64,000 bases of DNA from an uncultured Fibrobacteraceae bacterium (GTDB taxonomy: Bacteria; Krumholzibacteriota; Krumholzibacteriia; LZORAL124-64-63). Below the pieces are notes generated by a model. It searched no databases. It saw nothing but the letters and a program-made list of their open reading frames with translations, and had not been told where the DNA came from. The position numbers and the translations under genes were made by a program. The stretch spans positions 31,679 through 95,678 of the forward strand of contig CAZLHO010000005.1 of the NCBI GenBank assembly GCA_964559455.1, given 5' to 3'. Below, piece by piece: positions 1 to 64,000 of this stretch (within the stretch, counting starts at the first letter, position 1; each line of letters starts with the position of its first letter).

Positions 1-2963
1 ACGTCGTCCGCGCTGAACGGTCGGATCAGCGCCAGGGTCCAGGCGTCGCCGGCCGCCGGCGGCTGCACCGGCGGGGGCGCCGACGGATCCAGCCGCAGGC
101 GCCAGGTCACTTTGGGCACGCCGGGTTCCTGCGCTATGTAGGTCACCACGTCGATCACTTCATCGGTCCGGCTGATGGTGCCGTCGCCGTCGCGATCGCG
201 GAAGCGGAAGTCCAGGCGCAGGTCCTCGGCGACCGAGTGGGCGATGACCTCGAATCTCGCCGGCGTGGCCGGGTACGTGAACCCGTCGGCCACCGACGTG
301 TCCACGACGGTGTCGTGGAAGAGGACGGTGATGTCGTCGGGGAAGCCCGGACGAACGCGGTTGACGGGCAGCACGCTGGGCTCGTATTCGACCACGAGGC
401 GGGCATCGGTGGGGCTGCCGGGCTGGAAGCCCGTCAGGGCGGTGTCCACCTCCACCGACGCCCCGGTCTGCACCAGGGGCAGCAACCCGAGACCGACCGG
501 CCCGACGCCCAGCCCCGCGAAGTCGTCCCCGTATTCGAAGACCGCTTCGCCGGTGGTGACGTCGGTCAGGATGTAGGCGCGGGCCCGCAGGCTGTCCGGA
601 CCGGGCGTGGCGAAGGTGATGCGGAAATGATGGTCGTCGGGCACGATGTTCGAGTTCACGACCTCCACGGCCACGGTGCCGGAGCCCCGGCCCGCCACTG
701 CGACGGCCTCCGCCGCACTCGCCGGCATGTAGCCCTGGACACGCGGATTGGGCCGCACCTCGACCACGTTGGTCGGCAGCACCAGGCCGCCCCGCGGGGT
801 GCGCGACGGCGCGATGGCGTTCTCGGAGGGATAGAAGTTGAAGGCCTCCGATCCGAAGTCGTAGGCCGTGACCGCGTAGTAGTACTGCTGGCCGTTGGTA
901 ACGGTGTTGTCGGTCCAGGTATGGGCCAGGCCCGAATCGGTGCCCAGGTAGTAGGCCACCCCCTCGATGACCTGATCGGAGAAACCCCTCCGTCCATCGA
1001 CGAGGTCGAACTGGGCGATGGGCTTGCCGTTGCCCAGCGGCCCGCTTCCGGTGCCCGTGGTGATCACCTGGGGATCGCGGAAATCGGGATCGGTCGAGCG
1101 GTAGATGCGATAACCCTCGAAGTCGAATTCGTTGGTCACGGGGTCGGCCCCGTGCTCGGCCACGTCGTCCCAGGAAAGGCGCACGTATCCGTCGCCGGCC
1201 TCGGCGGTCACCGTCGGCGTCCGCGGCGGCACGGCGAAACGGTAGTTGGCGTTGTAGATCTGCTGGACCGTCTGGGTGTTCTGCGCCAGTTCCGTCAGGT
1301 CGGCGCCGTAGGCCAGGGCCAGGCTGAACCGCTCGGTCTTGCCGGCCTCGAGGCGGAACGGTCCCGAGGCGAACAGGAAGCCGATGTTGTAGTTCGAGGC
1401 CAGGGGCTCGTCGAACCTCGCGTCCGGATCGGGATCGGAGAACTGGTCGTACAGGCGCTCGGGCCAGTTCTCGTTGCCCGTGAAGAACACGATGTCGTCC
1501 GTCTCCTGCTCGGGGTTGCCGTAACCGGGCAGGATGCGGTTGAGCTTGAATCCCGTCAGGCCGATCTGGTCGGACTCGTTGAGGTCGGTCTGGTCGAAGT
1601 TCGGTTCACCCTCGGAGGGAATGCCGTCGCCCTCGCCGGCGTCGCCCGTGTCGGGCAGGCCGTCGGCGCCCAGGTCGTGATTGTCGACGGTCCAGTCCAT
1701 GTCCTCGTCTCCGGTCCACCACAGGCCGGCGTTGTAGGCCGGCGTCTCGGTGACCGGACCGTAGGTGATCTCGAAACGGTCCTGGCCGTAGTTGGCCGCG
1801 ACGTGGGCGAGGATCTGGTCCTGGCCCACGATGGCCGTCCCCGGCCCGCCGTCACGCCGTTCGTCCGTGATGCCGTCCTCGTCGTTGTCGATGCCGTCGG
1901 TGGAGTTGCCGGGAGTCTCCATGTAGGCGTAGCCCAGGTATCCGGTGCGCCCGCACGCGCCCGACAGGTCGCGGCCGTGTCCCCGGTTGTCCCAGGTGTA
2001 GACCAGGTTGATGATCTGGTCGTTGAACTCGCGGGCGAAGAAGGCGTTGTCGTCGTCCGATTCGTAGATCTGGTCGCAGGAGAAGGCCGACCCGCCCACG
2101 CCCGAGTCCATGTACAGGCCGAAGATGATGTTGTCGTCGTAATCGGTCGTGCCCTCGTTGGTGATGTCGTAATGCCAGAAGATCACGTTGCGGGCCTGCG
2201 GGTTGGCCCACTGGAAGCCCCGCACCTCGATGCGCAGTCCAAGCCCCTTCCGCGTGGGATCGCGGCTGTCGGGAACGAAGTTCCAGGCGTCGTAGTAGTC
2301 GTCGTCCAGGACCATGTAGCTTTCCTGGTCGGCCACGATCTGCTTGCCGAAGTAGCCGTTCCAGGAGCCCGCCCAGCCCGGGTCGTCGAAATCGTCGAGC
2401 CTGTCCGGCCAGAAATCCGGCCAGGTGCGCGGGTCGTTGCTCAGGGCGGGCGACCTGCCGGGGTTGAGTCCGGGATCGGCCTGGAAATAGCCCGGCCGCG
2501 GCTCGAAGCGCATGACCCGGTTGAAGTAGGGGCTGGTGCCCTGCCGCTCCCGGAAGCCGGTCTCCATGATGAAGGCCTCGGTGCCGTCGAGCTGGGTGAT
2601 CTTGGCCAGGACGAAAGGCGTGACCCCGTCGCTGTAGTTCATTCCGCTGCCCTTGGGCACCTCGACGGAGTGGAAGACGCTCAGATCGACATTGCCCGGA
2701 TCGCGCGGGTAGTCGCCGACCATGCCGTAGTTCCAGAAGACGGTGCGGATGTTGTTGGCGTCATGCTGGCCGGAACGCTCTGCGTCTTCGCGGCCGCGCT
2801 GGTCCTGGGGCACGGGGGTCACCACGTCCCCGGCCGCCGTCGCGGCCAGGACCAGGGACATCAGCAAGACCAGCACCCACGACCGCGTCACCGCCCCGGA
2901 TGCCCTCGGGAAAGATCGCCGGCAAGAGGCCATGCTGTCACTTCTCCTGTGCCTGTGGAACAT
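1..2963 (-). CDS. Large secreted protein (>987 aa, runs off the left edge) with Asp-rich Ca-binding-like motifs and an FN3-like domain; TBDR-associated
   Basis: Absent from the ORF track because no stop lies in the window. Manual translation is open from ATG 2963 to base 1. Hydrophobic signal (VLVLLMSLVLAATAAG); GIDNDEDGITDE; DLGADGLPDTGDAGEGDG; FN3-like PTVTAEAGDGYVRLSWD...FEGYRIYRS...YYYAVTAYD. Starts 11 nt after the TBDR stop. Confidence 0.85.
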   Translation of the reverse strand, partial: MFHRHRRSDSMASCRRSFPRASGAVTRSWVLVLLMSLVLAATAAGDVVTPVPQDQRGREDAERSGQHDANNIRTVFWNYGMVGDYPRDPGNVDLSVFHSVEVPKGSGMNYSDGVTPFVLAKITQLDGTEAFIMETGFRERQGTSPYFNRVMRFEPRPGYFQADPGLNPGRSPALSNDPRTWPDFWPDRLDDFDDPGWAGSWNGYFGKQIVADQESYMVLDDDYYDAWNFVPDSRDPTRKGLGLRIEVRGFQWANPQARNVIFWHYDITNEGTTDYDDNIIFGLYMDSGVGGSAFSCDQIYESDDDNAFFAREFNDQIINLVYTWDNRGHGRDLSGACGRTGYLGYAYMETPGNSTDGIDNDEDGITDERRDGGPGTAIVGQDQILAHVAANYGQDRFEITYGPVTETPAYNAGLWWTGDEDMDWTVDNHDLGADGLPDTGDAGEGDGIPSEGEPNFDQTDLNESDQIGLTGFKLNRILPGYGNPEQETDDIVFFTGNENWPERLYDQFSDPDPDARFDEPLASNYNIGFLFASGPFRLEAGKTERFSLALAYGADLTELAQNTQTVQQIYNANYRFAVPPRTPTVTAEAGDGYVRLSWDDVAEHGADPVTNEFDFEGYRIYRSTDPDFRDPQVITTGTGSGPLGNGKPIAQFDLVDGRRGFSDQVIEGVAYYLGTDSGLAHTWTDNTVTNGQQYYYAVTAYDFGSEAFNFYPSENAIAPSRTPRGGLVLPTNVVEVRPNPRVQGYMPASAAEAVAVAGRGSGTVAVEVVNSNIVPDDHHFRITFATPGPDSLRARAYILTDVTTGEAVFEYGDDFAGLGVGPVGLGLLPLVQTGASVEVDTALTGFQPGSPTDARLVVEYEPSVLPVNRVRPGFPDDITVLFHDTVVDTSVADGFTYPATPARFEVIAHSVAEDLRLDFRFRDRDGDGTISRTDEVIDVVTYIAQEPGVPKVTWRLRLDPSAPPPVQPPAAGDAWTLALIRPFSADD

Positions 2964-2974
2964 CGGTCCTGCCA

Positions 2975-5617
2975 TCACTTGCCCCCCCATCCCCAGCGCA
3001 CGCCGAATTCCAGCCGGCGAGGCTGATAGAGACGCGTCGGATCCGCCAGGGAGACCAGTTCGCCCGGACTCGGGAATCGGGCGTAATAGGGGCTGCCCGT
3101 CGTCGCATAGACGGGACCGTTGAAGTAGCGGGTGTCGAACACGTTGAAAACGCGCAGGAACACTCCGCCCCGCCCCGAGGGATCCAGGATCCACTCGCCC
3201 CGCAGGTCGACCAGGATCGCGGACGGCTTGGTGCCCGAATTGGTCGCCGCGCCGAAACCGAACGCCTGCTCGGTCTGGGGGGTGTACCGCTGGCCGCTGG
3301 CCGCCTTGGCCACGCAACTCACCGAATACCTGCCCGGCCGGTTGTACGATGCCGTCAGGTTGAGGGTGTGCGTCTGGTCCCAGTTGAAAGGCACCAGCCT
3401 GGGCCGCGGGTCCTCGCCGGCGGCCGCCCGGTTGGCGGTCTCGCTGGGGTCGCTGGCGTTGCCCAAGGCCCGCTGCAGGGTGTAGTCGAGGGAAAGCATC
3501 AGGGGGCCGACCTGGCGATAGTCGATGGCCAGGGTCATCCCGGTGATGCTCCCGAAGTCCACGTTCGTCAGCCGCGCATACTCCGCCCCGGTGTAGGTCT
3601 CGACGAACTCGACGCCCAGCAGGTCGCGCACATCCTTGTAGAAGAAGGTCAGGTCGAAGCCCAGGTCCCGATTGAGAATCTGCTTGTAGCCGATCTCGTA
3701 CTGCACCGTCTTCTCGGGCTTGACGTCGGGGTTGCCGATCATGCCGTAGGAAACCGTGCCGGCCTGCAGGCGCGCCAGGATGTCGTAATCCGAGTTCGCG
3801 AACATGGTGCCGATCGAGGGGAACTGCGTGAAGTGCCCGTAGGCGAAATGGATGGCGGCCTTGTCCTCGATGGGATAGGCCACACCCAGGCGGGGCGACA
3901 CCGTGGTCTTGACGGAGGTGTCCTGCGGATGCGACGGCGGGGCGCCATCGATGGCGTTGGCCGGATTGGCCAGGTCGCTGGGTATCGTCGACTGCGCGTC
4001 GAAATAGTCGAGGCGCGCGCCGTAGCGGACGATCAGGTCCTTGCGCTCGAACTGGTCCTGGACGTAGGCGGCGCCCATCACCGGGAATTTCAACGCCGGC
4101 CCCGGGTAGTCGGGCGGCTCGTCGAGGTGGCGCACCAGGGTGCCCTCTCCGTAGGTGAAATGCATGTCGTTGCCGAATCTCACCTTGGGCAGGCTCAGCT
4201 CCATGCCGGTCTTCATCTGGTGCTCGGGGTTGAGCTGGCTGACGACCGCTCCCTTGAAGAGGAAGGCGTTGGTTTCCTGCAGATAGTGGTTGGTCTGGAC
4301 ACCCTGGTAGTAATAGTCGCCGTTGGTTCCGGAGTTGCTCAGCTGGAGGGGGTCGTCGTAACGGGAATCGTAGGGATCCTCGTAGAGGTAGTCCTGATAT
4401 TTGAAGTAGTTCTGTCGCAGGCTGAGGTCCAGGAAGGTCTTGGCGCCCAGGGTCTGCGTCCAGTCCAGGCCGTGGGAGATGGAGAACGAACGCTGGATCG
4501 ACAGCGCATCCGGCATGAACCGGTACGCGTAGGAGTTGGGTCGTCCCTGGCGCTCGTTGAAGACCAGCTGGTAGCTGATCTTCGAGTTGGCCAGCGAGTT
4601 GTTCGCAAGCTTGACCACCCCCGACCATTCGTCGTTGTAGCCCAGGGGCATCGTTTCCCCGTCGCCGGTGGCGACGAAGGTTCCGGTGCTGTCCTCCCGG
4701 TCGGTCGGATTGAACCGGCGCTCGGCATAGACATAGTCGTCGAACAGGGAGCGCCGCCCGCTGACCAGGAAGGTCGTGTCGGGCACCGGCAGGGGGCCGC
4801 TGAGCGTCAGCTGGTAGTTCTGCGTGCCGGTCAGGTGCGGAGTGTCGTCGGTGCGCCGCGCCTCCTCGCGCCCGGGGAAGAAGAAGCCGCCGGCGAACAC
4901 CTCGGCGTCCGCGAGGAATTCATCGGTTCCCTCCTTCAGGACGGCGTTGACCACGCCGCTCATGGCCTGGCCGTATTCGGCGTCGAAGGTCCCGCTGATC
5001 ACCTGGACTTCCTGCAGGAGCGAGCGGTCGATCTGCAGGCTCGAAGAGTTGTCGAAGGCGTTGTTGACGCTGACTCCGTCGACCTGGTACTGCACCTCTT
5101 CCTGGCGTCCGCCCCGGAAATGCCCGTCGACGACGCCCGCCTGCAGGTTCACCACGTCGTCCAGGTTCTGGACCGGCAGACTCTCGATTTCCTCCCTGGT
5201 CAGGCTGGCCTGGGAGCTGGTGACCTTCAGGTCCACGGGCGGCCGCTCGGCGACCACCACCACCTCCTCGGCCCGCAGCGTCGTATCGCCCATCTTCAAC
5301 TCCAGGCGGGTGGCGCGATCGGCGGAAACGACGACTTCGCTGATCGTGATCGCGTTGAAGCCCAGGCGGCTGGCCTTCACATCGTACGTGCCCGAAGGCA
5401 CGTTGAGGATGTTGAAATTCCCCTCGTTGTCGGTGTAGGCCCCCAGGCGGGTGCCCGCCACGATCACCGTCGCCGCCACCACCGGCCGGCCGTCGGAGTC
5501 GATCACCTGACCGGTGATGGTGCCGGTGGTGCCGGCCTCGGCGGTGACGGGCGCCTGGACAAGACACACGACCGCCAGGATCGCCATGACATACGCCACG
5601 CTTTGCAGTCTCGTCAC
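2975..5617 (-). CDS. TonB-dependent receptor with N-terminal carboxypeptidase-regulatory-like domain
   Basis: GTITGQVID...ATVIVAGTRLGAYTDNEGNF N-domain; plug region with SGTFDAEYGQAMSGVVN; barrel motifs SPRLGVAYPI, PDVKPEKTVQYEIG; ends PRRLEFGVRWGW. Start placed at GTG 5617 behind GGAGG. Confidence 0.93.
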   Translation of the reverse strand: MTRLQSVAYVMAILAVVCLVQAPVTAEAGTTGTITGQVIDSDGRPVVAATVIVAGTRLGAYTDNEGNFNILNVPSGTYDVKASRLGFNAITISEVVVSADRATRLELKMGDTTLRAEEVVVVAERPPVDLKVTSSQASLTREEIESLPVQNLDDVVNLQAGVVDGHFRGGRQEEVQYQVDGVSVNNAFDNSSSLQIDRSLLQEVQVISGTFDAEYGQAMSGVVNAVLKEGTDEFLADAEVFAGGFFFPGREEARRTDDTPHLTGTQNYQLTLSGPLPVPDTTFLVSGRRSLFDDYVYAERRFNPTDREDSTGTFVATGDGETMPLGYNDEWSGVVKLANNSLANSKISYQLVFNERQGRPNSYAYRFMPDALSIQRSFSISHGLDWTQTLGAKTFLDLSLRQNYFKYQDYLYEDPYDSRYDDPLQLSNSGTNGDYYYQGVQTNHYLQETNAFLFKGAVVSQLNPEHQMKTGMELSLPKVRFGNDMHFTYGEGTLVRHLDEPPDYPGPALKFPVMGAAYVQDQFERKDLIVRYGARLDYFDAQSTIPSDLANPANAIDGAPPSHPQDTSVKTTVSPRLGVAYPIEDKAAIHFAYGHFTQFPSIGTMFANSDYDILARLQAGTVSYGMIGNPDVKPEKTVQYEIGYKQILNRDLGFDLTFFYKDVRDLLGVEFVETYTGAEYARLTNVDFGSITGMTLAIDYRQVGPLMLSLDYTLQRALGNASDPSETANRAAAGEDPRPRLVPFNWDQTHTLNLTASYNRPGRYSVSCVAKAASGQRYTPQTEQAFGFGAATNSGTKPSAILVDLRGEWILDPSGRGGVFLRVFNVFDTRYFNGPVYATTGSPYYARFPSPGELVSLADPTRLYQPRRLEFGVRWGWGGK

Positions 5618-5695
5618 CAGGATCCTGCCTCCGATTGGACGGGGAAAGTCGATCACGCCGGGGGGGCGGCCTTGCCTCCCCGCGAGACTCGACTT

Positions 5696-7579
5696 CTACT
5701 TCACCAGGACGGCCTTGCCCGCCAGCGACACGTGCTCGCCTCCGGTGCCGGGGTCGATGAACCGCAGGCGGTACAGGTACACGCCGGCGCTGGGCCGCTG
5801 GCCCGTGAACAGTGATACGGTGTTCTCGCCGTCATTCATCAGGCCCAGCTTGCGCCGTTCGACCAGCATGCCGCGCACGTCATAGATCTCCAGGGTCACC
5901 AGGTTGCGGTCGGGCATGGCGAAGCTGATCTGGGGCCTCGACGACGGACCGGCGTAATGCAGCAGCCGCGCATAACCGTCGTAGGGGATGACCGGGTCGC
6001 CCACGGCGGTGACGTCGGGCACCAGATGCCCCCAGCTGGGGCAGCAGGTTCCCGGAAATTCACGATACCACCAGGTGCGCGTTCCGTAGCTGTCGGTGGT
6101 CGGGATGAAGGAATCGCCGTCGAGATGGACGACGCCGAAGAAGAACGCACCGTCACCCAGACCGCCGGGATAGCCGAGGGCCTTCAGATCGAGGGCCATT
6201 TCGGCGGTGTATCCGTTGTCCGCCTGGGAGCCCAGCGTGTCCACCGTCGTGCCCGCCGGCAACCAGACGGCCACCTCGGCGTCGCCGGATGTCACCAGGC
6301 TGAGCAGGTCGTCCTGGGGCAGCGCCGTGCCGTCGGCCGCCACCTGGAACGACAGCCTCTTCACCAGCAGGGTGTTGTCCGGTCCGCGGTTGGCCAGATC
6401 CTCCGCCGTGACGATGAACCCGTCCCAGCGATTCAGGTCGGGGTGAAATTGGACGACCTGGTCGCGGGCCTCGAAGCCCATGTAGAGCATGTCTCCCCGG
6501 TGGTAGACCTTGACCGTGGCGTCGGCCGGATCGAGCACGAAGGCCTCGCCGCCGTTCACCGTGGGTTGGAACTGGCCGGCGCGGTAGGGCCCGATGCCGT
6601 CGTAGCTTTCCCGCAGGACGTCGTCATCCCAGCGGATATCGAAGCTGTAGACATCCGGCGAACTCCACACGGCCTCGGCCAACTGGCCGTCGATCGCGGG
6701 CACCTCGTTGATGGCCGGCACGACCACTTCGGGCTCGATGGTCGGCACCACGCCGGTGGCCGTCGTCACATCGGGCCGAGCGTGGATGCGGACCTCGCTG
6801 TACCACGAGGTGTTGCCCCAGGGGCCCTGCCACCAAACCCGGTTGGAGCTGAAACTCGAGACGCTGATGGGCCAGAACCAGTCGCAGTCGTAGACGGAGA
6901 CGTTCCATTCCACGATGTCGCCGCCGGCCTGGGTCACGTCGTAGCCCATGGGTGTCAGGTTGAAGCGCATTTCGATGGTGTAGCCGGTGTCCGGGGTCGA
7001 ATCGTCGTTGGTCACACCGTCGACCACGGTGACCGCGTCCCAGGCGTCGATCTGTTCGGGAGTGCGCGGTGAGCCGTGGGGAAGTTCCGCCCAGACGCCG
7101 ATGAAGCCCGGCAATGTGCCCACCGGCTGCGGCTCGGCCAGTTCCTCATGCCACCAGGTGTACATGTATTCGTTCTGTGGCTTGGGGTACCCCGGCTCGG
7201 CATGGTTCTTCATGCCCATGAGCAGACCGTCGAACCGGTTGAACTCGACGCTGCCGCCGATGGACTGGTCCAGGACGGTGGCCGCCAGGTAGAGCTGGTT
7301 TTCGTAGACCAGGAACTTGAGCGTGGCGTGGGTCGGGTCGATGGGCTGCCAGCCGCTTTCGGTCTTCCAGCCGCTGCCGGGGACACCGGCATCGACGGCA
7401 TACTCGATGACCACCGACTCGGCCAGGGCCCACCCGGGCTCGTCGAGAACACCGTCCAGGGTGATGGGGTCCAGCGCGGTCCGAGCCCAGATCGCGTCCT
7501 CCCGCGGGGCCTGGGCCATGGCCGGGGCCACGAGGCCCAGAGCCGCGCACAAGAGCAGAGTCGTAATCGTCGTTCTCAT
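5696..7579 (-). CDS. Secreted protein with two CBM9/DOMON-like sugar-binding domains and an FlgD/T9SS-like C-terminal domain
   Basis: Signal peptide (LGLVAPAMA). Two repeats starting ITLDGVLDEPGW and PAIDGQLAEAVW, each with a GYT(I/A)EM motif; C-terminal LEIYDVRG...AGVYLYRL. Confidence 0.75.
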   Translation of the reverse strand: MRTTITTLLLCAALGLVAPAMAQAPREDAIWARTALDPITLDGVLDEPGWALAESVVIEYAVDAGVPGSGWKTESGWQPIDPTHATLKFLVYENQLYLAATVLDQSIGGSVEFNRFDGLLMGMKNHAEPGYPKPQNEYMYTWWHEELAEPQPVGTLPGFIGVWAELPHGSPRTPEQIDAWDAVTVVDGVTNDDSTPDTGYTIEMRFNLTPMGYDVTQAGGDIVEWNVSVYDCDWFWPISVSSFSSNRVWWQGPWGNTSWYSEVRIHARPDVTTATGVVPTIEPEVVVPAINEVPAIDGQLAEAVWSSPDVYSFDIRWDDDVLRESYDGIGPYRAGQFQPTVNGGEAFVLDPADATVKVYHRGDMLYMGFEARDQVVQFHPDLNRWDGFIVTAEDLANRGPDNTLLVKRLSFQVAADGTALPQDDLLSLVTSGDAEVAVWLPAGTTVDTLGSQADNGYTAEMALDLKALGYPGGLGDGAFFFGVVHLDGDSFIPTTDSYGTRTWWYREFPGTCCPSWGHLVPDVTAVGDPVIPYDGYARLLHYAGPSSRPQISFAMPDRNLVTLEIYDVRGMLVERRKLGLMNDGENTVSLFTGQRPSAGVYLYRLRFIDPGTGGEHVSLAGKAVLVK

Positions 7580-7636
7580 GAGGTTACCCCCCGTTGACTG
7601 CTTTGGCCGCAGTGGAAAAGAGAAATGGCGGACGGC

Positions 7637-8671
7637 CTAGCCGGTGCCGGCCTTATCCCCTTCCTCCCCTCCCACACTGGCTCCACTGGAAATCCGGACC
7701 TTGAGTACGGCCGGAATCACCACGCGCACCGGTTCGTCGCAGTGACCGGTATTCAAGTCTCCAAGCAACAAGCCCACAGCCTGGCTGCCCATGCCGCAGG
7801 CATCCACGTGAACGCTTGACAGGGGCGGATTCAGATAGCCGGCGATGGCCACGTCGTCGAATCCCACGACGGCCAGGTCGTCCGGCACGCGAAAACCGGC
7901 GCGGTTCAGGGAGGCCAACAGCCCGATGGCCATGCTGTCGTTGGCGGTGAAGACCGCCGATGGCCTCGGCCGAAGGGCCATCAGCTCGGAACCGGCCTCG
8001 AAACCGGTGCTTTCGCGAAAATCCCCCTCGACGATCACCGCCCGATCGGGATCGAGGCCCGCGTCGAGGAATGCCTGACGGAAGCCCTGCAGGCGCTCCT
8101 CGGCGTCCACGTTGCCCTTGGGGCCCGAAATGAAGGCGATCTCGCGATGGCCCAGCGACAGAAGATGCTCCACCGCCTGCTTGGCGCCGCCGAAATTGTC
8201 GATTCCCAACGAGTGACAGCGCTCCACGGGGGCGCGGGGACTGAGCAGCACCACGGGGATCCTCCGCCGCACGCGCTCCACCATGTCGATGGATTCCTCG
8301 TCCGGCGCCATCATGATCAGCCCATCGATGCGGCCAAGCATGGACCGGGTGGCGGCGAGCACATCCGCGCTGCTGGAATGGGAACTGGAAAGCAGGATCT
8401 GGAAGCGGCTGAGGCGGGCCCGTCGGTCCATGCCGCGGATGACATCGGAATAGAACTCGCCGAACAGGTCCGGCAGCAGCACGCCGAATGTGCGGCTGCA
8501 GCGGGTCGCCAGGTTCTGGGCGGCGCTGTTCGGCCAGTAGTCGAAGCTCGCGGCCACCCGCACTACGCGTTCCGCAGTTTCACTGCTGACCAGGGAGTTG
8601 TTGTTGAACACCCGTGAAACCGTGGCGATCGAGACTCCCGCAGCGCGGGCCACATCGCGGATTGTTGCCAA
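7637..8671 (-). CDS. LacI-family transcriptional regulator
   Basis: HTH ATIRDVARAAGVSIATVSRV; sugar-binding domain with DNFGGAKQAVEHLLSLGHREIAFI and VVGFDD. Start inferred at TTG 8671; upstream starts are possible. Confidence 0.93.
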   Translation of the reverse strand: MATIRDVARAAGVSIATVSRVFNNNSLVSSETAERVVRVAASFDYWPNSAAQNLATRCSRTFGVLLPDLFGEFYSDVIRGMDRRARLSRFQILLSSSHSSSADVLAATRSMLGRIDGLIMMAPDEESIDMVERVRRRIPVVLLSPRAPVERCHSLGIDNFGGAKQAVEHLLSLGHREIAFISGPKGNVDAEERLQGFRQAFLDAGLDPDRAVIVEGDFRESTGFEAGSELMALRPRPSAVFTANDSMAIGLLASLNRAGFRVPDDLAVVGFDDVAIAGYLNPPLSSVHVDACGMGSQAVGLLLGDLNTGHCDEPVRVVIPAVLKVRISSGASVGGEEGDKAGTG

Positions 8672-8763
8672 GGCGGTACTTTCAGGTGGTGGTCCCGCAG
8701 CCAATCCTGCGACTCGTGGGGCCCTGCCTTCGATTCGGCGGACAGTCCTCGGTCCGATCACCA

Positions 8764-8777
8764 TGTAAACGGTTTCA
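8764..8777. promoter_or_regulatory. LacI-family operator, TGTAAACGGTTTCA
   Basis: Exact match to the TGWAANCGNTTWCA LacI-family palindrome, in the divergent region between the LacI gene and GH94. Confidence 0.75.
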
Positions 8778-8790
8778 TAAATCCAGAATC

Positions 8791-8812
8791 TTGTCAAGCG
8801 CCTCTTTGACAA
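8791..8812. promoter_or_regulatory. Inverted repeat TTGTCAA-N8-TTGACAA giving back-to-back TTGACA hexamers
   Basis: TTGACA on + at 8806-8811 and on - at 8797-8792, in an AT-rich divergent intergenic region. Matching -10 boxes are not clear. Confidence 0.45.
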
Positions 8813-8896
8813 ATCGGGAAATATGATCTAAGGATAGGCTCCCAAGGGCGGCGGACCCCTCGGAAACGACCCTATGCCCGGAAGGATGATTTCACC

Positions 8897-11800
8897 ATGC
8901 CCAGGGCCGGAAACTCCGCTCCCACCCCTCCGGCAGAATGGCCGGCTGCCGTAGCGGTGCTGGCGGGCGGGCGCGACGGGCCCGCTGCGGGCTACGTGGT
9001 CCTGGCCACCAAGACCGGGACCGGCTTCTCCTCCCTGGGCGAGACGGCCCTGACCACCTGGGAAGGGCCAGGCACCGCCGGTCTGCGTTTCTTCGTCCGG
9101 GACCTCGACGGCGGAGCGTTCTGGTCGCCGGGGCGGGTCGGGGCGGCCCTGATCGAAGCGCGCGGGACTCCCGGATCCTTCACCCTGGAGCACACTGAAA
9201 ACGGCGTGCGGGTCACTGTGGAGACTTGCGTCCTGGCCGACCGCCCGGCCGAGCTGCGGCGCATCACGCTGGCCGACCTTTCGGGAACGGCCCGCCGTCT
9301 GGAGGTGACCTCGCTGGCCGAGGTCGTGCTGAACCACCCCGAAGCCCATGCCTCCCATCCCTCTTTCTCCAAGCTCTTCCTCCAGACCGAACACGTGGCA
9401 AGCGAGCGGTCCATTCTGGTCCATCGGCGCCCCCTCGACCCCAACCAGACCCACCCCACCCTGATCCACGCCCTGCTGGAACGGGGCGAAGTCGAGGTCG
9501 AGACCGACCGGGCCCGGTTCCATGGCCGCGGCCATCATCCAGAACGACCGGAGGCGCTCCTGTCGTTCGATGCGCTGTCGGGCACGACCGGAAACGTGCT
9601 GGACCCGGTCGTCAGCCTCAGGCGAAAGCTGACGATCGCCGCCGGCGGGTCGGCCACGACGACCTTCCTGCTCGGGGCTGCGGCTGACGCACCGTCGGCC
9701 AGGGCCCTGTCGGCTGCGTTGGACGAGACGCAAGCCATCGATCGAGCCTTCACGGCCGCCCGGGCGGAGGGGGCGCGCCGGTTGGCCGAACTGGGCACTT
9801 CCGCCGCAGAGCATGCCTACGCCCAGCATCTGGCGGCGGCCATCCTGCGGAGGGATCCCGGCCTGCGCGCCGAGCCCGCCGTCTTGGCCCGTGCCGGCGG
9901 CGATCCCGCCGGCCTGGCCGACCTGGGAATCGAGCCGCGTCGGCCTTTGGCGATCGTGCGATCGGACCGGGCGACCACCGAACGGATGGGGCGGATTTTC
10001 CGTTCCTGGCGATCGCTCGACCTTCCCATCCAGCTGGCCGTGCTGACCGACGACGAAGCGGTCGCCTGCCGCGAACCCGGGAGCATCCATCTGCGCCCGG
10101 GGGAGCTCACCCCGCTCCGGATGGATCTGCTCCTGGCGACCGCAGCCCTGGTGATCACCGATTCCCCGCCGGCCCTGACGGCTCTGGATCCGCCCGCGGC
10201 CGCCGCCCCGTCCCCCGGCCACTCTCCTGTTGCCGAGGAGCCGTTTGCGAAGAACCTCGGCTTCTACAACGGGTGGGGCGGCTTCAGCCCGGACGGGCGC
10301 GAGTACGTCATCCACGTCACCAGTGAAGCCGGCGGCAACCTGCGTCTGCCGCCGCGCCCCTGGATCAACGTGCTGGCAAACGACAAGCTGGGCTGCACCA
10401 TCAGCGAGACCGGCGCCGGCGCCACCTGGGGCGGAAACAGCCGTGAGCATCGACTGACGCCCTGGTTCAACGACCCGCTGCTGGACCCCCATGGCGACGC
10501 CGTCTACCTGCGCGACGAGTATTCCGGCACCTATTTCTCCTGCCTGCCCGGCCCGGCGCCGGCGGGGGGCCACTATGAGATCCGCCACGGCCACGGCTAC
10601 ACGAGGTGCCTTCGCTCCGGTGGATATCTTGCGGTCGAGACTCTCGTCTTCGTCGACCGCCGCGAACCGGTCCGCATCTCCAGGATTCGGGTGACCAACC
10701 GCAGCGATGACCCGCGCCTGCTGTCCCTGTTCTCCTTCAGCCAGCTCGTTCTCGGCGGCCTGCCGGAATACTGCAGCCGCTTCGTCGTCACCTCGCACGA
10801 TGCCGAGAGCGGGGCGCTGCTGGCCCGCAACCGCACCGCCGGTCCCTTCGCCGGGCATTGCGCCTTCGGCGCGGTGGTGGGTGACGATCATATGACGGCC
10901 GTGCACCACAGCGGAGACCGGACCGCCTTCCTGGGGCCCGGCGGCGACCCGACCGCTCCGGAAGCTCTCGGGTCGCCACATCTCGACGGTTGTTCGGGCC
11001 CCGGGCTGGACCCCTGCTTCGCCCTGCAGGCGACTCTGGCCCTGGCCCCCGGCGACACCGCCGAGACCTGGGTGCTGCTGGGACAGGAAGAGGACAGGGC
11101 GAAAGCCCTCGAACTGGTGGCCGGATTGGGGGTCCCGGGAGCCTGCGAGGCGGCCTGGCGCGCCACCCGGGATTCCTGGCGCCGAGACCTCGACGGCATC
11201 CAGGTGCGGACCCCGTCCGCATCCCTCGATCTGATGGTCAACGGGTGGTTGGGCTATCAGACCCTGGCCTGCCGCATGCAGGGACGTTCGGCGCTGTACC
11301 AATCGGGAGGCGCCTTCGGCTTCCGCGACCAACTGCAGGATTCGCTTGCCCTGATCGCCTTGCGGCCCGAGCTGACCCGCCGCCAGATCCTGCTGCACGC
11401 CGCCCACCAGTTCGTCGAGGGCGACGTCCTGCACTGGTGGCATCCTCCCTCGGGCCGAGGCATCCGTACTCGTTTCGTCGACGACCTTCTCTGGCTGCCC
11501 CTGGCCACGGTGGAATACATCGGCGCCACCGGCGACCGGGGAATCCTGTCGGAACAGGCCTCCTACCTGACGGCGCCCGCCCTCGAGCCGGGCCAGGACG
11601 AGGTCTTCCTGCAGCCGGAACCCGCCGGGGAGTCGGCCGACCTGTACGACCATTGCTGTCGCGCCCTGGACCGCTCCCTGGCCCGCGGAGCCCACGGGTT
11701 GCCTCTTTTCGGAACAGGCGACTGGAACGACGGCATGAACCGCGTCGGCCGCGAGGGCCGGGGCGAGAGCGTATGGATGGGGTTCTTCCTCGTGAAGATC

Positions 11801-12742
11801 ATCGACGGCTTCCTGCCGCTTTGCCGGGTCCGCGGCGACCAGGAGCGCGAAGCCCGCTACGGACGATTCCGCGACGAGCTGGTCCGGACGCTGAACGACA
11901 CGGGCTGGGATGGCGACTGGTATCGCCGCGGCTATTACGACGACGGTTCCCCGTTGGGCTCCTGGGAGAACAAGGAATGCGCCATCGACGCCCTGGCCCA
12001 GGCCTGGTCGGTGCTTTCGGGCGTGGCCCCGCCGTTCCGCGCCCTACAGGCGATGGATGCCGTCGAGGAGCATCTCATCGACGATGATCAACGGCTGATC
12101 CGATTGTTGACGCCGCCCTTCATCGATACGGACCACGACCCCGGCTACATCAAGGGCTACGTGGCCGGCGTCCGGGAGAACGGCGGGCAATACACCCATG
12201 CCGCGCTGTGGGTGGTGCGCGCCATGGCCGCCCTGGGCCGGCGCAATCGCGCCGCCCCGCTTCTGGACCTGATCAACCCGATCTGCCATGCGGCCGACCC
12301 GCAGATGGTGGCGCGCTACCAGGTGGAGCCCTACGTGGTGGCCGCCGACGTCTACGGCGCGCCGCCCCACGTGGGGCGCGGCGGCTGGACGTGGTACACC
12401 GGGTCATCGGGATGGATGCTGCGGGTGGCGCTGGAGTCCGTCCTGGGCCTGAGCTCCGAAGGGGAAACGCTGGTGATGGCGCCCTGCGTACCCGACGATT
12501 GGCCCCGATACTCGATCATCTGGCGGGTGCCTCCCCGGGGAGGCGACAATCCCGACGACCCGACGACCTATGAGATCCAGGTCGCCAACCCGGAACTCTG
12601 CTCGGAGGCCGTGCTGGCGGTCACCTGCGACGACCGCCCCTGTCCGCCCGTCGGCGGCGTCGCCCGCGTTCCCCTTTCGCGCGACGGCCGCACCCACCGG
12701 ATCACCATCACCCTGGGCCCGCGGCCCGAGACCGGTCCATGA
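8897..12742 (+). CDS. GH94 glycoside phosphorylase of the Cgs/NdvB C-terminal type; probable beta-1,2-oligoglucan phosphorylase
   Basis: QSGGAFGFRDQLQD, HWWH, catalytic GDWNDGMN, ENGGQYTH, GRGGWTWYTGS; two N-terminal beta-sandwich domains; no signal peptide. Substrate inferred from GH144 context. Confidence 0.88.
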   Translation: MPRAGNSAPTPPAEWPAAVAVLAGGRDGPAAGYVVLATKTGTGFSSLGETALTTWEGPGTAGLRFFVRDLDGGAFWSPGRVGAALIEARGTPGSFTLEHTENGVRVTVETCVLADRPAELRRITLADLSGTARRLEVTSLAEVVLNHPEAHASHPSFSKLFLQTEHVASERSILVHRRPLDPNQTHPTLIHALLERGEVEVETDRARFHGRGHHPERPEALLSFDALSGTTGNVLDPVVSLRRKLTIAAGGSATTTFLLGAAADAPSARALSAALDETQAIDRAFTAARAEGARRLAELGTSAAEHAYAQHLAAAILRRDPGLRAEPAVLARAGGDPAGLADLGIEPRRPLAIVRSDRATTERMGRIFRSWRSLDLPIQLAVLTDDEAVACREPGSIHLRPGELTPLRMDLLLATAALVITDSPPALTALDPPAAAAPSPGHSPVAEEPFAKNLGFYNGWGGFSPDGREYVIHVTSEAGGNLRLPPRPWINVLANDKLGCTISETGAGATWGGNSREHRLTPWFNDPLLDPHGDAVYLRDEYSGTYFSCLPGPAPAGGHYEIRHGHGYTRCLRSGGYLAVETLVFVDRREPVRISRIRVTNRSDDPRLLSLFSFSQLVLGGLPEYCSRFVVTSHDAESGALLARNRTAGPFAGHCAFGAVVGDDHMTAVHHSGDRTAFLGPGGDPTAPEALGSPHLDGCSGPGLDPCFALQATLALAPGDTAETWVLLGQEEDRAKALELVAGLGVPGACEAAWRATRDSWRRDLDGIQVRTPSASLDLMVNGWLGYQTLACRMQGRSALYQSGGAFGFRDQLQDSLALIALRPELTRRQILLHAAHQFVEGDVLHWWHPPSGRGIRTRFVDDLLWLPLATVEYIGATGDRGILSEQASYLTAPALEPGQDEVFLQPEPAGESADLYDHCCRALDRSLARGAHGLPLFGTGDWNDGMNRVGREGRGESVWMGFFLVKIIDGFLPLCRVRGDQEREARYGRFRDELVRTLNDTGWDGDWYRRGYYDDGSPLGSWENKECAIDALAQAWSVLSGVAPPFRALQAMDAVEEHLIDDDQRLIRLLTPPFIDTDHDPGYIKGYVAGVRENGGQYTHAALWVVRAMAALGRRNRAAPLLDLINPICHAADPQMVARYQVEPYVVAADVYGAPPHVGRGGWTWYTGSSGWMLRVALESVLGLSSEGETLVMAPCVPDDWPRYSIIWRVPPRGGDNPDDPTTYEIQVANPELCSEAVLAVTCDDRPCPPVGGVARVPLSRDGRTHRITITLGPRPETGP

Positions 12743-14103
12743 CCGCTTTCCCCCGGAATTTCCTGTGGGGCGCCGCCACCTCCGCCCACCAGATCGAGGG
12801 CTCCCCCCTGGCCGACGGCGCGGGTCCGAGCAACTGGCACCTGTTCACTCACCTGCCGGGAAGAACCGCCAACGGCGATACCGCCGACGTCGCCTGCGAT
12901 CACTACCGGCGGTGGCCCGAGGACATCGGGATCATGAGCGAGCTGGGCTTGCAGGCCTACCGTTTCAGCCTGTCCTGGAGCCGCATCCTCCCGCACGGGA
13001 CCGGCGAGGTGAACGCCCGGGGACTGGACTTCTACGAGCGCCTGGTCGACGCGTTGCTGGCGGCGGGGATCCAGCCGATGCCCACCCTCTTCCATTGGGA
13101 CCTGCCCGCGGCCCTGGACGAGCGCGGCGGCTGGGTCAATCCCGACAGCGCCGGCTGGTTCGCCGACTACGCCGAGGTTGTGTTCCGGCGCCTGGGCGAC
13201 CGCGTCCGGCGCTGGACCACCTTGAACGAACCCTGGGTGATCGTCGACGCGGGATACGTTCACGGCGTCCATCCCCCGGGACGCATCGACCTGACCGAGG
13301 CCGCCCGGGCCGCCCACAACCTGCTGCGCGCCCACGGGCAGGCCGTCCGCTGCTTCCGGGCCAACGGAAGCGGCGAGATCGGCATCGTCGTCAACCTGGA
13401 GCCCAAGGATCCTGCGAGCGGCACCGAGGCCGACAGGGCGGCGGCCGGACGCGCCGATGCGTACATGAACCGGCAGTTCCTCGACCCTCTGCTGCGGGGC
13501 CGCTACCCCGAGGAACTGGCGGAGATCTACGGCTGCGACCTGTCCGATTCCCCGCCCGCGGACTTTACGCTGATCGGCGAGCCCGTCGATTTCCTGGGTC
13601 TCAACTACTACACGCGATCGGTGAACCGGCACGACCCCGAGGCGGCCCCCGTTTTCGCCTCGCCGGTGAGGCGACCGGGCGCCGAGTACACGGAGATGGG
13701 CTGGGAGGTGCATCCGGAGAGCCTGGTCCGGGCGCTCGTGTGGTTGAAGGAGCGCTACGGCGACCGGCCCATCTACATCACCGAAAACGGCGGCGCCTTC
13801 AAGGACCCCGAGCCGGATGCACGCGGGCGCGTGTCCGATCCCCTGCGCCGGGGATACATCAGGGACCACCTGCTGGCCGTGCGCGAAGCGATGGCCCTCG
13901 GCGTGGACGTGCGCGGCTACTTCGCCTGGTCCCTGCTGGACAATTTCGAATGGGCCTGCGGCTACGACAAGCGGTTCGGCCTCGTGCGGGTGGACCCGGC
14001 GACCCGTGATCGGACGATCAAGGACAGCGGTTGGTTCTACCGGGACGTGATCGCCGGTCGAGGCGCGGTGCTCGACCGGGATGAAGCCGCACCCGGGCGA
14101 TAA
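12739..14103 (+). CDS. GH1 beta-glucosidase (cytoplasmic)
   Basis: FLWGAATSAHQIEG, YRFSLSWSRI, TLNEP (acid/base), ITENG (nucleophile), WSLLDNFEW; ATGA overlap with GH94. Confidence 0.96.
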   Translation: MTAFPRNFLWGAATSAHQIEGSPLADGAGPSNWHLFTHLPGRTANGDTADVACDHYRRWPEDIGIMSELGLQAYRFSLSWSRILPHGTGEVNARGLDFYERLVDALLAAGIQPMPTLFHWDLPAALDERGGWVNPDSAGWFADYAEVVFRRLGDRVRRWTTLNEPWVIVDAGYVHGVHPPGRIDLTEAARAAHNLLRAHGQAVRCFRANGSGEIGIVVNLEPKDPASGTEADRAAAGRADAYMNRQFLDPLLRGRYPEELAEIYGCDLSDSPPADFTLIGEPVDFLGLNYYTRSVNRHDPEAAPVFASPVRRPGAEYTEMGWEVHPESLVRALVWLKERYGDRPIYITENGGAFKDPEPDARGRVSDPLRRGYIRDHLLAVREAMALGVDVRGYFAWSLLDNFEWACGYDKRFGLVRVDPATRDRTIKDSGWFYRDVIAGRGAVLDRDEAAPGR

Positions 14104-14140
14104 AGGATGCGCGGGACCGGACCGGGGGTTCGACAGCCCG

Positions 14141-17100
14141 CTAGGGCTTCCAGCGGACTTCCACGGGCACCGTCCCCACGACCACCCGGCCCGCGGCGTC
14201 CTGGCGCGCGGGCGCCTCGTCGACGGTCGCGGTCAGGCCGGCCGCCGGAGGGTCCAGCAGCAGCCCCCCCGAGGGGAGGGCGAACCCCTCGTCGATCTTC
14301 ATCACGACATCGTTCCCGTCGCGGAACAACCGGTAGCCCAGCCTGCCGTAGGGAGTGGGCAAGCGGTCGACGACCAGCCCGCCGTCCTCGAGCCATGCCG
14401 CAGGCACCCCGGCCGCCAGCACCAGCGCCGCGGACCCCTCGTCGCCATCCCGCCGTTCATACGCGAACATGTCGAGCAGGCTGCGCATGTAGTCCGACCC
14501 CACCCACGTGTGGGGCATGTCGCCGATGAAGCGGGCGGTGGTCGTGTCGCCGACGACCACCTCGGCCCACTGGCGCCAGCCGAGCGGCGTGCGATGATCC
14601 AGGAAGAACGCCAGCAGCTCCTGGACGCGATCACGCCATCCCAGACGCACGAAGGCGCCGATCGTCCGGATCTCGTAGGGCGTGAAGTCCTTCCAGGGCT
14701 CCCCGGCGGCGCGCGCGCTGAAGAAATCCCAATAGCGCGCGAAGGTCCGCTCCAGGGCGCCCGCCGGCAGGATGTCCTCCGCCGCGGCCGGATCCAGGGC
14801 GATGGTCGTCGAGGTCGCGTCGAAGTCGCCCAGGTCGGCGCAGCCGGGAACGTAGTCGATGCCGTGCCTTTCCATCGCCGCGGCCACCGAAGCGCCGAGG
14901 TCCCGGGAGAACCGGTCGCGCAGGGCGCTCAGGCGTTCGCGCTCGACCACCAGGCCGTCCGGGCCGCCGACCGCCAGTTCCGCGGCCAGCCAGGCCGCGT
15001 CCTTCAGGCCGCGCAGGGCGAAGAAGTCGTCCCAATAGGAATGCATGGGCTTGGCCGAATAGCCCTCGTGGCTGATCGAAGGGGGCAGGATGCCGTAGTA
15101 TTCCCGCTTGTCGGCGGTCCGGTACTCCCCGGTCCTCCGCTCGTCCAGCAGCGATTCCAGGTACCGTACGCCGGCCAGCACCCGCGGCCACATGACCTCG
15201 AGCAGGGCCCGGTCGCCGGTAAAGCGGTAGTGTTCGGCCACCAGGAAGATGAATTCCCCCGTGGAATCGTGCTCGGGCACCGGATCGGCCCCGCGCCGAT
15301 CGACGACGCAGGGGATCTTTCCGTTGTCGTACTGGTGGGGCGCATACCATTCCAGGAAATCGCGCACCGCATCGGCATGCCCGAGGCGCAGCAGCGCCGC
15401 TCCGGTGAGGGAGCCGTCGCGGATCCACGAGCGCGCATACGACCGGGCCCCGGGCTGGATGGCCACCCCTGCGCGGTTGACCAGGACCCAGCCGAGCTGG
15501 GCTTTGAGCGTGGCGATGGCGTCTTGCGCGGCCGGCGGGCCCTCGATCACCACCCGGTCGCGGGCGGCCCGCCAGGCCGCCCCGGCCCGGGCCGTCGCGT
15601 CGACCCAATCGATGTCCTCCGGAAGCGGCGAGGCCTCGTGCAACGGCAGCAGCACCTGCACTCCCGCACCTTCGCCGGGCTCCAGGCCCAGCCGATAAGC
15701 CACTGCGGCGGAGGCGGCCCCGAACGGGTCGTCGACCGCCTGCGCGCCCGGCAGCCGGCCCGCCCTCAGATGGTCGGCCACCACGTCCCCGCCGGCGAAG
15801 GTGACGGCTCCGAAACCGTCGGGCTCGCAAAGCAGGCCCACCCGCGGCCGCCCGTCCACCAGGAGCGTGCGGCCGTCGCGCGCAACGCTCCCCACGCGCG
15901 CGGTGCCTCCGCGGACGTTCAGGAACTGCACCGGCGGGTTCACCTGGAAGGGCCGCAGGGCCAGGAACAAGGTGACCGAGTCGGCCGCCGCGCCCCGGTT
16001 CTCCACCACGTACCGCGCCAGCAGCGACGAGCGCTCCGGCAGGCCCGTTCCCAGGGCGGAGATCCGCAGGCGCCACGGTCCGCTTTCCCACGTCACCCAA
16101 GGGAGGGGCAGGTCGTCGTCCGACAGGCCCCGGGTCGCGGTCACGTCGTCCCAGGTGAGCAACCGCCCGTCGGTCCACAGGAAGGGCTCCAGCGAGAACT
16201 CGCCCGGCCCCGCTTCCAGGGCCCCGTCCGCGCCCAGCAGCCCCTCGCGCGAATCGCGGTCCGCCCCGACGACCGTCCAGGCGGTGGGCTCGCCCAGGAA
16301 GCCCCGCGGGTACACCCCCCTTGGAGCCTCCTTCGCGATGTTCATGAAGAACGTCTCGCGCGTGGTGGACCAGTCCAGGGGCCGCAGCACGAGTTCAGCG
16401 ACCGCCGGCGGCGGTGCGCCCTCATCCGGCAGCGGGCGCAGCCGCAGCCATTCCGATTCGGTTTCGGGCAGGAAAAGGGGGTCCCGCCCCCCGTTGCCTC
16501 CGGTGACGACCGACTGCGTTCGCCACGTGCGCCCGTCATCCGAGGTTTCGACCAGGTAGTCGGCGACATGCCGCCCGTCCGCCCAGACCACGGTCAAGCC
16601 GCCGTACTCGCGTGGCCGCCCGAAGTGCAGATTCAGCTCCGGTGCGGCGTCGTCGGGTTCGGGAGACCACCAGGTCGCCGTGTCCCCGTCGAGCACGGCG
16701 GCGGCCGGATGAGCCGTCGGCGCCGAACTCGCCGTGGCCACCGGCACGGGCGGCGGGCCCGCCGCGACCGGAAGCGGCACCAGTTCCAGGTCGTCGATCC
16801 ATAGCGTCCCGGCGCCGCCGCTGCCCGCGGTGACGGCGAATTCGATCGCCGCGACGTGCCGGATCTCGCCGCCGCCCGCAGGGCCCCAGGCGAACTCGAT
16901 CTGGCGCTTCTTGATCCTGACGCTCTGCCAGTCCTCGGGCCACGCGACATCCCGCAGAACGTGCCACCAGACGTCTTCTCCGCCGGCGTCGACCAGTTTG
17001 AATTCCAGGTGGTTGACCGGGGCCTCTCCCCGGAGATCGAAACGGAAGGCGTAGTTCCCGGGCAGATCGAGATCCGTCTCCAGGCGGGCGATGGCGTAGC

Positions 17101-17326
17101 CGCCGCCGGTGAATCGGAAATCCAGCCGCATGGCCCGGCCCCGCCCGTCGTCCCTGTCTTCCCTGGAGATGTCCAGGGCGACTCCGTCGGCGGGATGGGC
17201 CGACCAGGCCTGATCCCCTTCGAAATCGTCGATCACCAGGCATTCCTGGCTGCAAGCGGGCGCCGGCAGGAAGACCGCCAGGAGGAGCGCCAGCGCCAGG
17301 CCCCGAGGCTTGTTCCGCGGCTTCAT
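14141..17326 (-). CDS. Exported modular glycoside hydrolase-like protein: CIA30/CBM11-like domain, F5/8 discoidin domain, six-hairpin (alpha/alpha)6 domain
   Basis: Signal MKPRNKPRGLALALLL; ATG 17326 overlaps the permease stop. IDDFE...LWIDDLEL; discoidin ATASS...VLDGDTATWWS...YLVETSDDGRTW; catalytic-type SYARSWIRDGS, EHDSTGEF, SHEGY, HSYWDD. Confidence 0.75.
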   Translation of the reverse strand: MKPRNKPRGLALALLLAVFLPAPACSQECLVIDDFEGDQAWSAHPADGVALDISREDRDDGRGRAMRLDFRFTGGGYAIARLETDLDLPGNYAFRFDLRGEAPVNHLEFKLVDAGGEDVWWHVLRDVAWPEDWQSVRIKKRQIEFAWGPAGGGEIRHVAAIEFAVTAGSGGAGTLWIDDLELVPLPVAAGPPPVPVATASSAPTAHPAAAVLDGDTATWWSPEPDDAAPELNLHFGRPREYGGLTVVWADGRHVADYLVETSDDGRTWRTQSVVTGGNGGRDPLFLPETESEWLRLRPLPDEGAPPPAVAELVLRPLDWSTTRETFFMNIAKEAPRGVYPRGFLGEPTAWTVVGADRDSREGLLGADGALEAGPGEFSLEPFLWTDGRLLTWDDVTATRGLSDDDLPLPWVTWESGPWRLRISALGTGLPERSSLLARYVVENRGAAADSVTLFLALRPFQVNPPVQFLNVRGGTARVGSVARDGRTLLVDGRPRVGLLCEPDGFGAVTFAGGDVVADHLRAGRLPGAQAVDDPFGAASAAVAYRLGLEPGEGAGVQVLLPLHEASPLPEDIDWVDATARAGAAWRAARDRVVIEGPPAAQDAIATLKAQLGWVLVNRAGVAIQPGARSYARSWIRDGSLTGAALLRLGHADAVRDFLEWYAPHQYDNGKIPCVVDRRGADPVPEHDSTGEFIFLVAEHYRFTGDRALLEVMWPRVLAGVRYLESLLDERRTGEYRTADKREYYGILPPSISHEGYSAKPMHSYWDDFFALRGLKDAAWLAAELAVGGPDGLVVERERLSALRDRFSRDLGASVAAAMERHGIDYVPGCADLGDFDATSTTIALDPAAAEDILPAGALERTFARYWDFFSARAAGEPWKDFTPYEIRTIGAFVRLGWRDRVQELLAFFLDHRTPLGWRQWAEVVVGDTTTARFIGDMPHTWVGSDYMRSLLDMFAYERRDGDEGSAALVLAAGVPAAWLEDGGLVVDRLPTPYGRLGYRLFRDGNDVVMKIDEGFALPSGGLLLDPPAAGLTATVDEAPARQDAAGRVVVGTVPVEVRWKP

Positions 17327-18147
17327 TCCTTCACGCCGCCGGCCATGATCCCTCCGACGAAGGTGCGCTGGAAGACGAGAAAGACGATCAGGGCCGGGAG
17401 AATCGTCACGACCGATCCGGCCATCATCAGCTCGGTGTCCTGCACGTGCTCGCCCACCATGTTGGCCAGGGCCACCGGCAGGGTGTACATCGCGCTGTCC
17501 GAAAGAATGATCAACGGCCACATGAAATCGTTCCACGCGCTCAGGAAGGTGAACGCCGCCAAGGTGACCACGATGGGCTTGATGATGGGCAGGGCGACCA
17601 GGCGGAAGATCATGAACTCGCCCGCGCCGTCGATCCGCGCGGCGTCCAGCAGGTCGTCCGGCACGCTGAGGGCATACTGTCGGATGAGGAAGATGCCGAA
17701 GACGCTGGCCATGTACGGCACGATCACCCCCGCGTACGTGTTCACCAACCCCATCTCTCTCATCATCAGGAAAAGCGGCAGCATCCCGACCTGGGCCGGG
17801 ACCACCATCGCGCTCGCCAGGTAGCGGAACAGCTTCTCGCGGCCGGCGAAGGGAAGCTTGGCGAAGGCATAGCCGGCGAGGGAGTTGACCAGGACCGAGA
17901 TGACCGTGGCCAGGACGGTCACGACGGCGCTGTTGGCGAAATTCCGCACCATGTCGAGCCTGGTGACCAGGGCGGCGTAGTTCTCCAGCGTCGGGTGCCG
18001 CGGCACCAGGCGGGGAGGCAGGTTGTTCGCCTCGCCGGGGGACATGAACGACGCGGCCACCATCCAGAACAGGGGCATCAGCGTGATCGCGGCCCCGACG
18101 ATCAATCCGCCGTGCAGCAGGATGGATCTGTTGTTTCGTTCCTTCAC
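17323..18147 (-). CDS. Carbohydrate ABC transporter permease (MalG-like)
   Basis: LAGYAFAKLPFAGR, EAA-type loop LLDAARIDGAGEF, AWNDFMWPLII. Confidence 0.95.
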   Translation of the reverse strand: MKERNNRSILLHGGLIVGAAITLMPLFWMVAASFMSPGEANNLPPRLVPRHPTLENYAALVTRLDMVRNFANSAVVTVLATVISVLVNSLAGYAFAKLPFAGREKLFRYLASAMVVPAQVGMLPLFLMMREMGLVNTYAGVIVPYMASVFGIFLIRQYALSVPDDLLDAARIDGAGEFMIFRLVALPIIKPIVVTLAAFTFLSAWNDFMWPLIILSDSAMYTLPVALANMVGEHVQDTELMMAGSVVTILPALIVFLVFQRTFVGGIMAGGVKE

Positions 18148-18157
18148 GACGACTTCC

Positions 18158-19048
18158 TCATTGCCGCGCCTTCTGCAGTCTCAATTGGATCAGGGCGCCG
18201 GCCAGGGTGATCACCAGCAGCACGCCCGCCACCGCCGCCGCCATGCCCATGCGCCACCACCGGAAACCCTCCTCGTACATGTACAGGACCAGACTCCTGG
18301 TGGCTCCCAGCGGGCCTCCCTGGGTCATGACGTAGGGCTCGGCGAAGAGCTGGAAGAACCCGATCATCGTGGTCACGCTGACGAAGAGGAAGGTCGGCCC
18401 CAGCCCGGGCAGCGTGATGTGCAGGAAGCGCCGGGCGGGACCGGCGCCGTCGATCTTGGCGGCCTCGTACAGGTTCTCCGGAATTGTCTGCATCCCCGCC
18501 ACGAAGATCAGCATGTTGTAGCCGAAGTTCTTCCACACCGCGAGCAGGATGATCGCCGGCATGGCCCACTGCGGATCGCCCAGCCAGTCGATGGGCTCGA
18601 TCCCCACGAGACCCAGGAGAAAATTCAATAATCCGTATTTGGGGTGGTACAGATAGCGCCAGACGATGGCGACCGAAACCAGGGTCGTCACCACCGGAGC
18701 GAAATAGACCGTCCGGAAGAAGCCCCGCAACCTCACGAGCTTCGCATTGAGCAGAAGAGCCGCCCCGAGGGAAACCCCGATCGACAGGGGTCCGCCGATG
18801 AAGACGAACTTCATGGTGTTCCAGACCGCCGTCCAGAAGGTCTCGTCATGCAGGAGACGCTGGTAGTTCTCCAGGCCGACGAAGCGGGCGACGCTCAGCG
18901 AACCGATGGCGTAGAGGTCGAAATCCGTCAGGCTCATCAGCAAGCCCGCGCCCACCGGCACCAGGAAGAACAGCACGAGCAGGATGATCGCCGGGGCCAG
19001 GAACATCCAGGCCGCCCGCGTGCGCCTGAGCGTGAGGGGATTACTCAT
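18158..19048 (-). CDS. Carbohydrate ABC transporter permease (MalF-like)
   Basis: FVGLENY, FRTVYFAPVV, EAA loop LYEAAKIDGAG; start placed at ATG 19048 (MSNPL). Confidence 0.95.
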   Translation of the reverse strand: MSNPLTLRRTRAAWMFLAPAIILLVLFFLVPVGAGLLMSLTDFDLYAIGSLSVARFVGLENYQRLLHDETFWTAVWNTMKFVFIGGPLSIGVSLGAALLLNAKLVRLRGFFRTVYFAPVVTTLVSVAIVWRYLYHPKYGLLNFLLGLVGIEPIDWLGDPQWAMPAIILLAVWKNFGYNMLIFVAGMQTIPENLYEAAKIDGAGPARRFLHITLPGLGPTFLFVSVTTMIGFFQLFAEPYVMTQGGPLGATRSLVLYMYEEGFRWWRMGMAAAVAGVLLVITLAGALIQLRLQKARQ

Positions 19049-20396
19049 GGCCCGCCCCCTCTTGCCTGTTCCGTGCCTTGTCCCGATCGAGCAGCCAGCG
19101 CCGTTTGGCCAGAAGGCGCTCCACATCGGCGTCCAGTTTCGCCATGGCCTCCGCGGGGCTTTCGGCCCCCCTGATCGCCGCCTCGGTCCGCTCCCAGATC
19201 CTCGTGGCGATCTGCTCCCATTCCGGAATCTTCGGGGTCGGAACGACGTTCCCCAACTGGTCCCAGAACGCCCGCACCTCGGGATCGTCGGCCAGCACCG
19301 GTGCGGACCAGGCGGCCTTGTGGGCCGGCAGGTCCCCCGTCAGCTGGAAGAAGCGGACCTGCTGCTCGGGCCGGCTGAGGAACTCGATCAGTCGCCAGGC
19401 CGCCTGCTTGCGGGCCGAGGACTCGAAGAGGACCAGACTCGATCCTCCGGCCAGCGACACGCCCGGGCCGCCGTCCCCCGGCGCCGGCATGGGCGCCGTC
19501 GACCAGTCATCCTGCATCTCCTCGGGAAGTCGGCGGCGGCATTCCCCGATATTCCACGGGCCGGTGATGAACATGGCGAAGGTGCCGCGCTCGAATTCCT
19601 GGTAGAGGTTCGCGACCTGGTTGTTGCTCACCGACGGCGCCAGGCCGTCGGCGAAAAGACCCAGGTAGAAGTCGAGGGCTCGTCCGAAGGCGGGGCCCGA
19701 AAAATCACCGCGCGTATCGCCGTCCACCAGCAGGGACGAGCCCGCCTGCAGGCCGAGGATCACCGGTTGCGTCCACTCGTTGATGGGCAGAAGCATGCCG
19801 AACTTATCCGGTCCCCGGGCGCTGAGGGCTTCCAGGGACCGGCGCCATTGCTGCCATGTCCTGGGCGGTTCGGCGAACCCGGCTTCGGCCAGGAGATCCG
19901 TGCGGTAGAACAGCAGCCGCGTGTCGACGTACCAGGGAACACCGTAGAGATCCCCGCCGAGGACGTTCGTGTCCCAGATACCGGGAAAATGATCCTCCGG
20001 GTTCACCAGTTCGGATGCCGCCACCAGGCCCCCGAGTCCGGCCAGCGCACCCAGGGCCTGGAATTCAGGCACCCAGGTGTTGCCCATCTGGGCCAGGTCC
20101 GGGGTGGCCCGGCCCACATGGGCCGTCAGCAGCTTCTCGTGGGCGGCCGTCCAGGGAATCTGCTGGACCCGGACCCGCACATCGGGATTCTGCGCCTCGA
20201 ATTCCCTCACCAGGGGCTGCACCATCTCCCCCTCGCGGCCCATGACCCAGAAATCCAGGACGGGAATCCCGTCGGCGTCCTGCCCGCAGCCGCACCCTCC
20301 GGCGACGATCAGGCCCGCCCAGAGCAGGAATCCCGGACCACGCCACACGGTCGGTTTCCGATGCAGGGAGGCGGCGGGTCCGGAACCATCAGTCAT
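19041..20396 (-). CDS. Sugar ABC transporter substrate-binding lipoprotein
   Basis: Lipobox IVAGGC; HEKLLTA, YGVPWYVDTRLLFYRTDLL, AMFITGPW, SLAGGSSL. Confidence 0.93.
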   Translation of the reverse strand: MTDGSGPAASLHRKPTVWRGPGFLLWAGLIVAGGCGCGQDADGIPVLDFWVMGREGEMVQPLVREFEAQNPDVRVRVQQIPWTAAHEKLLTAHVGRATPDLAQMGNTWVPEFQALGALAGLGGLVAASELVNPEDHFPGIWDTNVLGGDLYGVPWYVDTRLLFYRTDLLAEAGFAEPPRTWQQWRRSLEALSARGPDKFGMLLPINEWTQPVILGLQAGSSLLVDGDTRGDFSGPAFGRALDFYLGLFADGLAPSVSNNQVANLYQEFERGTFAMFITGPWNIGECRRRLPEEMQDDWSTAPMPAPGDGGPGVSLAGGSSLVLFESSARKQAAWRLIEFLSRPEQQVRFFQLTGDLPAHKAAWSAPVLADDPEVRAFWDQLGNVVPTPKIPEWEQIATRIWERTEAAIRGAESPAEAMAKLDADVERLLAKRRWLLDRDKARNRQEGAGHE

Positions 20397-21915
20397 CGGG
20401 CCGGTCCCCGGAAGAAAGCCAGCCGCCCGAGAAGCCGGCGGCCTTCAGGCCCCTGATGACATGGGGATTCCGGCGCATGGTCCGCCAGACCAGGCCGGAA
20501 CGGTAGTTCTCGATCATGGCGAGGATGGGCCCCTGATCGATGCCCAGGTAATCCGTGTCGTACCAGCCCCGCCCGGGCACCACCCGGCCGTGCTGGACGG
20601 GGATGTCCCGGGTGAAGGTAGGGTTCAGGGCGTCAAAGAAACCGTATTCGCCGAAGAGGTGTTCCCCGTGATCCTCCTTCATCGCCATCAAGACCGGCAG
20701 GGCGATTTCCGGAGCGAAGGGCAGGGATCCGCCGGCGGCCGAGGGACAGATGGTGCCGTCGTCGTTGACGTAATTGAACGAGGCGCCGCGCGCCCAGTAG
20801 GTGACGAAGTCGTGCGCCACCCCGTCGATCTCGACCGTCTGGTTCACCGGACCGTCGCAGGCGGTCAGGCCCCAGAGGCGTGGGCCGTAGCCGGTGAAGC
20901 CGCCCGGGTTTTCCTGGGCGTAATCGTATTGGGAAAGGACCGCCCGGCGGGAATTCTCGAAATAATCGAGATCATTCTCCCTCATGACCTCGTCGCGGAT
21001 ACCCCGCATGTCGTACCACACCTGGGTGTACTGATGCCCGAACAGGGGAGGGAAGCCGAGGTGGCGCCGCCCATGGAAATCTCCCCAGACGTAACCGTCG
21101 GTCCACGCCTCCCAGGCGTCGTATTCCACCGGATGGGTCGGCGACCCCAGGGCCATCAGGTACAGCAACGTGGCCTCGTTGTAGCCTCGCCAGTCGTAGG
21201 ACAGGAACCCCTGCTCGGGTTTCCAGCCGTGACTGATGGTGGGAGCCCTGACCGAGGCCCACTGCCAATCCACCCTCAGATAGAGGGAGTCGGCGAGGGC
21301 CCGGATGCGGGCTTCGTCGGCCTCGGGCCGGTCGAAGTAGGTCTGGCAGAAGAGGGCGCCGGCGAGCAGCAGGGCGGTGTCGATGGTGGAAAGCTCGACG
21401 TCCCGGAACCGGGCGCCGGTATCGGGATCCAGGAAATGGTAATAGAAGCCCCGGTAGCCTGTAGACCCGGTGCGGGCCGTATCCTGGCGCGCCGACCAGA
21501 AAAATTCCAAGGTGCGCAGGGTGCGGTCCACGGCTGCTTCCCTGGTGACATAACCTCTTTCCACTCCAATAGGATAGGCCGTCAGGGCAAAACCCGTGGC
21601 CGCCACGCTGGCAAAGGATCTGGTGGGCCATCGGTCGGGCGCCAGACCAGTATGGGGGTTGCAAAGATCCCAAAAATATCGGAAGGTACGCACTTGCAGG
21701 CTGTCGATGAAAGCGGTTTCATCTGAAGACAGTGAAATATCCGACTTTGCCGAGCCATCCGAGTCCCCGCAGCCGGAAACGCCGGACATGGCCGCAAGGC
21801 ACAGGGTGGACATCACCAGAGCCAGGGCCACGGGGGCCAGGGAAAAAACAGCGGGTCGGGCTGCGGGAATCGCACGGCCTGAGCTGGAGTCGTCGGTCGG
21901 CCGGAAAAGATTCAT
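20389..21915 (-). CDS. GH144 endo-beta-1,2-glucanase (Glycoamylase Pfam family), lipoprotein
   Basis: SVAATGF, GFYYHFLD, ELSTIDTALL, RVDW, HGWKPE, YNEA, LFGHQY, WGLTACDGP, YLGIDQGPI; lipobox VSGC; GGAGG before ATG 21915. Confidence 0.92.
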   Translation of the reverse strand: MNLFRPTDDSSSGRAIPAARPAVFSLAPVALALVMSTLCLAAMSGVSGCGDSDGSAKSDISLSSDETAFIDSLQVRTFRYFWDLCNPHTGLAPDRWPTRSFASVAATGFALTAYPIGVERGYVTREAAVDRTLRTLEFFWSARQDTARTGSTGYRGFYYHFLDPDTGARFRDVELSTIDTALLLAGALFCQTYFDRPEADEARIRALADSLYLRVDWQWASVRAPTISHGWKPEQGFLSYDWRGYNEATLLYLMALGSPTHPVEYDAWEAWTDGYVWGDFHGRRHLGFPPLFGHQYTQVWYDMRGIRDEVMRENDLDYFENSRRAVLSQYDYAQENPGGFTGYGPRLWGLTACDGPVNQTVEIDGVAHDFVTYWARGASFNYVNDDGTICPSAAGGSLPFAPEIALPVLMAMKEDHGEHLFGEYGFFDALNPTFTRDIPVQHGRVVPGRGWYDTDYLGIDQGPILAMIENYRSGLVWRTMRRNPHVIRGLKAAGFSGGWLSSGDRPDD

Positions 21916-21994
21916 GTCACCCTCCAAGCGTGTTTCCTCGTCCGGGAGGCGATCGACTCACAGGGTGAAATCAATCCGAATGCGTGCGGACGTG

Positions 21995-22022
21995 ATTATA
22001 GGGGGCCGCCCCTCGAACGCAA
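21995..22022 (-). promoter_or_regulatory. Putative sigma70 promoter for the GH144-ABC operon
   Basis: Minus strand TTGCGT-N16-TATAAT, about 80 nt upstream of the GH144 start. Confidence 0.4.
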
Positions 22023-22038
22023 CAGAAAATGAAGATCG

Positions 22039-23034
22039 ATGGGTTTCAGGCCAAAATCCTGGCTCAGATATCGGGTGATCCTGTACGCCCTGGTCGTCGT
22101 GGGAGTGTTCCTCTACCGGAACCACTTCGACTGGAGACGGCTCGTCCCCGAGGGGCGGGACAGGCAGGGCAGCCCGCGCACCCTGGTCCTGGCCGGGCGG
22201 GACCTCGCCCCAGGTCTGTTCGACGTCCTGGGGGATCATTACGGCAGCGACTATCCCGATCTGGTCATCAGCACCCGGGCAGGCGGCACGAATCAGGCCC
22301 TGGAGGATCTGATCAACCGGCGGGCTGACGCCGCCTTCCTGTCCCGGCCGCCGACCCGGGCCGAACAGGAGCTGTTTCGACAGGCGGACGGGGACACCGC
22401 CATCGTGGTGCCGGTGGGGGTCGGCGCCATCGTGGTTCTCGCCGGGGCCGGGACCCTGCCGGGGAACCGGCCGCCCGGCCAACCGGCGGCGATGACGGTG
22501 GAGCAACTCGGCCGGCTGATGGCCGGCGACATGCAGGGACAGTGCGACCGGTTCTACGCCGCGGACCCCAATCTCGGCTTCTGGGCCGCCGCGGCGAGGC
22601 TGATGGGCCGTGATCCCGCCCCCGTGGACACGGGCACGGTCGTCTATCTGGCCGATGACGGACAGATCGTTCTCGCGGTCGGCAACGACCCCCGGGCCAT
22701 GGGCATGATCGCGTCCTTCGATCTGCCGGCTTCCCCCCTGCGGAATCTGCCCGCCCCCGGGGATTCCACGGCCGGCCCGGTGATCGTGGCGATGGCCGAC
22801 TCTTCGAGTGCCCGGGAAGTCGCACCGGCCTATGATACCGTGGCGGCCGGCGCCTATCCCCTGCACCTTTCGCTGTTCGTGGCCTGCCGGGCCGGCGGCG
22901 GCATCCAGGGCGGGAAATTCGTGACCCATCTGGCCGGCGGACGCGGGCAGAGACAGATTGAACGTGCCGGCTGCATCCCGGCCAAAAAGGTTCCCCACGA
23001 GGTGCTCCTGACCAACCGGCCATTGGGCGAATGA
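22039..23034 (+). CDS. PstS-like (PBP_like_2) periplasmic binding protein with N-terminal membrane anchor
   Basis: TM segment VILYALVVVGVFLY; GGTNQALEDLINRRADAAFLSRP; GAYPLHLSLFV; first gene of the TonB operon. Confidence 0.75.
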   Translation: MGFRPKSWLRYRVILYALVVVGVFLYRNHFDWRRLVPEGRDRQGSPRTLVLAGRDLAPGLFDVLGDHYGSDYPDLVISTRAGGTNQALEDLINRRADAAFLSRPPTRAEQELFRQADGDTAIVVPVGVGAIVVLAGAGTLPGNRPPGQPAAMTVEQLGRLMAGDMQGQCDRFYAADPNLGFWAAAARLMGRDPAPVDTGTVVYLADDGQIVLAVGNDPRAMGMIASFDLPASPLRNLPAPGDSTAGPVIVAMADSSSAREVAPAYDTVAAGAYPLHLSLFVACRAGGGIQGGKFVTHLAGGRGQRQIERAGCIPAKKVPHEVLLTNRPLGE

Positions 23035-23100
23035 CGGCGGGGAACGGACTTCGGCAACCATCAGCAGGGAGATGGAGACGCACCGATGGCAGGAGGGCTC

Positions 23101-24948
23101 ATGAAGCTGCGTTCCGGCGGAAGGTTTCGTCACCGGATCCCGCACCTGGCGGCGATGCTGGTCGTTCTGGCATCCCTTGTCGGCCCCCTGGCCGCCGGCG
23201 CGGCGGACCGGACCTACACCATCGACACCGACCCGGTCAGGCTCGGCTTCAAGGCCCTGGAAAGCGGCAACATCGTCGAGGCCAAGGCCAGGTTCGACGA
23301 GGCGATCACCCACAACCACGAAGTGCACCGCGCCCTGTTCGGCTTGGCCGAGATCGCCACCAGGGAGGGCCGTTATCCCGACGCCGAAGCCTTCTTCCGG
23401 AAATCGATCGCGGCAGGGGGCGGCGGATTCCCCGTGGCCAACGCGGGACTGGGCGTGCTGCTGTTGAAACTCGACCGGGATCAGGAAGCCGCGGAGGAAT
23501 TCGATCTGGCCCTCGAGGCTGATCCCACTCTCTGGCGGGCCCATTACGGCAAGGCCCGCTTCCATCTCGCGGCAGGGGAATGGGACAAGGCCAAGGGTGA
23601 ACTCGATCGCGGAAAAGACCTGCGCGGCCTGTCCCAGGGCGAGGACAAGTACAGCTTCGGGATGGCGCTCTACCAGCTGGGCACCGGGGACGTGGCCGGC
23701 GCCGAGAAATCGGCATTGCTGGCCTTGCACCTCGACCCCACCGACCCCGAATACGGCACCCTCGTCGCGCGGATCTACGAGATGAACGACAACATCGTCC
23801 TGGCGATCAGCGCCTACGAACAGGCCCTCGCCACGCCGGGCATGACGCCCACCGCCCCCATGCTGCGGAACCTGGGCGCGCTCTACACCAAGGAGAAGCG
23901 GTTCAACGACGCTCGCGACATCCTCCTGAAGGCCGTGGCCGCCGACTCCGCCTACGCCCCCGCCCTCAAGGATCTCGGCGATCTCTATCGCCTGGCCAAC
24001 CAGCACGACAACGCCGCCAGGGTCTACCTGCGCTACATCATGCTGGAACGGGAAGATCTCGAAGCCCTGTTGAACCTCGCCGATTCCTGCTACGAAATCA
24101 GGCGATACGCGCAGAGCGTGGAGGCGGCGGAAACGGCGCGGACGCTGGCCCCGGACGACCAGACCGCCCGGTTCTACTTCGCGCGCTCGGGCATCTACAG
24201 CCGCGATCCCGGAATCAGAGCCGAAGCGGCGGGCCTGATCACCCGGCTGCCGCAGGATCTGCCCTGGCGGGCGAACGACCTGGTGGCCCTCGCTTCCTGG
24301 CAGACCTCCCAAAAGGATTACGCCTCGGCCCTGAAGAGCCTGGACCGTGCGATCGATCTCGATCCCGAGCAGGCGAACATCCCCTTCCAGCGCGGAATCA
24401 TCGACCTGCGGCTGGCCAAGCCCGATCTCGCCGTCGCCGATTTCCAGAAGGCCATCGACCTGAACCCGGCGGCCCCGGCCAACCATCTGAACCTGGGCAT
24501 CGCCCACTACCAGGCCGGAAATCTTCAGCAGGCCGGGCCCGCCTTCCGCCGGGCCGTGGAACTGGATCCGGACAACACCATGCCCCGTCTGCTCCTTGCC
24601 CAGGTCCTGGCCGCGACCGACGACCTGACCGAGGCGGAAAACGAATATCTCCAGGTCCTGGACCGCGAACCGACCAACGCCAAGGCCATGAGGGGGATCG
24701 GCTTCTGCCGCATCCGCCGCGCCGATTATGCGGCCGCCGTCGCCTCCTACCGCGACGCCACGCGGATCGAACCCGACAACGCCGACGGGTGGGCCGGTCT
24801 GGGCAGCGCCTTCCTGGGGCAGAACAACCTGGCGGAGGCCGAAGCCGCATTCGACAAAGCCCGCGCCATCGATCCCGGCAACATCATGCTCGACAAGGGA
24901 ACTGAATTGCTGAACCAGGCAAAAGCCGCCGGAAAGGAAAATCAGTAG
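23101..24948 (+). CDS. Exported TPR-repeat protein
   Basis: Signal peptide; many 34-aa helical repeats (e.g. AVADFQKAIDLNP, NLGIAHYQAGNLQQAGPAFRRAVELDP). Confidence 0.9.
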   Translation: MKLRSGGRFRHRIPHLAAMLVVLASLVGPLAAGAADRTYTIDTDPVRLGFKALESGNIVEAKARFDEAITHNHEVHRALFGLAEIATREGRYPDAEAFFRKSIAAGGGGFPVANAGLGVLLLKLDRDQEAAEEFDLALEADPTLWRAHYGKARFHLAAGEWDKAKGELDRGKDLRGLSQGEDKYSFGMALYQLGTGDVAGAEKSALLALHLDPTDPEYGTLVARIYEMNDNIVLAISAYEQALATPGMTPTAPMLRNLGALYTKEKRFNDARDILLKAVAADSAYAPALKDLGDLYRLANQHDNAARVYLRYIMLEREDLEALLNLADSCYEIRRYAQSVEAAETARTLAPDDQTARFYFARSGIYSRDPGIRAEAAGLITRLPQDLPWRANDLVALASWQTSQKDYASALKSLDRAIDLDPEQANIPFQRGIIDLRLAKPDLAVADFQKAIDLNPAAPANHLNLGIAHYQAGNLQQAGPAFRRAVELDPDNTMPRLLLAQVLAATDDLTEAENEYLQVLDREPTNAKAMRGIGFCRIRRADYAAAVASYRDATRIEPDNADGWAGLGSAFLGQNNLAEAEAAFDKARAIDPGNIMLDKGTELLNQAKAAGKENQ

Positions 24949-24950
24949 CG

Positions 24951-25667
24951 ATGAAGAACTTCGTTCTGATCCCCATCATCATCATTTCGGCCATCCTGTC
25001 CTGGTTCATCTGGGAAAAGTCGCCGGAATACGTTCATCAGGGCGGGCCACTGCTCGTCGTCGGATTGACCTTCCTGTTCCTGACCCTGACCTTCGCCATC
25101 GAGCGCTTCATCGTGCTGTGGCGGGCGGGCGGACGCGGCAACATCTACGACTTCATCGGCAACCTCAAGAAGTCCGTTCATTCCGGTGAACTGGACCAGG
25201 CCATCGAGGCCTGCAAGAAGCAGGGCGGCAGCCTGGCCAACGTCATCGGGGCCGGCCTGGAGACGAACCGACTCCAGAGGAGCCGCTCGCTGGGGCAGAA
25301 GGAAATCATGGACGAGACCAGGCGGGCCCTTCAGGAGGCCAGCGCGCTGGAAAGCCCCAACCTGGAGAAGAACCTCAACTCCCTTTCGACCATCGCCTCG
25401 ATCGCGACGATGCTCGGCCTGCTGGGCACCACCATCGGCATGATCCGTTCCTTCCACGCCATGTCGCGCGCCGGGGCCCCGGACGCCACCCAGCTGGCCC
25501 TGGGCATCTCCGAGGCGCTGGTCAACACCGCCCTGGGCCTGACCACGGCCATCATCGCCACGGTGCTCTACAACTATTTCACGACGCAGGTCGACCTGTT
25601 CAACAACAGGGTTGAGGAGACCTCCTACGAGATCCTGGCTTTCCTGGACCGGAACGGGGAGTCCTGA
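24951..25667 (+). CDS. exbB: ExbB/MotA/TolQ proton channel protein
   Basis: LSTIASIATMLGLLGTTIGMIRSF; GISEALVNTALGL. Confidence 0.93.
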   Translation: MKNFVLIPIIIISAILSWFIWEKSPEYVHQGGPLLVVGLTFLFLTLTFAIERFIVLWRAGGRGNIYDFIGNLKKSVHSGELDQAIEACKKQGGSLANVIGAGLETNRLQRSRSLGQKEIMDETRRALQEASALESPNLEKNLNSLSTIASIATMLGLLGTTIGMIRSFHAMSRAGAPDATQLALGISEALVNTALGLTTAIIATVLYNYFTTQVDLFNNRVEETSYEILAFLDRNGES

Positions 25668-25670
25668 GCC

Positions 25671-26138
25671 GTGGCCACGCGCAAGAAAATCCATATCGAC
25701 ATGACGCCCATGGTGGATGTCGCGTTCCTGCTGCTGATCTTCTTCATGACGACCACCCAGTTCAAGCCGCCCGAGCAGGTCGCCGTGCAGCTGCCCCAGT
25801 CGCGTTCCGAGATCCACATCCCCGATACCGGAACCATCATCCTGACGGTCAACCGGACGGGTCAGATTTTCATTTCCAGCGAAAGGGCCGACGACACCCA
25901 GGAGCTGGCCCCGGACAACGTGGTCGAGGCGGTCGTCGCCTGGCGGGGGCGCAACCCCGGCTCGGTGGTGATCCTGAAGGGCGACAAGGACGCCGATTTC
26001 GGGGTCGTGGCCGATCTGATGGACGCCCTGGCCCGGGCCAAGACCCTGCGATTCAACCTCATGACCGATCTCAAGAAGCGCACTCCCCGCGAACCGGCCT
26101 CCGGCCCCGGCAGCCCGGTCGAATCGCCTTCACTCTAG
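25671..26138 (+). CDS. exbD: ExbD/TolR protein 1
   Basis: IDMTPMVDVAFLLLIFF; VILKGDKDADFGVVADLMD. Confidence 0.93.
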   Translation: MATRKKIHIDMTPMVDVAFLLLIFFMTTTQFKPPEQVAVQLPQSRSEIHIPDTGTIILTVNRTGQIFISSERADDTQELAPDNVVEAVVAWRGRNPGSVVILKGDKDADFGVVADLMDALARAKTLRFNLMTDLKKRTPREPASGPGSPVESPSL

Positions 26139-26150
26139 AGGAGTCCCGTT

Positions 26151-26651
26151 ATGGCCGACGTGGCCGCTGCAGAAAAAGACAAGGGCGCCAAGGGCCGCGG
26201 CCCTTTGGGCCGCGTCAAGAAGAAGCGCGTGGGGATCCGCATCGACATGACGCCCATGGTGGACGTCGCGTTCCTGCTGCTGATCTTCTTCATGGTCACC
26301 ACGGTCTTCCGCCGCCCCCTGGCGATGGAGATCAACATGCCCGAGCCCGAGGCCAGGGTCGAGGTTCCCGAATCCAACGTGATGACCGTCTACATCGATT
26401 CCGACGAGGCCATGTTCTTCAAGATCGGCAAGACCGAGCTCAACCCGGTCACCTGGCCCGAACTCGAGCCTCTCTTCCGCGCCAACTCCGAGGTGAACCC
26501 CAACCTGATCATCCTGGTCAAGATCCACCGCCAGGCCCGTTACGAACCCATGGTCGACATGATGGACACGTTGGAAGATGCGGGCATGCAGCGCTTCAGC
26601 CTGGTTCCCATGAACCCGGACGACGCCGAAATGCTCGAGGAAATGCGATGA
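26151..26651 (+). CDS. exbD: ExbD/TolR protein 2
   Basis: IDMTPMVDVAFLLLIFF; ARYEPMVDMMD. Confidence 0.93.
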   Translation: MADVAAAEKDKGAKGRGPLGRVKKKRVGIRIDMTPMVDVAFLLLIFFMVTTVFRRPLAMEINMPEPEARVEVPESNVMTVYIDSDEAMFFKIGKTELNPVTWPELEPLFRANSEVNPNLIILVKIHRQARYEPMVDMMDTLEDAGMQRFSLVPMNPDDAEMLEEMR

Positions 26652-27454
26652 GCCGTCACAGCCATATCCGCGAAAAGGAGACGGTCCACATCCCGTGGGC
26701 CTTCTCGCTGGACGACGCGCCTTCCCTGCCGCTGACCGGGGACAACCATCCCCTCCGGCGGGAATCGGCCAAGTGGCTGTCCTGGGCGAACGTCATCACC
26801 ATCGCGATCGCGGTCGTGGCCCTCGGCGGATATTTTCTCTGGAGCCACCGGACCCCTCCCGAGGCTCCCGTCATGCGTCCCATCAAGATCGTGCGCTACA
26901 CCGACCTGGGCGTACCGCCCTCGATCTCCCGTCCCTCGGTTCCCCAGATCAACGTGGCCAGGGAGGTCTCCAGGATCGCAGCGCCCCCGCCAGCGATCGC
27001 CATCCCCGAGCCCGTGGCCGACGAGCAGGCCCGGACCCAGACCATCGCCACGGTCACGGAGATGGCCGAAGCCCTGGCGCCCATGACCCTCGACGACCTC
27101 GACTTCGGCGAAGGAGGCGGCGACTCCCTGGTCATCGACCTCGACCTGGACACCTCCCCGGGCCCGGGAGACTTCATCGCCGTCGAAAGCGAACCGGTGC
27201 GGATCAGCATCGACCCGCCCGTCTATCCCCAGGTGGCGCAGTCCGCGGGAGTCGAAGGCACGGTCCTGGTGCGCGTCCTGGTCGGCAAGGACGGCAGGGT
27301 CAAGGATGTCATCTACATCGAAGGCCCCGAGGGGCTCAAGGCCGCGGCCGACGACTGCGCCCGGACCGCGGTCTTCAAGCCGGCCCTGATGGACCACAGA
27401 CCGGTCGAGGTCTGGGTCATGATGCCGATCACCTTCAGATTGCGGTCGCATTGA
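26648..27454 (+). CDS. tonB: TonB energy transducer
   Basis: Single TM helix, Pro-rich linker, C-terminal YPQVAQSAGVEGTVLVRVLVGKDGRV...PITFRL. Confidence 0.92.
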   Translation: MSRHSHIREKETVHIPWAFSLDDAPSLPLTGDNHPLRRESAKWLSWANVITIAIAVVALGGYFLWSHRTPPEAPVMRPIKIVRYTDLGVPPSISRPSVPQINVAREVSRIAAPPPAIAIPEPVADEQARTQTIATVTEMAEALAPMTLDDLDFGEGGGDSLVIDLDLDTSPGPGDFIAVESEPVRISIDPPVYPQVAQSAGVEGTVLVRVLVGKDGRVKDVIYIEGPEGLKAAADDCARTAVFKPALMDHRPVEVWVMMPITFRLRSH

Positions 27455-27519
27455 GGCGGGCCGCCGCCCTGCCCTGAGCCGGGCGGGCGCTCTCGCTGTC
27501 GGGATCGTGCTCCACATGC

Positions 27520-30500
27520 TCAGCGCACCAGCGTGACCGACCCCACCGCCCGTCCCCCGGCCCACTCCCCGACAGCCAGGTAGAGCCCAGAGGCCGCCGC
27601 GCGGCCCCCGTCGTCGCGCCCGTCCCAGAACGCGCGCTGGGCGCCGCCGGGCCGCCAGCCCTCGACCAGCGTGCGCACCACGCGGCCGCGCATGTCGACG
27701 ATGCGCAGGACGACCCGCGTGTCGCGGGGCAGTTCGTAGCCGATGACCGTGCCGGGGTTGGCCGGATTGGGCGCCACCGACAGGCGGCGCGGCGCCAGGG
27801 GCGCGGACGCGTCGTCGCGCACGGCCGTGACCGCCGCCGCTCCCAGGTCCACCTCGCGGTCGGGCCAGTCGGTCACGCTCACGGCCGAGAAGACCTGCAC
27901 CTCGCTCAGGCCCACGCCGCGGCCGGCCAGGGGCAGGATGTCCAGGCGGATCCGATGCGCCGCGACGGGGGCCTCGAGCACCAGCCAGTAGCCGTGGGCC
28001 AGGCGACCTTCCGCGGGCAGGTCGGAGAATTCGTCCGTGCGCCCGTAGCCCCAGTCCAGGTGGTCCCCCGGCGGGCTCCAGACGTCGTCGTGCTGGATCA
28101 CGCCCATTCCCGTGGCCGCGCCCTCGGCGTCCAGGGCGTAGGCCGCGATGGTGCCGGCGTGGCCGAAGTCGGCGTTGGGCTGGTGCGAGGTGACGCGCAG
28201 GGCCCGCACGGTCCGCTCGCCGCCCAGATCGACGGTCACCGTCAGGGGAGCGTCGCCCTCCCAGTACGCCGCCTGGCCCTGCACGTAGACCGAGGTCGTG
28301 TAGGTGGTGGGCGGGATGATCACGCCGTCGGTGAGCTCGCGGCCGTCGGTGTCCGGATTGACGGGCGCTGACAGGCGCGACACGGTGTAGGGCCGTCCGA
28401 GCGCCAGGTCGTCGATCCAGTCGGCCTCGATCCGCACCTTGTCGAGGCCGGCCGCGGGACCCACGTCGACGCCGTCGCCGTAGCCCGCCGGCGCACCGGG
28501 TTCGGCCAGCCGCGTCCGCACCCACTGCATGGTCGGGTCCCGATAGCCGGCCACGTTCAGGTCCCAGATCTCGTCGGTCGTGGTGACCACGCGGGTGTGC
28601 GTGCGGACGACGTCGCCGTCGAGGCGGTGTTCGGTCCAGCACCAGGTCACCTCCACCGGCGCGAACGCGGGATCGTGGGCGGCGTGGTGCACCTGCAGGA
28701 GCGCCTCCTGGATGCCCGTGCCCTGATACGACGCGTCCACCGAGCTCAGCACGTCGTACCGCATCCAGATCGTGCGCTGTCCGGCGGGCGCGGGACCGGG
28801 CGTGGCGAAGAGGCGGGCGTCCCAGGTGGGCGCCGCGCCCGCGTCGAAGACGGCCGCCGTCGTGAAGTCCAGGCCGTCCCACGAGTACGCCAGTTCCACC
28901 CGGTCGCCGGCGCCGGCGAAGCGGGTGATGAAGCTGCCGCCGAAGGTGGCGCCGAGCAGGTCGGCGGGGGTCTCGACGCGCCAGGTCGCGCTGCCCGGCA
29001 CGCCGGCCAGGGTGGGCACCACGATGGCCGACGAATAGCCCAGATACTCGGTCCGCGAGGTGAGGCCGGCATGGTCGGCGGCCGACACGGTCCAGTGGTG
29101 CTCGGCCCCGGCGTGCAGGGTGGGCTGCAGGGTCAGGGTCTCCAGCGGCGGGCCGGCGGCGAAGCGCACCCGGTTGGCGCCGCGCTGCAGGCGCGGCAGC
29201 GTCAGGCTGTTGACCTGGGTCACGGCCTCGACGCGCAACTCGTCCAGGCCGCAGTCCTGGCGGGTGTCGTCCGGCACGATGCGCACCCGCACCAGCGCCT
29301 CGAAGGCGCCGCCGACCAGGCTCGCCGGCAGCTCGTGCCAGGACGCGAAGGCGCCGGCCGCGGGCGCCGCCACCGGGATCCAGGTGCAACCGGCGTTGCG
29401 GGAGATGTCGAGCATCACCTGATCGCCGTCGCCGCGCCGGCCGGCCAGGTAGACCCGGGCCGAGGTCAGCACGTTGGCGGCGTCGATCTTCAGCACCGCG
29501 TCGGCCAGGGTCACGCCCGGCCCCGGGCGCAGAACCGGCCCCCCGCCGCCGTCCTGGTCGCGGTGGACCAACCCCGTGAGTTGGTGCCAGCCGCCCCGAA
29601 CATCCGCCGCCGCGAAGTCGGGGGCGATCTCCCAGCGGCCGTTGCCGCGGATGCTGGTCGGATAGTACGAGTCGTTCGGATCGAGGCCCTTGGAGGTCAG
29701 GCGCGCGTACTCCGGCCCCGCCCCCAGAGGCTCCCAGTAACGGGTGTAGGCGTGTCCGGGGTGCAGGTGCAGGCGGTTGCGGCAGCCGCGCCTCACGTGA
29801 GTGAAGGCCTCCTGCACGCTGAAGCCGGAGATGTAGGAGTCGGCGCCGTTGCGCAGGGTGCGCGAGAAGGGCACCGGGTTGTCGGCGGCCTTCCGGTAGC
29901 CGCTGGGATAGCCCAGTTCCAGGGGATGGTCGGGGTCGGGCGGGTTGGTCATGCACTCGGGGGCCGCGTGATAGAGGTAGAGGTGGCCGGGCTCGTCGGC
30001 CGCCCCGCCCCAGAGGTCGGAAAGGGCGCAGCTCCCGGGCGCGGCGATGTCGGCGCAGGAGGCGATGGCGCCGTCGTGCCGGCGGGCGTAGACCACCATG
30101 GAGGCGTCGAACATATGCCAGGTCGCGCCGGCGTCCCAGGACACCTCGGCGACGGTGTGGTCGCCCAGCTCGACGTAGCGGTGCCGCCAGTCGCCGCCCA
30201 TGACGTCGACGAAGGCGGTGAGGAAGGCCGCCATGTAGCCGCAGAAGGTGTTGGGGTAGCTGCCGTAGAAGCGGATCGGATCCCAGAGCGGAGCGCCGTC
30301 CTCGAAGGTCGCGCTGGTCTGAAGGTGGCCGCGAACCATCCACCGCCAGAAGGCGACGGCCTGGTCCTCGGGATCGTCCCAGACGCTCGTGGCGGTGGCC
30401 GCGAAATCCTCGATGGACACGTAGTCGGGCGAGCTGTCGGTGTAGAGGTGGATGTCGTGCACCGAAGCATGGGCGCAGGCAGCGCCGAGCAGCGTCAGGA

Positions 30501-30531
30501 CGAGCAGGAGTTGAACGACGGATCGCAACAT
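27520..30531 (-). CDS. Secreted multidomain protein: transglutaminase-like Cys-His-Asp core, discoidin-like domain, FlgD CTD
   Basis: Signal MLRSVVQLLLVLTLLGAACAHA; TFCGY / DHTVAEV / WHMFDAS; LTVTVDLGGERTVRAL...GLSEVQVF; PNPANP...WDGRDDGGR. Confidence 0.75.
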   Translation of the reverse strand: MLRSVVQLLLVLTLLGAACAHASVHDIHLYTDSSPDYVSIEDFAATATSVWDDPEDQAVAFWRWMVRGHLQTSATFEDGAPLWDPIRFYGSYPNTFCGYMAAFLTAFVDVMGGDWRHRYVELGDHTVAEVSWDAGATWHMFDASMVVYARRHDGAIASCADIAAPGSCALSDLWGGAADEPGHLYLYHAAPECMTNPPDPDHPLELGYPSGYRKAADNPVPFSRTLRNGADSYISGFSVQEAFTHVRRGCRNRLHLHPGHAYTRYWEPLGAGPEYARLTSKGLDPNDSYYPTSIRGNGRWEIAPDFAAADVRGGWHQLTGLVHRDQDGGGGPVLRPGPGVTLADAVLKIDAANVLTSARVYLAGRRGDGDQVMLDISRNAGCTWIPVAAPAAGAFASWHELPASLVGGAFEALVRVRIVPDDTRQDCGLDELRVEAVTQVNSLTLPRLQRGANRVRFAAGPPLETLTLQPTLHAGAEHHWTVSAADHAGLTSRTEYLGYSSAIVVPTLAGVPGSATWRVETPADLLGATFGGSFITRFAGAGDRVELAYSWDGLDFTTAAVFDAGAAPTWDARLFATPGPAPAGQRTIWMRYDVLSSVDASYQGTGIQEALLQVHHAAHDPAFAPVEVTWCWTEHRLDGDVVRTHTRVVTTTDEIWDLNVAGYRDPTMQWVRTRLAEPGAPAGYGDGVDVGPAAGLDKVRIEADWIDDLALGRPYTVSRLSAPVNPDTDGRELTDGVIIPPTTYTTSVYVQGQAAYWEGDAPLTVTVDLGGERTVRALRVTSHQPNADFGHAGTIAAYALDAEGAATGMGVIQHDDVWSPPGDHLDWGYGRTDEFSDLPAEGRLAHGYWLVLEAPVAAHRIRLDILPLAGRGVGLSEVQVFSAVSVTDWPDREVDLGAAAVTAVRDDASAPLAPRRLSVAPNPANPGTVIGYELPRDTRVVLRIVDMRGRVVRTLVEGWRPGGAQRAFWDGRDDGGRAAASGLYLAVGEWAGGRAVGSVTLVR

Positions 30532-30729
30532 GATGACAGCCCCCCCGCCAACGTAGACACGGCGGGGCGGTCGTGTCAATCGGGCCGGCGGGGCCTGGCG
30601 GGAAGGCGCGCGCGAACCGGCACAGGCCGGAGGTCCGATCCGACAAGGGCGACAGGCACGACGGGAATCTGCTATCATCAACCGGCGCGATACCCGGCCT
30701 CGGCACCCGAACGCGAAGGAATCCCCGAC

Positions 30730-31815
30730 ATGCGCGCCTGGAACGCTCTCCTGCCGGCACTGGTCATCCCGGTCTTCGCCCTTGCCGCCCCCTGTCTCGC
30801 CGACACGCTGAACGTCCCCGCCGACCATCCGGACATCGCCTCCGCCCTGGCCGTCGCGGTCGCGGGCGACGAGGTCGTCGTCGCCGCGGACACCTACCCG
30901 GAGCACGACCTGATCCTGCCCTCGGGCGTCGTGCTGCGCGGCGCGACCGGAGACCCGGCCGACGTGGTCATCGACGGCGAACGGGCCGGTCGTTGCGTGT
31001 ATGGCGCCGACCTCGACGCGGCGACGCGGATCGAGGCCTTGACCCTGTCCAACGGCCTGCCCGCCCTGGGCTCCACGCCTCACAACTCATGGGGAGCCGG
31101 CCTGATGGTGGACGGCGGAGCGCTCACCGTGGCGAACTGCGTGTTCACGGGCAACGAGACGGCCGTCGGCGGCGGGGCCTACGTCATCGGGACGGGGACG
31201 CCCGCCTTCATCGACTGCGTCTTCGACGGGAACGAGGCCTCCGAGTCGGCCGGGCTGCTCCTGCGCGGGACCTGCGACCCCCTCGTGCAGGACTGCGTTT
31301 TCCGCAACGGCGACCGGACCATGGTCGGCGGCGGCCTGACCTGGGGGGGATCGGGGCACGCTCTGATCGAGGGCTGCACCGTGGAGGACAACATCGTGCT
31401 GGAGACCGGCGGCGGGGTGGAGATCATCGGCGCCGGCGCCCTGGCGACGCTGCGCGACTGCGTGATCCGCCGCAACTCCGCCTCTCTGGGCGCGGGCGGG
31501 TTGTTCGTCGGCAACTACGGCCACGCGATCCTCGAGCTCTGCGCGATCACCGGGAACAGCTCCGATAATGCCGGCGGCGGCGTCATCCTGGACTTCGGGG
31601 CGGTCCTGGAGGCCTTCGACACCACGATCCTGGACAACACGGCGCCGACCGCGCCGGACGGCCTGGTCGGCTCGTCCGCGTCGGCGACCCTGACCTGCTG
31701 CATCATCGCCCTGGACGCCTGGCGGGACTTCGGCTCGCTGGTCGTGGAGAACGACGGCTGCCCCATAGCGGCCGAGACCGCCACCTGGGGCGAGGTCAAG
31801 TCGCTCTTCAAGTGA
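30730..31815 (+). CDS. Secreted right-handed parallel beta-helix repeat protein with C-terminal WGxVKxLFK tag
   Basis: Signal peptide; LNVPADHPDIASAL; repeated C(V/T)F.GN.A..GGG; ends TATWGEVKSLFK. Confidence 0.85.
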   Translation: MRAWNALLPALVIPVFALAAPCLADTLNVPADHPDIASALAVAVAGDEVVVAADTYPEHDLILPSGVVLRGATGDPADVVIDGERAGRCVYGADLDAATRIEALTLSNGLPALGSTPHNSWGAGLMVDGGALTVANCVFTGNETAVGGGAYVIGTGTPAFIDCVFDGNEASESAGLLLRGTCDPLVQDCVFRNGDRTMVGGGLTWGGSGHALIEGCTVEDNIVLETGGGVEIIGAGALATLRDCVIRRNSASLGAGGLFVGNYGHAILELCAITGNSSDNAGGGVILDFGAVLEAFDTTILDNTAPTAPDGLVGSSASATLTCCIIALDAWRDFGSLVVENDGCPIAAETATWGEVKSLFK

Positions 31816-31825
31816 TCATGGACCG

Positions 31826-31857
31826 GATAAAGGGCCGCCCCGACGATGAGGCGGCCC
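31826..31857 (-). terminator. Intrinsic terminator-like hairpin between convergent genes
   Basis: GGGCCGCC-N10-GGCGGCCC followed by TTTAT on the minus strand. Confidence 0.5.
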
Positions 31858-31879
31858 CGGCATCGCAATTCAGCCACCG

Positions 31880-32845
31880 CTACTTCACCAGCACCATCCG
31901 CTTCGTCTCGCTGTAGCCGCCGGTATCGAGGCGATAGAAGTAGGCCCCGCCGGCCACCCGCCGGCCTGCGTCGTCCCGGCCGTTCCAGACGGTCTCGTGG
32001 CGCCCCTGGTCCTGCACATCGCCGCCGATCAGGACTCTCACCAGGCGACCGGACACGTCGAAAACGCGGAGCCACACGCCCCTCCTCTCCGGGAGGCTGA
32101 AGGAAATCGTCGTCTGGGGATTGAAGGGATTGGGATAGGCGTCGTGCAGGTCGGCGTTCCGGCTGCCGCCCGACGGAACACCCGTCAGCCCTCCCCCTTG
32201 CTGGCAATTGTCGATCAGGCCGTCGTTGTTCCAATCCCAATCCGGATGAGCCGCCAGGTCGACCGCGTCGCTGATTCCGTTGCCGTTGCAATCGTCGACG
32301 TCGCCCTCGAATGACAGGCGGACTTCAATAAAGCTGCCCCCGAATTCCAACCACAAGGTAGAGATTGTCCAACAGTCCAGATCAATGGGCGTCAGCGATG
32401 CTCCTAGGTGCCAACACCCGGGAGGGGATTCAGAACAGCTTTGAAGAATTACTGTGATAGACCCGGTATTCATTCCAATATCAATTTGAAGTTCCTCAAA
32501 ATAATCGCCTGTTTCTGAGTCAAATAAGTTTCGAGCATGGATAAAGAAACTGGCATGGGGATCAAAACTATCGATCCCACCGACGCTTACCGACACGCTG
32601 CCGATGTATCTGTAATCAGCACAGGATCCCACCACCACGGCTTCCACACAATAGGCAAGCATGGATAGCTCCAAGCTGTCTCCCCATTGCACTCCGCTGT
32701 AATAACCGCCGTCATCACATTCTACATTTTCAACCACGCCACCAATCTTGTCGATGAAGACCGACCCCACGCCCTGGGCGCCCGCGATAGTCGCGGCACT
32801 GATCACGCAGAATATCATCAGCGCATAGACGGTGCTCATTCGCAT
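31880..32845 (-). CDS. Secreted protein with low-GC passenger, DCNGNGISD Ca-binding-like motif and FlgD CTD
   Basis: Signal MRMSTVYALMIFCVISAATIAGA; DCNGNGISDAVD...DWNNDGLIDNCQ; YPNPFNP...WNGRDDAGR. Confidence 0.8.
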   Translation of the reverse strand: MRMSTVYALMIFCVISAATIAGAQGVGSVFIDKIGGVVENVECDDGGYYSGVQWGDSLELSMLAYCVEAVVVGSCADYRYIGSVSVSVGGIDSFDPHASFFIHARNLFDSETGDYFEELQIDIGMNTGSITVILQSCSESPPGCWHLGASLTPIDLDCWTISTLWLEFGGSFIEVRLSFEGDVDDCNGNGISDAVDLAAHPDWDWNNDGLIDNCQQGGGLTGVPSGGSRNADLHDAYPNPFNPQTTISFSLPERRGVWLRVFDVSGRLVRVLIGGDVQDQGRHETVWNGRDDAGRRVAGGAYFYRLDTGGYSETKRMVLVK

Positions 32846-33018
32846 CGCGAACACCTGCCCTTTCCGACTGATCAAGTTGTTCCCCGGAGCTCGTATGCCG
32901 ACCGATTCATCTGCCCGGATCGATACGATTGGAGTATGGCTCGTCAATTGTAGCATATCCTGATGTTCGAATTCATCATGATCGCGCTCGTTCCGATCGG
33001 CGGCCGAGCCGTCACGAG

Positions 33019-33170
33019 GCGGCGCAGATCGTGAGGGAGCCCTACCTCATCTTCCCGGGGAATGCCGAAGAGATGCAGCTGCACTGGCAGCTGGACGACA
33101 CCGCCGACTGCGCCGTGGAGTGAGGCTTCGACGCCGACTACTCCCTGGGCTCCGCACCGACGGGCGCATC
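33019..33170 (+). pseudogene. Gene fragment resembling the FN3-like N-terminus of purple-acid-phosphatase-type metallophosphoesterases, with an in-frame TGA
   Basis: Reads AAQIVREPYLIFPGNAEEMQLHWQLDDTADCAVE*GFDADYSLGS; TGA at 33121 sits where W would be expected. Family assignment is from memory; boundaries approximate. Confidence 0.5.
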
Positions 33171-33212
33171 CCGACGCCTGGTGCGGCCACGAGAGTGGAT
33201 GATCGCCGCCCC

Positions 33213-34916
33213 TCAGTCCCCGTTCCCGCCGATCTCCACGATCCCCACGTCGTCGAGCGACGCGGCGAAAGCCAGGGCCGCGGCGTCGCCCAGGCCGGGG
33301 TTGTCCGCGATCTCCAGCCTGTTCGTGACCTCGGTCAGGCCGGACAGGCCGGCCAGAGACGCCAGGACGTCGTTCCCTTCGATGATCAGGTTGTCGGCGC
33401 GCACCAGCGTCTCCAGGCCGGCCAGGCCGACGAGGGCGGCGTTGTATCGCACGCGCAGGTCCCGGATCTCCTCGAGATCGGCGATGCCGGTCAGGTTGAT
33501 CAATCCGGAATTCTGGGTGACGTTCAGGTTCTCGAGCCCCGGCCGCGCGCCCAGGCCGTCGAGGCTCGTCAGCGCCGGACAGCGGATCAGGTACAGGTTC
33601 GAGACGATCGTCCCCGCCCCCAGGCCCGCCAGCGAATCCAGCGCCTCGTTGCCGTCGAGGGTCAGCCGGTCGATCGCGGCCACGCCCTCCAGGCCGTTCA
33701 GGCTGTGCAGCGACGGGTTGCCCACGACCTGCACCTGTTCCAGCGATCCCACCGCGCCCAGTCCCGTGAAGTCGATGAAGGATGCATTATTCCGGACGGA
33801 CAGGCTCTTCAGCTGCGGCAGGTCGCCCAGGCCGGCCAGCGATGCGAGTGCGGGGTTGCCGTCGATCGCGAGTGAGGTCAGGCCGGACAGGTCGCCCAGC
33901 CCCGCCAGGGACTCCAGGGCCGCGTTTCCGTAGATGGTGAGCTGCCCGGAGACAGCGATCCCCTCCAGGCCTGCGAGCGACTCCAGGTGACCCTGGTGGT
34001 TGATCGTCAGGTTGGAAAGTGGAGCGCCGACGACCAGCCCCGACAGGTCCGGCAGCCGGCTGGGGCCGCCCAGGCTGAGCTGGGCCAGATCCGGCAAGGG
34101 ATCGAGTCCCTGCAGCGAAGCCAGGGCTTCGTTCGCAAAGAGACCCAGGGTCCGCAGGCTCGCGAGGTTCTCCAGGCGCCCCAGCGCGGTCAAGGAACGG
34201 TTGCTGCCGACCTGGAGATTCTCGAGCGCCGGCATGGGCCCCAGATTCCCCAGGGTCGTCAGGTTGTCGCAATGATCGACCGTCATCTGCCGCAAGGAGC
34301 CGAGGTCGCGCAGGCCGAGGCCGTCGACGAGGCCGTCCTCGTCCCTGACGGACAAGGAGACCAGCGCCGGCAGCGGTCCCAGGCCGGCGAGGCTCGGCAG
34401 CCGGCCGTTGAGGCCGACGGTCAGTTGCGCCAGCCCGGAAAGGTCGCCGATCCCCGCGCAGTCCTCGAGTTGCCCGTTGCGGCTCAGCATCATCTGCCGC
34501 ACGGCGACGAGCCCGCCCAGGCCGTCGAGGGAGCCCAGCGCGGCGTTGCCGACGATGCTGATGCGGTCGGCCTCCCGCAGCTTCTCCAGCCCCCGCAGGT
34601 TCCGGAGCTGCGTGCCGCAGATCTCGAGCTCGCCGACGCTGGTCAGCATCGCCAGCGGCGTCAGGGAGCGGATCGCGCCCGCGCTGTCCGGGTGGATGAT
34701 CAACGAGCCGGGGATCTCCGTGATCCCGCGCAGCAGCTCCAGTTCGGACTGGTCGGCGACGATCACGTGCCCGCCGTAGCCGGCGACGCCCCACTGCTGC
34801 ACCGAGCAGGGATCCGAATCCGAGCAGCCGGCGACCATCAGGAACGCTCCCGCCGCCAGGCAGAGCGCCGCCGTCAAGATGCCGGAGCGGCGGCGATGCT
34901 TGAAGACACGGTTCAT
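33213..34916 (-). CDS. Leucine-rich-repeat (L-domain-like) lipoprotein 1
   Basis: Lipobox LMVAGC; about 20 repeats of LxSLxGLxxLxxLxxLxIxxN; ends IVEIGGNGD. Confidence 0.88.
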   Translation of the reverse strand: MNRVFKHRRRSGILTAALCLAAGAFLMVAGCSDSDPCSVQQWGVAGYGGHVIVADQSELELLRGITEIPGSLIIHPDSAGAIRSLTPLAMLTSVGELEICGTQLRNLRGLEKLREADRISIVGNAALGSLDGLGGLVAVRQMMLSRNGQLEDCAGIGDLSGLAQLTVGLNGRLPSLAGLGPLPALVSLSVRDEDGLVDGLGLRDLGSLRQMTVDHCDNLTTLGNLGPMPALENLQVGSNRSLTALGRLENLASLRTLGLFANEALASLQGLDPLPDLAQLSLGGPSRLPDLSGLVVGAPLSNLTINHQGHLESLAGLEGIAVSGQLTIYGNAALESLAGLGDLSGLTSLAIDGNPALASLAGLGDLPQLKSLSVRNNASFIDFTGLGAVGSLEQVQVVGNPSLHSLNGLEGVAAIDRLTLDGNEALDSLAGLGAGTIVSNLYLIRCPALTSLDGLGARPGLENLNVTQNSGLINLTGIADLEEIRDLRVRYNAALVGLAGLETLVRADNLIIEGNDVLASLAGLSGLTEVTNRLEIADNPGLGDAAALAFAASLDDVGIVEIGGNGD

Positions 34917-34917
34917 C

Positions 34918-36642
34918 TCAGTCCCCGTTTCCGCCGATGGTGATCGTTCCCGTCACGTCCAGCCCGCCGGCGAAGGCGAAGGCCGCGGCGTTCCCCAGCG
35001 CGGTGTTGCTGGTGATCCGGAGGTTGCCGACGCGCTGCAGCCCGGCCAGCCCGTCGAGGGAGGCCAGCGCCGCGTTGTCCCAGATCGTGAGGTGGTCGTC
35101 GAGCGCGGTGATCGCCTCCAGCCCCTGCAGCCTCGTCAGGGTCGGGCAATCGCTGATGTCGACGCCCGCCAGGTTCGGCGTCGCGCCCAGCCCCTGCAGG
35201 TCGACGATCGCGGTCAGATCGCGGACCCACAGGGCTGTCAGGCCGGGCAGATCGCCCAGGCCGGCCAGGCTCGGCAGGGATTGCAGGCTGCTGATCGTCA
35301 GCGTCTCCAGGGACGGCAGGGGCCCGAGTCCGGACAGCGACAGCAGGTCGTGGCAATAGCGGATCCCGAGTTGCGCCAAGTTGTCGAGGTCGGCGAGCCC
35401 GGACAGGTCCGTCAGCGCGAGGCCGCTGAGGTAGAGGGTGCGCAGCGCGGGCAGGCCGCCGAGGCCCGCCAGCGAGGCCAGTTGGGGGTCGCTCTGGAGG
35501 CTCAGTTCCTCGAGCCCGGTCAGCTCGGACGCTCCCGCCAGGCTCGTCAGGCCGTCGTTGGAATAGAGCGTCAACGTCGCGAGCCCCGGCATGGCGCCGA
35601 GCCCGTCCAGCGAGGTCAAGGCAGGGCATTCCTCGATCCGGAGGTCGCCGAGCCCGCCGAGGTAGCCGGCCCCCTGCAGGGACCTCAGGGAATCGCAGTG
35701 ACTGATCCAGAGGGCGGCCAGTTCGACCTGTCCGCCCAGCCCGGCCAGGCTGGAGAGTCCGTCGGCCTGGATGATGTCCAGCCCCTGCAGGGCGGGGACG
35801 TCGCCGAGGCCGCTGAAGTCCTCGAAGACCGGGCTCCCCTCCACGATCAACGCCTCCAGGCCCGGCAGGTCGCCCAGGCCCTCCAGGTTCTTCAGCACCG
35901 GGTTGACCCGCAGCGCCAGCTGCCTGAGCTTCGGCATCGCTGGCCAGCCCGCGAAGGACGTGAATTCCGATCCCCCGGAGAGGCTCAGCCAGTCCAGCTC
36001 CGTCAGCTCGCCCAGGCCGGAGATGCTCGTGAATCCGCCCACGATCATCGTCTCCAGGACGACGGCGTGTTCGAGCCGGGAGAAGTCCTCCAGGAGATCG
36101 CAGTCGTTGATCTCGGCGATCAGGAGCGCCGACAGGTCGCCGGACGGGCCCAGGTCGCGCAGCGCCGTGAGCCGCCACAACCGCATCGTCGTCAGGGCCG
36201 GGAGGTCGGCGGGCAGATCCACCACGACGAGAGCCGGCAGATCCTGAAGCATGAGGAACTGCAGCGACGCGGCGCCGCCAAGACCGGCGAGGCCGGCCAG
36301 CGAGGCGCAGTCGTAGATCTCGAGCCGCTCGAGTTGCTCGAGGTTCTCGAGGCCGGCGAGGCTGCTGATCGAAAGTCCCTGCAGGTAGAGCCTCTGGACG
36401 CTGCGCAGCGAGGCCAGGGCCGAGAGGTCGGTCACGTCCTCGCCCCTGATCGCCAGCGTGCCCTCGATCTCGGTAATCCCGGCCAATTGATCGACCTGCT
36501 CCTGCCCCTCCACGCCGATCTCGCCCGGATAGACGGAGAGAGTGCAGGGGTTGGAGTCGTCGTCGCAGCCGATGAAGAGGAGCAGAATGCCGAGAAGAAG
36601 GAATATCGTCAGCAATGGTCGGGCCGATGGTGCCAAGCTCAA
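34918..36642 (-). CDS. Leucine-rich-repeat (L-domain-like) lipoprotein 2
   Basis: TTG start 7 nt after GGAGG; lipobox LFIGC; same 22-23 aa repeat; ends TITIGGNGD. Confidence 0.85.
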   Translation of the reverse strand: MSLAPSARPLLTIFLLLGILLLFIGCDDDSNPCTLSVYPGEIGVEGQEQVDQLAGITEIEGTLAIRGEDVTDLSALASLRSVQRLYLQGLSISSLAGLENLEQLERLEIYDCASLAGLAGLGGAASLQFLMLQDLPALVVVDLPADLPALTTMRLWRLTALRDLGPSGDLSALLIAEINDCDLLEDFSRLEHAVVLETMIVGGFTSISGLGELTELDWLSLSGGSEFTSFAGWPAMPKLRQLALRVNPVLKNLEGLGDLPGLEALIVEGSPVFEDFSGLGDVPALQGLDIIQADGLSSLAGLGGQVELAALWISHCDSLRSLQGAGYLGGLGDLRIEECPALTSLDGLGAMPGLATLTLYSNDGLTSLAGASELTGLEELSLQSDPQLASLAGLGGLPALRTLYLSGLALTDLSGLADLDNLAQLGIRYCHDLLSLSGLGPLPSLETLTISSLQSLPSLAGLGDLPGLTALWVRDLTAIVDLQGLGATPNLAGVDISDCPTLTRLQGLEAITALDDHLTIWDNAALASLDGLAGLQRVGNLRITSNTALGNAAAFAFAGGLDVTGTITIGGNGD

Positions 36643-36903
36643 TCGAAGGCCTCCCGATGTTCGGGCCTGGACGGACTCGCGCCGCCCCATCTGGTGCCGA
36701 CAGCGAATCCGTACCCTAGCACGGGTCGGATGGGCAGACAACGCTCCCGGGCGGGATCGGGGCGGCGCGGAGTTGCGAGTTCGATAGTGCATTTCTATCG
36801 TGTATTCGATTTGTCATTATCACTACGGTCCTCAGGGATGAGCTCGCTCCACAACCGTATGCGGCCAGGGACGCGCCGGGGCTGGACTCTGAAAGGGACC
36901 GAC

Positions 36904-37647
36904 ATGAAGAACCGCCTTCGACTCGGCTTCGGCCTTGTCCTGGCCTGCCTGCTGACGGCCGGCCACATCACGGCCCAGGATCGGATCACCATCATCCGCG
37001 AGCGCGACATGGCCGACCCGGCCTTTCGCGCCTCCCTCCTCTCGTACCGGGGCGGCGACTGCGACCTCGGCAATCCCCTGCCCTGGGACATGTGCAACGC
37101 GCTCGAGGTCGAGGACGGCTACTACCTGGAGCAGCCGGCGGAGACCTGCTCCTGCGTCCCCGGCCTCCACGTCTACGAGCTGAGGCATTTGTTCTACGTC
37201 TGCAACCTGCTGATCCCCGAGTGCGAGGAAGCCGGCGGCGGATTCCTGTCCGTCCACGGGGAGCTGATGGAGGCGGATTGGGATCCGCAGATCGAATGCT
37301 GGGTCCCGGGGCAGGTCCTCTGCAGCACGCCCGGGATGACCCTCGAGGTGCCGGTCTCCTGCCCCGAATGCATGGAGCTGGACAACGGCTTCATCGACTG
37401 GATCGGCGACCTGTCGAACTGCGACTGCGCCTTCCCGGGGTACCCCTACTTCCTCCACGTGCACGTCGAGGGCGGCAATCCGACGACCTGCACCCAGCAT
37501 GAGATGCCCTTCGACGACGCTCCGCCGCAGTGCGCCGCCGCGGGCGAGGCGCACAACGTGTTCCTGACCGGCAGCGCCGACTGCTGCGGGATACCGATCC
37601 CCGCCGTCGAACCAACATGGGGATCGATCAAGAGCTGGTTCCGCTAG
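36904..37647 (+). CDS. Secreted Cys-rich hypothetical protein with C-terminal WGxIKxWFR tag
   Basis: Signal MKNRLRLGFGLVLACLLTAGHITA; 16 Cys in the mature part; ends VEPTWGSIKSWFR. Confidence 0.8.
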   Translation: MKNRLRLGFGLVLACLLTAGHITAQDRITIIRERDMADPAFRASLLSYRGGDCDLGNPLPWDMCNALEVEDGYYLEQPAETCSCVPGLHVYELRHLFYVCNLLIPECEEAGGGFLSVHGELMEADWDPQIECWVPGQVLCSTPGMTLEVPVSCPECMELDNGFIDWIGDLSNCDCAFPGYPYFLHVHVEGGNPTTCTQHEMPFDDAPPQCAAAGEAHNVFLTGSADCCGIPIPAVEPTWGSIKSWFR

Positions 37648-38237
37648 TCGTCGTCAGGCGTCCGCTCCCGGTTCTCCCGCCACTCGTTCAGCGCGCGCAT
37701 CCTCTGCCGGAACTTGTGCGGGGCCTCGAAGGGCGCCGGGCCGACCTCGCGCGAGGCCGCCAGCACCGCCTCCGCGGCCTCGGGCAGGCCGTTGTCGCCG
37801 TAGTGGCTGACGGTCTCGACGGCGTAGCCCGCGGCGACCGCCAGCACCGAGTAGTTGCGCCCGTTGACGAAGAGGTAGCCCAGGGTCCGACCGTAGCCGT
37901 CGGTCTCGGCGGCGCGCAGGAGCTCCACGGATTCGGCCATGGCGAAGACGCCCTCGGCGAAGGCCGTCGCCTCGCGCCCGTAGGGCTGGTCGTCGCGCCA
38001 GCCCATGGAGTGATGGGCGACCTCGGGCGTGTCGATGCCCAGGATGCGCACCCGCTCGGTGTCCTCGTCCCCCCAGAGGATGACGACGGTGTCGCCGTCG
38101 CCCACGTCGACCAGGGCCGGATCGACGGGAACCCGCTCGAGGCTGGCGCGGGACTGGGCGCGGTCCTGGGCGCCGACGGTCGCGGCGGCCAGCAGCAGGG
38201 CGATGACGGCGAGAGTGCGGACTCGGGTCGGGAGCAT
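37644..38237 (-). CDS. Secreted thermonuclease (SNase-like)
   Basis: Signal peptide; VGDGDTV, VRILGIDTPE, DGYGRTLGY, NYSVLAVAAGYA. Confidence 0.92.
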   Translation of the reverse strand: MLPTRVRTLAVIALLLAAATVGAQDRAQSRASLERVPVDPALVDVGDGDTVVILWGDEDTERVRILGIDTPEVAHHSMGWRDDQPYGREATAFAEGVFAMAESVELLRAAETDGYGRTLGYLFVNGRNYSVLAVAAGYAVETVSHYGDNGLPEAAEAVLAASREVGPAPFEAPHKFRQRMRALNEWRENRERTPDDD

Positions 38238-38278
38238 GGGAACCTCACCTCGTTATTCGCCGCTCGTTTCGCGGCGCC

Positions 38279-38865
38279 CTACAGTTCCGTCAGCGGCGCC
38301 TTCAGAGCGACCCGGTCCAGGGCGACCCGGTCCTCGATCTCGAGGAAATCCCCCCAGATCCTGATCTCGCGGATGCTGGCCAGGGACATCCAGATGTCGG
38401 CGTCCGTCGCCGCAGCGCCGTCCCAGCGGTACCACCGGCCGGGGACGGTGCCGTCGTCGCCCGTCTGCACCCCCGCGGCCAGGTTGACGACGAAGAGCGT
38501 CGGCGCCGGGTTCGGGCGGATGTTGCCCGGGCGGAACCGGGGATCCGGGACGTGGTCGGCGTTCGCCGGACGGTACACCAGGTTCCCGTTCTCGCTGGTC
38601 AGCACGACGAAGTCCGCGATGCTCGCCTGCCATTGGGGCGGGTCGTAGATATCCCAGGGGTCGGGAGAGTACCAGAGGGAGTACTCCAACGTGCCTCCGG
38701 CGTAGGGGGTCTTGTTGCCCAGGAATTTGCTGGGCGCGGAGAACTCCAGGCCGGTCATCCACGAATCGATCGGGGACACGGCGCCCTCGGGTCGTCGTCG
38801 CTGCAGCCGGCGGCGAACGCCAGCGCCAAGACGAGGAGCATCATCAGGATCGGGAACGTTTTCAT
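38279..38865 (-). pseudogene. Laminin-B (domain IV)-like lipoprotein split by a 1-nt frameshift
   Basis: MKTFPILMMLLVLALAFAAGCSDDDP, then in another frame EGAVSPIDSW...FSAPSKFLGNK..YAGGTLEYSL...IREIRIWGDF. Adding one base to the G3 run at 38789-38791 joins the frames. Confidence 0.7.
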
Positions 38866-38924
38866 CTGCCCATCCCTCATGGTTGTAGTGCCGATTACCG
38901 GATAGCGATCTGCCGTATCCCGCA

Positions 38925-39527
38925 CTAGCGGTACAGGTTCTTGATTCCGCCCCAATTCGCCGTATCGCTGATCACGGGACCGTTCATATTGATACCGGCC
39001 ACCCACGCAGGATAACATGGGAGGTTGTAACATGGCACCGACGGCTGCAGGTAGATATCGACTGCGCCCGAAGAACAGACCAGCCCGTCCCCTTCGGCCG
39101 ACGATTCCAGATACATCGTGATCGGCGCTCCGGTCAGCACGTCGACCGATAGCTCCGCGAGGACAATCGCCGACGACAACGGCAACGGCGTCGCAAGGCT
39201 GACGTCGAAATGCACCAAGAAGTCCGGTCCATCGCCATGGGCGTTGACCCCTCCGCCCCGTATCGTGGCTTCCACCGGGACCTCGCAGGACACCCCGCCG
39301 CGCCAAGCATCCACGCCGCCGGCCCCATCATACCTCGTCGCAATCAGATACCCGACTACCGAAGCCGGCGGAACTACACCGACCGCGTTCCCGATCGCCT
39401 CTTCATCGAAATAGATCCCCACCGAATTCGGATAAGGATCCGTTTGCGCACAAGCGTCGCCGCCGGCAGCCGCGACAAGACAACCCGCAGCCAGCACCAC
39501 GATGGCGCAACCGGCAATTCTCTTCAA
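38925..39527 (-). CDS. Secreted hypothetical beta-rich protein with C-terminal WGxIKxLYR tag
   Basis: AGGAGG 6 nt before TTG 39527; signal peptide; NSVGIYFDEEA; ends TANWGGIKNLYR. Confidence 0.78.
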   Translation of the reverse strand: MKRIAGCAIVVLAAGCLVAAAGGDACAQTDPYPNSVGIYFDEEAIGNAVGVVPPASVVGYLIATRYDGAGGVDAWRGGVSCEVPVEATIRGGGVNAHGDGPDFLVHFDVSLATPLPLSSAIVLAELSVDVLTGAPITMYLESSAEGDGLVCSSGAVDIYLQPSVPCYNLPCYPAWVAGINMNGPVISDTANWGGIKNLYR

Positions 39528-39801
39528 CGCTTGCCTCCTTATCATTCTGAACCTCACGAAATATATCCCAATCATGGTCGGGAATGGTGGAATATGTCTA
39601 CGTTGTTCACGTCCCGTCGCCGGCCGCCCTCGCTGGCGGACCGTCGCCGCGCAAGCGATGGACGTCGACCATCTGCGGTGCGCCATGTACGCTTCCGAGT
39701 CTCAGAACGATGTATTTGCGCGGTTGCCAGTCGTGCGGGGGGAATAGCCCGTTTGGCCTTTTCTGTCGGTGACGCGCAGGTCGCGACACCAGGGAGGAAC
39801 C

Positions 39802-40758
39802 ATGAGAACCGATCTTTGCTCGAGGACGCTCGTCGTCGTGATCGGCATACTGTCCATCATGGCCGGCGCGGCCCACGCCGAACCTCAGCCCGTCCCTTCG
39901 GCCGACGCCCCCATGGACATGCTGGTGTCGGCGGAATGGCTGGGCCGGCACCTGGACGATCCCGATCTGGTGGTGCTGGACTGCACCGTCAAGATCGAGA
40001 TGACCGAGACCGGCGGCATGCGGTCGGTCAGCGGCAGGGCTTCCTACGACGCCGGCCACATCCCGGGCGCCGGCTTCGCCGACCTGCTGGTCGACCTGTC
40101 GGACACCGACCAGCCGATCGGCTTCGCCCTGCCTGCGCCGCAGAAGTTCTGCGAGGCCATGGGCCGCCTGGGCGTCGGCGACGATTCGCGCGTCGTGCTG
40201 TACGACAGCGGCAATTCCGTCTGGGCGGCGCGCGTGTGGTGGATGCTGCGCTGGGTGGGGTTCGACAACGCAGCGCTGCTCGACGGCGGCCTCGCGGCGT
40301 GGACGGAAGGCGGCGGGCCCCTGTCGTCCGATCCGGCGAGCCGGCCCGCGAAGAAGCTCACCGCCGCCGTCCGGCCGGAGCTGATCGCCGACCGCGACGA
40401 GGTGCTCGCCGCCATCGACGACGAGGATGTCCACCTCATCGACTCCCTGCCGGAGCCGGTCTATCGGGGCGAGATGAGCATGTACGCCCGGCCCGGCCAC
40501 ATAAAGAGCGCGGTGAACATCCCGGTGCTGGACCTGCTCGACGCCTCGGGCCGGTTCAAGCCCCTGGCAGAGCTGGCCGCGGCGCATCCGGAAGATCGTT
40601 CCGATCGCTACATCACCTACTGCGGCGGAGGGATCGCGGCCTCAGGAAGCGCCTTCGTCATGGTCAGGCTCGGCTTCGAGGACGTCGCCGTCTACACCGC
40701 CTCGCTGCAGGAGTGGGCCGCCGACCCGGCCAATCCGATGGTGGATCCGTCGCCGTGA
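39802..40758 (+). CDS. Tandem-domain rhodanese/sulfurtransferase (SseA-like) with signal peptide
   Basis: LVSAEWL, GHIPGA, VVLYD, AARVWWML, LLDGGLAAW, active loop YCGGGIAA, YTASLQEW; signal ending AHA. Confidence 0.92.
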   Translation: MRTDLCSRTLVVVIGILSIMAGAAHAEPQPVPSADAPMDMLVSAEWLGRHLDDPDLVVLDCTVKIEMTETGGMRSVSGRASYDAGHIPGAGFADLLVDLSDTDQPIGFALPAPQKFCEAMGRLGVGDDSRVVLYDSGNSVWAARVWWMLRWVGFDNAALLDGGLAAWTEGGGPLSSDPASRPAKKLTAAVRPELIADRDEVLAAIDDEDVHLIDSLPEPVYRGEMSMYARPGHIKSAVNIPVLDLLDASGRFKPLAELAAAHPEDRSDRYITYCGGGIAASGSAFVMVRLGFEDVAVYTASLQEWAADPANPMVDPSP

Positions 40759-40769
40759 GAGGGCCGGGG

Positions 40770-41930
40770 TCATCTCAAGGGCTTCAGGTCCTCCAGGAGA
40801 CGGGAGATCGATACCGCCCGGATCTTCTCGGCAAGAGGAAAGCTGTTCTCTCCGGCATGGATCACATCCAGGCTGTCAAGATGGAGATCGGCCAAGGCGG
40901 TCTGCATGGATCTAGTCACCGCAGGGGAGGTCGTTCGCTTGATCTCGAATCCCCGCCGTGATCTCCCTCTCACTACGAGGAGGTCCAGTTCGGCACCCGC
41001 GTGCGTTGCCCAGAAATGGCATTCCTCCGGCTGTGCATAGAGATGATGGATGATTTCACCGAGAACGAATCCCTCCCAGGAAGCACCAACCTTGGGATGG
41101 GCTTCCAGATCGGACATCGTCTTCAAGCCGAGAAGGGTGTGAAGAAGGCCCGGATCCGCGATGTAGATCTTCGGAGCCTTGACCTGCCGCTTCTTCAGAT
41201 TCTCATGCCAGGGAAGCAGCTGGCGGATCGCCAGTGCGGAAGTCAGAACGTCCAGATAATTGCGGATGGTCGTATCCGCGACTCCGAAGGATCGTGCTAA
41301 TTCAGATGCGTTCCATGTCTGCCCGTGATAGTGCGCCAGCATGGTCCAGAAACGTCGGAGCGTTGCAGCCTTGATATTGATCCCCAGCTGGGGCAAGTCC
41401 CTCTCCAGGAAAGACTGGATGAAACCCCTGCGCCATTCGTCACTGCCGAGATGGGACTTCGCCAGATAGGACCGGGGAAAACCACCGCGCAACCAGAGGC
41501 GGCCGTGGTGTTCGATGCCCGTCTCCTCCAGGGATAATCCATCCAGGGCATGGAACAGGATGCGCCCGGCCAGGGATTCCGAACCCTGGCGCAGCAGCTC
41601 GGGAGAAGCGCTTCCCAGCACCAGGAAACGTGCGGGAGAACGTGGGCGATCTACGAGTACCCGGAGCACCGGGAACAGATCAGGAGCGCGCTGCACCTCG
41701 TCGATCACGACCAGACCCTTCAGGCCCTTCAGTGCGAGCATGGGATCGGAGAGCCTGGCCAGATCTTCCGGGTTTTCCAGATCGAAATAACCGCCCTGTC
41801 CGGCGGTCTGCGCGAACAGCATCCGCGCGAGCGTGGTCTTTCCCACCTGGCGGGCGCCCACGATCCCCACGACACGATGCCGCTGGAGAAGCCCCTGGAT
41901 TCGCCGGAGATGCGCTGGTCGATCAATCAT
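40770..41930 (-). CDS. AAA+ ATPase with DUF4143 (COG1373-like)
   Basis: Walker A GARQVGKT, Walker B VVIDEVQ, LGS, GGFP, KIYIADPGL, ELDLL..FEIK. Confidence 0.92.
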   Translation of the reverse strand: MIDRPAHLRRIQGLLQRHRVVGIVGARQVGKTTLARMLFAQTAGQGGYFDLENPEDLARLSDPMLALKGLKGLVVIDEVQRAPDLFPVLRVLVDRPRSPARFLVLGSASPELLRQGSESLAGRILFHALDGLSLEETGIEHHGRLWLRGGFPRSYLAKSHLGSDEWRRGFIQSFLERDLPQLGINIKAATLRRFWTMLAHYHGQTWNASELARSFGVADTTIRNYLDVLTSALAIRQLLPWHENLKKRQVKAPKIYIADPGLLHTLLGLKTMSDLEAHPKVGASWEGFVLGEIIHHLYAQPEECHFWATHAGAELDLLVVRGRSRRGFEIKRTTSPAVTRSMQTALADLHLDSLDVIHAGENSFPLAEKIRAVSISRLLEDLKPLR

Positions 41931-42031
41931 GCAGCAGATGCTATCTTGAAATCTCGGTGCAGTCAACAGAGATTTCAAGGAGTGGCGGCAGCCCATTCCG
42001 CACCCCGGAGAATCCCCCCAGGATTCCCGAG

Positions 42032-42077
42032 AACACAAACGCCCCGCCTGCAGCCGCTTAAACGGCGAGTCGGGGCG
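42032..42077 (-). terminator. Terminator-like hairpin downstream of the tRNA remnant
   Basis: CGCCCCG...CGGGGCG stem with an inner GCCG/CGGC hairpin, followed by TTTGTGTT on the minus strand. Confidence 0.5.
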
Positions 42078-42125
42078 ACCCTTGCGTCAACTGATTCAGG
42101 GAGATTCGTTCGTAGGCGTAAAATT

Positions 42126-42143
42126 TGGCTCCCCGGGCGAGAC
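42126..42143 (-). mobile_element. att-like remnant: 18-nt tRNA 3' end, probably tRNA-Asn
   Basis: Minus strand GT-CTCGC-CCGGGGA-G-CCA fits T-loop end, T-stem, acceptor 3' strand, discriminator G and CCA; the rest of the tRNA is absent. Confidence 0.55.
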
Positions 42144-42190
42144 GCTCCTGGGAAGATAATCAGAGAATCCCCTTGCGGACGACCCGGTCC

Positions 42191-43414
42191 TCAGATCGCC
42201 CCCACGGGGATGCTCACGACGCCCTCGGCGAGCGGAAGGGAGGACTCCGCAAGGCAGACCACTCCCCCCGGGCCCACGATCTTGCCGAGCTTCTCGAGAA
42301 CGCCGAAGTGGGCGGCCGCCCTTCGATCCGGCGCAGCCGTCTTCTTGAATTCCAGCGGATGGACCGTGTCGCCCTGGACGATCAGCAGGTCGATCTCCTT
42401 CTGGTCCTTGTCGCGATAGTAGTAGAACGGCGCTCGCTTGCCGTTATGCCACCAGCTCTTCAGCAGCTCAGCCAGGATCCAGGTCTCGAGCACTGCACCG
42501 GAGGCCGCGCCGGCTTCGAGGCTCTCCGGACTCGCCCACTCGGTCAGCCACGAGCAGAGCCCAGTGTCCAGGAAGTAGAGCTTGGGCCTCTTGACGAGCC
42601 GTTTCGTCACGTTCGAGTGGTAAGGCTCGAGCAGGAAAACGATGCCCGACGTCTCGAGGACGGAGAGCCAGCTCTTGGCCGTGTTGGGGGCGACGTCGGC
42701 GTCGCGCGCCAGCTCGGCGATGTTGAGGATCTGGGCCGTCCGGGCCGCGCAGGCTCGAACGAAGCGCAGGAAGGCCGCCTCGTCGCCGACCCTGGCCAGA
42801 TCCCGCACGTCCCGCTGCAGGTAGGTCTGGACGTAGGAGCTGTAGTACAGGTCCCGGTCCATGCCCGGGTCCGCGGCCAGCGCAGGATAGGCGCCCCTCC
42901 ACATGATGCCGTAAAGGTCCGTGAGGGCCAGGGGCGCCATGGCCTCCAGCCTCGGGCCCAGCACCTCGGGCGTCGGCAGGAAGGGACGGGCGTCGATCTC
43001 CTCGCGGTCCCTCTCGCGCCGCGAGAGCCCCAACAGCTTGAGGATGGCCACCCGGCCCGCCAGCGACTCCGATACCTCGTTCATCAGGTGGAACTGCTGC
43101 GAACCGGTCAGCCAGAAACGGCCCGGCGTCCCGTCCTCGTCCACCGACATCTTGATCAGAGGAAGGAGCCCCGGGGCATACTGGATCTCGTCGATGATCA
43201 CCGGCCCCGGAAAGCGCTGCATGAAGAGCGCCGGATCGCTTCTGGCCAGTTCCAGGATCCTCGGGTCGTCCAGGCTCGCATAGGCGCGCTCAGCCCCGCC
43301 GATCTGCCTCAGGAACGTGGTCTTGCCGACCTGGCGTGCGCCCGTGACCAGCATCACCGGGAAATGGCCGGAAGCCTCGAGGAATTGCTTCTCCAGGGTT
43401 CTGCTGAGATACAC
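42191..43414 (-). CDS. AAA+ ATPase with DUF4143 (COG1373-like)
   Basis: GARQVGKT, VIIDEIQ, LTGSQ, GAYP, KLYFLDTGL, EIDLLI..LEFK. Confidence 0.93.
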   Translation of the reverse strand: MYLSRTLEKQFLEASGHFPVMLVTGARQVGKTTFLRQIGGAERAYASLDDPRILELARSDPALFMQRFPGPVIIDEIQYAPGLLPLIKMSVDEDGTPGRFWLTGSQQFHLMNEVSESLAGRVAILKLLGLSRRERDREEIDARPFLPTPEVLGPRLEAMAPLALTDLYGIMWRGAYPALAADPGMDRDLYYSSYVQTYLQRDVRDLARVGDEAAFLRFVRACAARTAQILNIAELARDADVAPNTAKSWLSVLETSGIVFLLEPYHSNVTKRLVKRPKLYFLDTGLCSWLTEWASPESLEAGAASGAVLETWILAELLKSWWHNGKRAPFYYYRDKDQKEIDLLIVQGDTVHPLEFKKTAAPDRRAAAHFGVLEKLGKIVGPGGVVCLAESSLPLAEGVVSIPVGAI

Positions 43415-43551
43415 GACCTCCCCCTTCGTCCAGAATGCATTACGACTGCATTATAGACGATTCCCTGGCCCCGTCAACGACAATCGTCCAATCTGCAGCG
43501 CCGCTGCATAATGGACGATGTCATCGCTAGCTTATTTGATTTCGAACGCTT

Positions 43552-44865
43552 TCGTCTCGGCCAAAACCGGAGTTTCGGCGAAAAGCCTACTGGAATCGAT
43601 CTCGATCAAGCCCCGCGCCCGCCCCGCCGATACCTCCCCGATGCATCACTTCATGCTGGACACCCTGCGCGACCTGCTGCGCTCCCGTCGCGAGCTGATC
43701 CTGGAGAACCTGGCCCTGCGGCAGCAGATCCTGGTCCTCGAGCGCGCCGCCCCGAACCCTCGCCTCAACCCGCTGGACCGCGCGTTCTGGGTCGCCCTGT
43801 GCCGCTGGTGGCCCGGCTGGCGCCGCCCGCTGCGGCTGGTCAGCCCCGACACCGTCATCGCCTGGCACCGCCTGGGCTGGCGGCTGTGGTGGCGCCGCAA
43901 GAGCCGGCCCAAGGAGCCCGGACGGCCCCGGATCCCGCACGAGCTGATCGAACTGATCCGGCGGATGTCGCGCGAGAACCCGACCTGGGGCGCGCCGCGC
44001 ATCCACGGCGAGCTGCTGAAGCTGGGCCACTTCCTGAGCGAGGCGACGGTCGCCCGCTACATGGTCAAGCGCCGCGGCCGGCCGAAGCAGGACTGGAAGA
44101 CCTTCCTGCGCAACCACCTGGGCGAGACCGCGGCCATCGACTTCCTGACCGTGCCGACGGTGATGTTCCAGACGCTGTACGTCTTCGTGGTGCTGTCCCT
44201 GGACCGGCGGCGGATCGTGCACCTGAACGTCACCCGCCACCCGACCACCGAGTGGACCGCCCTGCAGCTGCACCAGGCCTTCCCCTTCGACGAGGCGCCG
44301 AGGTTCCTGATCCGCGACCGCGACGCGATCTTCGGCGGGGCCGTCGTGGAGGCCCTGCAGAACATGGACATCGAGCAGCTGGTCACGGCGCCGCGCTCGC
44401 CCTGGCAGAACGGCTACTGCGAGCGGGTGGTCGGCACCCTGAAGCGCGAGTGCCTGGATCACATGATCGTCCTCGGCGAAGAGCACGCCCGCCGCGTCCT
44501 GCGACGCTATCTGGAGTACTACCACGGCGCGCGCACGCACCTGGGCCTGGAGAAGGACGCGCCCGACGGCCGGCCCGTCGAGCCGCCGGAGCTGGGCCCG
44601 GTCAGGCGGCGACCGATGGTCGGCGGGCTGCACAGCCGGTATTACCGCGAGGCGGCGTAGTAATATTCCACGCCCGGGAGGGACGAGGCGCAGGGAAGGT
44701 GTGCTTGACGCCAGGGAAATGACACGCCGGCCTCAAAAAGCAGCCGGCCTGAAGACGTCGGGGGCCCGAAGGGGCCCTCTCTTTGTGCGCGGAAACGAGA
44801 ATCAGGGGTCAAGTGGCGGCTTCAGCAGGGAAATCGACGGGCGGATGGGGTTTTGAGGAGGCACA
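43552..44865 (+). mobile_element. Insertion sequence carrying the rve transposase (boundaries approximate)
   Basis: Right end GGATGGGGTTTTGAGGAGGCACA; the left side shares only a CAAAACC core with its reverse complement; no target duplication recognised. Confidence 0.45.
43641..44660 (+). CDS. DDE (rve integrase-core) transposase
   Basis: LENLALRQQ, PDTVIAWHR, ENPTWGAPRIHGELLKLG; DDE residues in AIDFLTV / RDRD / ERVVGTLKRE; ends GGLHSRYYREAA. Start uncertain. Confidence 0.9.
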   Translation: MHHFMLDTLRDLLRSRRELILENLALRQQILVLERAAPNPRLNPLDRAFWVALCRWWPGWRRPLRLVSPDTVIAWHRLGWRLWWRRKSRPKEPGRPRIPHELIELIRRMSRENPTWGAPRIHGELLKLGHFLSEATVARYMVKRRGRPKQDWKTFLRNHLGETAAIDFLTVPTVMFQTLYVFVVLSLDRRRIVHLNVTRHPTTEWTALQLHQAFPFDEAPRFLIRDRDAIFGGAVVEALQNMDIEQLVTAPRSPWQNGYCERVVGTLKRECLDHMIVLGEEHARRVLRRYLEYYHGARTHLGLEKDAPDGRPVEPPELGPVRRRPMVGGLHSRYYREAA

Positions 44866-44955
44866 CCCCGCGTGGGACACGAAATAACTGGCATATCGTT
44901 AACGCATGAACTCATCCCCGCCCCGCCATCCCGCGGGGCCGGCCATTCCCGTTCC

Positions 44956-45492
44956 CTACTGCGCCCTCGCCCTCTTCACCGCGTCCGCCAGCCCCCAGTG
45001 CCGCAGCACCTCTTCCGGCGCCTCGTTGCGGCAGCTGCGCTCGCAGGCCCAGCCGATGGTCCCGCGGTCGCGGGCGGCCTCGGTGTAGAGGCAGGTCGGC
45101 CGCGGCGTGATGCCCAGCCGGGCCAGGTCCAGGCGTTCGGCGTCCCAGCAGACCCGGACGGTGTCGTCGCCGGGGTCGGGCATCGCCTCGTCGTGTCCGG
45201 CGAGCGCCGCCTGCAGCCGGCGGATGTCCGCGGGCTCCAGGCCCAGCCGGCGGCGCAGGCGCCAGGCCAGGGCGGCGGCGCGGCGGCCGTGGTCGCGGTC
45301 CAGGCCGTCGCACACCCGCAGGGCGTCGTGCAGCACGGCGAAGGCCTCGAGCACGCGGCGGTCGACCTTCACCGTCTCGGCCAGGCGCAGGCCGTTCTCC
45401 AGCACCCGCGCCCAGTGCGCGGGGCCGTGCAACCCGTCCGGGGGCAGGCGGAAATCCCGCATCACCGTGCGGACGAGCGTGTCCTGCTTCAT
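44956..45492 (-). CDS. HD-domain protein
   Basis: LHGPAHWARV, AVLHDALR, DHG, CWDAERLDL; GGAGG before ATG 45492. Confidence 0.85.
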   Translation of the reverse strand: MKQDTLVRTVMRDFRLPPDGLHGPAHWARVLENGLRLAETVKVDRRVLEAFAVLHDALRVCDGLDRDHGRRAAALAWRLRRRLGLEPADIRRLQAALAGHDEAMPDPGDDTVRVCWDAERLDLARLGITPRPTCLYTEAARDRGTIGWACERSCRNEAPEEVLRHWGLADAVKRARAQ

Positions 45493-45517
45493 CGTCGTCA
45501 CCTCCCCCGGTCCGCCG

Positions 45518-47908
45518 TCAGTCCCGCGGCACCTCGGCCGCGAGACGGCGGTAGACCAGAGCGTAGAACATCTCCAGATAGCGCCGCGTCTCCTCGCGTT
45601 CGATGTTGGTAATGTACTTCCAGAAGCCGTAGATCCGCGACAAGGTCAGCAGCCGGTTGGCGTAGAGCTTCCAGGTGTAGCGGCTCTCGATGCGGTCGAT
45701 GGCGCCGCGCGAGATGCTTTCCCAGCGTTCGGGGTCCTCGCGGCATTCGGCCAGGAAGCCTGCCATCAGCTCCGCCGCCGCCCCGGGCTCGGCGGGGTCG
45801 ATGTGGAAGCCGCTGCGGCCGTGCTCGATGATCTCCAGCGGGCCGCCGTGCTGGGTGGCGAAGGTCGGCAGGCCCGAGGCCATCGCCTCGACCACCGTCA
45901 GGCCGAAGGCCTCGAAGAGCGCCGGCTGCACGAAGGCGCCTCTCCAGTCGGCAACGTAGCGGTAGAGCTCGCCCACCTGCGTCTTCTCGGTGCGCATCGG
46001 GATCCAGCGCGCCTGCCCGTCCAGCCCGTGCTCGTCCAGCAGGCGGTGCATGGTCTCGATCTGCTTCTTCTCGTCCTCGTCCTGCGACTGGGCCGTGTCC
46101 AGGAAGCCGCCCGCCACCATCAGGTTGGCCTCGTCGCGCAGCGCGGCGCTGCGCCCGAAGAGGTCCACCAGGCCGGTCACGTTCTTGATCTTGTCCAGTC
46201 GCGCCATCGTGAACAGCAGCGGCTTCTGCTTGTCGACGAAGACGCCGCGGGCGTCGGGCCGTTCGCCGCCGTGCACCAGGTCCGCGATCTCCGGCTGCAG
46301 GGCCGTCACCCGGCGATCGCTCTCGGTGTAGGGGAAGAAGACCTCGGGGTCGGCCCCGGGCGAGACGATGTTGAACTTGGGGTCGAAGGGGTCGATGCCG
46401 CTGACCACGCGGAACAGGCCGGGCATCGAGAAGCTGGAGTAGCCCTCGTACTGGCCCACCACCTCGCGCGTGCCGGCGATCTCCTGGTAGGTGCTGGTGA
46501 TGATGAAGTCGGACGTGTTCATGGCGATCAGGTCTGCCGTGTACTGGCACGAGAAATGGTGCGCCTCCTCGTGCTCCTTCCAGTAGAGATCGCTGTGCAG
46601 GTACTTCGACTTCTCCAGGGCGTGAGCGATGGTGCACTGGGTCACGCCCAGGCGCCGCGAGAGCAGCGTGGCCACCAGGTTGCCGTCGGAGTAGTTGCCG
46701 ATCACCAGGTCGGGCCGGCCGCCCAGCTCGGCCAGCACCACGCGCTCGACGTCGTCGGTGAAGCGCTCCAGGTAGGGCCAGACGCGGAAGCGCGAGATCC
46801 AGGGCTGGACCACCTCGCCGTTCTCGTTGCGGAAGGGCACGCGCAGGATCTTCGTGTGCCGGGTGCCGCAGACGGGCTCCTCGGCCCGGTCGCAGCTCGT
46901 GCCCTCGGCCTCGGGCAGCAGGCGGGTGACGACCAGGATCTTCGGCTCGATCTCCAGACCCTGGTCGTGGATCGACTGCCGCATCTCGTTCTCCAGCGCG
47001 CGCACCTGGTCCAGGATGTAGACCACCTGGCCGCCGGTGTCGGGCTTGCCCAGCACCCCGGACTGCCCGAAGTAGCCGTGCGGCGTCAGGATCACCAGGC
47101 TGAAGATCATCGGGATCCGGCCCAGGAAGCGCTCCAGGCTCTCGGGCGCCGGCGCCTCGAGGATGTCCGAGAGCAGGGCCATCTCCTCGATCATCAGCCG
47201 CACGGTGCGCCCCCAGCCCGGCTCGAAGCCCAGCCGCTTCAGCGTCGTGCCCACGGTCGACCAGTCGGCCTCGGGATCCTGCTGCTCGAGCCAGGCCAGG
47301 GCCTCGCGCAGGTTGTCGGCCAGCTCGGCGCGGTCGGCGATCAGGTCGTTGAGCATCAGCTGTCGGCCCTGGTGCTGGTGCAGCTTCAGGAAGCCGAAGA
47401 GCTGCTCGCGCCCGTCGCCGCGCCTGTCGAAGAGACGGCTCGAGAGATGGCGGTTCAGGAATTCCACGCCGCGGCCGATCGAGCGCACCTCGCGCAGCTT
47501 CGGAAAGCCCCGCTCGAAGGGCGAGAGGTCGATCTCCAGGGTGTAGGGGTCGACCGCCGCCCCGGGATCGGCCAGGGCCTCCTTGAAGGCCAGGAAGTCG
47601 GTCACGCCCACCTCGCGGCACTGCGCCGAATCGACCTGCACGTGGACGTATTGCCAGCCGGCCACGCGGGACCGGATGGCCATGTAGAGATCCGGCGGGG
47701 AGGCGGCCGCCTCCTGGATCGAGTGGATCATCTCCCGAAAGTTGTCGCCGCAGTTGTTCGGAATGCCCTGCTCGGCGCAGAAAGCGTCGAACTCGTGGAG
47801 GATCTGGGGACGCAACATGACGGACCGGCCCACGTCCAGGCAGCGGCTGAAGAGGCCGTAGGCCTCGCGACGGTGCTCCTGCAGGAACGCCTCCAGGGTA
47901 CGGATCAT
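45518..47908 (-). CDS. susA: Sucrose synthase (GT4)
   Basis: SIGRGVEFLNRHLS, LTPHGYFGQ, PDTGGQVVYILDQVRALE, GNYSDGNL, HALEKSKY, QPALFEAFGLTV; 796 aa from ATG 47908. Confidence 0.96.
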   Translation of the reverse strand: MIRTLEAFLQEHRREAYGLFSRCLDVGRSVMLRPQILHEFDAFCAEQGIPNNCGDNFREMIHSIQEAAASPPDLYMAIRSRVAGWQYVHVQVDSAQCREVGVTDFLAFKEALADPGAAVDPYTLEIDLSPFERGFPKLREVRSIGRGVEFLNRHLSSRLFDRRGDGREQLFGFLKLHQHQGRQLMLNDLIADRAELADNLREALAWLEQQDPEADWSTVGTTLKRLGFEPGWGRTVRLMIEEMALLSDILEAPAPESLERFLGRIPMIFSLVILTPHGYFGQSGVLGKPDTGGQVVYILDQVRALENEMRQSIHDQGLEIEPKILVVTRLLPEAEGTSCDRAEEPVCGTRHTKILRVPFRNENGEVVQPWISRFRVWPYLERFTDDVERVVLAELGGRPDLVIGNYSDGNLVATLLSRRLGVTQCTIAHALEKSKYLHSDLYWKEHEEAHHFSCQYTADLIAMNTSDFIITSTYQEIAGTREVVGQYEGYSSFSMPGLFRVVSGIDPFDPKFNIVSPGADPEVFFPYTESDRRVTALQPEIADLVHGGERPDARGVFVDKQKPLLFTMARLDKIKNVTGLVDLFGRSAALRDEANLMVAGGFLDTAQSQDEDEKKQIETMHRLLDEHGLDGQARWIPMRTEKTQVGELYRYVADWRGAFVQPALFEAFGLTVVEAMASGLPTFATQHGGPLEIIEHGRSGFHIDPAEPGAAAELMAGFLAECREDPERWESISRGAIDRIESRYTWKLYANRLLTLSRIYGFWKYITNIEREETRRYLEMFYALVYRRLAAEVPRD

Positions 47909-49476
47909 CCGAGCTCCTTCCTCTTGTCGGTTCCGGCGGGCTTCCGGCCCAGCCGGGCGAGCAGGTTGCGGGATCGGCCCCGGCCCTCGGCCGGGGGCAG
48001 CAGTTGTGATTCGACGGAACCGCCGGCGGCCTGGGCCAGCGCCCGCGCCGGCACGCGCCCCACGTCCGCGGCCGCCGTGACGCTCGGCGTGCGGTGCAGC
48101 GCGCCCTCGACCACCACGCGCTCGACTTGCTCGAGATAGCTGAAGACGTGGGCGTCCCAGGAATAGAGCGAATGGGCGCGCACGACGCCGCGGGCGGAAA
48201 GGTGGCGCCAGGTGCGCTCGTCGGCCAGCAGCACTTCCTTCAGGCCCCGGGCGATGTCCTCCGGATCCAGCGGGTCGATGAGCACGCCGTTGCCGCAGTG
48301 CTCCAGGATGTCGCGCGGGCCGCCGTCGTTCGTCGCCACCACGGGCAGGCCGCTGGCGGCGGCCTCGATCAGGGTCAGGCCGAAGGGCTCGGTCAGGGCC
48401 GGGTTGACGAAGACCCCGCGCCGGCGGGCGGCCAGGCGGTAGAGGTCGGGGACATCCTGCGGCCGGTGGCGCTTGGGGTAGGCGACGCTGCCGTAGAGGT
48501 CGAGGTCGTCGACGAGGTGCAGGAACTCCTGCAGCACCCGCCGCTCGGGCGGCTTCAGGACGCCCAGGGTGTCGCGGATGCCGGCCACCACGACCAGGTT
48601 GGCGCGCCGGCGCAGTTCCGGATCGCGGCCGTAGGCCTGCACCAGGCCGCGGAAGTTCTTGCGCTCGTCGGGCCGGGCCAGGGCCAGGATCATCGGCTTG
48701 CCGGGATCGTGCAGGAAGCGGGCCAGGTCGGCGGCCACGGGCGGGTCGGGTTCGTCGCCGCGGGGCGGACGGAAGCGGTCCAGGTCGACGCCCGGCGGTA
48801 TCACCGTCATGCGTTCGGGTCGGGCGGCGGCGTAGGCGCCGTACTGCTTGTCGATCTCCTGCCGGGTGCTGGCCACCACCAGCGAGGCGCTGCGCAGCGC
48901 CAGATCCTCGGCCGCGAAGCGCTTCGTGAACTTGAAGCGGGGCTCCAGGGTCGCCTCGTCCAGGCCCTTGTCCAGCAGGCGGCGGCGCTTCTCGCGGCCC
49001 AGGCTGTGGCCGGTGAAGGCGAAGGGCACGTCGAGTTCGCGCGCCATGCGCGCGCCGATCCAGCCGGCGTCCGCGTAGTGGCCGTGGATCAGGTCCGGCA
49101 CCCTGCCGGCGTTGCGCACGTGGCACATCGCGTAGCGCACGAACTCCTCCATGTACGGCCAGAGGTTCTCCTTGTGCAGGTAGCGCCGGGGGCCGCAGGG
49201 GATGCGGATGATCTGGGCCTTGTCCGCCAGGGGCTCCCAGATCTCGCTGTAGTCGGGATGGATGCCCGGTCCGGCGACCAGGCGGGTCAGCAGGTCGACG
49301 CGGGCCACGCGGGGGTCCGCGGCCAGGGCCCGGGCCAGTTCGACGACATAGGTCACCTGGCCGCCGGTGTCGGCGTCGCGGCCCAGTTCGATGTCGTGGC
49401 CGCGCACCAGGCCGTGGACGCTCAGCAGCAGCAGATAGAGACCGTCTTCCTTCTTGGCGTTGGGTAGGGCCGTCAT
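47905..49476 (-). CDS. sps: Sucrose-phosphate synthase, glycosyltransferase domain only
   Basis: LLSVHGLVRGHDIELGRDADTGGQVTYVVELARAL, HGHYADAG, FTGHSLGR, ARPDERKN, NPALTEPFGLTLIEAAASG; no HAD domain. Confidence 0.92.
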   Translation of the reverse strand: MTALPNAKKEDGLYLLLLSVHGLVRGHDIELGRDADTGGQVTYVVELARALAADPRVARVDLLTRLVAGPGIHPDYSEIWEPLADKAQIIRIPCGPRRYLHKENLWPYMEEFVRYAMCHVRNAGRVPDLIHGHYADAGWIGARMARELDVPFAFTGHSLGREKRRRLLDKGLDEATLEPRFKFTKRFAAEDLALRSASLVVASTRQEIDKQYGAYAAARPERMTVIPPGVDLDRFRPPRGDEPDPPVAADLARFLHDPGKPMILALARPDERKNFRGLVQAYGRDPELRRRANLVVVAGIRDTLGVLKPPERRVLQEFLHLVDDLDLYGSVAYPKRHRPQDVPDLYRLAARRRGVFVNPALTEPFGLTLIEAAASGLPVVATNDGGPRDILEHCGNGVLIDPLDPEDIARGLKEVLLADERTWRHLSARGVVRAHSLYSWDAHVFSYLEQVERVVVEGALHRTPSVTAAADVGRVPARALAQAAGGSVESQLLPPAEGRGRSRNLLARLGRKPAGTDKRKELG

Positions 49477-49481
49477 CGCGG

Positions 49482-50387
49482 TCACCGCCATTCGTTCAGG
49501 AATCGGGCATGGAATCCGGGATCGGCGGGAATCGCTCCCGACAGGGCGCAGACCGCCGCCGCCATCGCGGCGGCGCGGACCAGGATCGTGCGTTCGGCCC
49601 AGCCCCGGGCCAGGCCCAGGATGCAGGCCGCGGCGAAGGCGTCGCCGGCGCCGACGGTGTCGGCGACCGCGGGCACGTCCGCCGCAGGCGCCAGGGCGCG
49701 GATCGACTCGGCGTCGGCCCACAGGGCGCCGCCGGCGCCCAGGGTCACCACGACGCCCTCGAGGCCGTGGATCGCCGCCAGGCCGCGGGCGGACTCGGCC
49801 GGATCGCCGGCGCCCCCCAGGGCCGCCAGCTCGTCGCCGTTCAGCTTGGCCCAGCGGGCGGCGGCCAGGGCCTCGGCGGCGGCCTCGGGCGTCCACCAGG
49901 GATCGCGCAGGTTCACGTCCAGGAAGACCGATCGGGACGGGCCGGCGCGCAGGGCCTGCAGGGCCGCGCGCGATTCCTCGGAACGCAGGGCCAGGGTCCC
50001 GTGGTAGAGGACGTCGTCCTCGCCGCCGGCGGCAACCGCACCGGCGGCGTCGGCGTCGATGAAATCCCAGGCCTGCCCCGGGTCGATGGAGAATGTCGGC
50101 TGTCCGCCCTCGACCTTGACCAGGACTTCACCGGTCGCCCGGACGGGATCGACCTGCACCCCGTCCAGGGACATCCCGGCGGCCGCCATGGCCCCGCGGA
50201 TGCGGCGGCCCGGCTCGTCGTCGCCCAGGCGCGTGACGAGCAGAGGAGCGAGGCCGAGGCCGTGCAGATGCCAGGCCACGTTGAAGGGCGCGCCGCCCAG
50301 GACCTCGGAGCCGTCCTCGAAACGATCGAAAAGGACTTCGCCGAAGACGATCGGGCGCGGCGTGGGGATATCGATGCTCTGGTCCAT
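49482..50387 (-). CDS. PfkB-family carbohydrate kinase, probably fructokinase
   Basis: FGEVLFD, GGAPFNVA, LDVNLR, KLNGDEL, DTVGAGDAFAA; sits in the sucrose operon. Confidence 0.92.
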   Translation of the reverse strand: MDQSIDIPTPRPIVFGEVLFDRFEDGSEVLGGAPFNVAWHLHGLGLAPLLVTRLGDDEPGRRIRGAMAAAGMSLDGVQVDPVRATGEVLVKVEGGQPTFSIDPGQAWDFIDADAAGAVAAGGEDDVLYHGTLALRSEESRAALQALRAGPSRSVFLDVNLRDPWWTPEAAAEALAAARWAKLNGDELAALGGAGDPAESARGLAAIHGLEGVVVTLGAGGALWADAESIRALAPAADVPAVADTVGAGDAFAAACILGLARGWAERTILVRAAAMAAAVCALSGAIPADPGFHARFLNEWR

Positions 50388-50533
50388 AGTTTCCCCGGCG
50401 GGAGGATCCGATATGCGAGGCGGGAGATGATGTGACGGGTCCGCCCAGGCACAGGCTAGGCCAAGCCCACGACGCTGTCAAACCCGCTTCGGGGCTGGCC
50501 GCAGCGCCCCGGCTGCTGTAGGCTGGGACGATC

Positions 50534-51334
50534 ATGAAGACCCCGACGCCCACGGCCCTGCTCGCCTGCGACCTGGACGGCACCGTCTCCCCGGTCAGCC
50601 TGGACGAGACCTACCCGGCCCTGCTCTCCGAGTTCCGCGCCACCATCGCGGACGACCCCGGCATCGCCCTGATCTACGTGACCGGCCGCCGCCTGGACTC
50701 GGCCCTCGAGTTGATCGCCGCGCGCAGCCTGCCCCTGCCCCGTCTGCTCTGCTGCGACGTGGGCAGCAGCGTCCACCGGCCCGAGGTCGGCGGCTGGATC
50801 GAGGACCCGGACTACGCCGGGCGCATGGCCGACGGGATGCGCGGCCGCGACGCGGCCGCGGTCCTGGACCTGCTGGCCGACGTGCCCCTGCTGGCCCCGC
50901 AACCGCCGCAGAACCAGGGGCGCTGGAAGGCCAGCTTCACGCTGCCCGACGGCGCGGCCGGCGACGACGCCCTCGCGGCCGCCCGCGCGCGCCTGGCGGC
51001 CGCGGACCTGCCCCTGCGCCTGGTCCGCAGCGCCTGCGTCTTCGAACGGCGCGACCTGCTGGACGTCCTGCCCGAGGGCGTGGACAAGGCCACGGCGGTG
51101 GCCTTCGCGGCCGAGAACCTGGGCGTGCCGACCGGCGGCGTGGTCTACGCCGGCGACTCGCACAACGACCTGGACGCGCTGCTGGCCGCCGACCGCGCCG
51201 TGGTCGTCGCCAACGCCCCCGACGCCGTGCGCGACGCCGTGCGCGACGGCCGCGACCCCGCGACGACCTGCCTGGCCGCCGGGGCCCACATGGCGGGGGT
51301 CCTGGAGGGGATGCGGGCGTTCGGTATCCGCTAG
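50534..51334 (+). CDS. spp: HAD-IIB hydrolase, sucrose-phosphate phosphatase-like
   Basis: CDLDGT, YVTGR, CDVGSS, LDVLPEGVDKATA, AGDSHNDLD; divergent from the SPS-SuS operon. Confidence 0.82.
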   Translation: MKTPTPTALLACDLDGTVSPVSLDETYPALLSEFRATIADDPGIALIYVTGRRLDSALELIAARSLPLPRLLCCDVGSSVHRPEVGGWIEDPDYAGRMADGMRGRDAAAVLDLLADVPLLAPQPPQNQGRWKASFTLPDGAAGDDALAAARARLAAADLPLRLVRSACVFERRDLLDVLPEGVDKATAVAFAAENLGVPTGGVVYAGDSHNDLDALLAADRAVVVANAPDAVRDAVRDGRDPATTCLAAGAHMAGVLEGMRAFGIR

Positions 51335-51432
51335 ACAGGAGGGCGTGGCGTGGTCATGCGGCGGGGACGTCCGCCGGCGCTGTATGCTCTGCCCGCTCAC
51401 CCGAAGAACGTTCCACGCGGGGAGTGTGCCCG

Positions 51433-51834
51433 ATGAGAATCTTCAGATCCCTGCTCGCCCCCTGCTTTCTCGTCGCGTTGGCGGCCTGCTCCGACGATTC
51501 CGTCTCGGGCCAGGCGCGCGAAATCACCGTCCGCCCGAATCCCGCCACCCGCGAGGCGCTTCTCGAGTACCAGCAGCTGTACCCGGACCCCAACGATCCG
51601 ACCGGCCTGCGCGTCACCTTCATTGACCTCCCCGCGGCCCCTTGCATCGTCACCATCTTCGACCATTCCGGGGAATGCGTCGAAGAGATCCACAAGCCGG
51701 ATGCCGAGACCACGGCGTCTTGGAACCTGGTGAGTGGGGCCGGCGAGGAGGTCGGCACCGGCACCTACCACTTCGCCGTCCATCTGGAAGGCGGCGCGTT
51801 CATCGACCGAGGGACCTTCTTCGTGTCCCTCTAG
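51433..51834 (+). CDS. Small lipoprotein consisting almost entirely of a T9SS/FlgD-like CTD
   Basis: Lipobox ALAAC; VRPNP...TFIDLP..CIVTIFDHSGE...WNLVSGAGEEVGTGTYHF. Confidence 0.75.
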   Translation: MRIFRSLLAPCFLVALAACSDDSVSGQAREITVRPNPATREALLEYQQLYPDPNDPTGLRVTFIDLPAAPCIVTIFDHSGECVEEIHKPDAETTASWNLVSGAGEEVGTGTYHFAVHLEGGAFIDRGTFFVSL

Positions 51835-51860
51835 CGCGGACCCCGGTCCGGGGAGACCCG

Positions 51861-52892
51861 ATGCGTATCTTGCTCGGCACGGCGCTGCTCCTGCTGCTTC
51901 CCGCCGGGGATGCGGCGGCCCGGAACGAATCGCTGCCCTACGGTTTCCTCTGGGAGTCCTTCGCGGCGGACACGCGCGCCGCGTCCATGGGGCGGGTCGA
52001 TCTCGCCGCCGACGGCGGCCCGTTCGGCGCCTGGGCGATCCCTTCGACCCTGCACAGCGGCCACATATTCCAGGCGGGTTATCGGCAGCACGATTATCCG
52101 GTGGACGCGGAGATCCGCGGCGCCGCCGTCGCCCTGACCATCGGTTCCGGCCGTTTGCGTCTGGCGTGGAATGGGGCGGCGTATGCTCTGGACGGGATTC
52201 CGGTCGTCATGCCGGACGGCACGGTCACGGACGGCATGTCCTACGACATCCACGAGCGGGTGGACCGGTTCGGCGCCTGCTACTCCTTCCTGAGCCGCCG
52301 TCCCGGCGGCGGGACCAGCATCGCTGCGGTCGTCGGCGGCGCGGCGGGCCTCTATGACGCGGATGTCGGCGGCTTCAACGGGTCGGCCACGGACTTCGAT
52401 CTCGGCGCCATGGTGCGGTATACGAGAGAAGGCGAGCGTGGCTGGTTCGGCGCCCGGGCCGCGTTCCTGATCCGCAACCTGCTCGGACATTCGTACGATC
52501 TCGACGCCCGGACGGTCCAGTTGCCCCACCGCGCCGACTTGAGCCTCGCCTTCGAGGGCGGACGTATCCTCAGCCGCTTTGACCGTGACCTGAAGTGGCT
52601 CGTCATCTTCACGCACCGCCGGCATATCCGCTCTCATTATGATCTGCCCAACGACACGAACCACGTCGGGGCGGAACTCGCCTTCGCCGAGATCGTGTTC
52701 GTCCGCTGCGGCGTCACCAACATCCCGATCGGCGGCGAGAAGCGGAGCTGGGGGCTGGGCCTGAGTACGTGGGGGCTGGTCGAATCGCCGTGGGTGGTGA
52801 CCGTCGACTTCGGTCAGTACGACGCCGGCATGCTGGGCGGCTGGAGTTCGCTCCTGACGGTCGGCGGAACCTACTCCTGGGGAGCCCAGTAG
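51861..52892 (+). CDS. PorV/PorQ-like outer-membrane beta-barrel protein
   Basis: Signal peptide; DTRAASMG motif; alternating barrel strands; SWGLGL; ends GGTYSWGAQ. Confidence 0.7.
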   Translation: MRILLGTALLLLLPAGDAAARNESLPYGFLWESFAADTRAASMGRVDLAADGGPFGAWAIPSTLHSGHIFQAGYRQHDYPVDAEIRGAAVALTIGSGRLRLAWNGAAYALDGIPVVMPDGTVTDGMSYDIHERVDRFGACYSFLSRRPGGGTSIAAVVGGAAGLYDADVGGFNGSATDFDLGAMVRYTREGERGWFGARAAFLIRNLLGHSYDLDARTVQLPHRADLSLAFEGGRILSRFDRDLKWLVIFTHRRHIRSHYDLPNDTNHVGAELAFAEIVFVRCGVTNIPIGGEKRSWGLGLSTWGLVESPWVVTVDFGQYDAGMLGGWSSLLTVGGTYSWGAQ

Positions 52893-52922
52893 CTTCATGA
52901 CCCTCGGGGACGGCGGCGTGGA

Positions 52923-53118
52923 GCCGCGAGGAGTTCCGCGGAGGCCGCCGGCGGCAGGACGCCGCCGGCGCCGGAGCGCAAACCAAGCGGCGCGGGGCCG
53001 GAGGGGTGCTGCTCTTCCTCAGGGGTTGCTTCGAGGCGGAGGGGGACGCAGGCCCGGGGCCGCGAGGGGTTCCGCGGAGGCCGCCGGCGGCAGGACGCCG
53101 CCGGCGCCGGAGCGCAAA
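52923..53118 (+). repeat. Two 60-bp direct repeats (52923-52982 and 53059-53118), each with a 10-bp hairpin
   Basis: GCCGCGAGG(A/G)GTTCCGCGGAGGCCGCCGGCGGCAGGACGCCGCCGGCGCCGGAGCGCAAA, one mismatch between copies. Confidence 0.9.
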
Positions 53119-53219
53119 GCGAGGCGGCGCAGGATGCGCCGACGAGCGTCCCCGAGAGGCCCCGGGCCTGCGTCCCTCTCCGGTCCCGACGAGACTCACC
53201 GGAGAAAGAGCAGCACCCC
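53003..53219. repeat. About 217-bp nested palindromic element (MITE/REPIN-like)
   Basis: Outer IR GGGGTGCTGCTCTT (53003-53016 / 53206-53219); 25-bp stem 53037-53061 / 53158-53182 with one G-T; inner AGGA-loop hairpins. Confidence 0.75.
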
Positions 53220-54110
53220 CCCGCAGACCGCCACCACCACGCCCGCCAACGAGCGCAGCGTGGGCGGATCCCGGTAGAAGAGCCACGACGGCAGCAGCAC
53301 CGTGATCGGCAGGATGTTCAGCAGCACGGTGGCCACGCCGGTGTCGGTCAGCTTCAGCGACGAAATGGCCAGCCACATGCCCACGAAGGGCCCCAGGACG
53401 ACGCCGATCAGCAGCGGCGTCCAGACCCGCTTCCTGGCCAGGGTGGGCACCGTCACGCGCAGGGACGGGACCGCCGCGACGATGACCCCCAGCACGAGCG
53501 CCGCCCAGGCCATGCGGACGTAGGTCGCCGCCAACGGCGCCGCGTCGCCCATGCCCAGCTTGGCGAAGGTGTTGCCCACGCCCGAGCCCAGGCCGCAGAC
53601 CAGGGCCGCCAGCAGTCCCCGGCGCAGGGTCGCCCGCGGCAGGTCGCGGAAGGGGCCGCCGCCGCCGTCGCGGCCCGAGGCGGCCAGCAGCACGCCGGCG
53701 ATGATCACGACGATCCCGGCCATGGCCAGCGGCCCCAGGCGCTCGCCCAGGATCACCCAGGCCGAGACGGCGGCGAAGATGGGCGCCGTGGTCAGCATCA
53801 GCGAGGCCCGGCGGGGGCCGATCAGGGTCGCGGCGTAGAAGAGGAAGGTGTCGCCCAGGGCCAGGCCCAGGGCGCCGCTCAGGCCCAGCCACAGATGCTG
53901 CCGCGCGCTCAGTTCGGCGGGCCAGAAGCCGCCGCCGCGCGCCATGAAGACGAGCCCCAGCAACAGCGCCGCCAGCGGCAGGCGGACGAGGCTGACGGCG
54001 AAGGGATGGGATCGGCGGCCGGCGGCCGTGAAGGCCGTGACCCCGAAGGCCCAGATCAACGAGGCGGATAGGGCCAGGATCTCGCCGAGGTGCGCGACGG
54101 GTGGGTTCAC
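53196..54110 (-). CDS. EamA/DMT-family transporter
   Basis: About 10 TM helices in two repeats; GLALGDTFLFYA, PIFAAVSAWVILGERL. Confidence 0.92.
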   Translation of the reverse strand: MNPPVAHLGEILALSASLIWAFGVTAFTAAGRRSHPFAVSLVRLPLAALLLGLVFMARGGGFWPAELSARQHLWLGLSGALGLALGDTFLFYAATLIGPRRASLMLTTAPIFAAVSAWVILGERLGPLAMAGIVVIIAGVLLAASGRDGGGGPFRDLPRATLRRGLLAALVCGLGSGVGNTFAKLGMGDAAPLAATYVRMAWAALVLGVIVAAVPSLRVTVPTLARKRVWTPLLIGVVLGPFVGMWLAISSLKLTDTGVATVLLNILPITVLLPSWLFYRDPPTLRSLAGVVVAVCGGVLLFLR

Positions 54111-54129
54111 GGGGGCTCCGGTCGTGAAT

Positions 54130-54157
54130 GGGCGGCGGCGGCCTCCCGCCGCCGCCC
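54130..54157. terminator. Perfect 12-bp GC hairpin between the peptidase and EamA genes
   Basis: GGGCGGCGGCGG-CCTC-CCGCCGCCGCCC; no clear U-tract. Confidence 0.4.
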
Positions 54158-54165
54158 GGAGGGGA

Positions 54166-55953
54166 TCAGAGCTTCCGCGTGGCCCGCTTCAGCCAGGCGC
54201 GGTGCTCCGCGTCCAGCAGCGGCGCCAGCTCGGCGTTCACCCGCTTGTGATAGGCGTTCAGCCACGCCAGCTCGGCGGCGTCCAGCAGCTTCAGATCGAT
54301 CAGCGACGCGTCGAAGGGGCAGAGCGTGACCACGTCCCAGCGGCACCAGTTCCCGCCGTCCGAACCCAGCTCGGGGGCGGACGCCACGAAGGCCAGGTTC
54401 TCCAGCCGCACGCCGAACTTGCCGGCCGCGTAATAGCCGGGCTCGATCGACAGAAACTGCCCCGGAACAAGAGGCACGTTGTCGTGGTCGCGGAAGCTGA
54501 TGCTCATCGGGCCCTCGTGCACGCCCAGGTACTGCCCCACGCCGTGACCGGTGCCGTGGTTGTAGTTGTAGCCCGTCAGCCACAGGGCCTGTCGCGCCAG
54601 GGCGTCGATTCGGCCGCCCGCCCAACCCTGCGGGAAGGGCGTGCGCGTGAGGTTGATGTTCGCCTTCAGCACCAGGGTGTAGACGCGCCGCATCTCGGCG
54701 GTGACCGGCCCCAGGGCGACCGTGCGCGTGATGTCGGTGGTGCCGTCGTCGTACTGCCCGCCCGAGTCGATCAGGTACAGGCCGCGGGGTTTGAGCTTGG
54801 CGTCGGTCTCCGGCGTGGGCTCGTAGTGGATGATCGCCCCGTTGGGGCCGTAGGCGCTGATCGTCGCGAAGCTGGTGTCGCGGAAGCGCTTGCCCATGGC
54901 CCGGAACGCACGCAGCTTCGCCGCGGCCGACAGCTCGGTCTGGCCGCCGGCGGGCACGGCCGTCTCCAGCCACTTCAGGAAGCGCACCATGGCGGCGCCG
55001 TCGCGCACGTGGCAGGCGGTGATGCCGCGGATCTGCACGGGGTTCTTCACGGCGCGCATCGCGATCACCGGCGAGGGGCCGCAGAGCAACGGCGCGCCCT
55101 TCAGGCTCTCGACGATCCACTGGTTGATCGAGGCGGGGTCCAGCAGGACCGGCACCCGCTTCCGGGCCAGCGCGCGCAGCCCGTCGCCGGTCTCGGCGTA
55201 GGGCCGCAGCATCGCCTTGCCCTTCAGCGCCGCGCGCACCTTCGCCGTCACCTTGCGCGGGTCGACGAAGACGGTGGCGCCGCGCTCGGTGACCACGGCG
55301 TAGGCGATGGCCATCGGGTTGTGCTCGATGTCTTGGCTGCGGACGTTGAAGAGCCAGGCGATCTGGTCCAGCGCCGCCAGCACCAGGGCTCGCGCGCCGT
55401 GGTCCCGCAGTTCGGCGCGGACCCGGGCCAGCTTGGCGGCCACGGTCTCGCCGGCCACGCTGTCGGGGTGGGTCGTCAGCGGGGCCGTCGAGGGCTCGGG
55501 ACGGTCGGTCCAGATCGCGTCCACCAGATTCTGCTCGACGTAGCGGATCTTCACGCCCCTGTCGCCCAGCGTCTCGGCGAAGGACTCGGCGCCGGCCATC
55601 GACATCACCCGCGGATCGACGCCCAGGACCTGCCCCTTCTTCAACCGCGAGGCGGCCCAGCCCAGCAGCGAGGGCACGCCGGGGTCGCCCATGCGCATCA
55701 GCGCGATGCCCGAGTCCGCCAGCTGGTCCTCGGCCTGCAGGAAGTAGCGTCCGTCGGTCCACAGCGCGGCCATGCGCGCGGTGACCAGCAGGTCGCCCGC
55801 GGAGCCGGTGAAACCGCTGAGCCAGCCGCGGCGCCGCCAGCAGGCGGGCACGTACTCGCTCTGGTGGGGATCGACGCTGGGCACGTAGTAGGCGTCGAGG
55901 CGGTGCTTCTTCATCAGGGAGCGCAGGGCGGCGAGCTTGTCTCGGGTGGTCAT
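54166..55953 (-). CDS. Xaa-Pro aminopeptidase (M24B, with creatinase N-domains)
   Basis: DPHQSEY, WLSGFTGSAG, LWTDGRYFLQA, DSGGQYDDGTTDITRT, HGTGHGVG, HEGP, EPGYY, GVRLEN. Confidence 0.95.
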   Translation of the reverse strand: MTTRDKLAALRSLMKKHRLDAYYVPSVDPHQSEYVPACWRRRGWLSGFTGSAGDLLVTARMAALWTDGRYFLQAEDQLADSGIALMRMGDPGVPSLLGWAASRLKKGQVLGVDPRVMSMAGAESFAETLGDRGVKIRYVEQNLVDAIWTDRPEPSTAPLTTHPDSVAGETVAAKLARVRAELRDHGARALVLAALDQIAWLFNVRSQDIEHNPMAIAYAVVTERGATVFVDPRKVTAKVRAALKGKAMLRPYAETGDGLRALARKRVPVLLDPASINQWIVESLKGAPLLCGPSPVIAMRAVKNPVQIRGITACHVRDGAAMVRFLKWLETAVPAGGQTELSAAAKLRAFRAMGKRFRDTSFATISAYGPNGAIIHYEPTPETDAKLKPRGLYLIDSGGQYDDGTTDITRTVALGPVTAEMRRVYTLVLKANINLTRTPFPQGWAGGRIDALARQALWLTGYNYNHGTGHGVGQYLGVHEGPMSISFRDHDNVPLVPGQFLSIEPGYYAAGKFGVRLENLAFVASAPELGSDGGNWCRWDVVTLCPFDASLIDLKLLDAAELAWLNAYHKRVNAELAPLLDAEHRAWLKRATRKL

Positions 55954-56156
55954 GCCGGATTCCTTCCGGGTTCGGGACTGGAACATGGGCGCGCAGGACG
56001 CAACGCATCATAAGGGGGCGCGGGTCACCCTGCCAAGGTCGCTGCTGGCGGCGCTCCGGTCAACGTCCGCAGCGGTCGCGCCCCGGCCGCCGCAACCTAT
56101 CGAGGAGCGGATTCGTACGAAATGGACGACGTTGGGACCCGAACCCGACGGGCGGT

Positions 56157-56186
56157 TTGCCCGCCCCGGAGAATCCGCCGTATAGT
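56157..56186 (+). promoter_or_regulatory. Putative sigma70 promoter for the S8 peptidase gene
   Basis: TTGCCC-N18-TATAGT about 50 nt upstream of the ATG. Confidence 0.35.
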
Positions 56187-56238
56187 ATAGGGTGTACAGC
56201 CGGACGGCTTCCCCGTCTTCCGTGACCGAGGAACCGCC

Positions 56239-59064
56239 ATGACCAGCAGAATCGGCCTCCGCCTCATCGCCCTGGGTCTCGGCCTGTGTCTGGCCGGGGC
56301 CGCCCTTGCGACGCCCCCGACCCGCGACGAGGTCCTGGCCCGGCAGACGCCGGCGCCCTCCGGCCGCATCGTCGTCAAATTGAGCGCCGACAGCGGCCTG
56401 ACGACCTCCGAGCACGGACTGGCCGGTCCCGCCGCCGCGGCCGCCCGCCTGCGCGGCGCCCTGAAGGCCCGGCACCCCGCCGCCGATTTCCGGAAGCACT
56501 TCTCGCGCTCCCCCGCCGCCATCGAGGCCTCCCGGCTGGCGGCGGAGCGGCGCGTGGGCCGGCCCCTGCCCGACCTGAACCGCTACGTGCGGATCGAGAC
56601 CGGGCTCGGCCGCGCCGACCGTCCCGCCCTGCTCGCCCTGCTCGAAATCCTGCTGGCCGACCCCGCGGTCGAGACGGCCTTCCTCGAGCCGAACGCCGTT
56701 CCCGCCTCCCTGGGCTTCGACGCCTTCGACGGCGACCATGCCTTCCCGGCGGCGGCCGAGGAGTCCGCGCTCGAGCTGCAGGCGATCGTGACCCCCGACT
56801 TCACGAGCCGGCAGTGGTATCTGGGCGGACCGCCCATGGGCGTCAACGCGCATTCGGCGCACCTGCTGCCCGGCGGTCGCGGCCAGGGCGCCCAGCTCAT
56901 CGACATCGAGGGCGCCTGGTTCTTCTCGCACGAGGACATCCCCCCGCCCTTCTGGTTCGGCGGCGCCGTCTTCAGCGACCAGGATTGGCGCGACCACGGC
57001 ACGGCGGTGCTCGGCGAGATCGTCGGAGCGGACAACGGCTACGGCGTGATGGGCATCGCGCCGGATACCGACTTCGGCGCGGTCGGCGTCAACGGGCTGC
57101 CCACCGCGGACGCCATCGATCTGGCCGCGGCGCACCTGGACCCGGGCGGGATCATCCTCATCGAACTGCACGCCCCCGGCCCCAATGCGAACGGCCTCAC
57201 CCAGTTCGGCTACATGCCCATGGAATACTGGTCCGACGTCTTCGACGCGACGCTGCTCGCCACCTCGTCGGGCCTGGTCGTCGTCGCCGCCGCCGGCAAC
57301 GGGGAGCAGAACCTGGATTCCCCCGAGTACGGCGACATCTTCAACCGCGACGTCCGCGACTCCGGTTCGCTGATGGTCGGCGCCGCCGACTTCTCGGGCG
57401 ATTTCGAATATTTCACGAACTACGGCAGCCGCGTGGACCTCAACGGCTGGGGCACCCAGGTCACGACCTGCGGCTTCGGCGACCTCCAGGGCGGACCCGT
57501 GAGCTCGATCCCCGAGTCCCAGTGGTACACGGACTACTACAGCGGCACCTCGAGCGCCGCGCCGATGGTCGCCGGACCGGCCGCCTCCCTGCAGGGCATG
57601 CTGATGGCGTCGGGGATGCCGCCCATCGACAGCTTCCTGATGCGCTCGATCCTGGTCCAGACCGGCACCCCCAGCAACTCCCCCGGCCTGCTCGGGCCGC
57701 GCCCCGACCTGATGGCGGCGTGGGCGCTGGCCGACGGCGGCCTCGGCTGCGTCGCCGGCAAGGTGACCAATACCCTGACGGGCCAGCCGATCGTGGGCGT
57801 CGAGGTCCGCATCCGCGGCGTGGGGTCGCGCACGCTGACGGACTATCTCGGCGACTACGAGTTCAGCGCGTTCACCGGCCCCGCGACCCTGGACTTCAAA
57901 TCCTTCTACCATCAGGACGACAGTCTGACGGTGTCGATCACGGCCGGAGCCGTCACCACCGCGAACATCGCCCTGGAGCCCTATCCCGCCTTCGACCTGA
58001 GCGGGCTCGTCTACGATTCGGCCGGCGTCCCGCTCGAGGGCGTCCGCGTGGCCCTGCTCGACGCAGCCGCCCCCGTCCTCTACACCGACGCCGACGGCGC
58101 CTTCGCCTATCCCGGCCTGCCCGCCATCGTCCCCTACAGCGTGCGGCTGGACAGCGTGCCCGGCTACGGGGCCGACTACGTCGTGGCCGATCCCGACGAC
58201 GCCGCTCCGGACGGCACCCTGCAGCTGATCCGCGCCCTGCCCACCGTGAGCCAGGACTTCAACCTCTCCGGAGGACAGTTCACGCCCACCACGGTGCACT
58301 GGTCGTGGGCCCAGCCCTACCGCGGCCCCATGAGCGGCTTCGACAGCAGCCGCTGCTGGGCCGTGGGCATGAGCGCCGACTACCAGAACGAGGCCGCCGG
58401 CGAGCTCGTCTCGCCCGCCTACGACTACCGCGGCGAGAGCGAGCTCTACCTCAGCTTCCACTACTGGGGCCAGACCGAGAAGGGCCACGACGGGGTCAAC
58501 GTCCGCATCTTCCGCGACGAAGAATGGATCCTGGTCGAGCCCGTGACCGGCTATTCCGACTCCGTGCTCTCGGGGCTGGATTTCATGCCCGGATGGTCCG
58601 GCGGATCGCACGGCTGGCAGGGCGCCGTCTTCGACCTTTCCGCCTGGACGGACGAGCCGCTGAAATTCGCCTTCTTCTTCGGCTCCGACGATGCGAACTC
58701 CGACCTCGGCTTCTGGGTGGACGCCGTCACCTGGCGCACCGCCTACACGACGACTCCCGTCGCGCCCGCCGGTCCCCCGACTCCGGCGGCGCCCCTGCTG
58801 CTGGCCAGCCCCAACCCCTTCAACCCGGCCACGACCCTGAGCTGGAGCGCCACCGCCCCCGGCCCGGTGCTCCTCGAGATCTTCGACTTCAGGGGGAGGC
58901 GCCTGGCGGCGTGGCGGGCCGGCGACGCCGGCGTCGCGGCCGGAGAGGCGCGCTGGGACGGAAGGGACGACGCGGGCCGGCCGGCGCCAAGCGGCACCTA
59001 CCTGGTCCGCCTGCGCGACGGCGCCGGCATGGTCGCCAGCCGCAGCCTCAGCCTCATCAAGTGA
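56239..59064 (+). CDS. Secreted S8 subtilase with carboxypeptidase-regulatory-like domains, a jelly-roll domain and FlgD CTD
   Basis: Triad DIEG / DHGTAVLG / SGTSSAAPMVAG; Asn in AAGNG; PNPFNP...WDGRDDAGR. Confidence 0.92.
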   Translation: MTSRIGLRLIALGLGLCLAGAALATPPTRDEVLARQTPAPSGRIVVKLSADSGLTTSEHGLAGPAAAAARLRGALKARHPAADFRKHFSRSPAAIEASRLAAERRVGRPLPDLNRYVRIETGLGRADRPALLALLEILLADPAVETAFLEPNAVPASLGFDAFDGDHAFPAAAEESALELQAIVTPDFTSRQWYLGGPPMGVNAHSAHLLPGGRGQGAQLIDIEGAWFFSHEDIPPPFWFGGAVFSDQDWRDHGTAVLGEIVGADNGYGVMGIAPDTDFGAVGVNGLPTADAIDLAAAHLDPGGIILIELHAPGPNANGLTQFGYMPMEYWSDVFDATLLATSSGLVVVAAAGNGEQNLDSPEYGDIFNRDVRDSGSLMVGAADFSGDFEYFTNYGSRVDLNGWGTQVTTCGFGDLQGGPVSSIPESQWYTDYYSGTSSAAPMVAGPAASLQGMLMASGMPPIDSFLMRSILVQTGTPSNSPGLLGPRPDLMAAWALADGGLGCVAGKVTNTLTGQPIVGVEVRIRGVGSRTLTDYLGDYEFSAFTGPATLDFKSFYHQDDSLTVSITAGAVTTANIALEPYPAFDLSGLVYDSAGVPLEGVRVALLDAAAPVLYTDADGAFAYPGLPAIVPYSVRLDSVPGYGADYVVADPDDAAPDGTLQLIRALPTVSQDFNLSGGQFTPTTVHWSWAQPYRGPMSGFDSSRCWAVGMSADYQNEAAGELVSPAYDYRGESELYLSFHYWGQTEKGHDGVNVRIFRDEEWILVEPVTGYSDSVLSGLDFMPGWSGGSHGWQGAVFDLSAWTDEPLKFAFFFGSDDANSDLGFWVDAVTWRTAYTTTPVAPAGPPTPAAPLLLASPNPFNPATTLSWSATAPGPVLLEIFDFRGRRLAAWRAGDAGVAAGEARWDGRDDAGRPAPSGTYLVRLRDGAGMVASRSLSLIK

Positions 59065-60112
59065 TCGAGGGATCCCCGGGCGCCGGAGCGCCGGATGCGT
59101 GCGGGCGCACGTGCCGAGCCAGGGCGCGCGCGTATTCCGCCTCCAGGTTCGCCGGGCCGTCGTGCCGCCGCCAGCCGGATGCATCGCGGCGGAAGTGGAA
59201 AGGTGCGCGGTCCAGGGTGTAGGTGCCGAAGTGCACGCCCTGGAATTCGACCAGGTGGCAGGCCCCTTCGCCCTCGATCACATCCAGGCTGACGAAAGGG
59301 ACGTCCAGACGGCGGAAGACCTCGTGCGCGAAGTCGAGCACGGCATCGGGCGGCGTCTCGTAGCTGAAGCGGCCGCTGCCGCTGGCGCGGAAATCCCCCG
59401 GCCGGATGGCGCGACGCAGCACGAAGACGCGATCGGCGAAGACCAGCACCTTCCAGTCGCCCGCGGCGCCGGGCACGAACTCCTGCAGGACGAAGGGCCC
59501 GGCGTGGACGCAGTCCTCGTACATCTCGGGGAAATAGCGTTCGCGCAGCACGCGCCGCTTCAGGATCTGCTTGAGCCGGTAGACGGCCAGGCCCCGCGGC
59601 CGGTTCATGGCGCGGACGGCGGCCCGCAGCCGGTCGGGGTCCTCGATCCGCCGCACGCCCCGGCTCTGGAAGCCGGCGTTGCTCTTCAGCACCAGCGGGA
59701 AGTCCAGGCCCAGCGTCCCCTCGTCCAGATCCCTCTCCAGGCCCTTCAGGTTGCCGTAGTAGCGCCAGCGCAGCGAGGGCAGTCCCAGCTCGCGCTTCAG
59801 CAGCTCCTGGAAACCCTTGTTCTCGTGGGCGCGGAAGATCTCGTAGCGCGGCACCAGACGGTTGCGGCGCGATAGCGTGTAGAGCACGTCGTCGACCAGC
59901 GGACGGTAGCCGGGCACCTGGGTGCTGGTGTAGACGATCGTGGCGCCCTCGGGAACGAAGCGTCCGTTGGCCGCGTCCTCGATCCTGCGAACGCCGACAT
60001 CGAAGCCGGCCTCTTCCAGACGCCGGGTCAGGATCGCCGTGTCCAGCGACTCCCATTCCTGCACCTTCTGGCGCAGGGCCCCGCGGTAATCGGTGAGCAG
60101 GATCAGTTCCAA
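59057..60112 (-). CDS. RimK-like ATP-grasp protein
   Basis: ENKGFQ, FPLVLK...QSRGV, VLQEFVP...DWKVLV, DFRASGSG, VSLDVI, LVEFQ. Confidence 0.82.
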   Translation of the reverse strand: MELILLTDYRGALRQKVQEWESLDTAILTRRLEEAGFDVGVRRIEDAANGRFVPEGATIVYTSTQVPGYRPLVDDVLYTLSRRNRLVPRYEIFRAHENKGFQELLKRELGLPSLRWRYYGNLKGLERDLDEGTLGLDFPLVLKSNAGFQSRGVRRIEDPDRLRAAVRAMNRPRGLAVYRLKQILKRRVLRERYFPEMYEDCVHAGPFVLQEFVPGAAGDWKVLVFADRVFVLRRAIRPGDFRASGSGRFSYETPPDAVLDFAHEVFRRLDVPFVSLDVIEGEGACHLVEFQGVHFGTYTLDRAPFHFRRDASGWRRHDGPANLEAEYARALARHVRPHASGAPAPGDPSIT

Positions 60113-60136
60113 GCGTCCCCTCCGTGGGTTGGCGGG

Positions 60137-62059
60137 CTAGCGCACCAGGTTCAGCTTGACGGTGTGGACGCTGCGGACCGCGCCCTCCCCCGTCCCCAAC
60201 CGGGCCAGATAGGTGCCGCTGGGCGCTGCCCGCCCGGCGTCGTCGCGGCCGTCCCAGACCACGGCGCCCGGACCCGCGGGCCGGAATTCGCGGACCAGCG
60301 TGCGCAGCCGGCGGCCGGCCGCGTCGTGGATCGTCAACCGGACCGCGCCGGCTTCCGCCAGATGGAAGGACAGCCGCACCGAGGGGTTGGCGGGGTTCGG
60401 CGCCGGCGGCAACAGGACCGTGGCCGCCGGCGGACCCTCGACCCGGGTCGCCCCCCCCGCGACGGGTCCCGGCAGCCACTCGCCGTCTCCGGGCAGCTTC
60501 ACGAACTGCATCTGGGGGCTGAGGATCTCGTAGCGGTGCCGGTACTCGCCGGGTTCCTCGATCAGTATGCTTCCCGAATAGAGGGCGCCGTCGGTCAGGT
60601 CCGGATCGTCGCTCGCCAGCGGGAGCGTTACGGTGGTGCCGTCCAAGCCGGGGCCCTGGAGCACGGCCTGAGCCATCAGCGGGGCGTCGTTCTCGGCGTC
60701 GGTGCAGACCAGCCGGAAGACGTAGGCGACCCCGACGTCCCCGGCGGCAGGCAGGCATTCGGCTCCGCTCAGGACGGGGGGGTCGTTCGGCGGGGCCTGC
60801 ACCACGGGCCCGGAGAATTCGCCCCCGGACGCCGGCAGCATCACCGCCTGGGCGGCGGCGTTGACGAAGCGGAAGCGGTGCCACCAGGTCCCGGTGTCCG
60901 CCAAGGCCATGACCGTCTCGTAGACCGCGCCGTCGGTGACGTCGCCGTCGGCGGTGATCATGGGGAAGTCCTGGAAATAGTGCAGGGCCGGCGAGTAGAG
61001 GCTCACGTTCGCCTCGGTCGGCAGGTCGCCGTCGACGTCGGTGTAGCGCACGCTGAAAGTGAAGGACGCGCCCGGCTCGCCGACCTCGGGCTCGACCGAG
61101 GACTCGCCCAGGACGGGTTCGCTGCCCGCGCTCAGGCACTGCCAGGATTCCCGGCCGAAGTCGCAGGCGCTGTCGTAGGCGATCCAGAAGTAGCCGTCCA
61201 GCCCCCAGGACGCCCCCCAGGAGTTCTTGACCAGCCAGGCCTGCAGGCCGTCGTCGTAGCCCACGATGGTCACCGCGTGCCAGGAGCCGGTGAAGGTCGC
61301 GCCGCGGGCGTCGTAGACGCCGGAGTCGTACCAGTCGAAGTCGTCGTAGACGGCGTAGGTGGTGACCACGGGGCCGGACTGCAGGGCGGCGTTGACGGCG
61401 GCGACGTCGATCGCGCCGCCGGTGACCTGGCGCCAGCCCTCCAGGAAGGTCAGGCGCTGGGCGACGTCGGCGCAGGCGCTGCCGCAGGGGATGCTGTCGC
61501 GGGCGCGGTAAGGGAAGCAGGCCTCGTCGCAGACGCCGTCGACGCGCAGGAAGTTCAGCGCCTCGGTCACCTGCCCGCCGTCGCAGGGGTAGGGATTGGT
61601 CGTGCAGGAGACCAGATGCTGCTCGGCCAGGTCGAGATCGTCCTGCCCGGGCAGGTCCTCGCGGATCATGACGTTGGATTCGAAGGCCGCGACGGCGGCG
61701 AAGATCCAGCACGACCCGCAGCCGCCCTGGTTGCGCACAGGCGTCACCCAGTCGCCGCCGTTGGCGCGCCAGTCCAGGGCCGTCGGCAGGGCCGCCGGGA
61801 CCCGTGACAGGACCAGCGGGGCCGGCCGGAGGTCCGCCGGCGGCGTGGCCCCGCACATGCGCAGCCATTCCGAGCGGTCCAGGCGGGCGATGGGGTTGTC
61901 GGCCGGCGTCCAGCGCTGCCCCAGTTCCCCGATCCGGCGGCGCAGGGCGTCCAGGTCCCGCTGGCGCTCCGCGGGCAGGGACCCTCCCGCCGCGGCCGAG
62001 ACGGCCAGGAAGGCGACGACGAGCGTCAGGAGCAGCGGGATCGGGCGGCGGCGAAGCAT
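60137..62059 (-). CDS. Secreted papain-family (C1A) cysteine protease with two Ig-like repeats and FlgD CTD
   Basis: RNQGGCGSCW, LAEQHLVSC, HAVTIVGY, KNSWG; PNPANP...WDGRDDAGR. Confidence 0.93.
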   Translation of the reverse strand: MLRRRPIPLLLTLVVAFLAVSAAAGGSLPAERQRDLDALRRRIGELGQRWTPADNPIARLDRSEWLRMCGATPPADLRPAPLVLSRVPAALPTALDWRANGGDWVTPVRNQGGCGSCWIFAAVAAFESNVMIREDLPGQDDLDLAEQHLVSCTTNPYPCDGGQVTEALNFLRVDGVCDEACFPYRARDSIPCGSACADVAQRLTFLEGWRQVTGGAIDVAAVNAALQSGPVVTTYAVYDDFDWYDSGVYDARGATFTGSWHAVTIVGYDDGLQAWLVKNSWGASWGLDGYFWIAYDSACDFGRESWQCLSAGSEPVLGESSVEPEVGEPGASFTFSVRYTDVDGDLPTEANVSLYSPALHYFQDFPMITADGDVTDGAVYETVMALADTGTWWHRFRFVNAAAQAVMLPASGGEFSGPVVQAPPNDPPVLSGAECLPAAGDVGVAYVFRLVCTDAENDAPLMAQAVLQGPGLDGTTVTLPLASDDPDLTDGALYSGSILIEEPGEYRHRYEILSPQMQFVKLPGDGEWLPGPVAGGATRVEGPPAATVLLPPAPNPANPSVRLSFHLAEAGAVRLTIHDAAGRRLRTLVREFRPAGPGAVVWDGRDDAGRAAPSGTYLARLGTGEGAVRSVHTVKLNLVR

Positions 62060-62227
62060 GGGGCCTCCGGGGCGACAGGGCGTCGGTCATGTCCTTCCCC
62101 ACCACTATAACCGGCCGAGGGGCGCGGGAACAAGGAAGGCGCGAGGATTGACCTTCGCCCGGCCAGCGGCCGGGGACTATATTCGACGGGTCCGCGCCCC
62201 GATCCCCACCCCCCGGAGGTGACCCCC

Positions 62228-64000
62228 TTGCGGAAGCTCTTCTTGTTGACCCTGCTCGCGACGGCGGCCCTGCTCGCCGCCCCGGCCACCGCCGAGGGCC
62301 CCGCGCCCGTCGCCATGGACGCGCCCCATCCCTTCTCGATCCACGACATGGTCGCCATGCAGCGCCTGGGCGACCCGCAGGTCTCGCCCGAAGGCGACCG
62401 GGTCGTCTTCACGGTGCGCAGCACCGACCTCGAGGCCGACCGCGGCCGCACCGACCTCTGGCTGCTGGATCTCGACGAGAAGGACGCCCAACCCAGGCGC
62501 CTGACCGCCGACCCGGCCGCCGACTGGAACCCCCGCTGGTCCCCCTGCGGCATGGTCTACTTCCTGTCGACCCGCTCGGGCTCGGCGCAGGTCTGGACGA
62601 TCGACCCCGACGGCGGCGAGGCCGCGCCGGTCACCGACCTGCCCCTGGACGTCGACGGCCTGGAGTTCGTGCCCCAGCTGAAGAGCCTGGCCCTGGTCAT
62701 GCACGTCTTCCCCGGCCTGAGCCCGGCCGAGACCGCGGCCCGCGACGCGGAGATCGCGGCCTCGCCCCGCACCGGCCGCATCTACGACGAGCTGATGTTC
62801 CGCCACTGGGACACCTGGGAGGACGGCAAGCGCGCCCATCCCTTCCTGCTGCCCGTGCAAGCCCCCCGCGCCGAGCCCGTCGACCTGCTGCCCGACCTGG
62901 ACGCCGACGTCCCGACCCGCCCCTGGGGCGGCACCGAGGAGTGGTCCTTCACCGCCGACGGCCGCGAGCTGGTCTTCACGGCCAAGATCCTGCCCGGCAG
63001 CGAACCGGCCTGGAGCACCGACTACGACATCTACGCCGTGGCCACCGACGGCGGCGGCGCGCTGCGCTGCCTGACCGAGGCCAACACCGCATGGGACACC
63101 GAGCCCGTCTTCTCTCCCGACGGCCGGACCCTGGCCTACATCGCCATGGCCGTGCCCGCCTACGAGGCCGACCGCTACCGCATCGTGCTGCGCGACTGGG
63201 CCGGCGGCGAAACGCGGGTGCTCACCGAGGACTGGGACCGCTCCCCGCACGGCCTGGTCTGGTCCGCGGACGGCAAGACCCTGTACTGCATCGCCGGCAA
63301 CCTGGGCCAGCGCTCGATCTTCGCGGTGCGCCTGAAGGACGGCCGCGTGACCGAACTGGTGCACGACGGCTCCAACGGCTCGCTGCGGCTGGCGGGCAGG
63401 CAGCTGCTCTACCTGAAGAACCACCTGCGCAGCCCGAACGAGATTTACGCCTACAAATTCAAGGGCAAGAGCGAGCGCCGCCTGACCGGCTTCAACGACG
63501 CCCGCCTGGCCCTGGCCCGCATGGGCGAGCCCGAGCAGTTCACCTTCGCCGGCTGGAACGGCGAGACCGTCCACGCCTACCTGGTCAAGCCCTACGACTG
63601 GAGCGCGGAGGCGGCCGCCGCCGGACGCACCTGGCCCGTGGCCTTCCTGGTCCACGGCGGGCCCCAGGGCAGCTTCGGCAACGACTTCCACTACCGCTGG
63701 AACCCGCAAGCCTACGTGGGCGCCGGCTTCGCCACCGTCGCCGTCGACTTCCACGGCTCCACCGGCTACGGCCAGGAGTTCTGCGACAGCATCGGCGGCC
63801 ACTGGGGCGACCGGCCGCTGGAGGACCTCGAGAAGGGCCTGGACTCCGCCCTGGAGCGCTATCGGTGGCTGGACGGCGAGCGGGTCGTGGCCGCGGGCGC
63901 CAGCTACGGCGCCTTCATGATCAACTGGATGCACGGCCAGCCCTTCGGCAAGCGCTTCAAGGCCTTCGTCAGCCACGACGGCAACCTGGACGAGCGCATG
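62228..64000 (+). CDS. S9 family peptidase (S9C/acylaminoacyl-peptidase-like), runs off the right edge
   Basis: GGAGG before TTG 62228; signal peptide; beta-propeller repeats (PQVSPEG, PVFSPDG); VHGGPQG; nucleophile GASYG. Not in the ORF track. Confidence 0.93.
   Translation, partial: MRKLFLLTLLATAALLAAPATAEGPAPVAMDAPHPFSIHDMVAMQRLGDPQVSPEGDRVVFTVRSTDLEADRGRTDLWLLDLDEKDAQPRRLTADPAADWNPRWSPCGMVYFLSTRSGSAQVWTIDPDGGEAAPVTDLPLDVDGLEFVPQLKSLALVMHVFPGLSPAETAARDAEIAASPRTGRIYDELMFRHWDTWEDGKRAHPFLLPVQAPRAEPVDLLPDLDADVPTRPWGGTEEWSFTADGRELVFTAKILPGSEPAWSTDYDIYAVATDGGGALRCLTEANTAWDTEPVFSPDGRTLAYIAMAVPAYEADRYRIVLRDWAGGETRVLTEDWDRSPHGLVWSADGKTLYCIAGNLGQRSIFAVRLKDGRVTELVHDGSNGSLRLAGRQLLYLKNHLRSPNEIYAYKFKGKSERRLTGFNDARLALARMGEPEQFTFAGWNGETVHAYLVKPYDWSAEAAAAGRTWPVAFLVHGGPQGSFGNDFHYRWNPQAYVGAGFATVAVDFHGSTGYGQEFCDSIGGHWGDRPLEDLEKGLDSALERYRWLDGERVVAAGASYGAFMINWMHGQPFGKRFKAFVSHDGNLDERM

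Follow-up and report, generated by a model that had tools for sequence, protein, structure and literature searches.

Gene content and organization of the locus

The window, i.e., the entire 64-kb stretch of DNA analyzed here, derives from a high-GC bacterium of the FCB group, whose closest relatives are Krumholzibacteriia MAGs. Its left end carries a cassette of four genes on the minus strand, encoding a LacI-family repressor, a CBM9-like protein, a TonB-dependent receptor (TBDR), and a large secreted protein, with gaps of 57 nt (LacI/CBM9-like), ~78 nt (CBM9-like/TBDR), and 41 nt (TBDR/large protein). The following features were identified, with window positions unless stated otherwise.

3-2933, minus strand: large secreted protein, N-terminal 977 of 1,098 aa; signal peptide, frame open to base 3
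Source contig (L001) 14647-17943: large secreted protein at full length; its last 121 aa, which include a divergent CTD-like tail, extend past the left edge of the window
2975-5617, minus strand: TBDR, 880 aa; N-terminal CarboxypepD_reg domain, plug, and barrel
5696-7579, minus strand: CBM9-like protein, 627 aa; signal peptide, two tandem CBM9/DOMON-like domains, predicted type A T9SS CTD
7637-8653, minus strand: LacI-family repressor, 338 aa; Pfam LacI and Peripla_BP_3, gene call on the source contig
8764-8777, divergent LacI/GH94 intergenic region: LacI-type palindromic operator TGTAAACGGTTTCA, exact match to TGNAANCGNTTNCA
8897-12742, plus strand: GH94 phosphorylase, 1,281 aa, putatively of the beta-1,2-oligoglucan phosphorylase type; Pfam PF06165 and PF17167
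12739-14103, plus strand: GH1 beta-glucosidase, 454 aa; PF00232, TIGR03356 with 575.6 bits
14141-17326, minus strand: 1,061-aa protein; F5/8 type C domain and weak (alpha/alpha)6-type match
17323-20396, minus strand: ABC sugar importer, two permeases and a solute-binding protein; BPD_transp_1 twice, SBP_bac_1
20389-21927, minus strand: second GH144-type glucanase, no CTD; PF10091 with 266.2 bits

Codon-position GC favors the cassette frames over antisense ORFs (GC3 0.87-0.91), and the frame of the large protein is an open reading frame with a GC3 of 0.91. All four cassette genes are co-oriented and closely spaced, as described in the initial annotation, whereas its designation of the secreted protein as “giant” was overstated given the full length of 1,098 aa on the source contig. 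The LacI gene is located just past position 7579, the end given for the stretch annotated initially. On the longer source contig, the large-protein gene continues beyond the left edge of the window and is followed by a gene of the PorV/PorQ family and then by a CTD-tagged GH144. The cassette arrangement is not due to chance; the same gene order recurs in ~70 independent loci from many phyla.

Catabolic genes point at beta-1,2-glucan; proposed regulation by LacI

The CTD-tagged GH144 matches PF10091 with 273.6 bits, and GH144 similarity extends to the solved endo-beta-1,2-glucanase 5gzh (E 3e-64) and to XCC2207 (PDB 8xul, E 1e-119), in line with a predicted endo-beta-1,2-glucanase. The GH94 protein comprises supersandwich and catalytic domains and comes closest to beta-1,2-specific members; its putative specificity is based on this top match and on the surrounding genes. 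The second GH144 displays the lipobox VSGC at its N-terminus, i.e., a lipoprotein signal in the translated 5' end, and probably starts at the ATG at 21915. The 1,061-aa protein with an F5/8 type C domain has no sequence relative in the PDB and recurs in many orthologous loci. Beta-1,2-glucan had been proposed as substrate from the first inspection of the sequence, and the matches of GH94 and GH144 to characterized enzymes agree on it. Judged by homology, on which the substrate assignment rests, the region is a complete beta-1,2-glucan utilization locus.

The operator motif between the divergent LacI and GH94 genes was also found in 48 of 86 related loci, just 5' of the LacI or the CBM gene at the positions checked. 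We propose that the locus is LacI-controlled, with the operator at the head of the operon. A scan of positions 1-9000 for sigma-70 promoters and terminators yielded nothing above shuffled expectation. Another exact copy of the motif (21708-21721) falls within the coding sequence of the second GH144, ~16-20 codons past the lipobox cysteine, and was not counted as a promoter operator.

A TonB-dependent receptor outside the SusC family and its predicted surface partners

The TBDR contains the Pfam domains PF13620, PF07715, and PF00593. Against the SusC/RagA family TIGR04056 it scores 69 bits at a cut-off of 368.25, with residues 46-168 alone matching, and SusC chains in the PDB likewise match its N-terminal domain only. 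By NCBIfam criteria, the receptor is hence classified as not belonging to the SusC family. No SusD family of Pfam or NCBIfam was detected among the genes scanned, which comprise part of the ORFs of the 64-kb window and 4.4 kb past its left edge, and the inspected signal peptides of operon proteins contain no lipobox. The earlier remark that no SusD-like lipoprotein accompanies the TBDR is borne out by these scans, which identified none in any neighboring gene. Of the features that define a polysaccharide utilization locus (PUL), an adjacent SusD-family lipoprotein was not found; CAZymes for a single glycan do cluster with a regulator, namely two GH144, GH94, and GH1 with LacI and its operator. 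In 68 of 71 loci, the place 3' of the TBDR, where PULs have SusD, is taken by the large protein.

Upstream of the TBDR, the CBM9-like protein was expected to combine tandem CBM9-like domains with a CTD, and profile comparisons agree with both. CBM9_1 matches with 27.2 bits (cut-off 23.4), and the two halves of the protein are homologous (hhalign probability 99.8%, E 4e-30), pointing at a tandem duplication. Its tail aligns to the GH144 CTDs with a probability of 99.9% (E 1e-34), which identifies it as a type A CTD. Searched as a single sequence, the window protein stays under the TIGR04183 cut-off (13.5 bits); its KSB1 ortholog matches Por_Secre_tail with 32.3 bits. We consider the CBM9-like protein a predicted type A T9SS cargo and a candidate surface glycan-binding protein. 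In paralogous cassettes, its position is held by a CBM_4_9 protein with a CTD.

The gene directly after the large protein encodes a protein of the PorV/PorQ family (NF033709, 160.8 bits at a cut-off of 90), at the site where a PorV-like gene had been predicted from the window alone, just past its left edge. Paralogs reach 223-243 bits with the same model, and the Rhodothermaceae copy matches Pfam PF19572 PorV. The protein of this locus remains below the equivalog cut-offs of the separate PorV and PorQ models NF033710 (56.6 vs 250 bits) and NF033711 (71 vs 220 bits). None of the genes scanned in the window is a T9SS core gene; several further CTD- or FlgD_ig-tailed proteins are present among the genes scanned. 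Because many proteins carry CTDs, we infer that the host likely possesses a T9SS.

The large protein is highly conserved and ends in a divergent CTD-like tail

Scans of the large protein against Pfam and NCBIfam gave no domain except for a weak match of its tail to PorZ. It belongs to an extensive family, with 3,513 representative clusters (clustered at 50% identity) matched at E<=1e-3, whose members are uniformly labeled “hypothetical”. Within the locus it is the most conserved protein, with a median identity of 59% across phyla compared with 39% for the CBM protein. For a surface protein that binds substrate, this degree of conservation is unusual; it could indicate an enzymatic or machinery role.

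A full-length structure prediction, for which 33 close orthologs served as input, yielded confident Fn3/beta-sandwich domains for residues 570-1096 and a poor model for residues 1-560 (mean pLDDT 58.6). Foldseek matches of this model were generic Fn3/Ig repeats with TM <0.1 and were disregarded. When paralogs were added, the N-terminal 570 aa were modeled with a pLDDT of 78 and a pTM of 0.81. This model finds structural matches in beta-supersandwich domains of GH94, GH116, GH63, and GH15-type enzymes; the matches are weak (TM ~0.3, query-normalized) and cover part of the N-terminal domain. The N-terminal half is accordingly predicted, at the level of a structural model, to form a beta-supersandwich. 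A profile search against PDB sequences returned an Fn3 motif and the PorU tail, and nothing else.

The last part of the protein, read on the longer contig, resembles a CTD, as had been anticipated for the portion cut off by the window edge. Compared with the bona fide type A CTDs of GH144, it aligns with an hhalign probability of 96% (E 4e-9) and contains an insertion of ~15 aa. Pfam and TIGRFAM CTD models do not match it directly, and database searches relate it solely to the retained CTDs of PorZ (E 0.011) and PorU (E 0.13), in weak matches with E-values above the usual significance thresholds. This tail is far less variable than those of cargo proteins (Neff 1.9 vs 4-5). We also considered whether the large protein might be a divergent PorU and rejected this, because any peptidase similarity is absent: Pfam and NCBIfam scans reveal no gingipain-like peptidase C25 domain, and the profile search against the PDB matched the PorU tail only.

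TBDR, large protein, and PorV-like barrel form a fixed three-gene module

Adjacency was counted across the loci from the stop-codon positions of ORFs. The PorV-like gene lies directly 3' of the large-protein gene in 70 of 72 loci and the TBDR gene directly 5' of it in 68 of 71. Five loci depart from this order, four of them through contig-end or frameshift artefacts. In one locus, L043, the large protein lacks a PorV-like neighbor. The partners co-occur with this TBDR clade nearly without exception; a failure to do so would have spoken against the initial annotation. Loci with the triad were found in Krumholzibacteriia, Eisenbacteria, Ignavibacteria (including Ignavibacterium album MAGs), Calditrichia, KSB1, Rhodothermales, and others. 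Overlaps of 4 nt between triad genes are frequent, and sequence identity varies in step among the three proteins from locus to locus (r 0.89-0.96). Adjacency and co-divergence are also expected of any co-inherited operon genes.

The triad is also duplicated as a unit, with two tandem copies in locus L022 and two separate loci (L046 and L082) in a single MAG. Paralogous triads reside in loci with LacI, CBM_4_9 plus CTD, ABC, and GH130/mannoside-type genes, including one in the genome of Rhodothermaceae bacterium RA (CP020382.1), and two of them (L080 and L081) have no recognizable CTD-tagged CBM gene upstream. Collectively, TBDR, large protein, and PorV-like barrel constitute a fixed three-gene module common to many related phyla. 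A description of the triad was not found in the openly accessible full-text literature searched.

Proposed function and alternative explanations

From this gene content, a route for glycan uptake can be proposed. The tandem-CBM9 protein, displayed via the T9SS, would retain the glycan at the cell surface, and oligosaccharides would be imported by the TBDR, trimmed in the periplasm by the GH144 with the lipoprotein signal, and carried into the cytoplasm by the ABC system, where the GH94 phosphorylase and the GH1 beta-glucosidase could complete the breakdown. The large protein would be exported by the T9SS as well. PorU and PorZ keep their CTDs uncleaved and are docked through them on PorV and PorQ, respectively. 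In a similar manner, the conserved, divergent CTD of the large protein might dock it into its own PorV-like barrel for permanent surface retention, where it would work with the neighboring TBDR as an extracellular substrate-capture or lid component, a task that falls to SusD and surface lipoproteins in Bacteroidia. We infer the docking on the PorV-like barrel, the physical association with the TBDR, and the lid or binding function. Taken as a whole, a LacI-controlled beta-1,2-glucan locus, in which a PorV-docked large protein serves the TBDR as capture or lid component, is on balance the probable reading. The initial annotation had suggested that CTD-exported proteins replace SusD; of this, a SusD-less, PUL-like architecture built on putatively T9SS-exported proteins stands, and the large protein as SusD-replacing lid is plausible.

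The properties of the large protein would also fit a new extracellular carbohydrate-active enzyme, with the PorV-like protein being its dedicated T9SS shuttle or anchor and the TBDR acting alone as in proteobacterial TBDT loci. Its very high conservation is typical of enzymes, many of its acidic residues are invariant across paralogs, and its N-terminal fold is similar to the supersandwich domains found alongside the catalytic ones of GH94, GH116, GH63, and GH15-type enzymes. No catalytic barrel or other catalytic domain was, however, detected or predicted in the protein, and much of the acidic conservation sits in DxDxDG-type, calcium-loop-like motifs. An exported endo-glucanase is moreover already encoded in the locus, and the family is common to loci for different glycans, rendering an enzymatic role unlikely. 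The adjacent porU and porV genes encode a ~1,100-aa CTD protein followed by a PorV-family barrel, an order that the present pair resembles. The large protein and its barrel might hence form a locus-specific T9SS attachment or sorting module like PorU-PorV or PorZ-PorQ, which would process or anchor the CBM protein and GH144 as cargo and take no part in transport. Weak matches of the tail to PorU and PorZ CTDs, a PorZ match in the fold search with the full-length model, and the regular occurrence of CTD cargo in the cassettes speak for such a module. We nevertheless regard it as improbable, as neither a peptidase C25 nor a sortase domain is present and PorU/PorZ similarity is confined to the tail. 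Strict pairing and co-divergence with the TBDR would further be needless for sorting, and the triads of L080 and L081 lack a recognizable CTD-tagged CBM gene upstream.

It is very unlikely that the large protein is a co-transcribed general surface structure of the adhesin or S-layer type, or that the TBDR acts as an Oar-like exporter for it. Fn3/Ig-like beta-sandwich repeats as in its C-terminal half do occur in adhesins and S-layer proteins, but every copy belongs to a glycan locus that is substrate-specific, LacI-regulated, and equipped with a TBDR paralog of its own. Although a Myxococcus protein exporter is among the CarboxypepD_reg-type TBDRs (cited in PMC9127263), the large protein would need no TBDR for export, since it combines a putative T9SS-type CTD with a PorV-family partner.

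Extending the reading of the large protein as PorV-docked capture or lid component beyond this locus, we tentatively suggest a three-part glycan importer of FCB bacteria outside Bacteroidia as a counterpart of SusCD, consisting of the TBDR, a conserved, T9SS-exported cap or capture protein of ~1,100 aa whose family Pfam and NCBIfam do not model, and a permanent anchor of the PorV family; this generalization is possible, albeit short of probable. SusC/SusD machines underlie the present view of polysaccharide degradation in Bacteroidota. Many other FCB phyla, among them Ignavibacteria, Calditrichia, Krumholzibacteriota, Eisenbacteria, Marinimicrobia, and Rhodothermia, occur abundantly in sediments, soils, aquifers, and oceans, and their outer-membrane step of glycan uptake is essentially unannotated. 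Should the triad be a transporter complex, it would provide a marker for PUL-like loci outside Bacteroidia, link T9SS display to nutrient import, and assign a function to many PorV paralogs. PorV-type proteins would gain a role outside secretion, and a second widespread PUL paradigm would emerge, whose paralogous copies serve different glycans. Because culturable carriers exist, e.g., Rhodothermaceae bacterium RA with a GH130-linked copy and Ignavibacterium album with the beta-1,2-glucan copy, this idea lends itself to direct testing.

Comparison with known systems

Among the closest described counterparts are the characterized beta-1,2-glucan (SGL/SOGP) gene clusters, such as IALB_1177-1187 of Ignavibacterium album, for which the enzymes are discussed and a TBDT is only speculated on (PMC8861115). 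These clusters harbor the same enzymes, i.e., GH144, a SOGP-type GH94 phosphorylase, and a beta-glucosidase, plus an ABC binding protein, and TBDT import without SusD is likewise postulated; the CBM9 protein, the large protein, and its PorV-like barrel are not mentioned in the passages of PMC8861115 examined. Type B CTD cargo is encoded beside a PorP/SprF-like barrel that anchors it at the surface (PMC9143113), and the triad would follow the same principle of placing a T9SS cargo gene beside a barrel that anchors its product. Unlike type B systems, which have no transporter partner, the triad combines a PorV/PorQ barrel with a putative divergent type A CTD.

The PorU-PorV and PorZ-PorQ pairs of Porphyromonas gingivalis share with the triad a large protein that ends in a CTD or, in the triad, a CTD-like tail, a FadL-like barrel of the PorV/PorQ family, and weak similarity of these C-termini. 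In contrast to these pairs, the large protein contains no peptidase or PorZ-like domain, some genomes carry at least two copies (two triads on one contig, two loci in one MAG), and every copy lies within a LacI-regulated, substrate-specific glycan operon beside a TBDR.

Proteobacterial TBDT-containing carbohydrate utilization (CUT) loci, likewise among the closest counterparts, are not known to contain T9SS components. Compared with the PULs of Bacteroidota, the locus differs in lacking a SusD homolog among the genes scanned, in a TBDR that scores under the SusC/RagA cut-off, in partners that bear predicted T9SS CTDs and no lipoprotein signals, in the additional PorV-family barrel, and in ABC-type uptake across the inner membrane. 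It is further predicted to be regulated by LacI, whereas PULs are controlled by hybrid two-component systems or SusR. The TBDR nevertheless shares the N-terminal CarboxypepD_reg domain with SusC, and the overall logic appears alike: a regulated operon unites a TonB-dependent outer-membrane importer with surface binders of the glycan, an endo-glycanase acting outside the cell, trimming in the periplasm, and enzymes of the cytoplasm, and an invariant, co-evolving partner gene lies directly 3' of the transporter.

A TonB-dependent receptor cassette completed past the left edge

Because the window is high in G+C (~68%), long antisense ORFs are common, and true frames are marked by codon-position GC (GC3 0.87–0.91). 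The cassette and the locus around it, continued to the left on L001, the 146.6-kb metagenome scaffold identified as source contig by an exact sequence match of the CBM9-like protein, comprise the following genes.

Genes of the locus (window positions unless L001 is named)
7637-8653, -: LacI-family repressor
5696-7579, -: secreted CBM9-like protein, 627 aa
2975-5617, -: TonB-dependent receptor (TBDR) with CarboxypepD_reg, Plug and barrel domains
start 2933, -, open frame past the left edge: large protein, signal peptide at its start
L001, after the PorV-like gene: GH144-type glucanase with Por_Secre_tail, 534 aa
L001 20723-21529: secreted protein without family match, 268 aa, closing the operon
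divergent from LacI, +: GH94 protein, 1,281 aa
divergent from LacI: GH1 beta-glucosidase
14141-17326, -: protein with F5/8 type C domain, 1,061 aa
right of the preceding gene, -: two ABC permeases
beside the permeases, -: solute-binding protein
rightmost of the locus, -: second GH144, with lipobox, without CTD (T9SS C-terminal sorting domain)

Spacers between LacI, CBM9-like, TBDR and large protein genes measure 57, ~78 and 41 nt. The gene set, orientation and close spacing described in the initial annotation are accurate, with LacI lying just past the end at 7579 that was claimed for the cassette. The absence of SusD beside the TBDR also stands, as no SusD-family match occurs among the scanned genes of window and flank, and a lipobox is absent from all inspected operon-protein signal peptides.

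On L001 the large protein is complete at 1,098 aa, and 17 nt downstream of its gene starts one for a 340-aa PorV-like protein. Scored against the NCBIfam PorV/PorQ family model, this product reaches 160.8 bits (cut-off 90, E 6e-47); it fails the PorV and PorQ equivalog models. Pfam and TIGRFAM do not recognise the tail of the large protein, which is homologous to GH144 CTDs in profile comparison (hhalign probability 96%, E 4e-9), carries an insertion of ~15 residues past the first strand and varies much less than ordinary CTDs do (Neff 1.9 versus 4–5). Its only database similarities are weak, to the C-terminal domains of PorZ (E 0.011) and PorU (E 0.13). With a CTD-like tail and a PorV/PorQ-family gene next to it on L001, both predictions made from the truncated gene, a terminal CTD and a PorV-like neighbor, therefore hold. 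The 268-aa protein is conserved in Krumholzibacteriia and Eisenbacteria loci (15 loci, median identity 51%), sometimes in multiple copies (L010).

The CBM9-like protein matches CBM9_1 at 27.2 bits (cut-off 23.4). In profile comparison its halves are homologous over ~200 aligned columns (probability 99.8%, E 4e-30), a genuine tandem duplication. The final ~95 residues form a type A T9SS sorting domain, matching GH144 tails of related loci with 99.9% probability (hhalign, E 1e-34); the L001 GH144 tail itself passes both TIGR04183 and Pfam Por_Secre_tail.

Substrate, operator and neighboring genes

The exported GH144 matches the characterised endo-beta-1,2-glucanase 5gzh (E 3e-64) and XCC2207 (E 1e-119), and cellobiose and chitobiose phosphorylases match the GH94 protein at only about 1e-69. 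By homology, the locus is a complete beta-1,2-glucan utilisation system. The supersandwich domain of the GH94 protein is preceded by an extension of ~430–480 aa at the N-terminus (8897-10350, +) without Pfam match. The 1,061-aa F5/8 type C protein has weak (alpha/alpha)6-type matches (Bac_rhamnosid6H, oligosaccharide amylase) and no relative among PDB sequences. As it recurs in Ignavibacteria and Calditrichia beta-1,2-glucan loci, it is a candidate new beta-1,2-glucan-active enzyme family.

The LacI/GH94 intergenic region contains an exact LacI-type operator match, TGTAAACGGTTTCA. The motif is present in 48 of 86 related loci and, at the positions checked, lies just upstream of the LacI or CBM gene. 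A second exact match, TGAAAGCGGTTTCA at 21708-21721, falls inside the second GH144 coding region, ~16–20 codons past the lipobox cysteine, and could act as a roadblock operator or have arisen by chance.

Directly beside the locus, genes for a PBP-like protein, a large TPR protein and ExbB-ExbD-ExbD occupy 22039-26648 (+); in L005, a related locus, the cassette is likewise followed by a TonB-ExbBD cluster, and the Exb genes may energise the TBDR. FlgD_ig or Por_Secre_tail C-termini occur on a 1,187-aa protein without other domain (27523-31083, -), a 358-aa protein (31883-32956, -) and a papain-family C1 peptidase (60140-62059, -). Predicted T9SS-type cargo is abundant in the source organism, and no T9SS core genes are found among the scanned genes. 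Further features are two adjacent leucine-rich-repeat proteins of 567 and 624 aa with EndoS-type LRR matches (33216-36792, -), and two tandem AAA_14/DUF4143 ATPases followed by an IS-type transposase (rve_3, HTH_21; 40773-44657).

The triad is widespread and near-invariant

Among word-sharing candidates, the large protein has 3,321 matching relatives; the best 120 are 66–89% identical over the full length, every named one being 'hypothetical'. Against a library clustered at 50% identity, 3,513 representative clusters match at E<=1e-3 and 574 at E<=1e-30, and the protein falls under no Pfam or NCBIfam model. Scanning one genome per species yielded 80 loci, labeled as Krumholzibacteriia, Eisenbacteria, Ignavibacteria, Calditrichia, KSB1, Rhodothermales, Kryptoniota and 'Bacteroidota' MAGs.

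All loci were searched with the L001 proteins in six-frame ORFs, and neighbors were assigned from stop-codon positions. The synteny of TBDR, large protein and PorV-like gene (the triad) is near-invariant: where the contig leaves room, the large protein is immediately followed by the PorV-like gene in 70 of 72 loci and immediately preceded by the TBDR in 68 of 71, with 4-nt overlaps between genes in several loci. Of the five exceptions, four trace to contig ends or frameshifts and are artefacts, and the fifth, L043, appears real. In this locus (537-7975) the operator immediately precedes the gene of an orthologous large protein; an esterase and a convergent CTD protein come next, in place of the PorV-like gene, and the contig has no upstream room to show a TBDR. 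Apparently split TBDR ORFs in L040, L042, L057 and L062, the latter two also with a split large protein, are frameshifts or assembly errors. The three proteins co-diverge, their identities to the L001 copies co-varying with r 0.89–0.96. Median identity to L001 across orthologous loci is highest for the large protein (59%), followed by GH144 (51%), TBDR (49%), PorV-like (47%), CBM9-like (39%) and GH94 (36%).

Possible roles of the large protein

A first full-length structural model was confident only at residues 570–1096, comprising Fn3 and beta-sandwich domains and the CTD. A second model of residues 1–570, built on an alignment of orthologues and paralogues, reached pLDDT 78 and pTM 0.81. Structurally it comes closest to the beta-supersandwich regions found in GH94 phosphorylases, cyclic glucan synthase, GH116, GH63 and a GH15-type dextran dextrinase, in partial matches (probability ~1.0, TM only ~0.3 normalised to the query). 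With caution, the modeled region may be a carbohydrate-associated sandwich fold without catalytic barrel. Acidic DxDxDG-type motifs at residues 340–470 resemble calcium-binding loops in sequence.

The evidence is best read as a SusD-less, PUL-like system whose surface components would be delivered by T9SS and not as lipoproteins. The conserved CTD would hold the large protein on its own PorV-family barrel, where it could contact the TBDR next to it, to act in capture or as a lid. The large protein may instead be a new exported enzyme, a reading to be set beside a modeled fold that lacks a catalytic barrel; together with the PorV-like protein it may form a locus-specific sorting or attachment module; or it may be a co-transcribed surface structure.

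A re-used module and its relation to known systems

The triad is also kept, in different loci, around large-protein members ~35–40% identical to that of the window. These paralogous loci contain LacI, a CBM_4_9 protein with Por_Secre_tail at the position of the CBM9 protein, the triad, an ABC importer, and GH130 and MGH1-like enzymes; one lies in the complete Rhodothermaceae bacterium RA genome. A KSB1 contig (L022 1-14495) carries two complete triads in tandem, the first a distant paralogue and the second the beta-1,2-glucan orthologue, and two further loci, L046 and L082, stem from one MAG. This marks the triad as a general module that has been duplicated and recruited to different glycans.

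Proteobacteria have glycan loci with TonB-dependent transporters (TBDTs) and without SusD. Full-text literature searches, which took in few subscription-journal papers, turned up neither an account of the triad nor one of a PorV-family barrel that is dedicated to a transporter partner. For the orthologous beta-1,2-glucan cluster of Ignavibacterium album, the enzymes were studied and the TBDT is raised only as speculation (PMC8861115). The triad is of interest as a widespread module that lacks annotation and lends itself to direct tests; SusC/SusD pairs are likewise duplicated and re-used for different glycans.

Follow-up and report, generated by a model that had tools for sequence, protein, structure and literature searches.

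A predicted LacI-controlled gene cluster for beta-1,2-glucan uptake and catabolism in a Candidatus Krumholzibacteriota bacterium

Main finding

From the analysis of a 64 kb window (the whole stretch of DNA under study), we propose, with a probability of about 0.75, that a member of Candidatus Krumholzibacteriota carries a LacI-repressed locus for the uptake and catabolism of beta-1,2-glucan, a polysaccharide that other bacteria produce. A beta-1,2-glucan pathway, already put forward in a previous sequence-only reading, is supported by homology to characterised proteins, cross-phylum synteny and a common predicted LacI operator. The locus (window positions 2975-21927) encodes a TonB-dependent receptor, a secreted tandem-CBM9 protein, LacI, a GH94 and a GH1 enzyme, a 1061-aa lipoprotein, two ABC permeases, a binding protein and a GH144 lipoprotein. 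These genes are the best-supported reading frames (GC3 of 0.83-0.92, plus Pfam and NCBIfam matches) and comprise all those named earlier, the interval then given (8897-21915) running exactly from the start of GH94 to that of GH144. LacI and the TonB-dependent receptor fall to the left of this interval, in one operon with a then unlisted 627-aa secreted protein. The suggestion of a candidate phylum agrees with the nearest relatives of the examined locus proteins, which come from Candidatus Krumholzibacteriia MAGs (56-79% identity in three representative loci).

Gene order and predicted operators

In most of 80 related loci from several phyla, GH144 is followed in turn by the binding protein, the two permeases and the 1061-aa protein. 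The loci with enough flanking sequence had permease 2 (63/69), permease 1 (54/60), the binding protein (46/51) and GH144 (39/47); those with full flanks harbored a LacI homologue (21/28), GH94 (21/28) and GH1 (19/28).

The LacI-family repressor (ORF limit 7637-8812, minus strand; Pfam LacI HTH and Peripla_BP_3) probably starts at ATG 8764 or TTG 8704. Its predicted operator, TGNAANCGNTTNCA, marks two places in the window, both at the locus: TGTAAACGGTTTCA (8764-8777), which precedes the GH94 ATG by 120 bp in the control region between the divergent LacI and GH94 genes, and TGAAAGCGGTTTCA (21708-21721), which falls within GH144 itself, about 200 bp into the coding sequence. Of the 80 related loci, 37 carry the motif, at LacI, GH144, GH1 and GH94; there are 53 sites in 1.23 Mb of related loci against about 0.3 expected, 50 of them within 400 bp of a locus-gene start. 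The nearest gene is LacI for 27 sites (25 within 400 bp), GH144 for nine, GH1 for eight and GH94 for five. At 25 sites the motif precedes LacI by 4-110 bp, and in eight loci it is found ahead of GH1, while the position of the second operator (+192 to +222 in GH144) is matched in nine, a conservation that could partly reflect protein constraint because this site sits in a coding sequence. These predicted operators point to a LacI-controlled gene cluster, and together with the recurrent gene order they show that the clustering is not random.

GH144 and the ABC importer

GH144 (20389-21915, minus strand; 508 aa; PF10091, 266 bits), the first gene of its operon, encodes a predicted endo-beta-1,2-glucanase lipoprotein (lipobox VSGC, Cys49). 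It matches XcSGL (8xul) with 533 bits and keeps three SGL-clan residues, E247 (GYNE), F292 (FGHQY) and Y373. XcSGL is a characterised GH144 enzyme that hydrolyses beta-1,2-glucan (PMC12102758). The solute-binding lipoprotein (19041-20396, minus strand; SBP_bac_1) scores best with the Xanthomonas 'MalE' 3uor (437 bits) and second best with the sophoro-oligosaccharide binder Lin1841 (5ysb, 238 bits), the next solved relative reaching 126 bits. Lin1841 binds Sop3-5 (cited in PMC12369401), and 3uor is probably XAC2310 (gene table of PMC1790865), whose gene adjoins the XcSGL orthologue. From these homologies, beta-1,2-glucan is a well-supported predicted substrate.

The two permeases, UgpA/MalF-like permease 1 (18158-19048, minus strand; ORF to 19126, likely start M27) and UgpE/MalG-like permease 2 (17323-18147, minus strand), were identified by Pfam BPD_transp_1 and NCBIfam. 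A gene for a MalK-like ABC ATPase, present in 23 of the 80 related loci, was found nowhere in the 64 kb window. With this ATPase as the single absent part, it was fair to call the pathway near-complete.

The cytoplasmic GH94 and GH1 enzymes

GH94 (8897-12742, plus strand; 1281 aa; Pfam GH94 supersandwich and catalytic domains) is related to Cgs (8rf9, 790 bits over Cgs residues 1549-1874 and 2001-2772), a score three times that to any cellobiose phosphorylase (about 235 bits to cellobiose and chitobiose phosphorylases). It keeps the GDWNDG motif (D942), and the catalytic DWND is invariant. The phosphorylase domain of Cgs phosphorolyses beta-1,2-glucan chains (PMC11842490), although it works on an enzyme-tethered chain, so that the chain-length preference, and even the linkage, of the free-standing enzyme could differ. 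The earlier assignment of GH94 to the Listeria/Lachnoclostridium type of 1,2-beta-oligoglucan phosphorylase did not hold, since LpSOGP (5h3z) matched with only 22 bits (E = 1.9e-4); orthology to any characterised free-standing oligoglucan phosphorylase was rejected.

GH1 (12739-14103, plus strand; 454 aa; Glyco_hydro_1, 511 bits) is translationally coupled to GH94 by a 4-base overlap and exceeds the cut-off of the curated beta-glucosidase model TIGR03356 (575.6 versus 478.5). A GH1 beta-1,2-glucosidase is known from a comparable beta-1,2-glucan cluster (SGR_2426; PMC12369401). Signal peptides or lipoboxes were found on the GH144, binding, 1061-aa and 627-aa proteins and on neither GH94 nor GH1, a protein localisation consistent with the proposed pathway.

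Proposed outer-membrane uptake

The TonB-dependent receptor (2975-5656, minus strand; 893-aa ORF, likely start M24 at 5587; Pfam CarboxypepD_reg, Plug and TonB_dep_Rec beta-barrel) is the last gene of the LacI/627-aa protein/receptor operon, an order repeated in four related loci. The sequence-only reading had regarded the outer-membrane part as Bacteroidetes-type, but the SusC model TIGR04056 gives 69 bits against a cut-off of 368, the locus contains no SusC/SusD pair, and the partner of the receptor is the tandem CBM9-like protein. The latter (5696-7579, minus strand; signal peptide, weak Pfam CBM9_1) comprises two CBM9-like beta-sandwich domains (about 29-267 and 285-519) in an AF2 model (pLDDT 80) whose top Foldseek matches are the CBM9 modules 7nwn and 1i82 (target TM 0.67-0.68). 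Its C-terminus (...VTLEIYDVRG...GVYLYRL...GKAVLVK) is a T9SS-type sorting domain, and the annotations of its homologues read 'T9SS type A sorting domain' or 'sugar-binding'. Judging from its fold and position, we propose it as a candidate cell-surface glucan catcher for the receptor.

A Ton energising operon (22039-27454, plus strand, divergent; PBP-like protein, TPR protein, ExbB, ExbD, ExbD and TonB, by Pfam) adjoins GH144, as it does, wholly or mostly, in about 10 related loci. This conserved neighbour may power the receptor, and its membership of the locus is uncertain.

The 1061-aa protein

The 1061-aa extracytoplasmic protein (14141-17326, minus strand), earlier called an orphan hydrolase, is encoded by the last gene of the GH144 operon. 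Its true start (MKPRNKPRG...) overlaps the stop of permease 2, and it has a signal peptide and a lipobox-like ...PAPAC. Pfam recognises only F5/8 type C and assigns it to no known glycosidase family, and a sequence-profile search with the catalytic part found no solved relative. The AF2 model (pLDDT 87.6, pTM 0.86) consists of an N-terminal beta-sandwich, a CBM32, a beta-supersandwich, an (alpha/alpha)6 barrel and a C-terminal beta-sandwich, a predicted fold that we confidently attribute to a six-hairpin glycosidase. Foldseek matched it to GH15, GH94, GH116 and GH65 enzymes at 9-14% identity. Its fold and its gene position behind the permeases, conserved by synteny, suggest two possible roles, both tentative.

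First, as a GH15-like inverting enzyme, it might hydrolyse the one alpha-1,6 linkage present in cyclised beta-1,2-glucans, or in a limit oligosaccharide bearing that linkage. In structure it comes closest to the GH15 dextran dextrinase 9ju0 (E = 2.6e-14), with glucodextranase 1ug9 and amylo-alpha-1,6-glucosidase 7vma also matched, and within the catalytic part the sole sequence-family signal comes from a GH15 model, TIGR01577 (E = 2e-7, over the WIRDG region). The motifs W634-x-R636-D637 and W765-D766-D767 are invariant and seem to resemble the 'WxRD' and 'WEE' of GH15, a likeness of sequence motifs rather than of superposed structures. In the hhalign alignment, E885 stands at the position of the phosphate-binding His of GH94. 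CpSGL and beta-glucosidase leave a 'non-degradable glucopentaose' from alpha-1,6-cyclised glucans (bioRxiv 10.1101/2025.04.21.649730), so that the known enzyme set is short of one enzyme; the family probably includes, by gene order, XCC2203, which lies beside XcSGL in a producer of alpha-1,6-cyclised glucan. However, the beta-specific GH94 enzymes match the fold about equally well and are also connected with the family by hhalign, and the family is common in phyla without any report of alpha-1,6-cyclised glucans.

Second, and just as conceivably, the protein may be a GH94 relative that uses water to hydrolyse beta-1,2 linkages specifically, and that would trim the ends of sophoro-oligosaccharides or attack the polymer, thereby standing in for the periplasmic GH3 beta-glucosidase of other clusters. 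The hhalign comparison with GH94 (E = 1e-4 over 497 columns) places RD on RD and Y884/E885 at the phosphate-binding His, though with a probability of only 56% and with no counterpart of the catalytic DWND loop. Foldseek matches to GH94 and Cgs stand at about 1e-13, Competibacteraceae pair a homologue directly with a Cgs-type GH94 without GH144 or ABC genes, and no GH3 is among the annotated locus genes of the window or of Duganella. Yet the products of GH144 already suit the binding protein, and thus the need for this additional step is not obvious.

Proposed pathway

We propose that the tandem-CBM9 protein, surface-anchored through its T9SS tail, would catch the glucan, which the TonB-dependent receptor may move, whole or as fragments, across the outer membrane. 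The GH144 lipoprotein would cleave the polymer into sophoro-oligosaccharides, as its strong homology predicts, and the 1061-aa protein may perform a second extracytoplasmic step beyond the reach of GH144, in which it would either open or trim an unusual linkage or act by exo-trimming. Import of the oligosaccharides would fall to the Lin1841-like binding protein and the two permeases, with an ATPase presumably encoded elsewhere, and the cytoplasmic Cgs-type GH94 would release from them glucose units as glucose 1-phosphate, GH1 converting leftover sophorose and short oligomers into glucose. LacI would bind TGNAANCGNTTNCA at the LacI/GH94 control region and within the 5' end of GH144, and presumably let go in the presence of a sophoro-oligosaccharide.

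The locus might instead serve to recycle periplasmic beta-1,2-glucans that the cell itself has made, for instance following an osmotic shift. Such recycling would suit the extracytoplasmic location of GH144 and of the 1061-aa and binding proteins, and the homologous locus of Xanthomonas, a maker of periplasmic cyclic beta-1,2-glucan. This is unlikely, since the LacI operon also encodes a TonB-dependent receptor and a CBM9 protein sorted to the surface, which argue for uptake from outside, and the window genes examined include no glucan synthase gene (Cgs, OpgH). Finally, a different beta-glucan (cellodextrin, laminarin or chitin oligomers) is a very improbable substrate of the locus and would mean that the beta-1,2 assignment over-reads the family names: GH94 does match cellobiose and chitobiose phosphorylases, metagenome pipelines label its homologues 'cellobiose phosphorylase' and cellobiases are frequent among GH1 enzymes, but the GH144 activities reported in the cited literature are all on beta-1,2-glucan, XcSGL is a close relative of this GH144, proteins of the Lin1841 type are the nearest to the binding protein, GH94 scores far higher with Cgs, and one operator is common to all locus genes.

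Comparison with known systems

Xanthomonas campestris XCC2203-XCC2209, a 'putative partial CUT locus' (Blanvillain et al. 2007, PMC1790865, Table S3) in which XCC2207 is XcSGL, similarly comprises LacI, a TonB-dependent receptor, GH144, a binding protein, two permeases and, at the place of the 1061-aa protein, a large 'hypothetical protein', XCC2203, which from gene order is probably its orthologue. This type of gene order was seen directly in Lysobacterales and in Duganella, where all genes lie on one strand together with a MalK ATPase. In Proteobacteria the receptor is of a non-orthologous Oar-like type without the CBM9/T9SS partner present in the window; unlike in Xanthomonas, LacI, the CBM9 protein and the receptor form a separate divergent operon, and the window has GH94 and GH1, which the Xanthomonas table does not list.

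In Ignavibacterium album (IALB_1177-1187), a scheme of TonB transporter, GH144, ABC importer and Cgs-type GH94 has been proposed (Kobayashi et al. 2022, PMC8861115), the very architecture that the sequence-only reading took for a hybrid of Bacteroidetes and Firmicutes systems. That cluster carries two GH144 genes and, in place of GH1 and the 1061-aa and CBM9 proteins, a GH3 and the GH35 glucosyltransferase IaSGT. Listeria innocua lin1839-1841 (SOGP, GH3 beta-glucosidase and Lin1841) likewise couples ABC import of sophoro-oligosaccharides, through a homologous binding protein, to phosphorolysis and beta-glucosidase action, but with a different GH94 lineage and GH3 instead of GH1; being from a monoderm, it has no outer-membrane step, and it lacks GH144. 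Streptomyces griseus SGR_2422-2427 shares the final GH1 beta-glucosidase and a Lin1841-like importer (PMC12369401), with a GH193 glucanase instead of GH144 and neither phosphorylase nor outer membrane; SGR_2426 is absent among the best 60 solved relatives of the window GH1, which is thus not especially close to it.

Compared with Cgs, GH94 is homologous to the whole length of the phosphorylase domain, including sub-domain GP1 and the catalytic Asp motif. It is free-standing and soluble, without the GT, cyclase and membrane parts, and the Rossmann-like insert (Cgs 1847-2012) is shrunk to about 80 residues (348-429 of GH94). Its role would be catabolic, whereas that of the Cgs domain is chain-length control.

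With no SusC/SusD pair, and with the same layout in Xanthomonas, Duganella and at least 598 species genomes, the locus is an ordinary diderm 'CUT locus' and not a peculiar candidate-phylum hybrid. The suggestion that it might scavenge glucan from lysed Gram-negative cells is plausible. The cluster is found across many phyla, and the one thing new in it is the large, conserved, enzyme-like 1061-aa protein. If its GH15-like reading is true, the locus would fully digest cyclic glucans of the Xanthomonas/Ralstonia type in addition to plain beta-1,2-glucan.

Gene content of the locus

The G+C content of the window is about 68%, and long spurious ORFs are therefore plentiful; filtering on third-position G+C gave one clear gene set, which was named with Pfam and NCBIfam. 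All the genes listed by the sequence-only reading were found in this set, and the interval that it assigned to a near-complete β-1,2-glucan utilisation pathway (8897-21915) runs exactly from the start of GH94 to the start of GH144, the LacI repressor and the receptor lying just outside. On the reverse strand, GH144 (21915 to 20389) is followed by genes for a solute-binding protein of the CUT1 type (20396 to 19041), permease 1 (19048 to 18158), permease 2 (18147 to 17323) and a 1061-residue protein (17326 to 14141), the ATG of which overlaps the stop codon of permease 2. Converging on these genes from the forward strand are GH94 (1281 residues; 8897-12742) and GH1 (12739-14103), with a four-base overlap between them. 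The LacI repressor (about 8764 to 7637, reverse strand) is divergent from GH94 and shares its strand with the genes for a secreted protein of 627 residues (7579 to 5696) and for a TonB-dependent receptor (5656 to 2975).

As judged by eye from the N-termini of the translated sequences, GH144 (VSGC) and the binding protein carry a lipobox, the 1061-residue protein has a signal peptide ending in a lipobox-like motif, the 627-residue protein has a plain signal peptide, and neither GH94 nor GH1 has a signal. A search of the 64-kb window for an ABC ATPase found none. The assignment to a candidate phylum holds, as the locus proteins examined have their closest kin in MAGs of Candidatus Krumholzibacteriia (56-79% identity over the related loci L001, L003 and L034), followed by Eisenbacteria and Gemmatimonadota.

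Elsewhere in the window, we noticed two adjoining leucine-rich-repeat proteins of 567 and 624 residues with EndoS-type LRR matches (33213-36792, reverse strand), a DUF4143 AAA ATPase beside an rve_3 integrase/transposase (42191-44660), which is possibly a mobile element, and a 663-residue GT4 glycosyltransferase resembling sucrose synthase and sucrose-phosphate synthase (47905-49896, reverse strand).

Evidence for a β-1,2-glucan substrate

Many Proteobacteria make β-1,2-glucans, both periplasmic and secreted, which in Brucella, Agrobacterium and Xanthomonas serve as factors of virulence or symbiosis; to our knowledge, the natural turnover of these glucans is known only in fragments. Four lines of evidence bear out the β-1,2-glucan substrate and the overall flow of the pathway that had been put forward. 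First, the window GH144 matches PF10091 (266 bits, cut-off 27), XcSGL of Xanthomonas campestris (XCC2207, PDB 8xul; 533 bits, E = 5.9e-159), which hydrolyses β-1,2-glucan (PMC12102758), and CpSGL of Chitinophaga pinensis (E = 1.3e-48). Its alignment to XcSGL places E247 (GYNE), F292 (FGHQY) and Y373 at the residues E239, F286 and Y367 (XcSGL numbering) by which the SGL clan is defined (PMC12102758), so that family model, close characterised kin and clan residues all point to membership of GH144. Second, among solved structures the binding protein is closest to 3uor of Xanthomonas (437 bits) and to Lin1841 (238 bits), the Listeria innocua sophoro-oligosaccharide (Sop) binder, the next unrelated binder scoring 126. 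The protein is thus predicted to be of the Lin1841 type, closer to Lin1841, which is cited in PMC12369401 as binding Sop3-5, than to binders of other specificity. Third, GH94 resembles the phosphorylase part of Cgs, the cyclic β-1,2-glucan synthase (8rf9), as described below. Fourth, GH1 passes the curated β-glucosidase equivalog TIGR03356 (575.6 bits, cut-off 478.5), and a β-1,2-glucosidase of GH1 was reported from Streptomyces in 2025 (PMC12369401).

The GH94 protein has the supersandwich and catalytic domains of its family (PF06165, 379 bits; PF17167, 370 bits). Its residues 33-347 align with residues 1549-1874 of Cgs and its residues 430-1208 with residues 2001-2772, which correspond to the Cgs sub-domains GP1 to GP3, the Rossmann-like insert being shortened in the window enzyme. 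R810, H1101 and T1168, which from cellobiose phosphorylase structures we take to be phosphate-site residues, are invariant among the homologues compared. The GDWNDG motif aligns with the same motif of Cgs, the phosphorylase domain of which has D2528 as catalytic residue (review PMC11842490), and the catalytic aspartate, D942, is invariant in 28 homologues. Together, the domains and the DWND aspartate argue that the window enzyme belongs to the GH94 glycoside phosphorylases. The claim of a Listeria-type phosphorylase fails, and orthology to the Listeria/Lachnoclostridium enzymes (SOGP, EC 2.4.1.333) was rejected: LpSOGP (5h3z), the only solved free-standing 1,2-β-oligoglucan phosphorylase, reaches 22 bits over 350 residues (E = 1.9e-4), far below the approximately 235 bits of cellobiose and chitobiose phosphorylases. 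The window GH94 lies outside the SOGP clade, yet it may work like an SOGP, and both its Cgs-type domain and its gene context suggest a β-1,2 specificity. Its homologues are named 'glycosyl transferase', 'cellobiose phosphorylase' or 'cyclic beta-1,2-glucan synthetase' in the databases, and no name among the homologues listed points to a tested activity.

Outer-membrane proteins

The receptor comprises carboxypeptidase-regulatory-like, plug and barrel domains. It scored 69 bits with the SusC model TIGR04056, the cut-off of which is 368, and the neighbouring 627-residue protein has the fold of a CBM9 β-sandwich, not that of SusD; a Bacteroidetes-type SusC/SusD reading of these outer-membrane genes was thus rejected. 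The AF2 model of the 627-residue protein (pLDDT 80) consists of two CBM9-like sandwiches followed by a small C-terminal sandwich (538-625), and its top structural matches in Foldseek are CBM9 modules. The protein itself has no sorting-domain match in Pfam or NCBIfam; its homologues bear PF18962/PF13860 and are called 'T9SS type A sorting domain-containing' by NCBI, and its tail (...IYDVRG...GVYLYRL...KAVLVK) fits the usual T9SS pattern. Similar FlgD_ig/T9SS-like tails occur in two other secreted proteins of the window, a 1187-residue protein (27520-31083, reverse strand) and a papain-family peptidase (60137-62059, reverse strand), and the host seems to export many proteins by a T9SS-like route. 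The gene at 56239-59064 (forward strand) encodes an S8 peptidase that has carboxypeptidase-regulatory-like domains. We infer that the 627-residue protein is a surface glucan binder feeding the receptor, which would make it comparable to SusD or a surface glycan-binding protein in role, not in fold.

A CUT locus, as defined by Blanvillain et al. (2007; PMC1790865), combines a TonB-dependent receptor and a sugar regulator with carbohydrate-active enzymes and a transporter of the inner membrane, and all four classes are encoded here within 19 kb. Divergent from GH144 lies a Ton operon identified with Pfam (22039-27454), which encodes PBP-like, TPR, ExbB, ExbD, ExbD and TonB proteins. This operon, or most of its genes, occupies the same position beside GH144 in about 10 loci from Krumholzibacteriia, Eisenbacteria, Gemmatimonas and 'Fibrobacter'-labelled MAGs. 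The proteobacterial receptor (2707-5559 in the related locus L075; XCC2208 in Xanthomonas) is Oar-like, with CarboxypepD_reg and OMP_b-brl_4 domains and without a canonical plug. The window receptor is no orthologue of this type, which implies that the outer-membrane step has been swapped at least once.

Conservation and co-regulation of the cluster

Scanning one genome per species with the 1061-residue family yielded at least 598 confirmed loci, from phyla that include Krumholzibacteriota, Eisenbacteria, Gemmatimonadota, Acidobacteriota and Proteobacteria. Synteny was counted on 80 fetched loci, using for each gene only those with enough flank. Permease 2 precedes the 1061-residue gene in 63 of 69 loci, and permease 1 (54/60), the binding protein (46/51) and GH144 (39/47) are similarly present; where at least 9 kb was available on both sides (28 loci), LacI and GH94 were each found in 21 and GH1 in 19. 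The Eisenbacteria loci L011, L012, L024 and L028 have a second, divergent GH144 paralogue upstream of LacI (at 2528, 2844, 2750 and 2747, respectively; 45-47% identity), and their GH94 is of a different lineage (36-37% identity).

Duganella sp. 1411, a cultured organism, has all the genes on one strand, in the order LacI, Oar-like receptor, GH144, binding protein, permease, permease, 1061-residue homologue, GH1, GH94 and MalK ATPase. In Xanthomonas, the series XCC2203 (hypothetical), lacG, lacF, malE, XCC2207, Oar-like XCC2208 and LacI XCC2209 is listed in Table S3 of Blanvillain et al., with orthologues in X. citri (XAC2307-2313), X. oryzae, Xylella and Sphingopyxis (PMC1790865). This 2007 table was all that a literature search for XCC2203-2209 and the orthologue tags returned.

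The control region between LacI and GH94 contains TGTAAACGGTTTCA (8764-8777), a typical LacI-family half-palindrome pair and putative operator. The pattern TGNAANCGNTTNCA has only two copies in the 64-kb window, the second at 21708-21721, approximately 200 bp inside GH144. Related loci totalling 1.23 Mb contain 53 sites, compared with roughly 0.3 expected from base composition; the pattern is carried by 37 of the 80 loci, and 50 sites are at most 400 bp from the start of a locus gene. LacI is the nearest gene to 27 sites (25 at 4-110 bp upstream, two at more than 400 bp); nine others lie at +192 to +222 in GH144, eight upstream of GH1, five at GH94 and one at the start of the 1061-residue gene, and a further one is over 400 bp away from every locus gene. 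This shared operator links the cytoplasmic enzymes with the uptake operon on evidence that does not depend on homology. The GH144-internal site has the same position in nine loci (L001 5534, L003 5465, L009 5552, L013 5329, L015 3598, L017 5471, L023 5580, L034 2852 and L048 5537); it may serve as a roadblock or looping site, and its conservation may stem in part from the encoded peptide ETAF.

The cluster had been presented as a hybrid of Bacteroidetes-type and Firmicutes-type systems. This framing is wrong, since there is no SusC/SusD pair and a comparable general scheme has already been proposed for Ignavibacterium album (Kobayashi et al. 2022; PMC8861115). In the literature searched, we found no paper linking Krumholzibacteriota with GH144, and no description of the module and its cross-phylum spread, the operator, the CBM9/T9SS receptor partner or the 1061-residue family.

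A candidate glycoside hydrolase family

The 1061-residue family has 1,928 members in a word-indexed search, and the C-terminal 502 residues of the window protein match 1,877 clusters (50% identity), of which 701 have E of 1e-30 or better. CBM32 (F5/8 type C) is the only Pfam hit of the protein, and searches extended to E = 10 in Pfam, to NCBIfam and to a PDB profile gave only CBM32 or sub-threshold GH15/rhamnosidase matches; the PDB profile, built from 30 sequences and run against all PDB sequences, found no solved relative of the catalytic part. The AF2 model is confident (pLDDT 87.6, pTM 0.86) and has five parts: a β-sandwich (residues 30-184), CBM32 (196-315), a β-supersandwich (350-561), an (α/α)6 barrel (574-954) and another β-sandwich (955-1060). 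Foldseek groups it with enzymes of the supersandwich-plus-six-hairpin kind: a GH15 dextran dextrinase is matched with E = 2.6e-14, GH94 phosphorylases and Cgs are matched at about 1e-13, and GH116, GH15 glucodextranase, amylo-α-1,6-glucosidase and GH65 are also matched, all at 9-14% identity and a target TM of at most 0.56, which indicates a fold class and no close structure. Membership of GH15 was rejected (TIGR01577, 30 bits, cut-off 820.7; no Pfam GH15 at E = 10); the profile search returned no solved GH15, and the likeness is one of fold and a single motif.

Profile-profile comparison with hhalign is suggestive of a link to GH94 (56% probability, E = 1e-4, 497 columns). In this alignment, W634-I-R636-D637 falls on the GH94 F-R-D motif, Y884/E885 stand at the place of the phosphate-binding His, and nothing corresponds to the DWND loop of GH94. 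E754, W765-D766-D767 and E885 are invariant in the family. From these sequence features, the protein looks like a water-using glycosidase, not a phosphorylase, and it is probably inverting. The water-using reading fits its extracytoplasmic place.

As to its substrate, a 2026 preprint reported that CpSGL and β-glucosidase convert α-1,6-cyclised β-1,2-glucans into glucose and a 'non-degradable glucopentaose' (bioRxiv 10.1101/2025.04.21.649730), which implies that an α-1,6-junction enzyme is missing from the known set. The 1061-residue family is a candidate for this enzyme because of its GH15-like features and its position beside XcSGL in Xanthomonas. We tentatively propose, with a probability of roughly 0.3, that the protein founds a new GH family, including XCC2203, that opens or removes the α-1,6 linkage of α-1,6-cyclised β-1,2-glucans, or another GH144-resistant linkage. 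A role directed at the β-1,2 linkages themselves is equally plausible, given that in Competibacteraceae the homologue is paired with a Cgs-type GH94 alone. In three such loci (L067 9749-16642, L080 485-7415 and L065 9728-18377), the homologue is followed by this GH94, and no GH144, binding protein or permeases are nearby; the surrounding genes, for an aminotransferase, a methyltransferase and a sensor kinase, are unrelated and give no functional clue past the GH94 pairing.

Together, these data describe one conserved, co-regulated module common to at least 598 species-level genomes, and they single out three of its parts, namely a free-standing Cgs-type GH94, a putative surface tandem-CBM9 receptor partner and a six-hairpin family that comprises some 1,900 sequence clusters. 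The value of the locus lies in one well-defined, uncharacterised enzyme family with cultured carriers, such as Duganella sp. 1411 and Xanthomonas, in which direct tests are possible. Should the 1061-residue family indeed act on the α-1,6 or another GH144-resistant linkage, it would explain the full consumption of virulence- and osmoprotection-related cyclic glucans in soils and sediments.

Follow-up and report, generated by a model that had tools for sequence, protein, structure and literature searches.

Three exported proteins with a common C-terminal tail

The window, which is the whole 64-kb stretch of DNA analyzed, contained three open reading frames, P1, P2, and P3, that ended in the motif WGx[IV]Kx[LW][FY][KR], with the W exactly nine residues before the stop in each. 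The ORF, its translation, and a Pfam Beta_helix match (1.9e-16) identified P1 (30730..31815, + strand) as a secreted right-handed β-helix protein of 361 aa with a signal peptide at approximately residues 1-24. In its AlphaFold2 model (pLDDT 91.5), the β-helix ended near residue 340, and Foldseek matched polysaccharide epimerases and lyases, tailspikes, and Rhombotarget A. The sequence ended in TATWGEVKSLFK, and its C-terminal module, C344-PIAAETAT-WGEVKSLFK361, occupied 31759..31812 (+), with the core at 31786-31812 and the stop codon at 31813-31815. Residues C344 and W353 were invariant across 32 orthologues, and orthologues with 57-72% identity retained a looser form of the tail.

P2 (36904..37647, + strand; ORF and translation) was a secreted, Cys-rich protein of 247 aa that could not be assigned to a family and gave no match in Pfam or NCBIfam. 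It was identical to P0142, the representative of its own 50%-identity cluster, which the tail HMM recovered at residues 227-247 of 247. P2 ended in EPTWGSIKSWFR, and its module, CCGIPIPAVEPT-WGSIKSWFR, lay at 37582..37644 (+), with the core at 37618-37644 and the stop codon at 37645-37647. On the opposite strand, P3 (38925..39545, - strand; ORF and translation) was a secreted protein of 206 aa; the alternative start at 39527, which is the one in P0001, gives 200 aa. Its sequence ended in TANWGGIKNLYR, with the module NGPVISDTAN-WGGIKNLYR at 38928..38984 (-), the core at 38928-38954, and the stop codon at 38925-38927. P3 belonged to a large superfamily of tail-bearing proteins of approximately 200 aa, in whose alignment the mature N-terminus read DPxPxx[IV]GIYFD. 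All eight homologues of P3 retained the tail, down to 40-43% identity, and no PDB relative was found by profile search.

Both genes flanking P1 were on the - strand. The first (27520..31083, the longest ORF as listed) was divergent from P1, overlapped its start, and encoded a large secreted protein whose C-terminal domain (CTD) was of the FlgD_ig (T9SS-like) type, as indicated by the Pfam FlgD_ig match at the C-terminal end of the ORF and by the syntenic gene call in locus L001. The second (31880..32956) was convergent with P1 and encoded a secreted protein of 321-358 aa with a FlgD_ig / Por_Secre_tail C-terminal domain, assigned from Pfam matches of the syntenic gene in loci L001 and L002; its sequence ended in YFYRLDTGGYSETKRMVLVK.

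An earlier first-pass annotation had placed the 9-residue tail on these three proteins at coordinates that include the stop codon, and had described them as carrying signal peptides, unrelated bodies, and no FlgD CTD. Our analysis agreed with it on each of these points. Sec-type signal peptides were readable in P1, P2, and P3, BLASTP gave no mutual match between their bodies, and the only Pfam domain on the three was the Beta_helix of P1, with no FlgD_ig or Por_Secre_tail domain. A search of all six frames of the window for WGx[IV]K returned only three matches, every one at the end of P1, P2, or P3, against a chance expectation of ~3e-7 matches at ORF ends and 8e-5 anywhere; 100 simulations of the window under a first-order Markov model produced no match. 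The three shared tails were not due to chance. The likeness continued upstream of the core as [GC]-P-[IV]-x(2-4)-[ED]-x-[TA]-x-W, and the unit is therefore of approximately 18 residues rather than nine.

Distribution, consensus, and position of the tail

A DNA pattern search of GTDB genomes revealed that the tail was common, with at least 119 loci, several of which held 3-7 tail genes each. Among the matches listed, nearly all were from MAGs of a few groups, with these numbers of loci by name: Eisenbacteria (35), Krumholzibacteriota (9), Latescibacterota (5), Gemmatimonadota (7), Fibrobacteraceae (3), and Ignavibacteria/Kapaibacteria (4). The codons ATC AAG were fixed in the search pattern, which tilted this picture to GC-rich genomes. 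The first-pass annotation had pointed to similar tails in FCB candidate phyla and Poribacteria; the taxa of the loci bore out the former, and no Poribacteria were found among the matches listed. Hundreds of exported proteins from poorly studied bacterial phyla carry the tail as a widespread, unannotated tag.

The consensus of the full module, ~18 residues long, was C-x-x-P-V-E-x-x-[ST]-W-G-x-I-K-[AS]-L-Y-R-stop. W, G, and K were conserved at ~100%, and I, L, Y, and R at 79-92%, in loci chosen with a search pattern in which W, G, I, and K were already specified. Positions outside this pattern were also conserved in the loci listed, namely [ST] at -10 (91%), A/S/G at -4 (77%), E at -13 (50%), and P at -15 (45%). 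The last residue of these loci was Arg in 79% and Lys in 9%, and K and R were not swapped between positions -5 and -1. Every synonymous codon was used for Gly, Leu, and Arg in the tail. As judged from the sequences, conservation acts at the protein level, with purifying selection on the amino acids despite synonymous codon turnover.

The tail was positioned exactly at the stop in 135 of the 139 occurrences in the fetched loci (among the matches listed). The spacing from W to the end was rigid, as 15 extra variants were found at the exact spacing and none with either segment one residue longer. When an unanchored HMM was run against 1.84 billion (1.84e9) proteins, 81 of the 109 matches finished at the last residue and 103 within 7 residues of the end; about a quarter had 1-7 extra residues beyond the core. 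In one lipoprotein family, the motif was also conserved in internal or tandem copies, and recognition of a free carboxylate therefore cannot be obligatory. Tail genes ended in TGA in 23% of cases, compared with 52% of controls (p=2.5e-8), and avoidance of this leaky stop fits selection for exact termination.

Proteins carrying the tail

The carriers were exported proteins rather than cytoplasmic ones. A signal-peptide-like N-terminus was present in 111 of 113 tail carriers and in 101 of 209 control ORFs; with a stricter cut-off, the numbers were 97/113 and 66/209 (p=1e-21). Their bodies were not from a single family, forming 64 BLASTP clusters among 109 in the loci listed and 20 clusters among 67 for the HMM matches. 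Body domains included β-helix, NHL, MAM, CHRD, LTD, cupredoxin, and "choice-of-anchor" domains. Several of these body types are seen elsewhere with other C-terminal sorting signals (choice-of-anchor W/E/J, ScyF-like PEP-CTERM NHL, DNRLRE, LTD, CHRD, and the MAM region of rhombosortase- and myxosortase-dependent M36 peptidases). The tail was kept in orthologues as the bodies diverged to 40-57% identity. No Pfam or NCBIfam model matched the tail, and no paper covering it was found in the literature.

These results bear on whether the tail has any targeting role. The internal copies would fit a tail that is a recurrent structural cap, or a functionless mobile 'exon-like' ending spread by recombination. 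Such an origin is highly improbable in view of the purifying selection on its amino-acid sequence, its retention in orthologues down to ~40% identity, its restriction to signal-peptide proteins, and the avoidance of TGA stops; moreover, the linker between tail and body is flexible, and the tail therefore cannot cap the fold.

In the largest carrier families, the proteins were small (180-250 aa), their genes formed tandem arrays of four, three, and seven (loci L024, L080, and L044, respectively), and conserved N-terminal (IGIYFD) and C-terminal elements were held in common. Together with the penultimate aromatic residue, the high sequence specificity, and one family with tandem or internal repeats of domain plus motif, this arrangement is consistent with an assembly or docking peptide. 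Such a tail would bind a domain of a secreted partner, which could be a scaffold or the next subunit, and produce surface complexes or fibres, as in dockerin-cohesin pairs or the pilin C-terminal strand in the neighbouring subunit. Nevertheless, this role appears unlikely, because enzymes and binding modules with diverse folds (β-helix, NHL, cupredoxin, MAM) all carried the same tail, a pattern that a general tag fits better than subunit polymerization; in addition, the tail was predicted to be helical instead of a donor strand, and no candidate scaffold was identified.

Gene neighbourhood and the relation to T9SS

No conserved neighbouring gene that could encode a receptor or processing enzyme was found across the 119 loci listed. 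The tail had been proposed in the first-pass annotation to be a candidate signal of a second sorting or anchoring pathway parallel to the FlgD CTD. This proposal was partly supported: none of the observations that would have spoken against it (rare or non-terminal matches, cytoplasmic carriers, a single homologous family, an existing model) was made, but no machinery for the hypothetical parallel pathway lay beside the tail genes in the loci listed.

FCB-group lineages are the ones known to hold the T9SS, and the named carriers among the matches listed were almost all from this group. FlgD_ig-CTD genes were near tail genes in the window and in ~40% of the loci listed, and genes for Peptidase_C25, the family of PorU and gingipains, adjoined tail genes in 8 loci among the matches listed. 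Like the T9SS C-terminal domains (type A, TIGR04183 / PF18962; FlgD_ig-like CTD), the tail was found at the extreme C-terminus of Sec-exported FCB-group proteins with many unrelated bodies, in the same genomes and gene neighbourhoods; in the sequences, both ended hydrophobic-hydrophobic-basic with a Lys 5-6 residues upstream. The tail could be a minimal T9SS-coupled signal: by mimicking the last strand of the FlgD/T9SS CTD (...K-x-V-L-[LV]-[KR]), it would be passed on to the outer-membrane translocon or attachment complex that CTD proteins use. However, the CTD is a folded Ig-like β-sandwich of 70-100 residues that is recognized by HMMs, whereas the tail has 9-18 residues, is predicted to be helical, matches no CTD model, and is mostly on small proteins of ~200-400 aa. 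The co-location was accounted for by the abundance of FlgD-CTD genes, of which the window held roughly one per 13 kb, and C25 peptidases made up ~20% of these FlgD-CTD genes. With no T9SS core gene seen in the window either, we regard a T9SS-coupled signal as quite unlikely.

The C25 cysteine-peptidase genes, the near-invariant Lys at -5, and the basic last residue also raised the question of whether the tail marks its carrier for turnover or maturation by a protease in the periplasm or on the surface, or is attached covalently through the invariant Lys, similar to the C-terminal ...YRK of Lpp cross-linked to peptidoglycan. The internal copies in multi-domain lipoproteins could then be cleavage sites. 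Both variants are very improbable. Lpp-type linkage goes through a terminal Lys, which was rare at the end of the tail compared with Arg; the C25 adjacency was unspecific; and a degradation tag has no obvious rationale on more than 60 protein families across phyla.

Predicted structure and membrane affinity

In the AlphaFold2 model of P1, residues 341-352 formed an unstructured 12-residue linker and residues 353-359 a helix, for which the pLDDT was moderate (~50-73). For the consensus tails, the hydrophobic moment was 0.5-0.65 (100-110 degrees) and the Wimley-White interfacial energy approximately -1.5 kcal/mol, both within the range computed in the same way for presumed sequences of the MinD, FtsA, and PBP5 anchors. 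However, about 19% of permutations of the tail's own residues matched or exceeded its amphipathicity. The prediction reproduced the helix suggested in the first-pass annotation.

A predicted helix on a flexible linker with such values might act as a self-sufficient in-plane membrane anchor, lying on the phospholipid surface that faces the periplasm in either the inner or the outer membrane. This arrangement would tolerate the short C-terminal extensions and internal copies, and would need no dedicated machinery, in line with the lack of a machinery gene near the tail genes in the loci listed. We consider it rather unlikely, since the near-complete conservation of W, G, and K and the high conservation of I, L, Y, and R in the pattern-selected loci, with K and R kept at their respective positions, go far beyond the need of a purely physico-chemical anchor, the distance to the end is rigid, the amphipathicity was not significantly above that of same-residue permutations, and a stretch of nine residues containing just four hydrophobic side chains would provide a weak hold for proteins of 200-1400 aa. 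The C-terminal anchors of E. coli PBP5/PBP6 and the membrane-targeting sequences of MinD/FtsA work in this way and have a similar moment, an aromatic/aliphatic face, and flanking Lys/Arg; tail-like local sequences are presumably ...IKSFF in B. subtilis MinD and ...SWIKRL in FtsA. The PBP5/PBP6 helices anchor exported proteins, and the MinD/FtsA sequences act in the cytoplasm. These anchors are family-specific and loosely conserved, whereas the tail was nearly identical on more than 60 unrelated families in several phyla, at a fixed distance to the end.

A candidate envelope-localization tag

The motif, its terminal position, modularity, signal-peptide restriction, and taxonomic range, and the absence of an existing model were established directly. 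From these we infer, with roughly even confidence, that the three tails represent one modular C-terminal tag, ~18 residues long, that localizes its carriers in the envelope by docking through a receptor; the helix is a prediction. The tag would consist of a Cys, probably closing the body domain, a flexible linker rich in Pro/Val/Glu, and the 9-residue core [ST]-W-G-x-[IV]-K-[AS]-L-[YF]-[RK], at or a few residues from the carboxyl terminus. After export of the carrier by Sec and removal of the signal peptide, the core may form a helix of 2.5 turns, in which W, I, L, and Y make up one face and Lys and Arg lie to its sides. The helix would then dock on a conserved envelope component, which would set the final place of the carrier in the cell envelope. 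A dedicated receptor protein is most likely, over bare lipid, because seven of the nine positions were nearly invariant across phyla and unrelated carriers. The tag would take the place held in related proteins by the FlgD/T9SS C-terminal domain, PEP-CTERM, GlyGly-CTERM, or dockerin, and most likely represents a new localization signal outside existing family models.

Sortase-type signals (LPXTG, PEP-CTERM/exosortase, GlyGly-CTERM/rhombosortase, MYXO-CTERM, PGF-CTERM) are likewise short, lineage-restricted, and found on unrelated secreted proteins, including the same 'choice-of-anchor' body families, and the tail resembles them in having a small signature (P-V-E) followed by a more hydrophobic stretch and a basic end. 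They differ in their transmembrane helix of ~20 residues, basic cluster, and required cognate membrane transpeptidase. With a Lys in the middle of its nine residues, the tail lacks a membrane-spanning segment, and no NCBIfam CTERM model matched it. The eukaryotic KDEL/HDEL retrieval and PTS1 -SKL signals also have few conserved C-terminal residues and are transferable and presumably receptor-read, but belong to another domain of life and other compartments. To our knowledge, no C-terminal sorting peptide similar to KDEL or PTS1 has been described for exported bacterial proteins, and we know of no receptor for the tail. Dockerins and GC-type dockerins are C-terminal docking modules of secreted enzymes as well, but these Ca-binding, duplicated EF-hand-like modules have ~60-70 residues, which makes them far longer than the tail, and their sequences are unrelated to it. 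Distant homologues of P1 in Phycisphaerae had such a dockerin-like end, ...LLxxWGxxCP.

A common C-terminus on three secreted proteins

Three secreted proteins of the window carried the same C-terminal tail: the β-helix protein P1 (30730-31815, plus strand, 361 aa, ending ...DGCPIAAETATWGEVKSLFK), the Cys-rich protein P2 (36904-37647, plus strand, 247 aa, ending ...CCGIPIPAVEPTWGSIKSWFR) and P3 (38925-39545, minus strand, 206 aa, ending ...NGPVISDTANWGGIKNLYR). The last nine residues formed the core, WGx[IV]Kx[LW][FY][KR]-stop, and the likeness among the three proteins reached about nine residues upstream of the Trp, giving a module of about 18 residues. Translation of the 64-kb window in all six frames gave just three occurrences of WGx[IV]K, and the Trp stood at position -9 from the stop in 3/3 cases, as the first-pass annotation had described. 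A chance origin was rejected, since 3e-7 matches were expected at ORF ends from the window's own residue frequencies and none to the core was found in 100 Markov-simulated windows. The same annotation had assigned signal peptides to all three proteins and no FlgD-type CTD to any; both assignments held: each N-terminus had a basic start and a hydrophobic core, followed by an AxA-like cleavage site, and Pfam gave no FlgD_ig or Por_Secre_tail match. Pfam placed a right-handed β-helix in P1 only and gave no match for P2 and P3, and NCBIfam added none.

The tail was kept in the relatives of these proteins. All eight P3 homologues, down to 40-43% identity, ended in W-[GD]-x-[IV]-K-x-L-[YF]-R, and the P1 orthologues (n=30, 57-72% identity) kept a looser version in which W353, C344 and K357 were invariant or nearly so and the G, I and L positions varied. 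The closest named P1 orthologues came from Krumholzibacteriia MAGs, and a contig from a mud metagenome was syntenic with the window and nearly identical to it. One ENA protein (P0009, from a 2.5-kb contig) had the P1 sequence except that Leu replaced the invariant Trp of the tail (...TATLGEVKSLFK; equivalent to window 31786-31788); the change is a natural variant or else reflects an error in sequencing. P3 itself belonged to a large superfamily of secreted proteins of about 200 aa with the mature N-terminus DPxPxxIGIYFD, a G[FW]E motif in the mid-region and the end ...INGxCPVxxExxTWGxxKSLYR. Tandem arrays were frequent in this superfamily, whose genes included P3 in the window (38925-39545, minus strand) and those at L024:96-4109, L080:4220-7581 and L097:443-3063 (GTDB loci from the pattern scan). 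No Pfam model covered the superfamily, a profile search of the PDB found no related solved structure, and the AlphaFold2 model of P3, built from 9 sequences, had a pLDDT of 45, too low for use.

Spread across lineages

One genome per GTDB species was scanned with the pattern TGGGGNNNNATCAAGNNNYTNTWYMRNTRR, which yielded at least 119 loci. Because the pattern fixed the codons ATC and AAG, AT-rich lineages were under-sampled. A true stop followed 131/132 of the matches listed, nearly all of which terminated ORFs of 100-1400 aa. The named taxa among the matches listed were Eisenbacteria (35), Krumholzibacteriota (9), Gemmatimonadota (7), Latescibacterota (5), Ignavibacteria/Kapaibacteria (4), Fibrobacteraceae (3) and, outside the FCB group, Udaeobacter (1, a Verrucomicrobiota MAG); about fifty further matches listed came from MAGs labelled just "bacterium". 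Among the matches listed, single genomes had at least 5-9 genes with the tail; tail-rich complete genomes include OY969801 and CP070707. The matches in Isosphaeraceae, Ningiella and Methanosarcinales were three clear off-targets, lacking a stop, an ORF or the upstream [ST]. A scan of IMG/VR viral contigs returned just four tail-like ORF ends (L122-L125; the L124 protein, for example, has a signal peptide and ends ...MTWGGIKAFYR), and these contigs may be proviruses or misclassified bacterial DNA.

The logo of the tail read C(-18) P x P V E x s [TS](-10) W G x I K [AS] L Y R, and among the matches listed conservation extended to positions that the scan pattern had left free. The last residue was Arg in 79% and Lys in 9% of tails, so that the ...LFK end of P1 was a minority form. 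The tail Gly, Leu and Arg residues were encoded by the full set of their synonymous codons, and selection therefore acts at the peptide level.

Position at the stop codon

In 821 kb of fetched loci the core occurred 139 times, 135 of them exactly at the stop; three of the others had one or two extra residues and the fourth was the Isosphaeraceae off-target. Relaxed patterns that kept the W-to-end spacing exactly added 15 tail genes, and patterns in which either segment was one residue longer added none in the fetched loci. Tail genes were clustered, with seven lying in the 8 kb that make up L044, for example. Because these loci had been selected with the stop in the pattern, an independent unanchored search was run, in which a profile of 21 columns, built only from the window proteins and their homologues, was compared with 1.84 billion representative proteins (E<=0.001). 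The match ended at the last residue in 81 of the 109 matches, within one residue of it in 92 and within seven in 103. The exceptions were three unrelated repeat proteins and, for the rest, one lipoprotein family (P0096, P0097, P0150, P0132, P0056, P0126, P0072, P0088, P0070 and L044:1646-6972) in which repeats of a domain plus motif, or tandem tails, gave internal copies in addition to the terminal one. This family had ...LWRQ[IV]DRPR... conserved ahead of the tail, and the motif followed each repeated domain, stood in tandem at the C-terminus, or occurred both just after the lipobox and at the end; seven consecutive genes of L044 belonged to it. The top match of the tail HMM was P0055, a tape-measure-like protein of 692 aa with five 40-residue repeats, each with ...VTKTWGEIKSAFDVAGW. 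Its context is unrelated, with internal copies and no signal peptide.

The stop codons of tail genes (L003-L121, n=117) were TAG in 63, TAA in 27 and TGA in 27 cases, as against 170 TGA, 130 TAG and 24 TAA in control ORFs of the same loci (n=324). The leaky TGA stop was thus used by 23% of tail genes and 52% of controls (Fisher p=2.5e-8), and its avoidance may reflect selection for exact termination or high expression.

Export and diversity of the carriers

Under one heuristic applied to both sets, 111/113 tail ORFs had a signal-peptide-like N-terminus, compared with 101/209 control ORFs; a stricter cut-off retained 97/113 and 66/209, respectively (p=1e-21). Most carriers looked like signal peptidase I substrates, and a few had lipoboxes. 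With signal peptides and the 20 C-terminal residues cut off, 109 carrier bodies fell into 64 BLASTP clusters, and 67 longer HMM matches into 20 clusters. A single homologous family was therefore rejected as the source of the tail, and the first-pass claim that the bodies are unrelated proved correct for the wider set. No Pfam or NCBIfam family was common to the 105 carriers scanned, and isolated tails gave no match to either library at E<=10, so an existing family model was also rejected as the explanation. A word-indexed search of proteins with 120 aligned tails as the query returned no matches, because nine-residue tails have too few exact words in common.

The bodies included choice-of-anchor W, E and J, DNRLRE, LTD, CHRD and NosD/β-helix domains and cupredoxins, together with a ScyF-like NHL protein (a PEP-CTERM family) and the MAM region of rhombosortase- and myxosortase-dependent M36 peptidases. 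The matched families elsewhere precede other C-terminal sorting signals, and the tail fills the architectural position of such signals. Foldseek matches of P1 included Rhombotarget A alongside polysaccharide epimerases and lyases. Distant homologues of the P1 β-helix (P0043, P0046, P0047, P0050 and P0051, some named Phycisphaerae) had a dockerin-like end, ...D[LV]N.DG.[VI]N..D......WG..CP (in Phycisphaerae ...LLxxWGxxCP), a different C-terminal module on a P1-related body.

Taken together, the results establish the tail as a modular, transferable C-terminal tag under purifying selection, confined to Sec-exported proteins of FCB-group candidate phyla. Set beside this confinement, a tail with no targeting role at all is hardly credible.

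Structure of the tail and comparison with known systems

The AlphaFold2 model of P1, built with 32 orthologues, had a pLDDT of 91.5. The β-helix extended up to about residue 340 and was followed by an unstructured linker (341-352) and a short seven-residue helix (353-359) over WGEVKSL, with a pLDDT of about 50-73 in this end region. A helix N-cap would be compatible with the [ST] ahead of the Trp and with the acidic or small residue often present at +3. The helical wheel had W, I, L and Y on one face, flanked by K and R, with small residues opposite. The hydrophobic moment of 0.5-0.65 was comparable to those of the MinD, FtsA and PBP5 anchors, but about 19% of permutations of the same residues reached it as well. 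The tail could be a passive amphipathic anchor, and it resembles the PBP5-type anchor in form, but its sequence is far more conserved. Anchors of the PBP5 type attach directly to phospholipid bilayers, with no partner protein. A specific partner is favoured over bare lipid because seven of the nine positions were near-invariant across unrelated carriers and phyla, because K at -5 and R at -1 were used distinctly, and because the distance to the end was fixed; we regard the passive anchor as unlikely.

Other known C-terminal signals differed from the tail. The T9SS CTD is an Ig-like domain of 70-100 residues, from which the tail differs in size, fold and HMM match, and it forms a β-sandwich instead of the linker and helix modelled at the end of P1. 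T9SS CTDs depend on the SprA/PorV translocon and are cleaved off by PorU. P1-P3 had no match to PF18962, PF13860 or TIGR04183 at E<=1, and T9SS and FlgD_ig families were absent from the 25 families most often matched by 105 tail proteins. Sortase, exosortase and rhombosortase signals consist of a signature motif, a hydrophobic transmembrane helix about 20 residues long and a cluster of basic residues, whereas the tail has no room for a transmembrane stretch, since just nine residues follow the linker and these include the invariant Lys. The curated NCBIfam CTERM models (PEP-CTERM, GlyGly-CTERM, MYXO-CTERM and others) gave no match to the tail. In Lpp-type linkage the side chain of a C-terminal Lys is cross-linked to peptidoglycan, but a terminal Lys was present in just about 9% of tails. 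A role as a protease or cross-link tag is very improbable. The outer-membrane β-signal places an aromatic last residue, usually Phe, at the end of a β-barrel, whereas the tail ends mostly in Arg or Lys and its bodies are β-helices, propellers and sandwiches. Dockerins and GC-type dockerins are Ca-binding duplicated segments of about 60-70 residues; the tail is too short for one, and scans of P1-P3, the carriers and isolated tails gave no dockerin match. We consider it improbable that the tail is an assembly or docking peptide for other secreted proteins. Pfam (2025) and NCBIfam (June 2026) held no model covering the tail, and literature searches on the motif and on secretion in these phyla returned no mention of it and nothing relevant.

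Proposed function

C-terminal tags decide which exported proteins reach the surface in diderm and monoderm bacteria, and the tail probably belongs with this class of localisation tags. We infer a docking step, a localisation function and a receptor: the short helix on its flexible linker would dock to a conserved envelope partner, and docking would set the final location of the carrier protein. This is the likeliest mechanism, and we hold it with about even confidence. More tentative is the fuller proposal that the tail may be a peptide recognised by an as yet undescribed system for sorting or attachment in the envelope of FCB-group candidate phyla. It would be a short linear C-terminal signal like KDEL or PTS1, which a dedicated receptor or translocon would read once Sec export is complete, working alongside the T9SS on a large set of mostly small, uncharacterised cargo proteins. 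If the receptor exists, the tail would be the first known case of exported bacterial proteins being sorted by a short linear C-terminal peptide. To our knowledge, LPXTG, PEP-CTERM, the T9SS CTD and GlyGly-CTERM each led to a new machine once the tag was recognised. The tail marks a large, previously invisible protein set in phyla with almost no cultured members. It provides an annotation handle, as the roughly 250 tails collected can now be turned into an HMM anchored at the C-terminus. It also offers a cargo set with which phylogenetic profiling can seek the partner, and an 18-residue transferable peptide for reporter use.

Gene neighbourhood

Neither a T9SS core gene nor an obvious tail-machinery candidate was present in the 64-kb window. 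It encoded a TonB-dependent receptor with ExbB/ExbD, which makes the organism a diderm, together with GH94 and GH1 enzymes, a sugar ABC transporter, sucrose-metabolism genes, several FlgD_ig-CTD proteins including a C1 peptidase, and an S8 peptidase with no FlgD_ig match. All ORFs of at least 100 aa from the 119 loci listed were clustered, and the sole recurrent neighbours of tail genes in the loci listed were FlgD-CTD proteins, response regulators, kinases, ABC ATPases and TPR proteins. RluD/RuvX and YceG beside P3-like arrays were rejected as machinery, since they reflected synteny within one lineage. In eight loci a large Peptidase_C25 gene (gingipain/PorU family) directly adjoined a tail gene, in most cases on its strand and downstream of it (L010:4043-7999, L022:1856-5308, L024:5638-7998, L032:1198-3588, L056:3-3245, L075:1666-5451, L103:1241-4675 and L108:601-4047), and among those of L010, L024 and L075 some had a Propeptide_C25 or FlgD_ig CTD match. 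C25 genes made up about 20% of the FlgD-CTD genes in the loci, and FlgD-CTD genes occurred in about 40% of 8-kb blocks; given these frequencies the adjacency was not counted as a specific link, and it is probably a by-product of the abundance of FlgD-CTD genes. That the tail is a minimal signal coupled to the T9SS, a reading to which such neighbours would be congenial, is improbable in view of the missing CTD matches.

The cluster of secreted-protein genes was flanked by two AAA_14/DUF4143 ATPase genes and an rve_3 integrase/transposase gene (40770-44660), an arrangement also found on the syntenic contig L001. A secreted staphylococcal-nuclease-like gene (37644-38237, minus strand) was convergent with P2, and its stop overlapped the P2 stop region. 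Two adjacent leucine-rich-repeat paralogues with no Pfam match on record (33213-34916 and 34918-36792, minus strand; 567 and about 574-624 aa) both ended in ...[IT]IGGNGD, which gives the gene cluster a further shared ending at the C-terminus.
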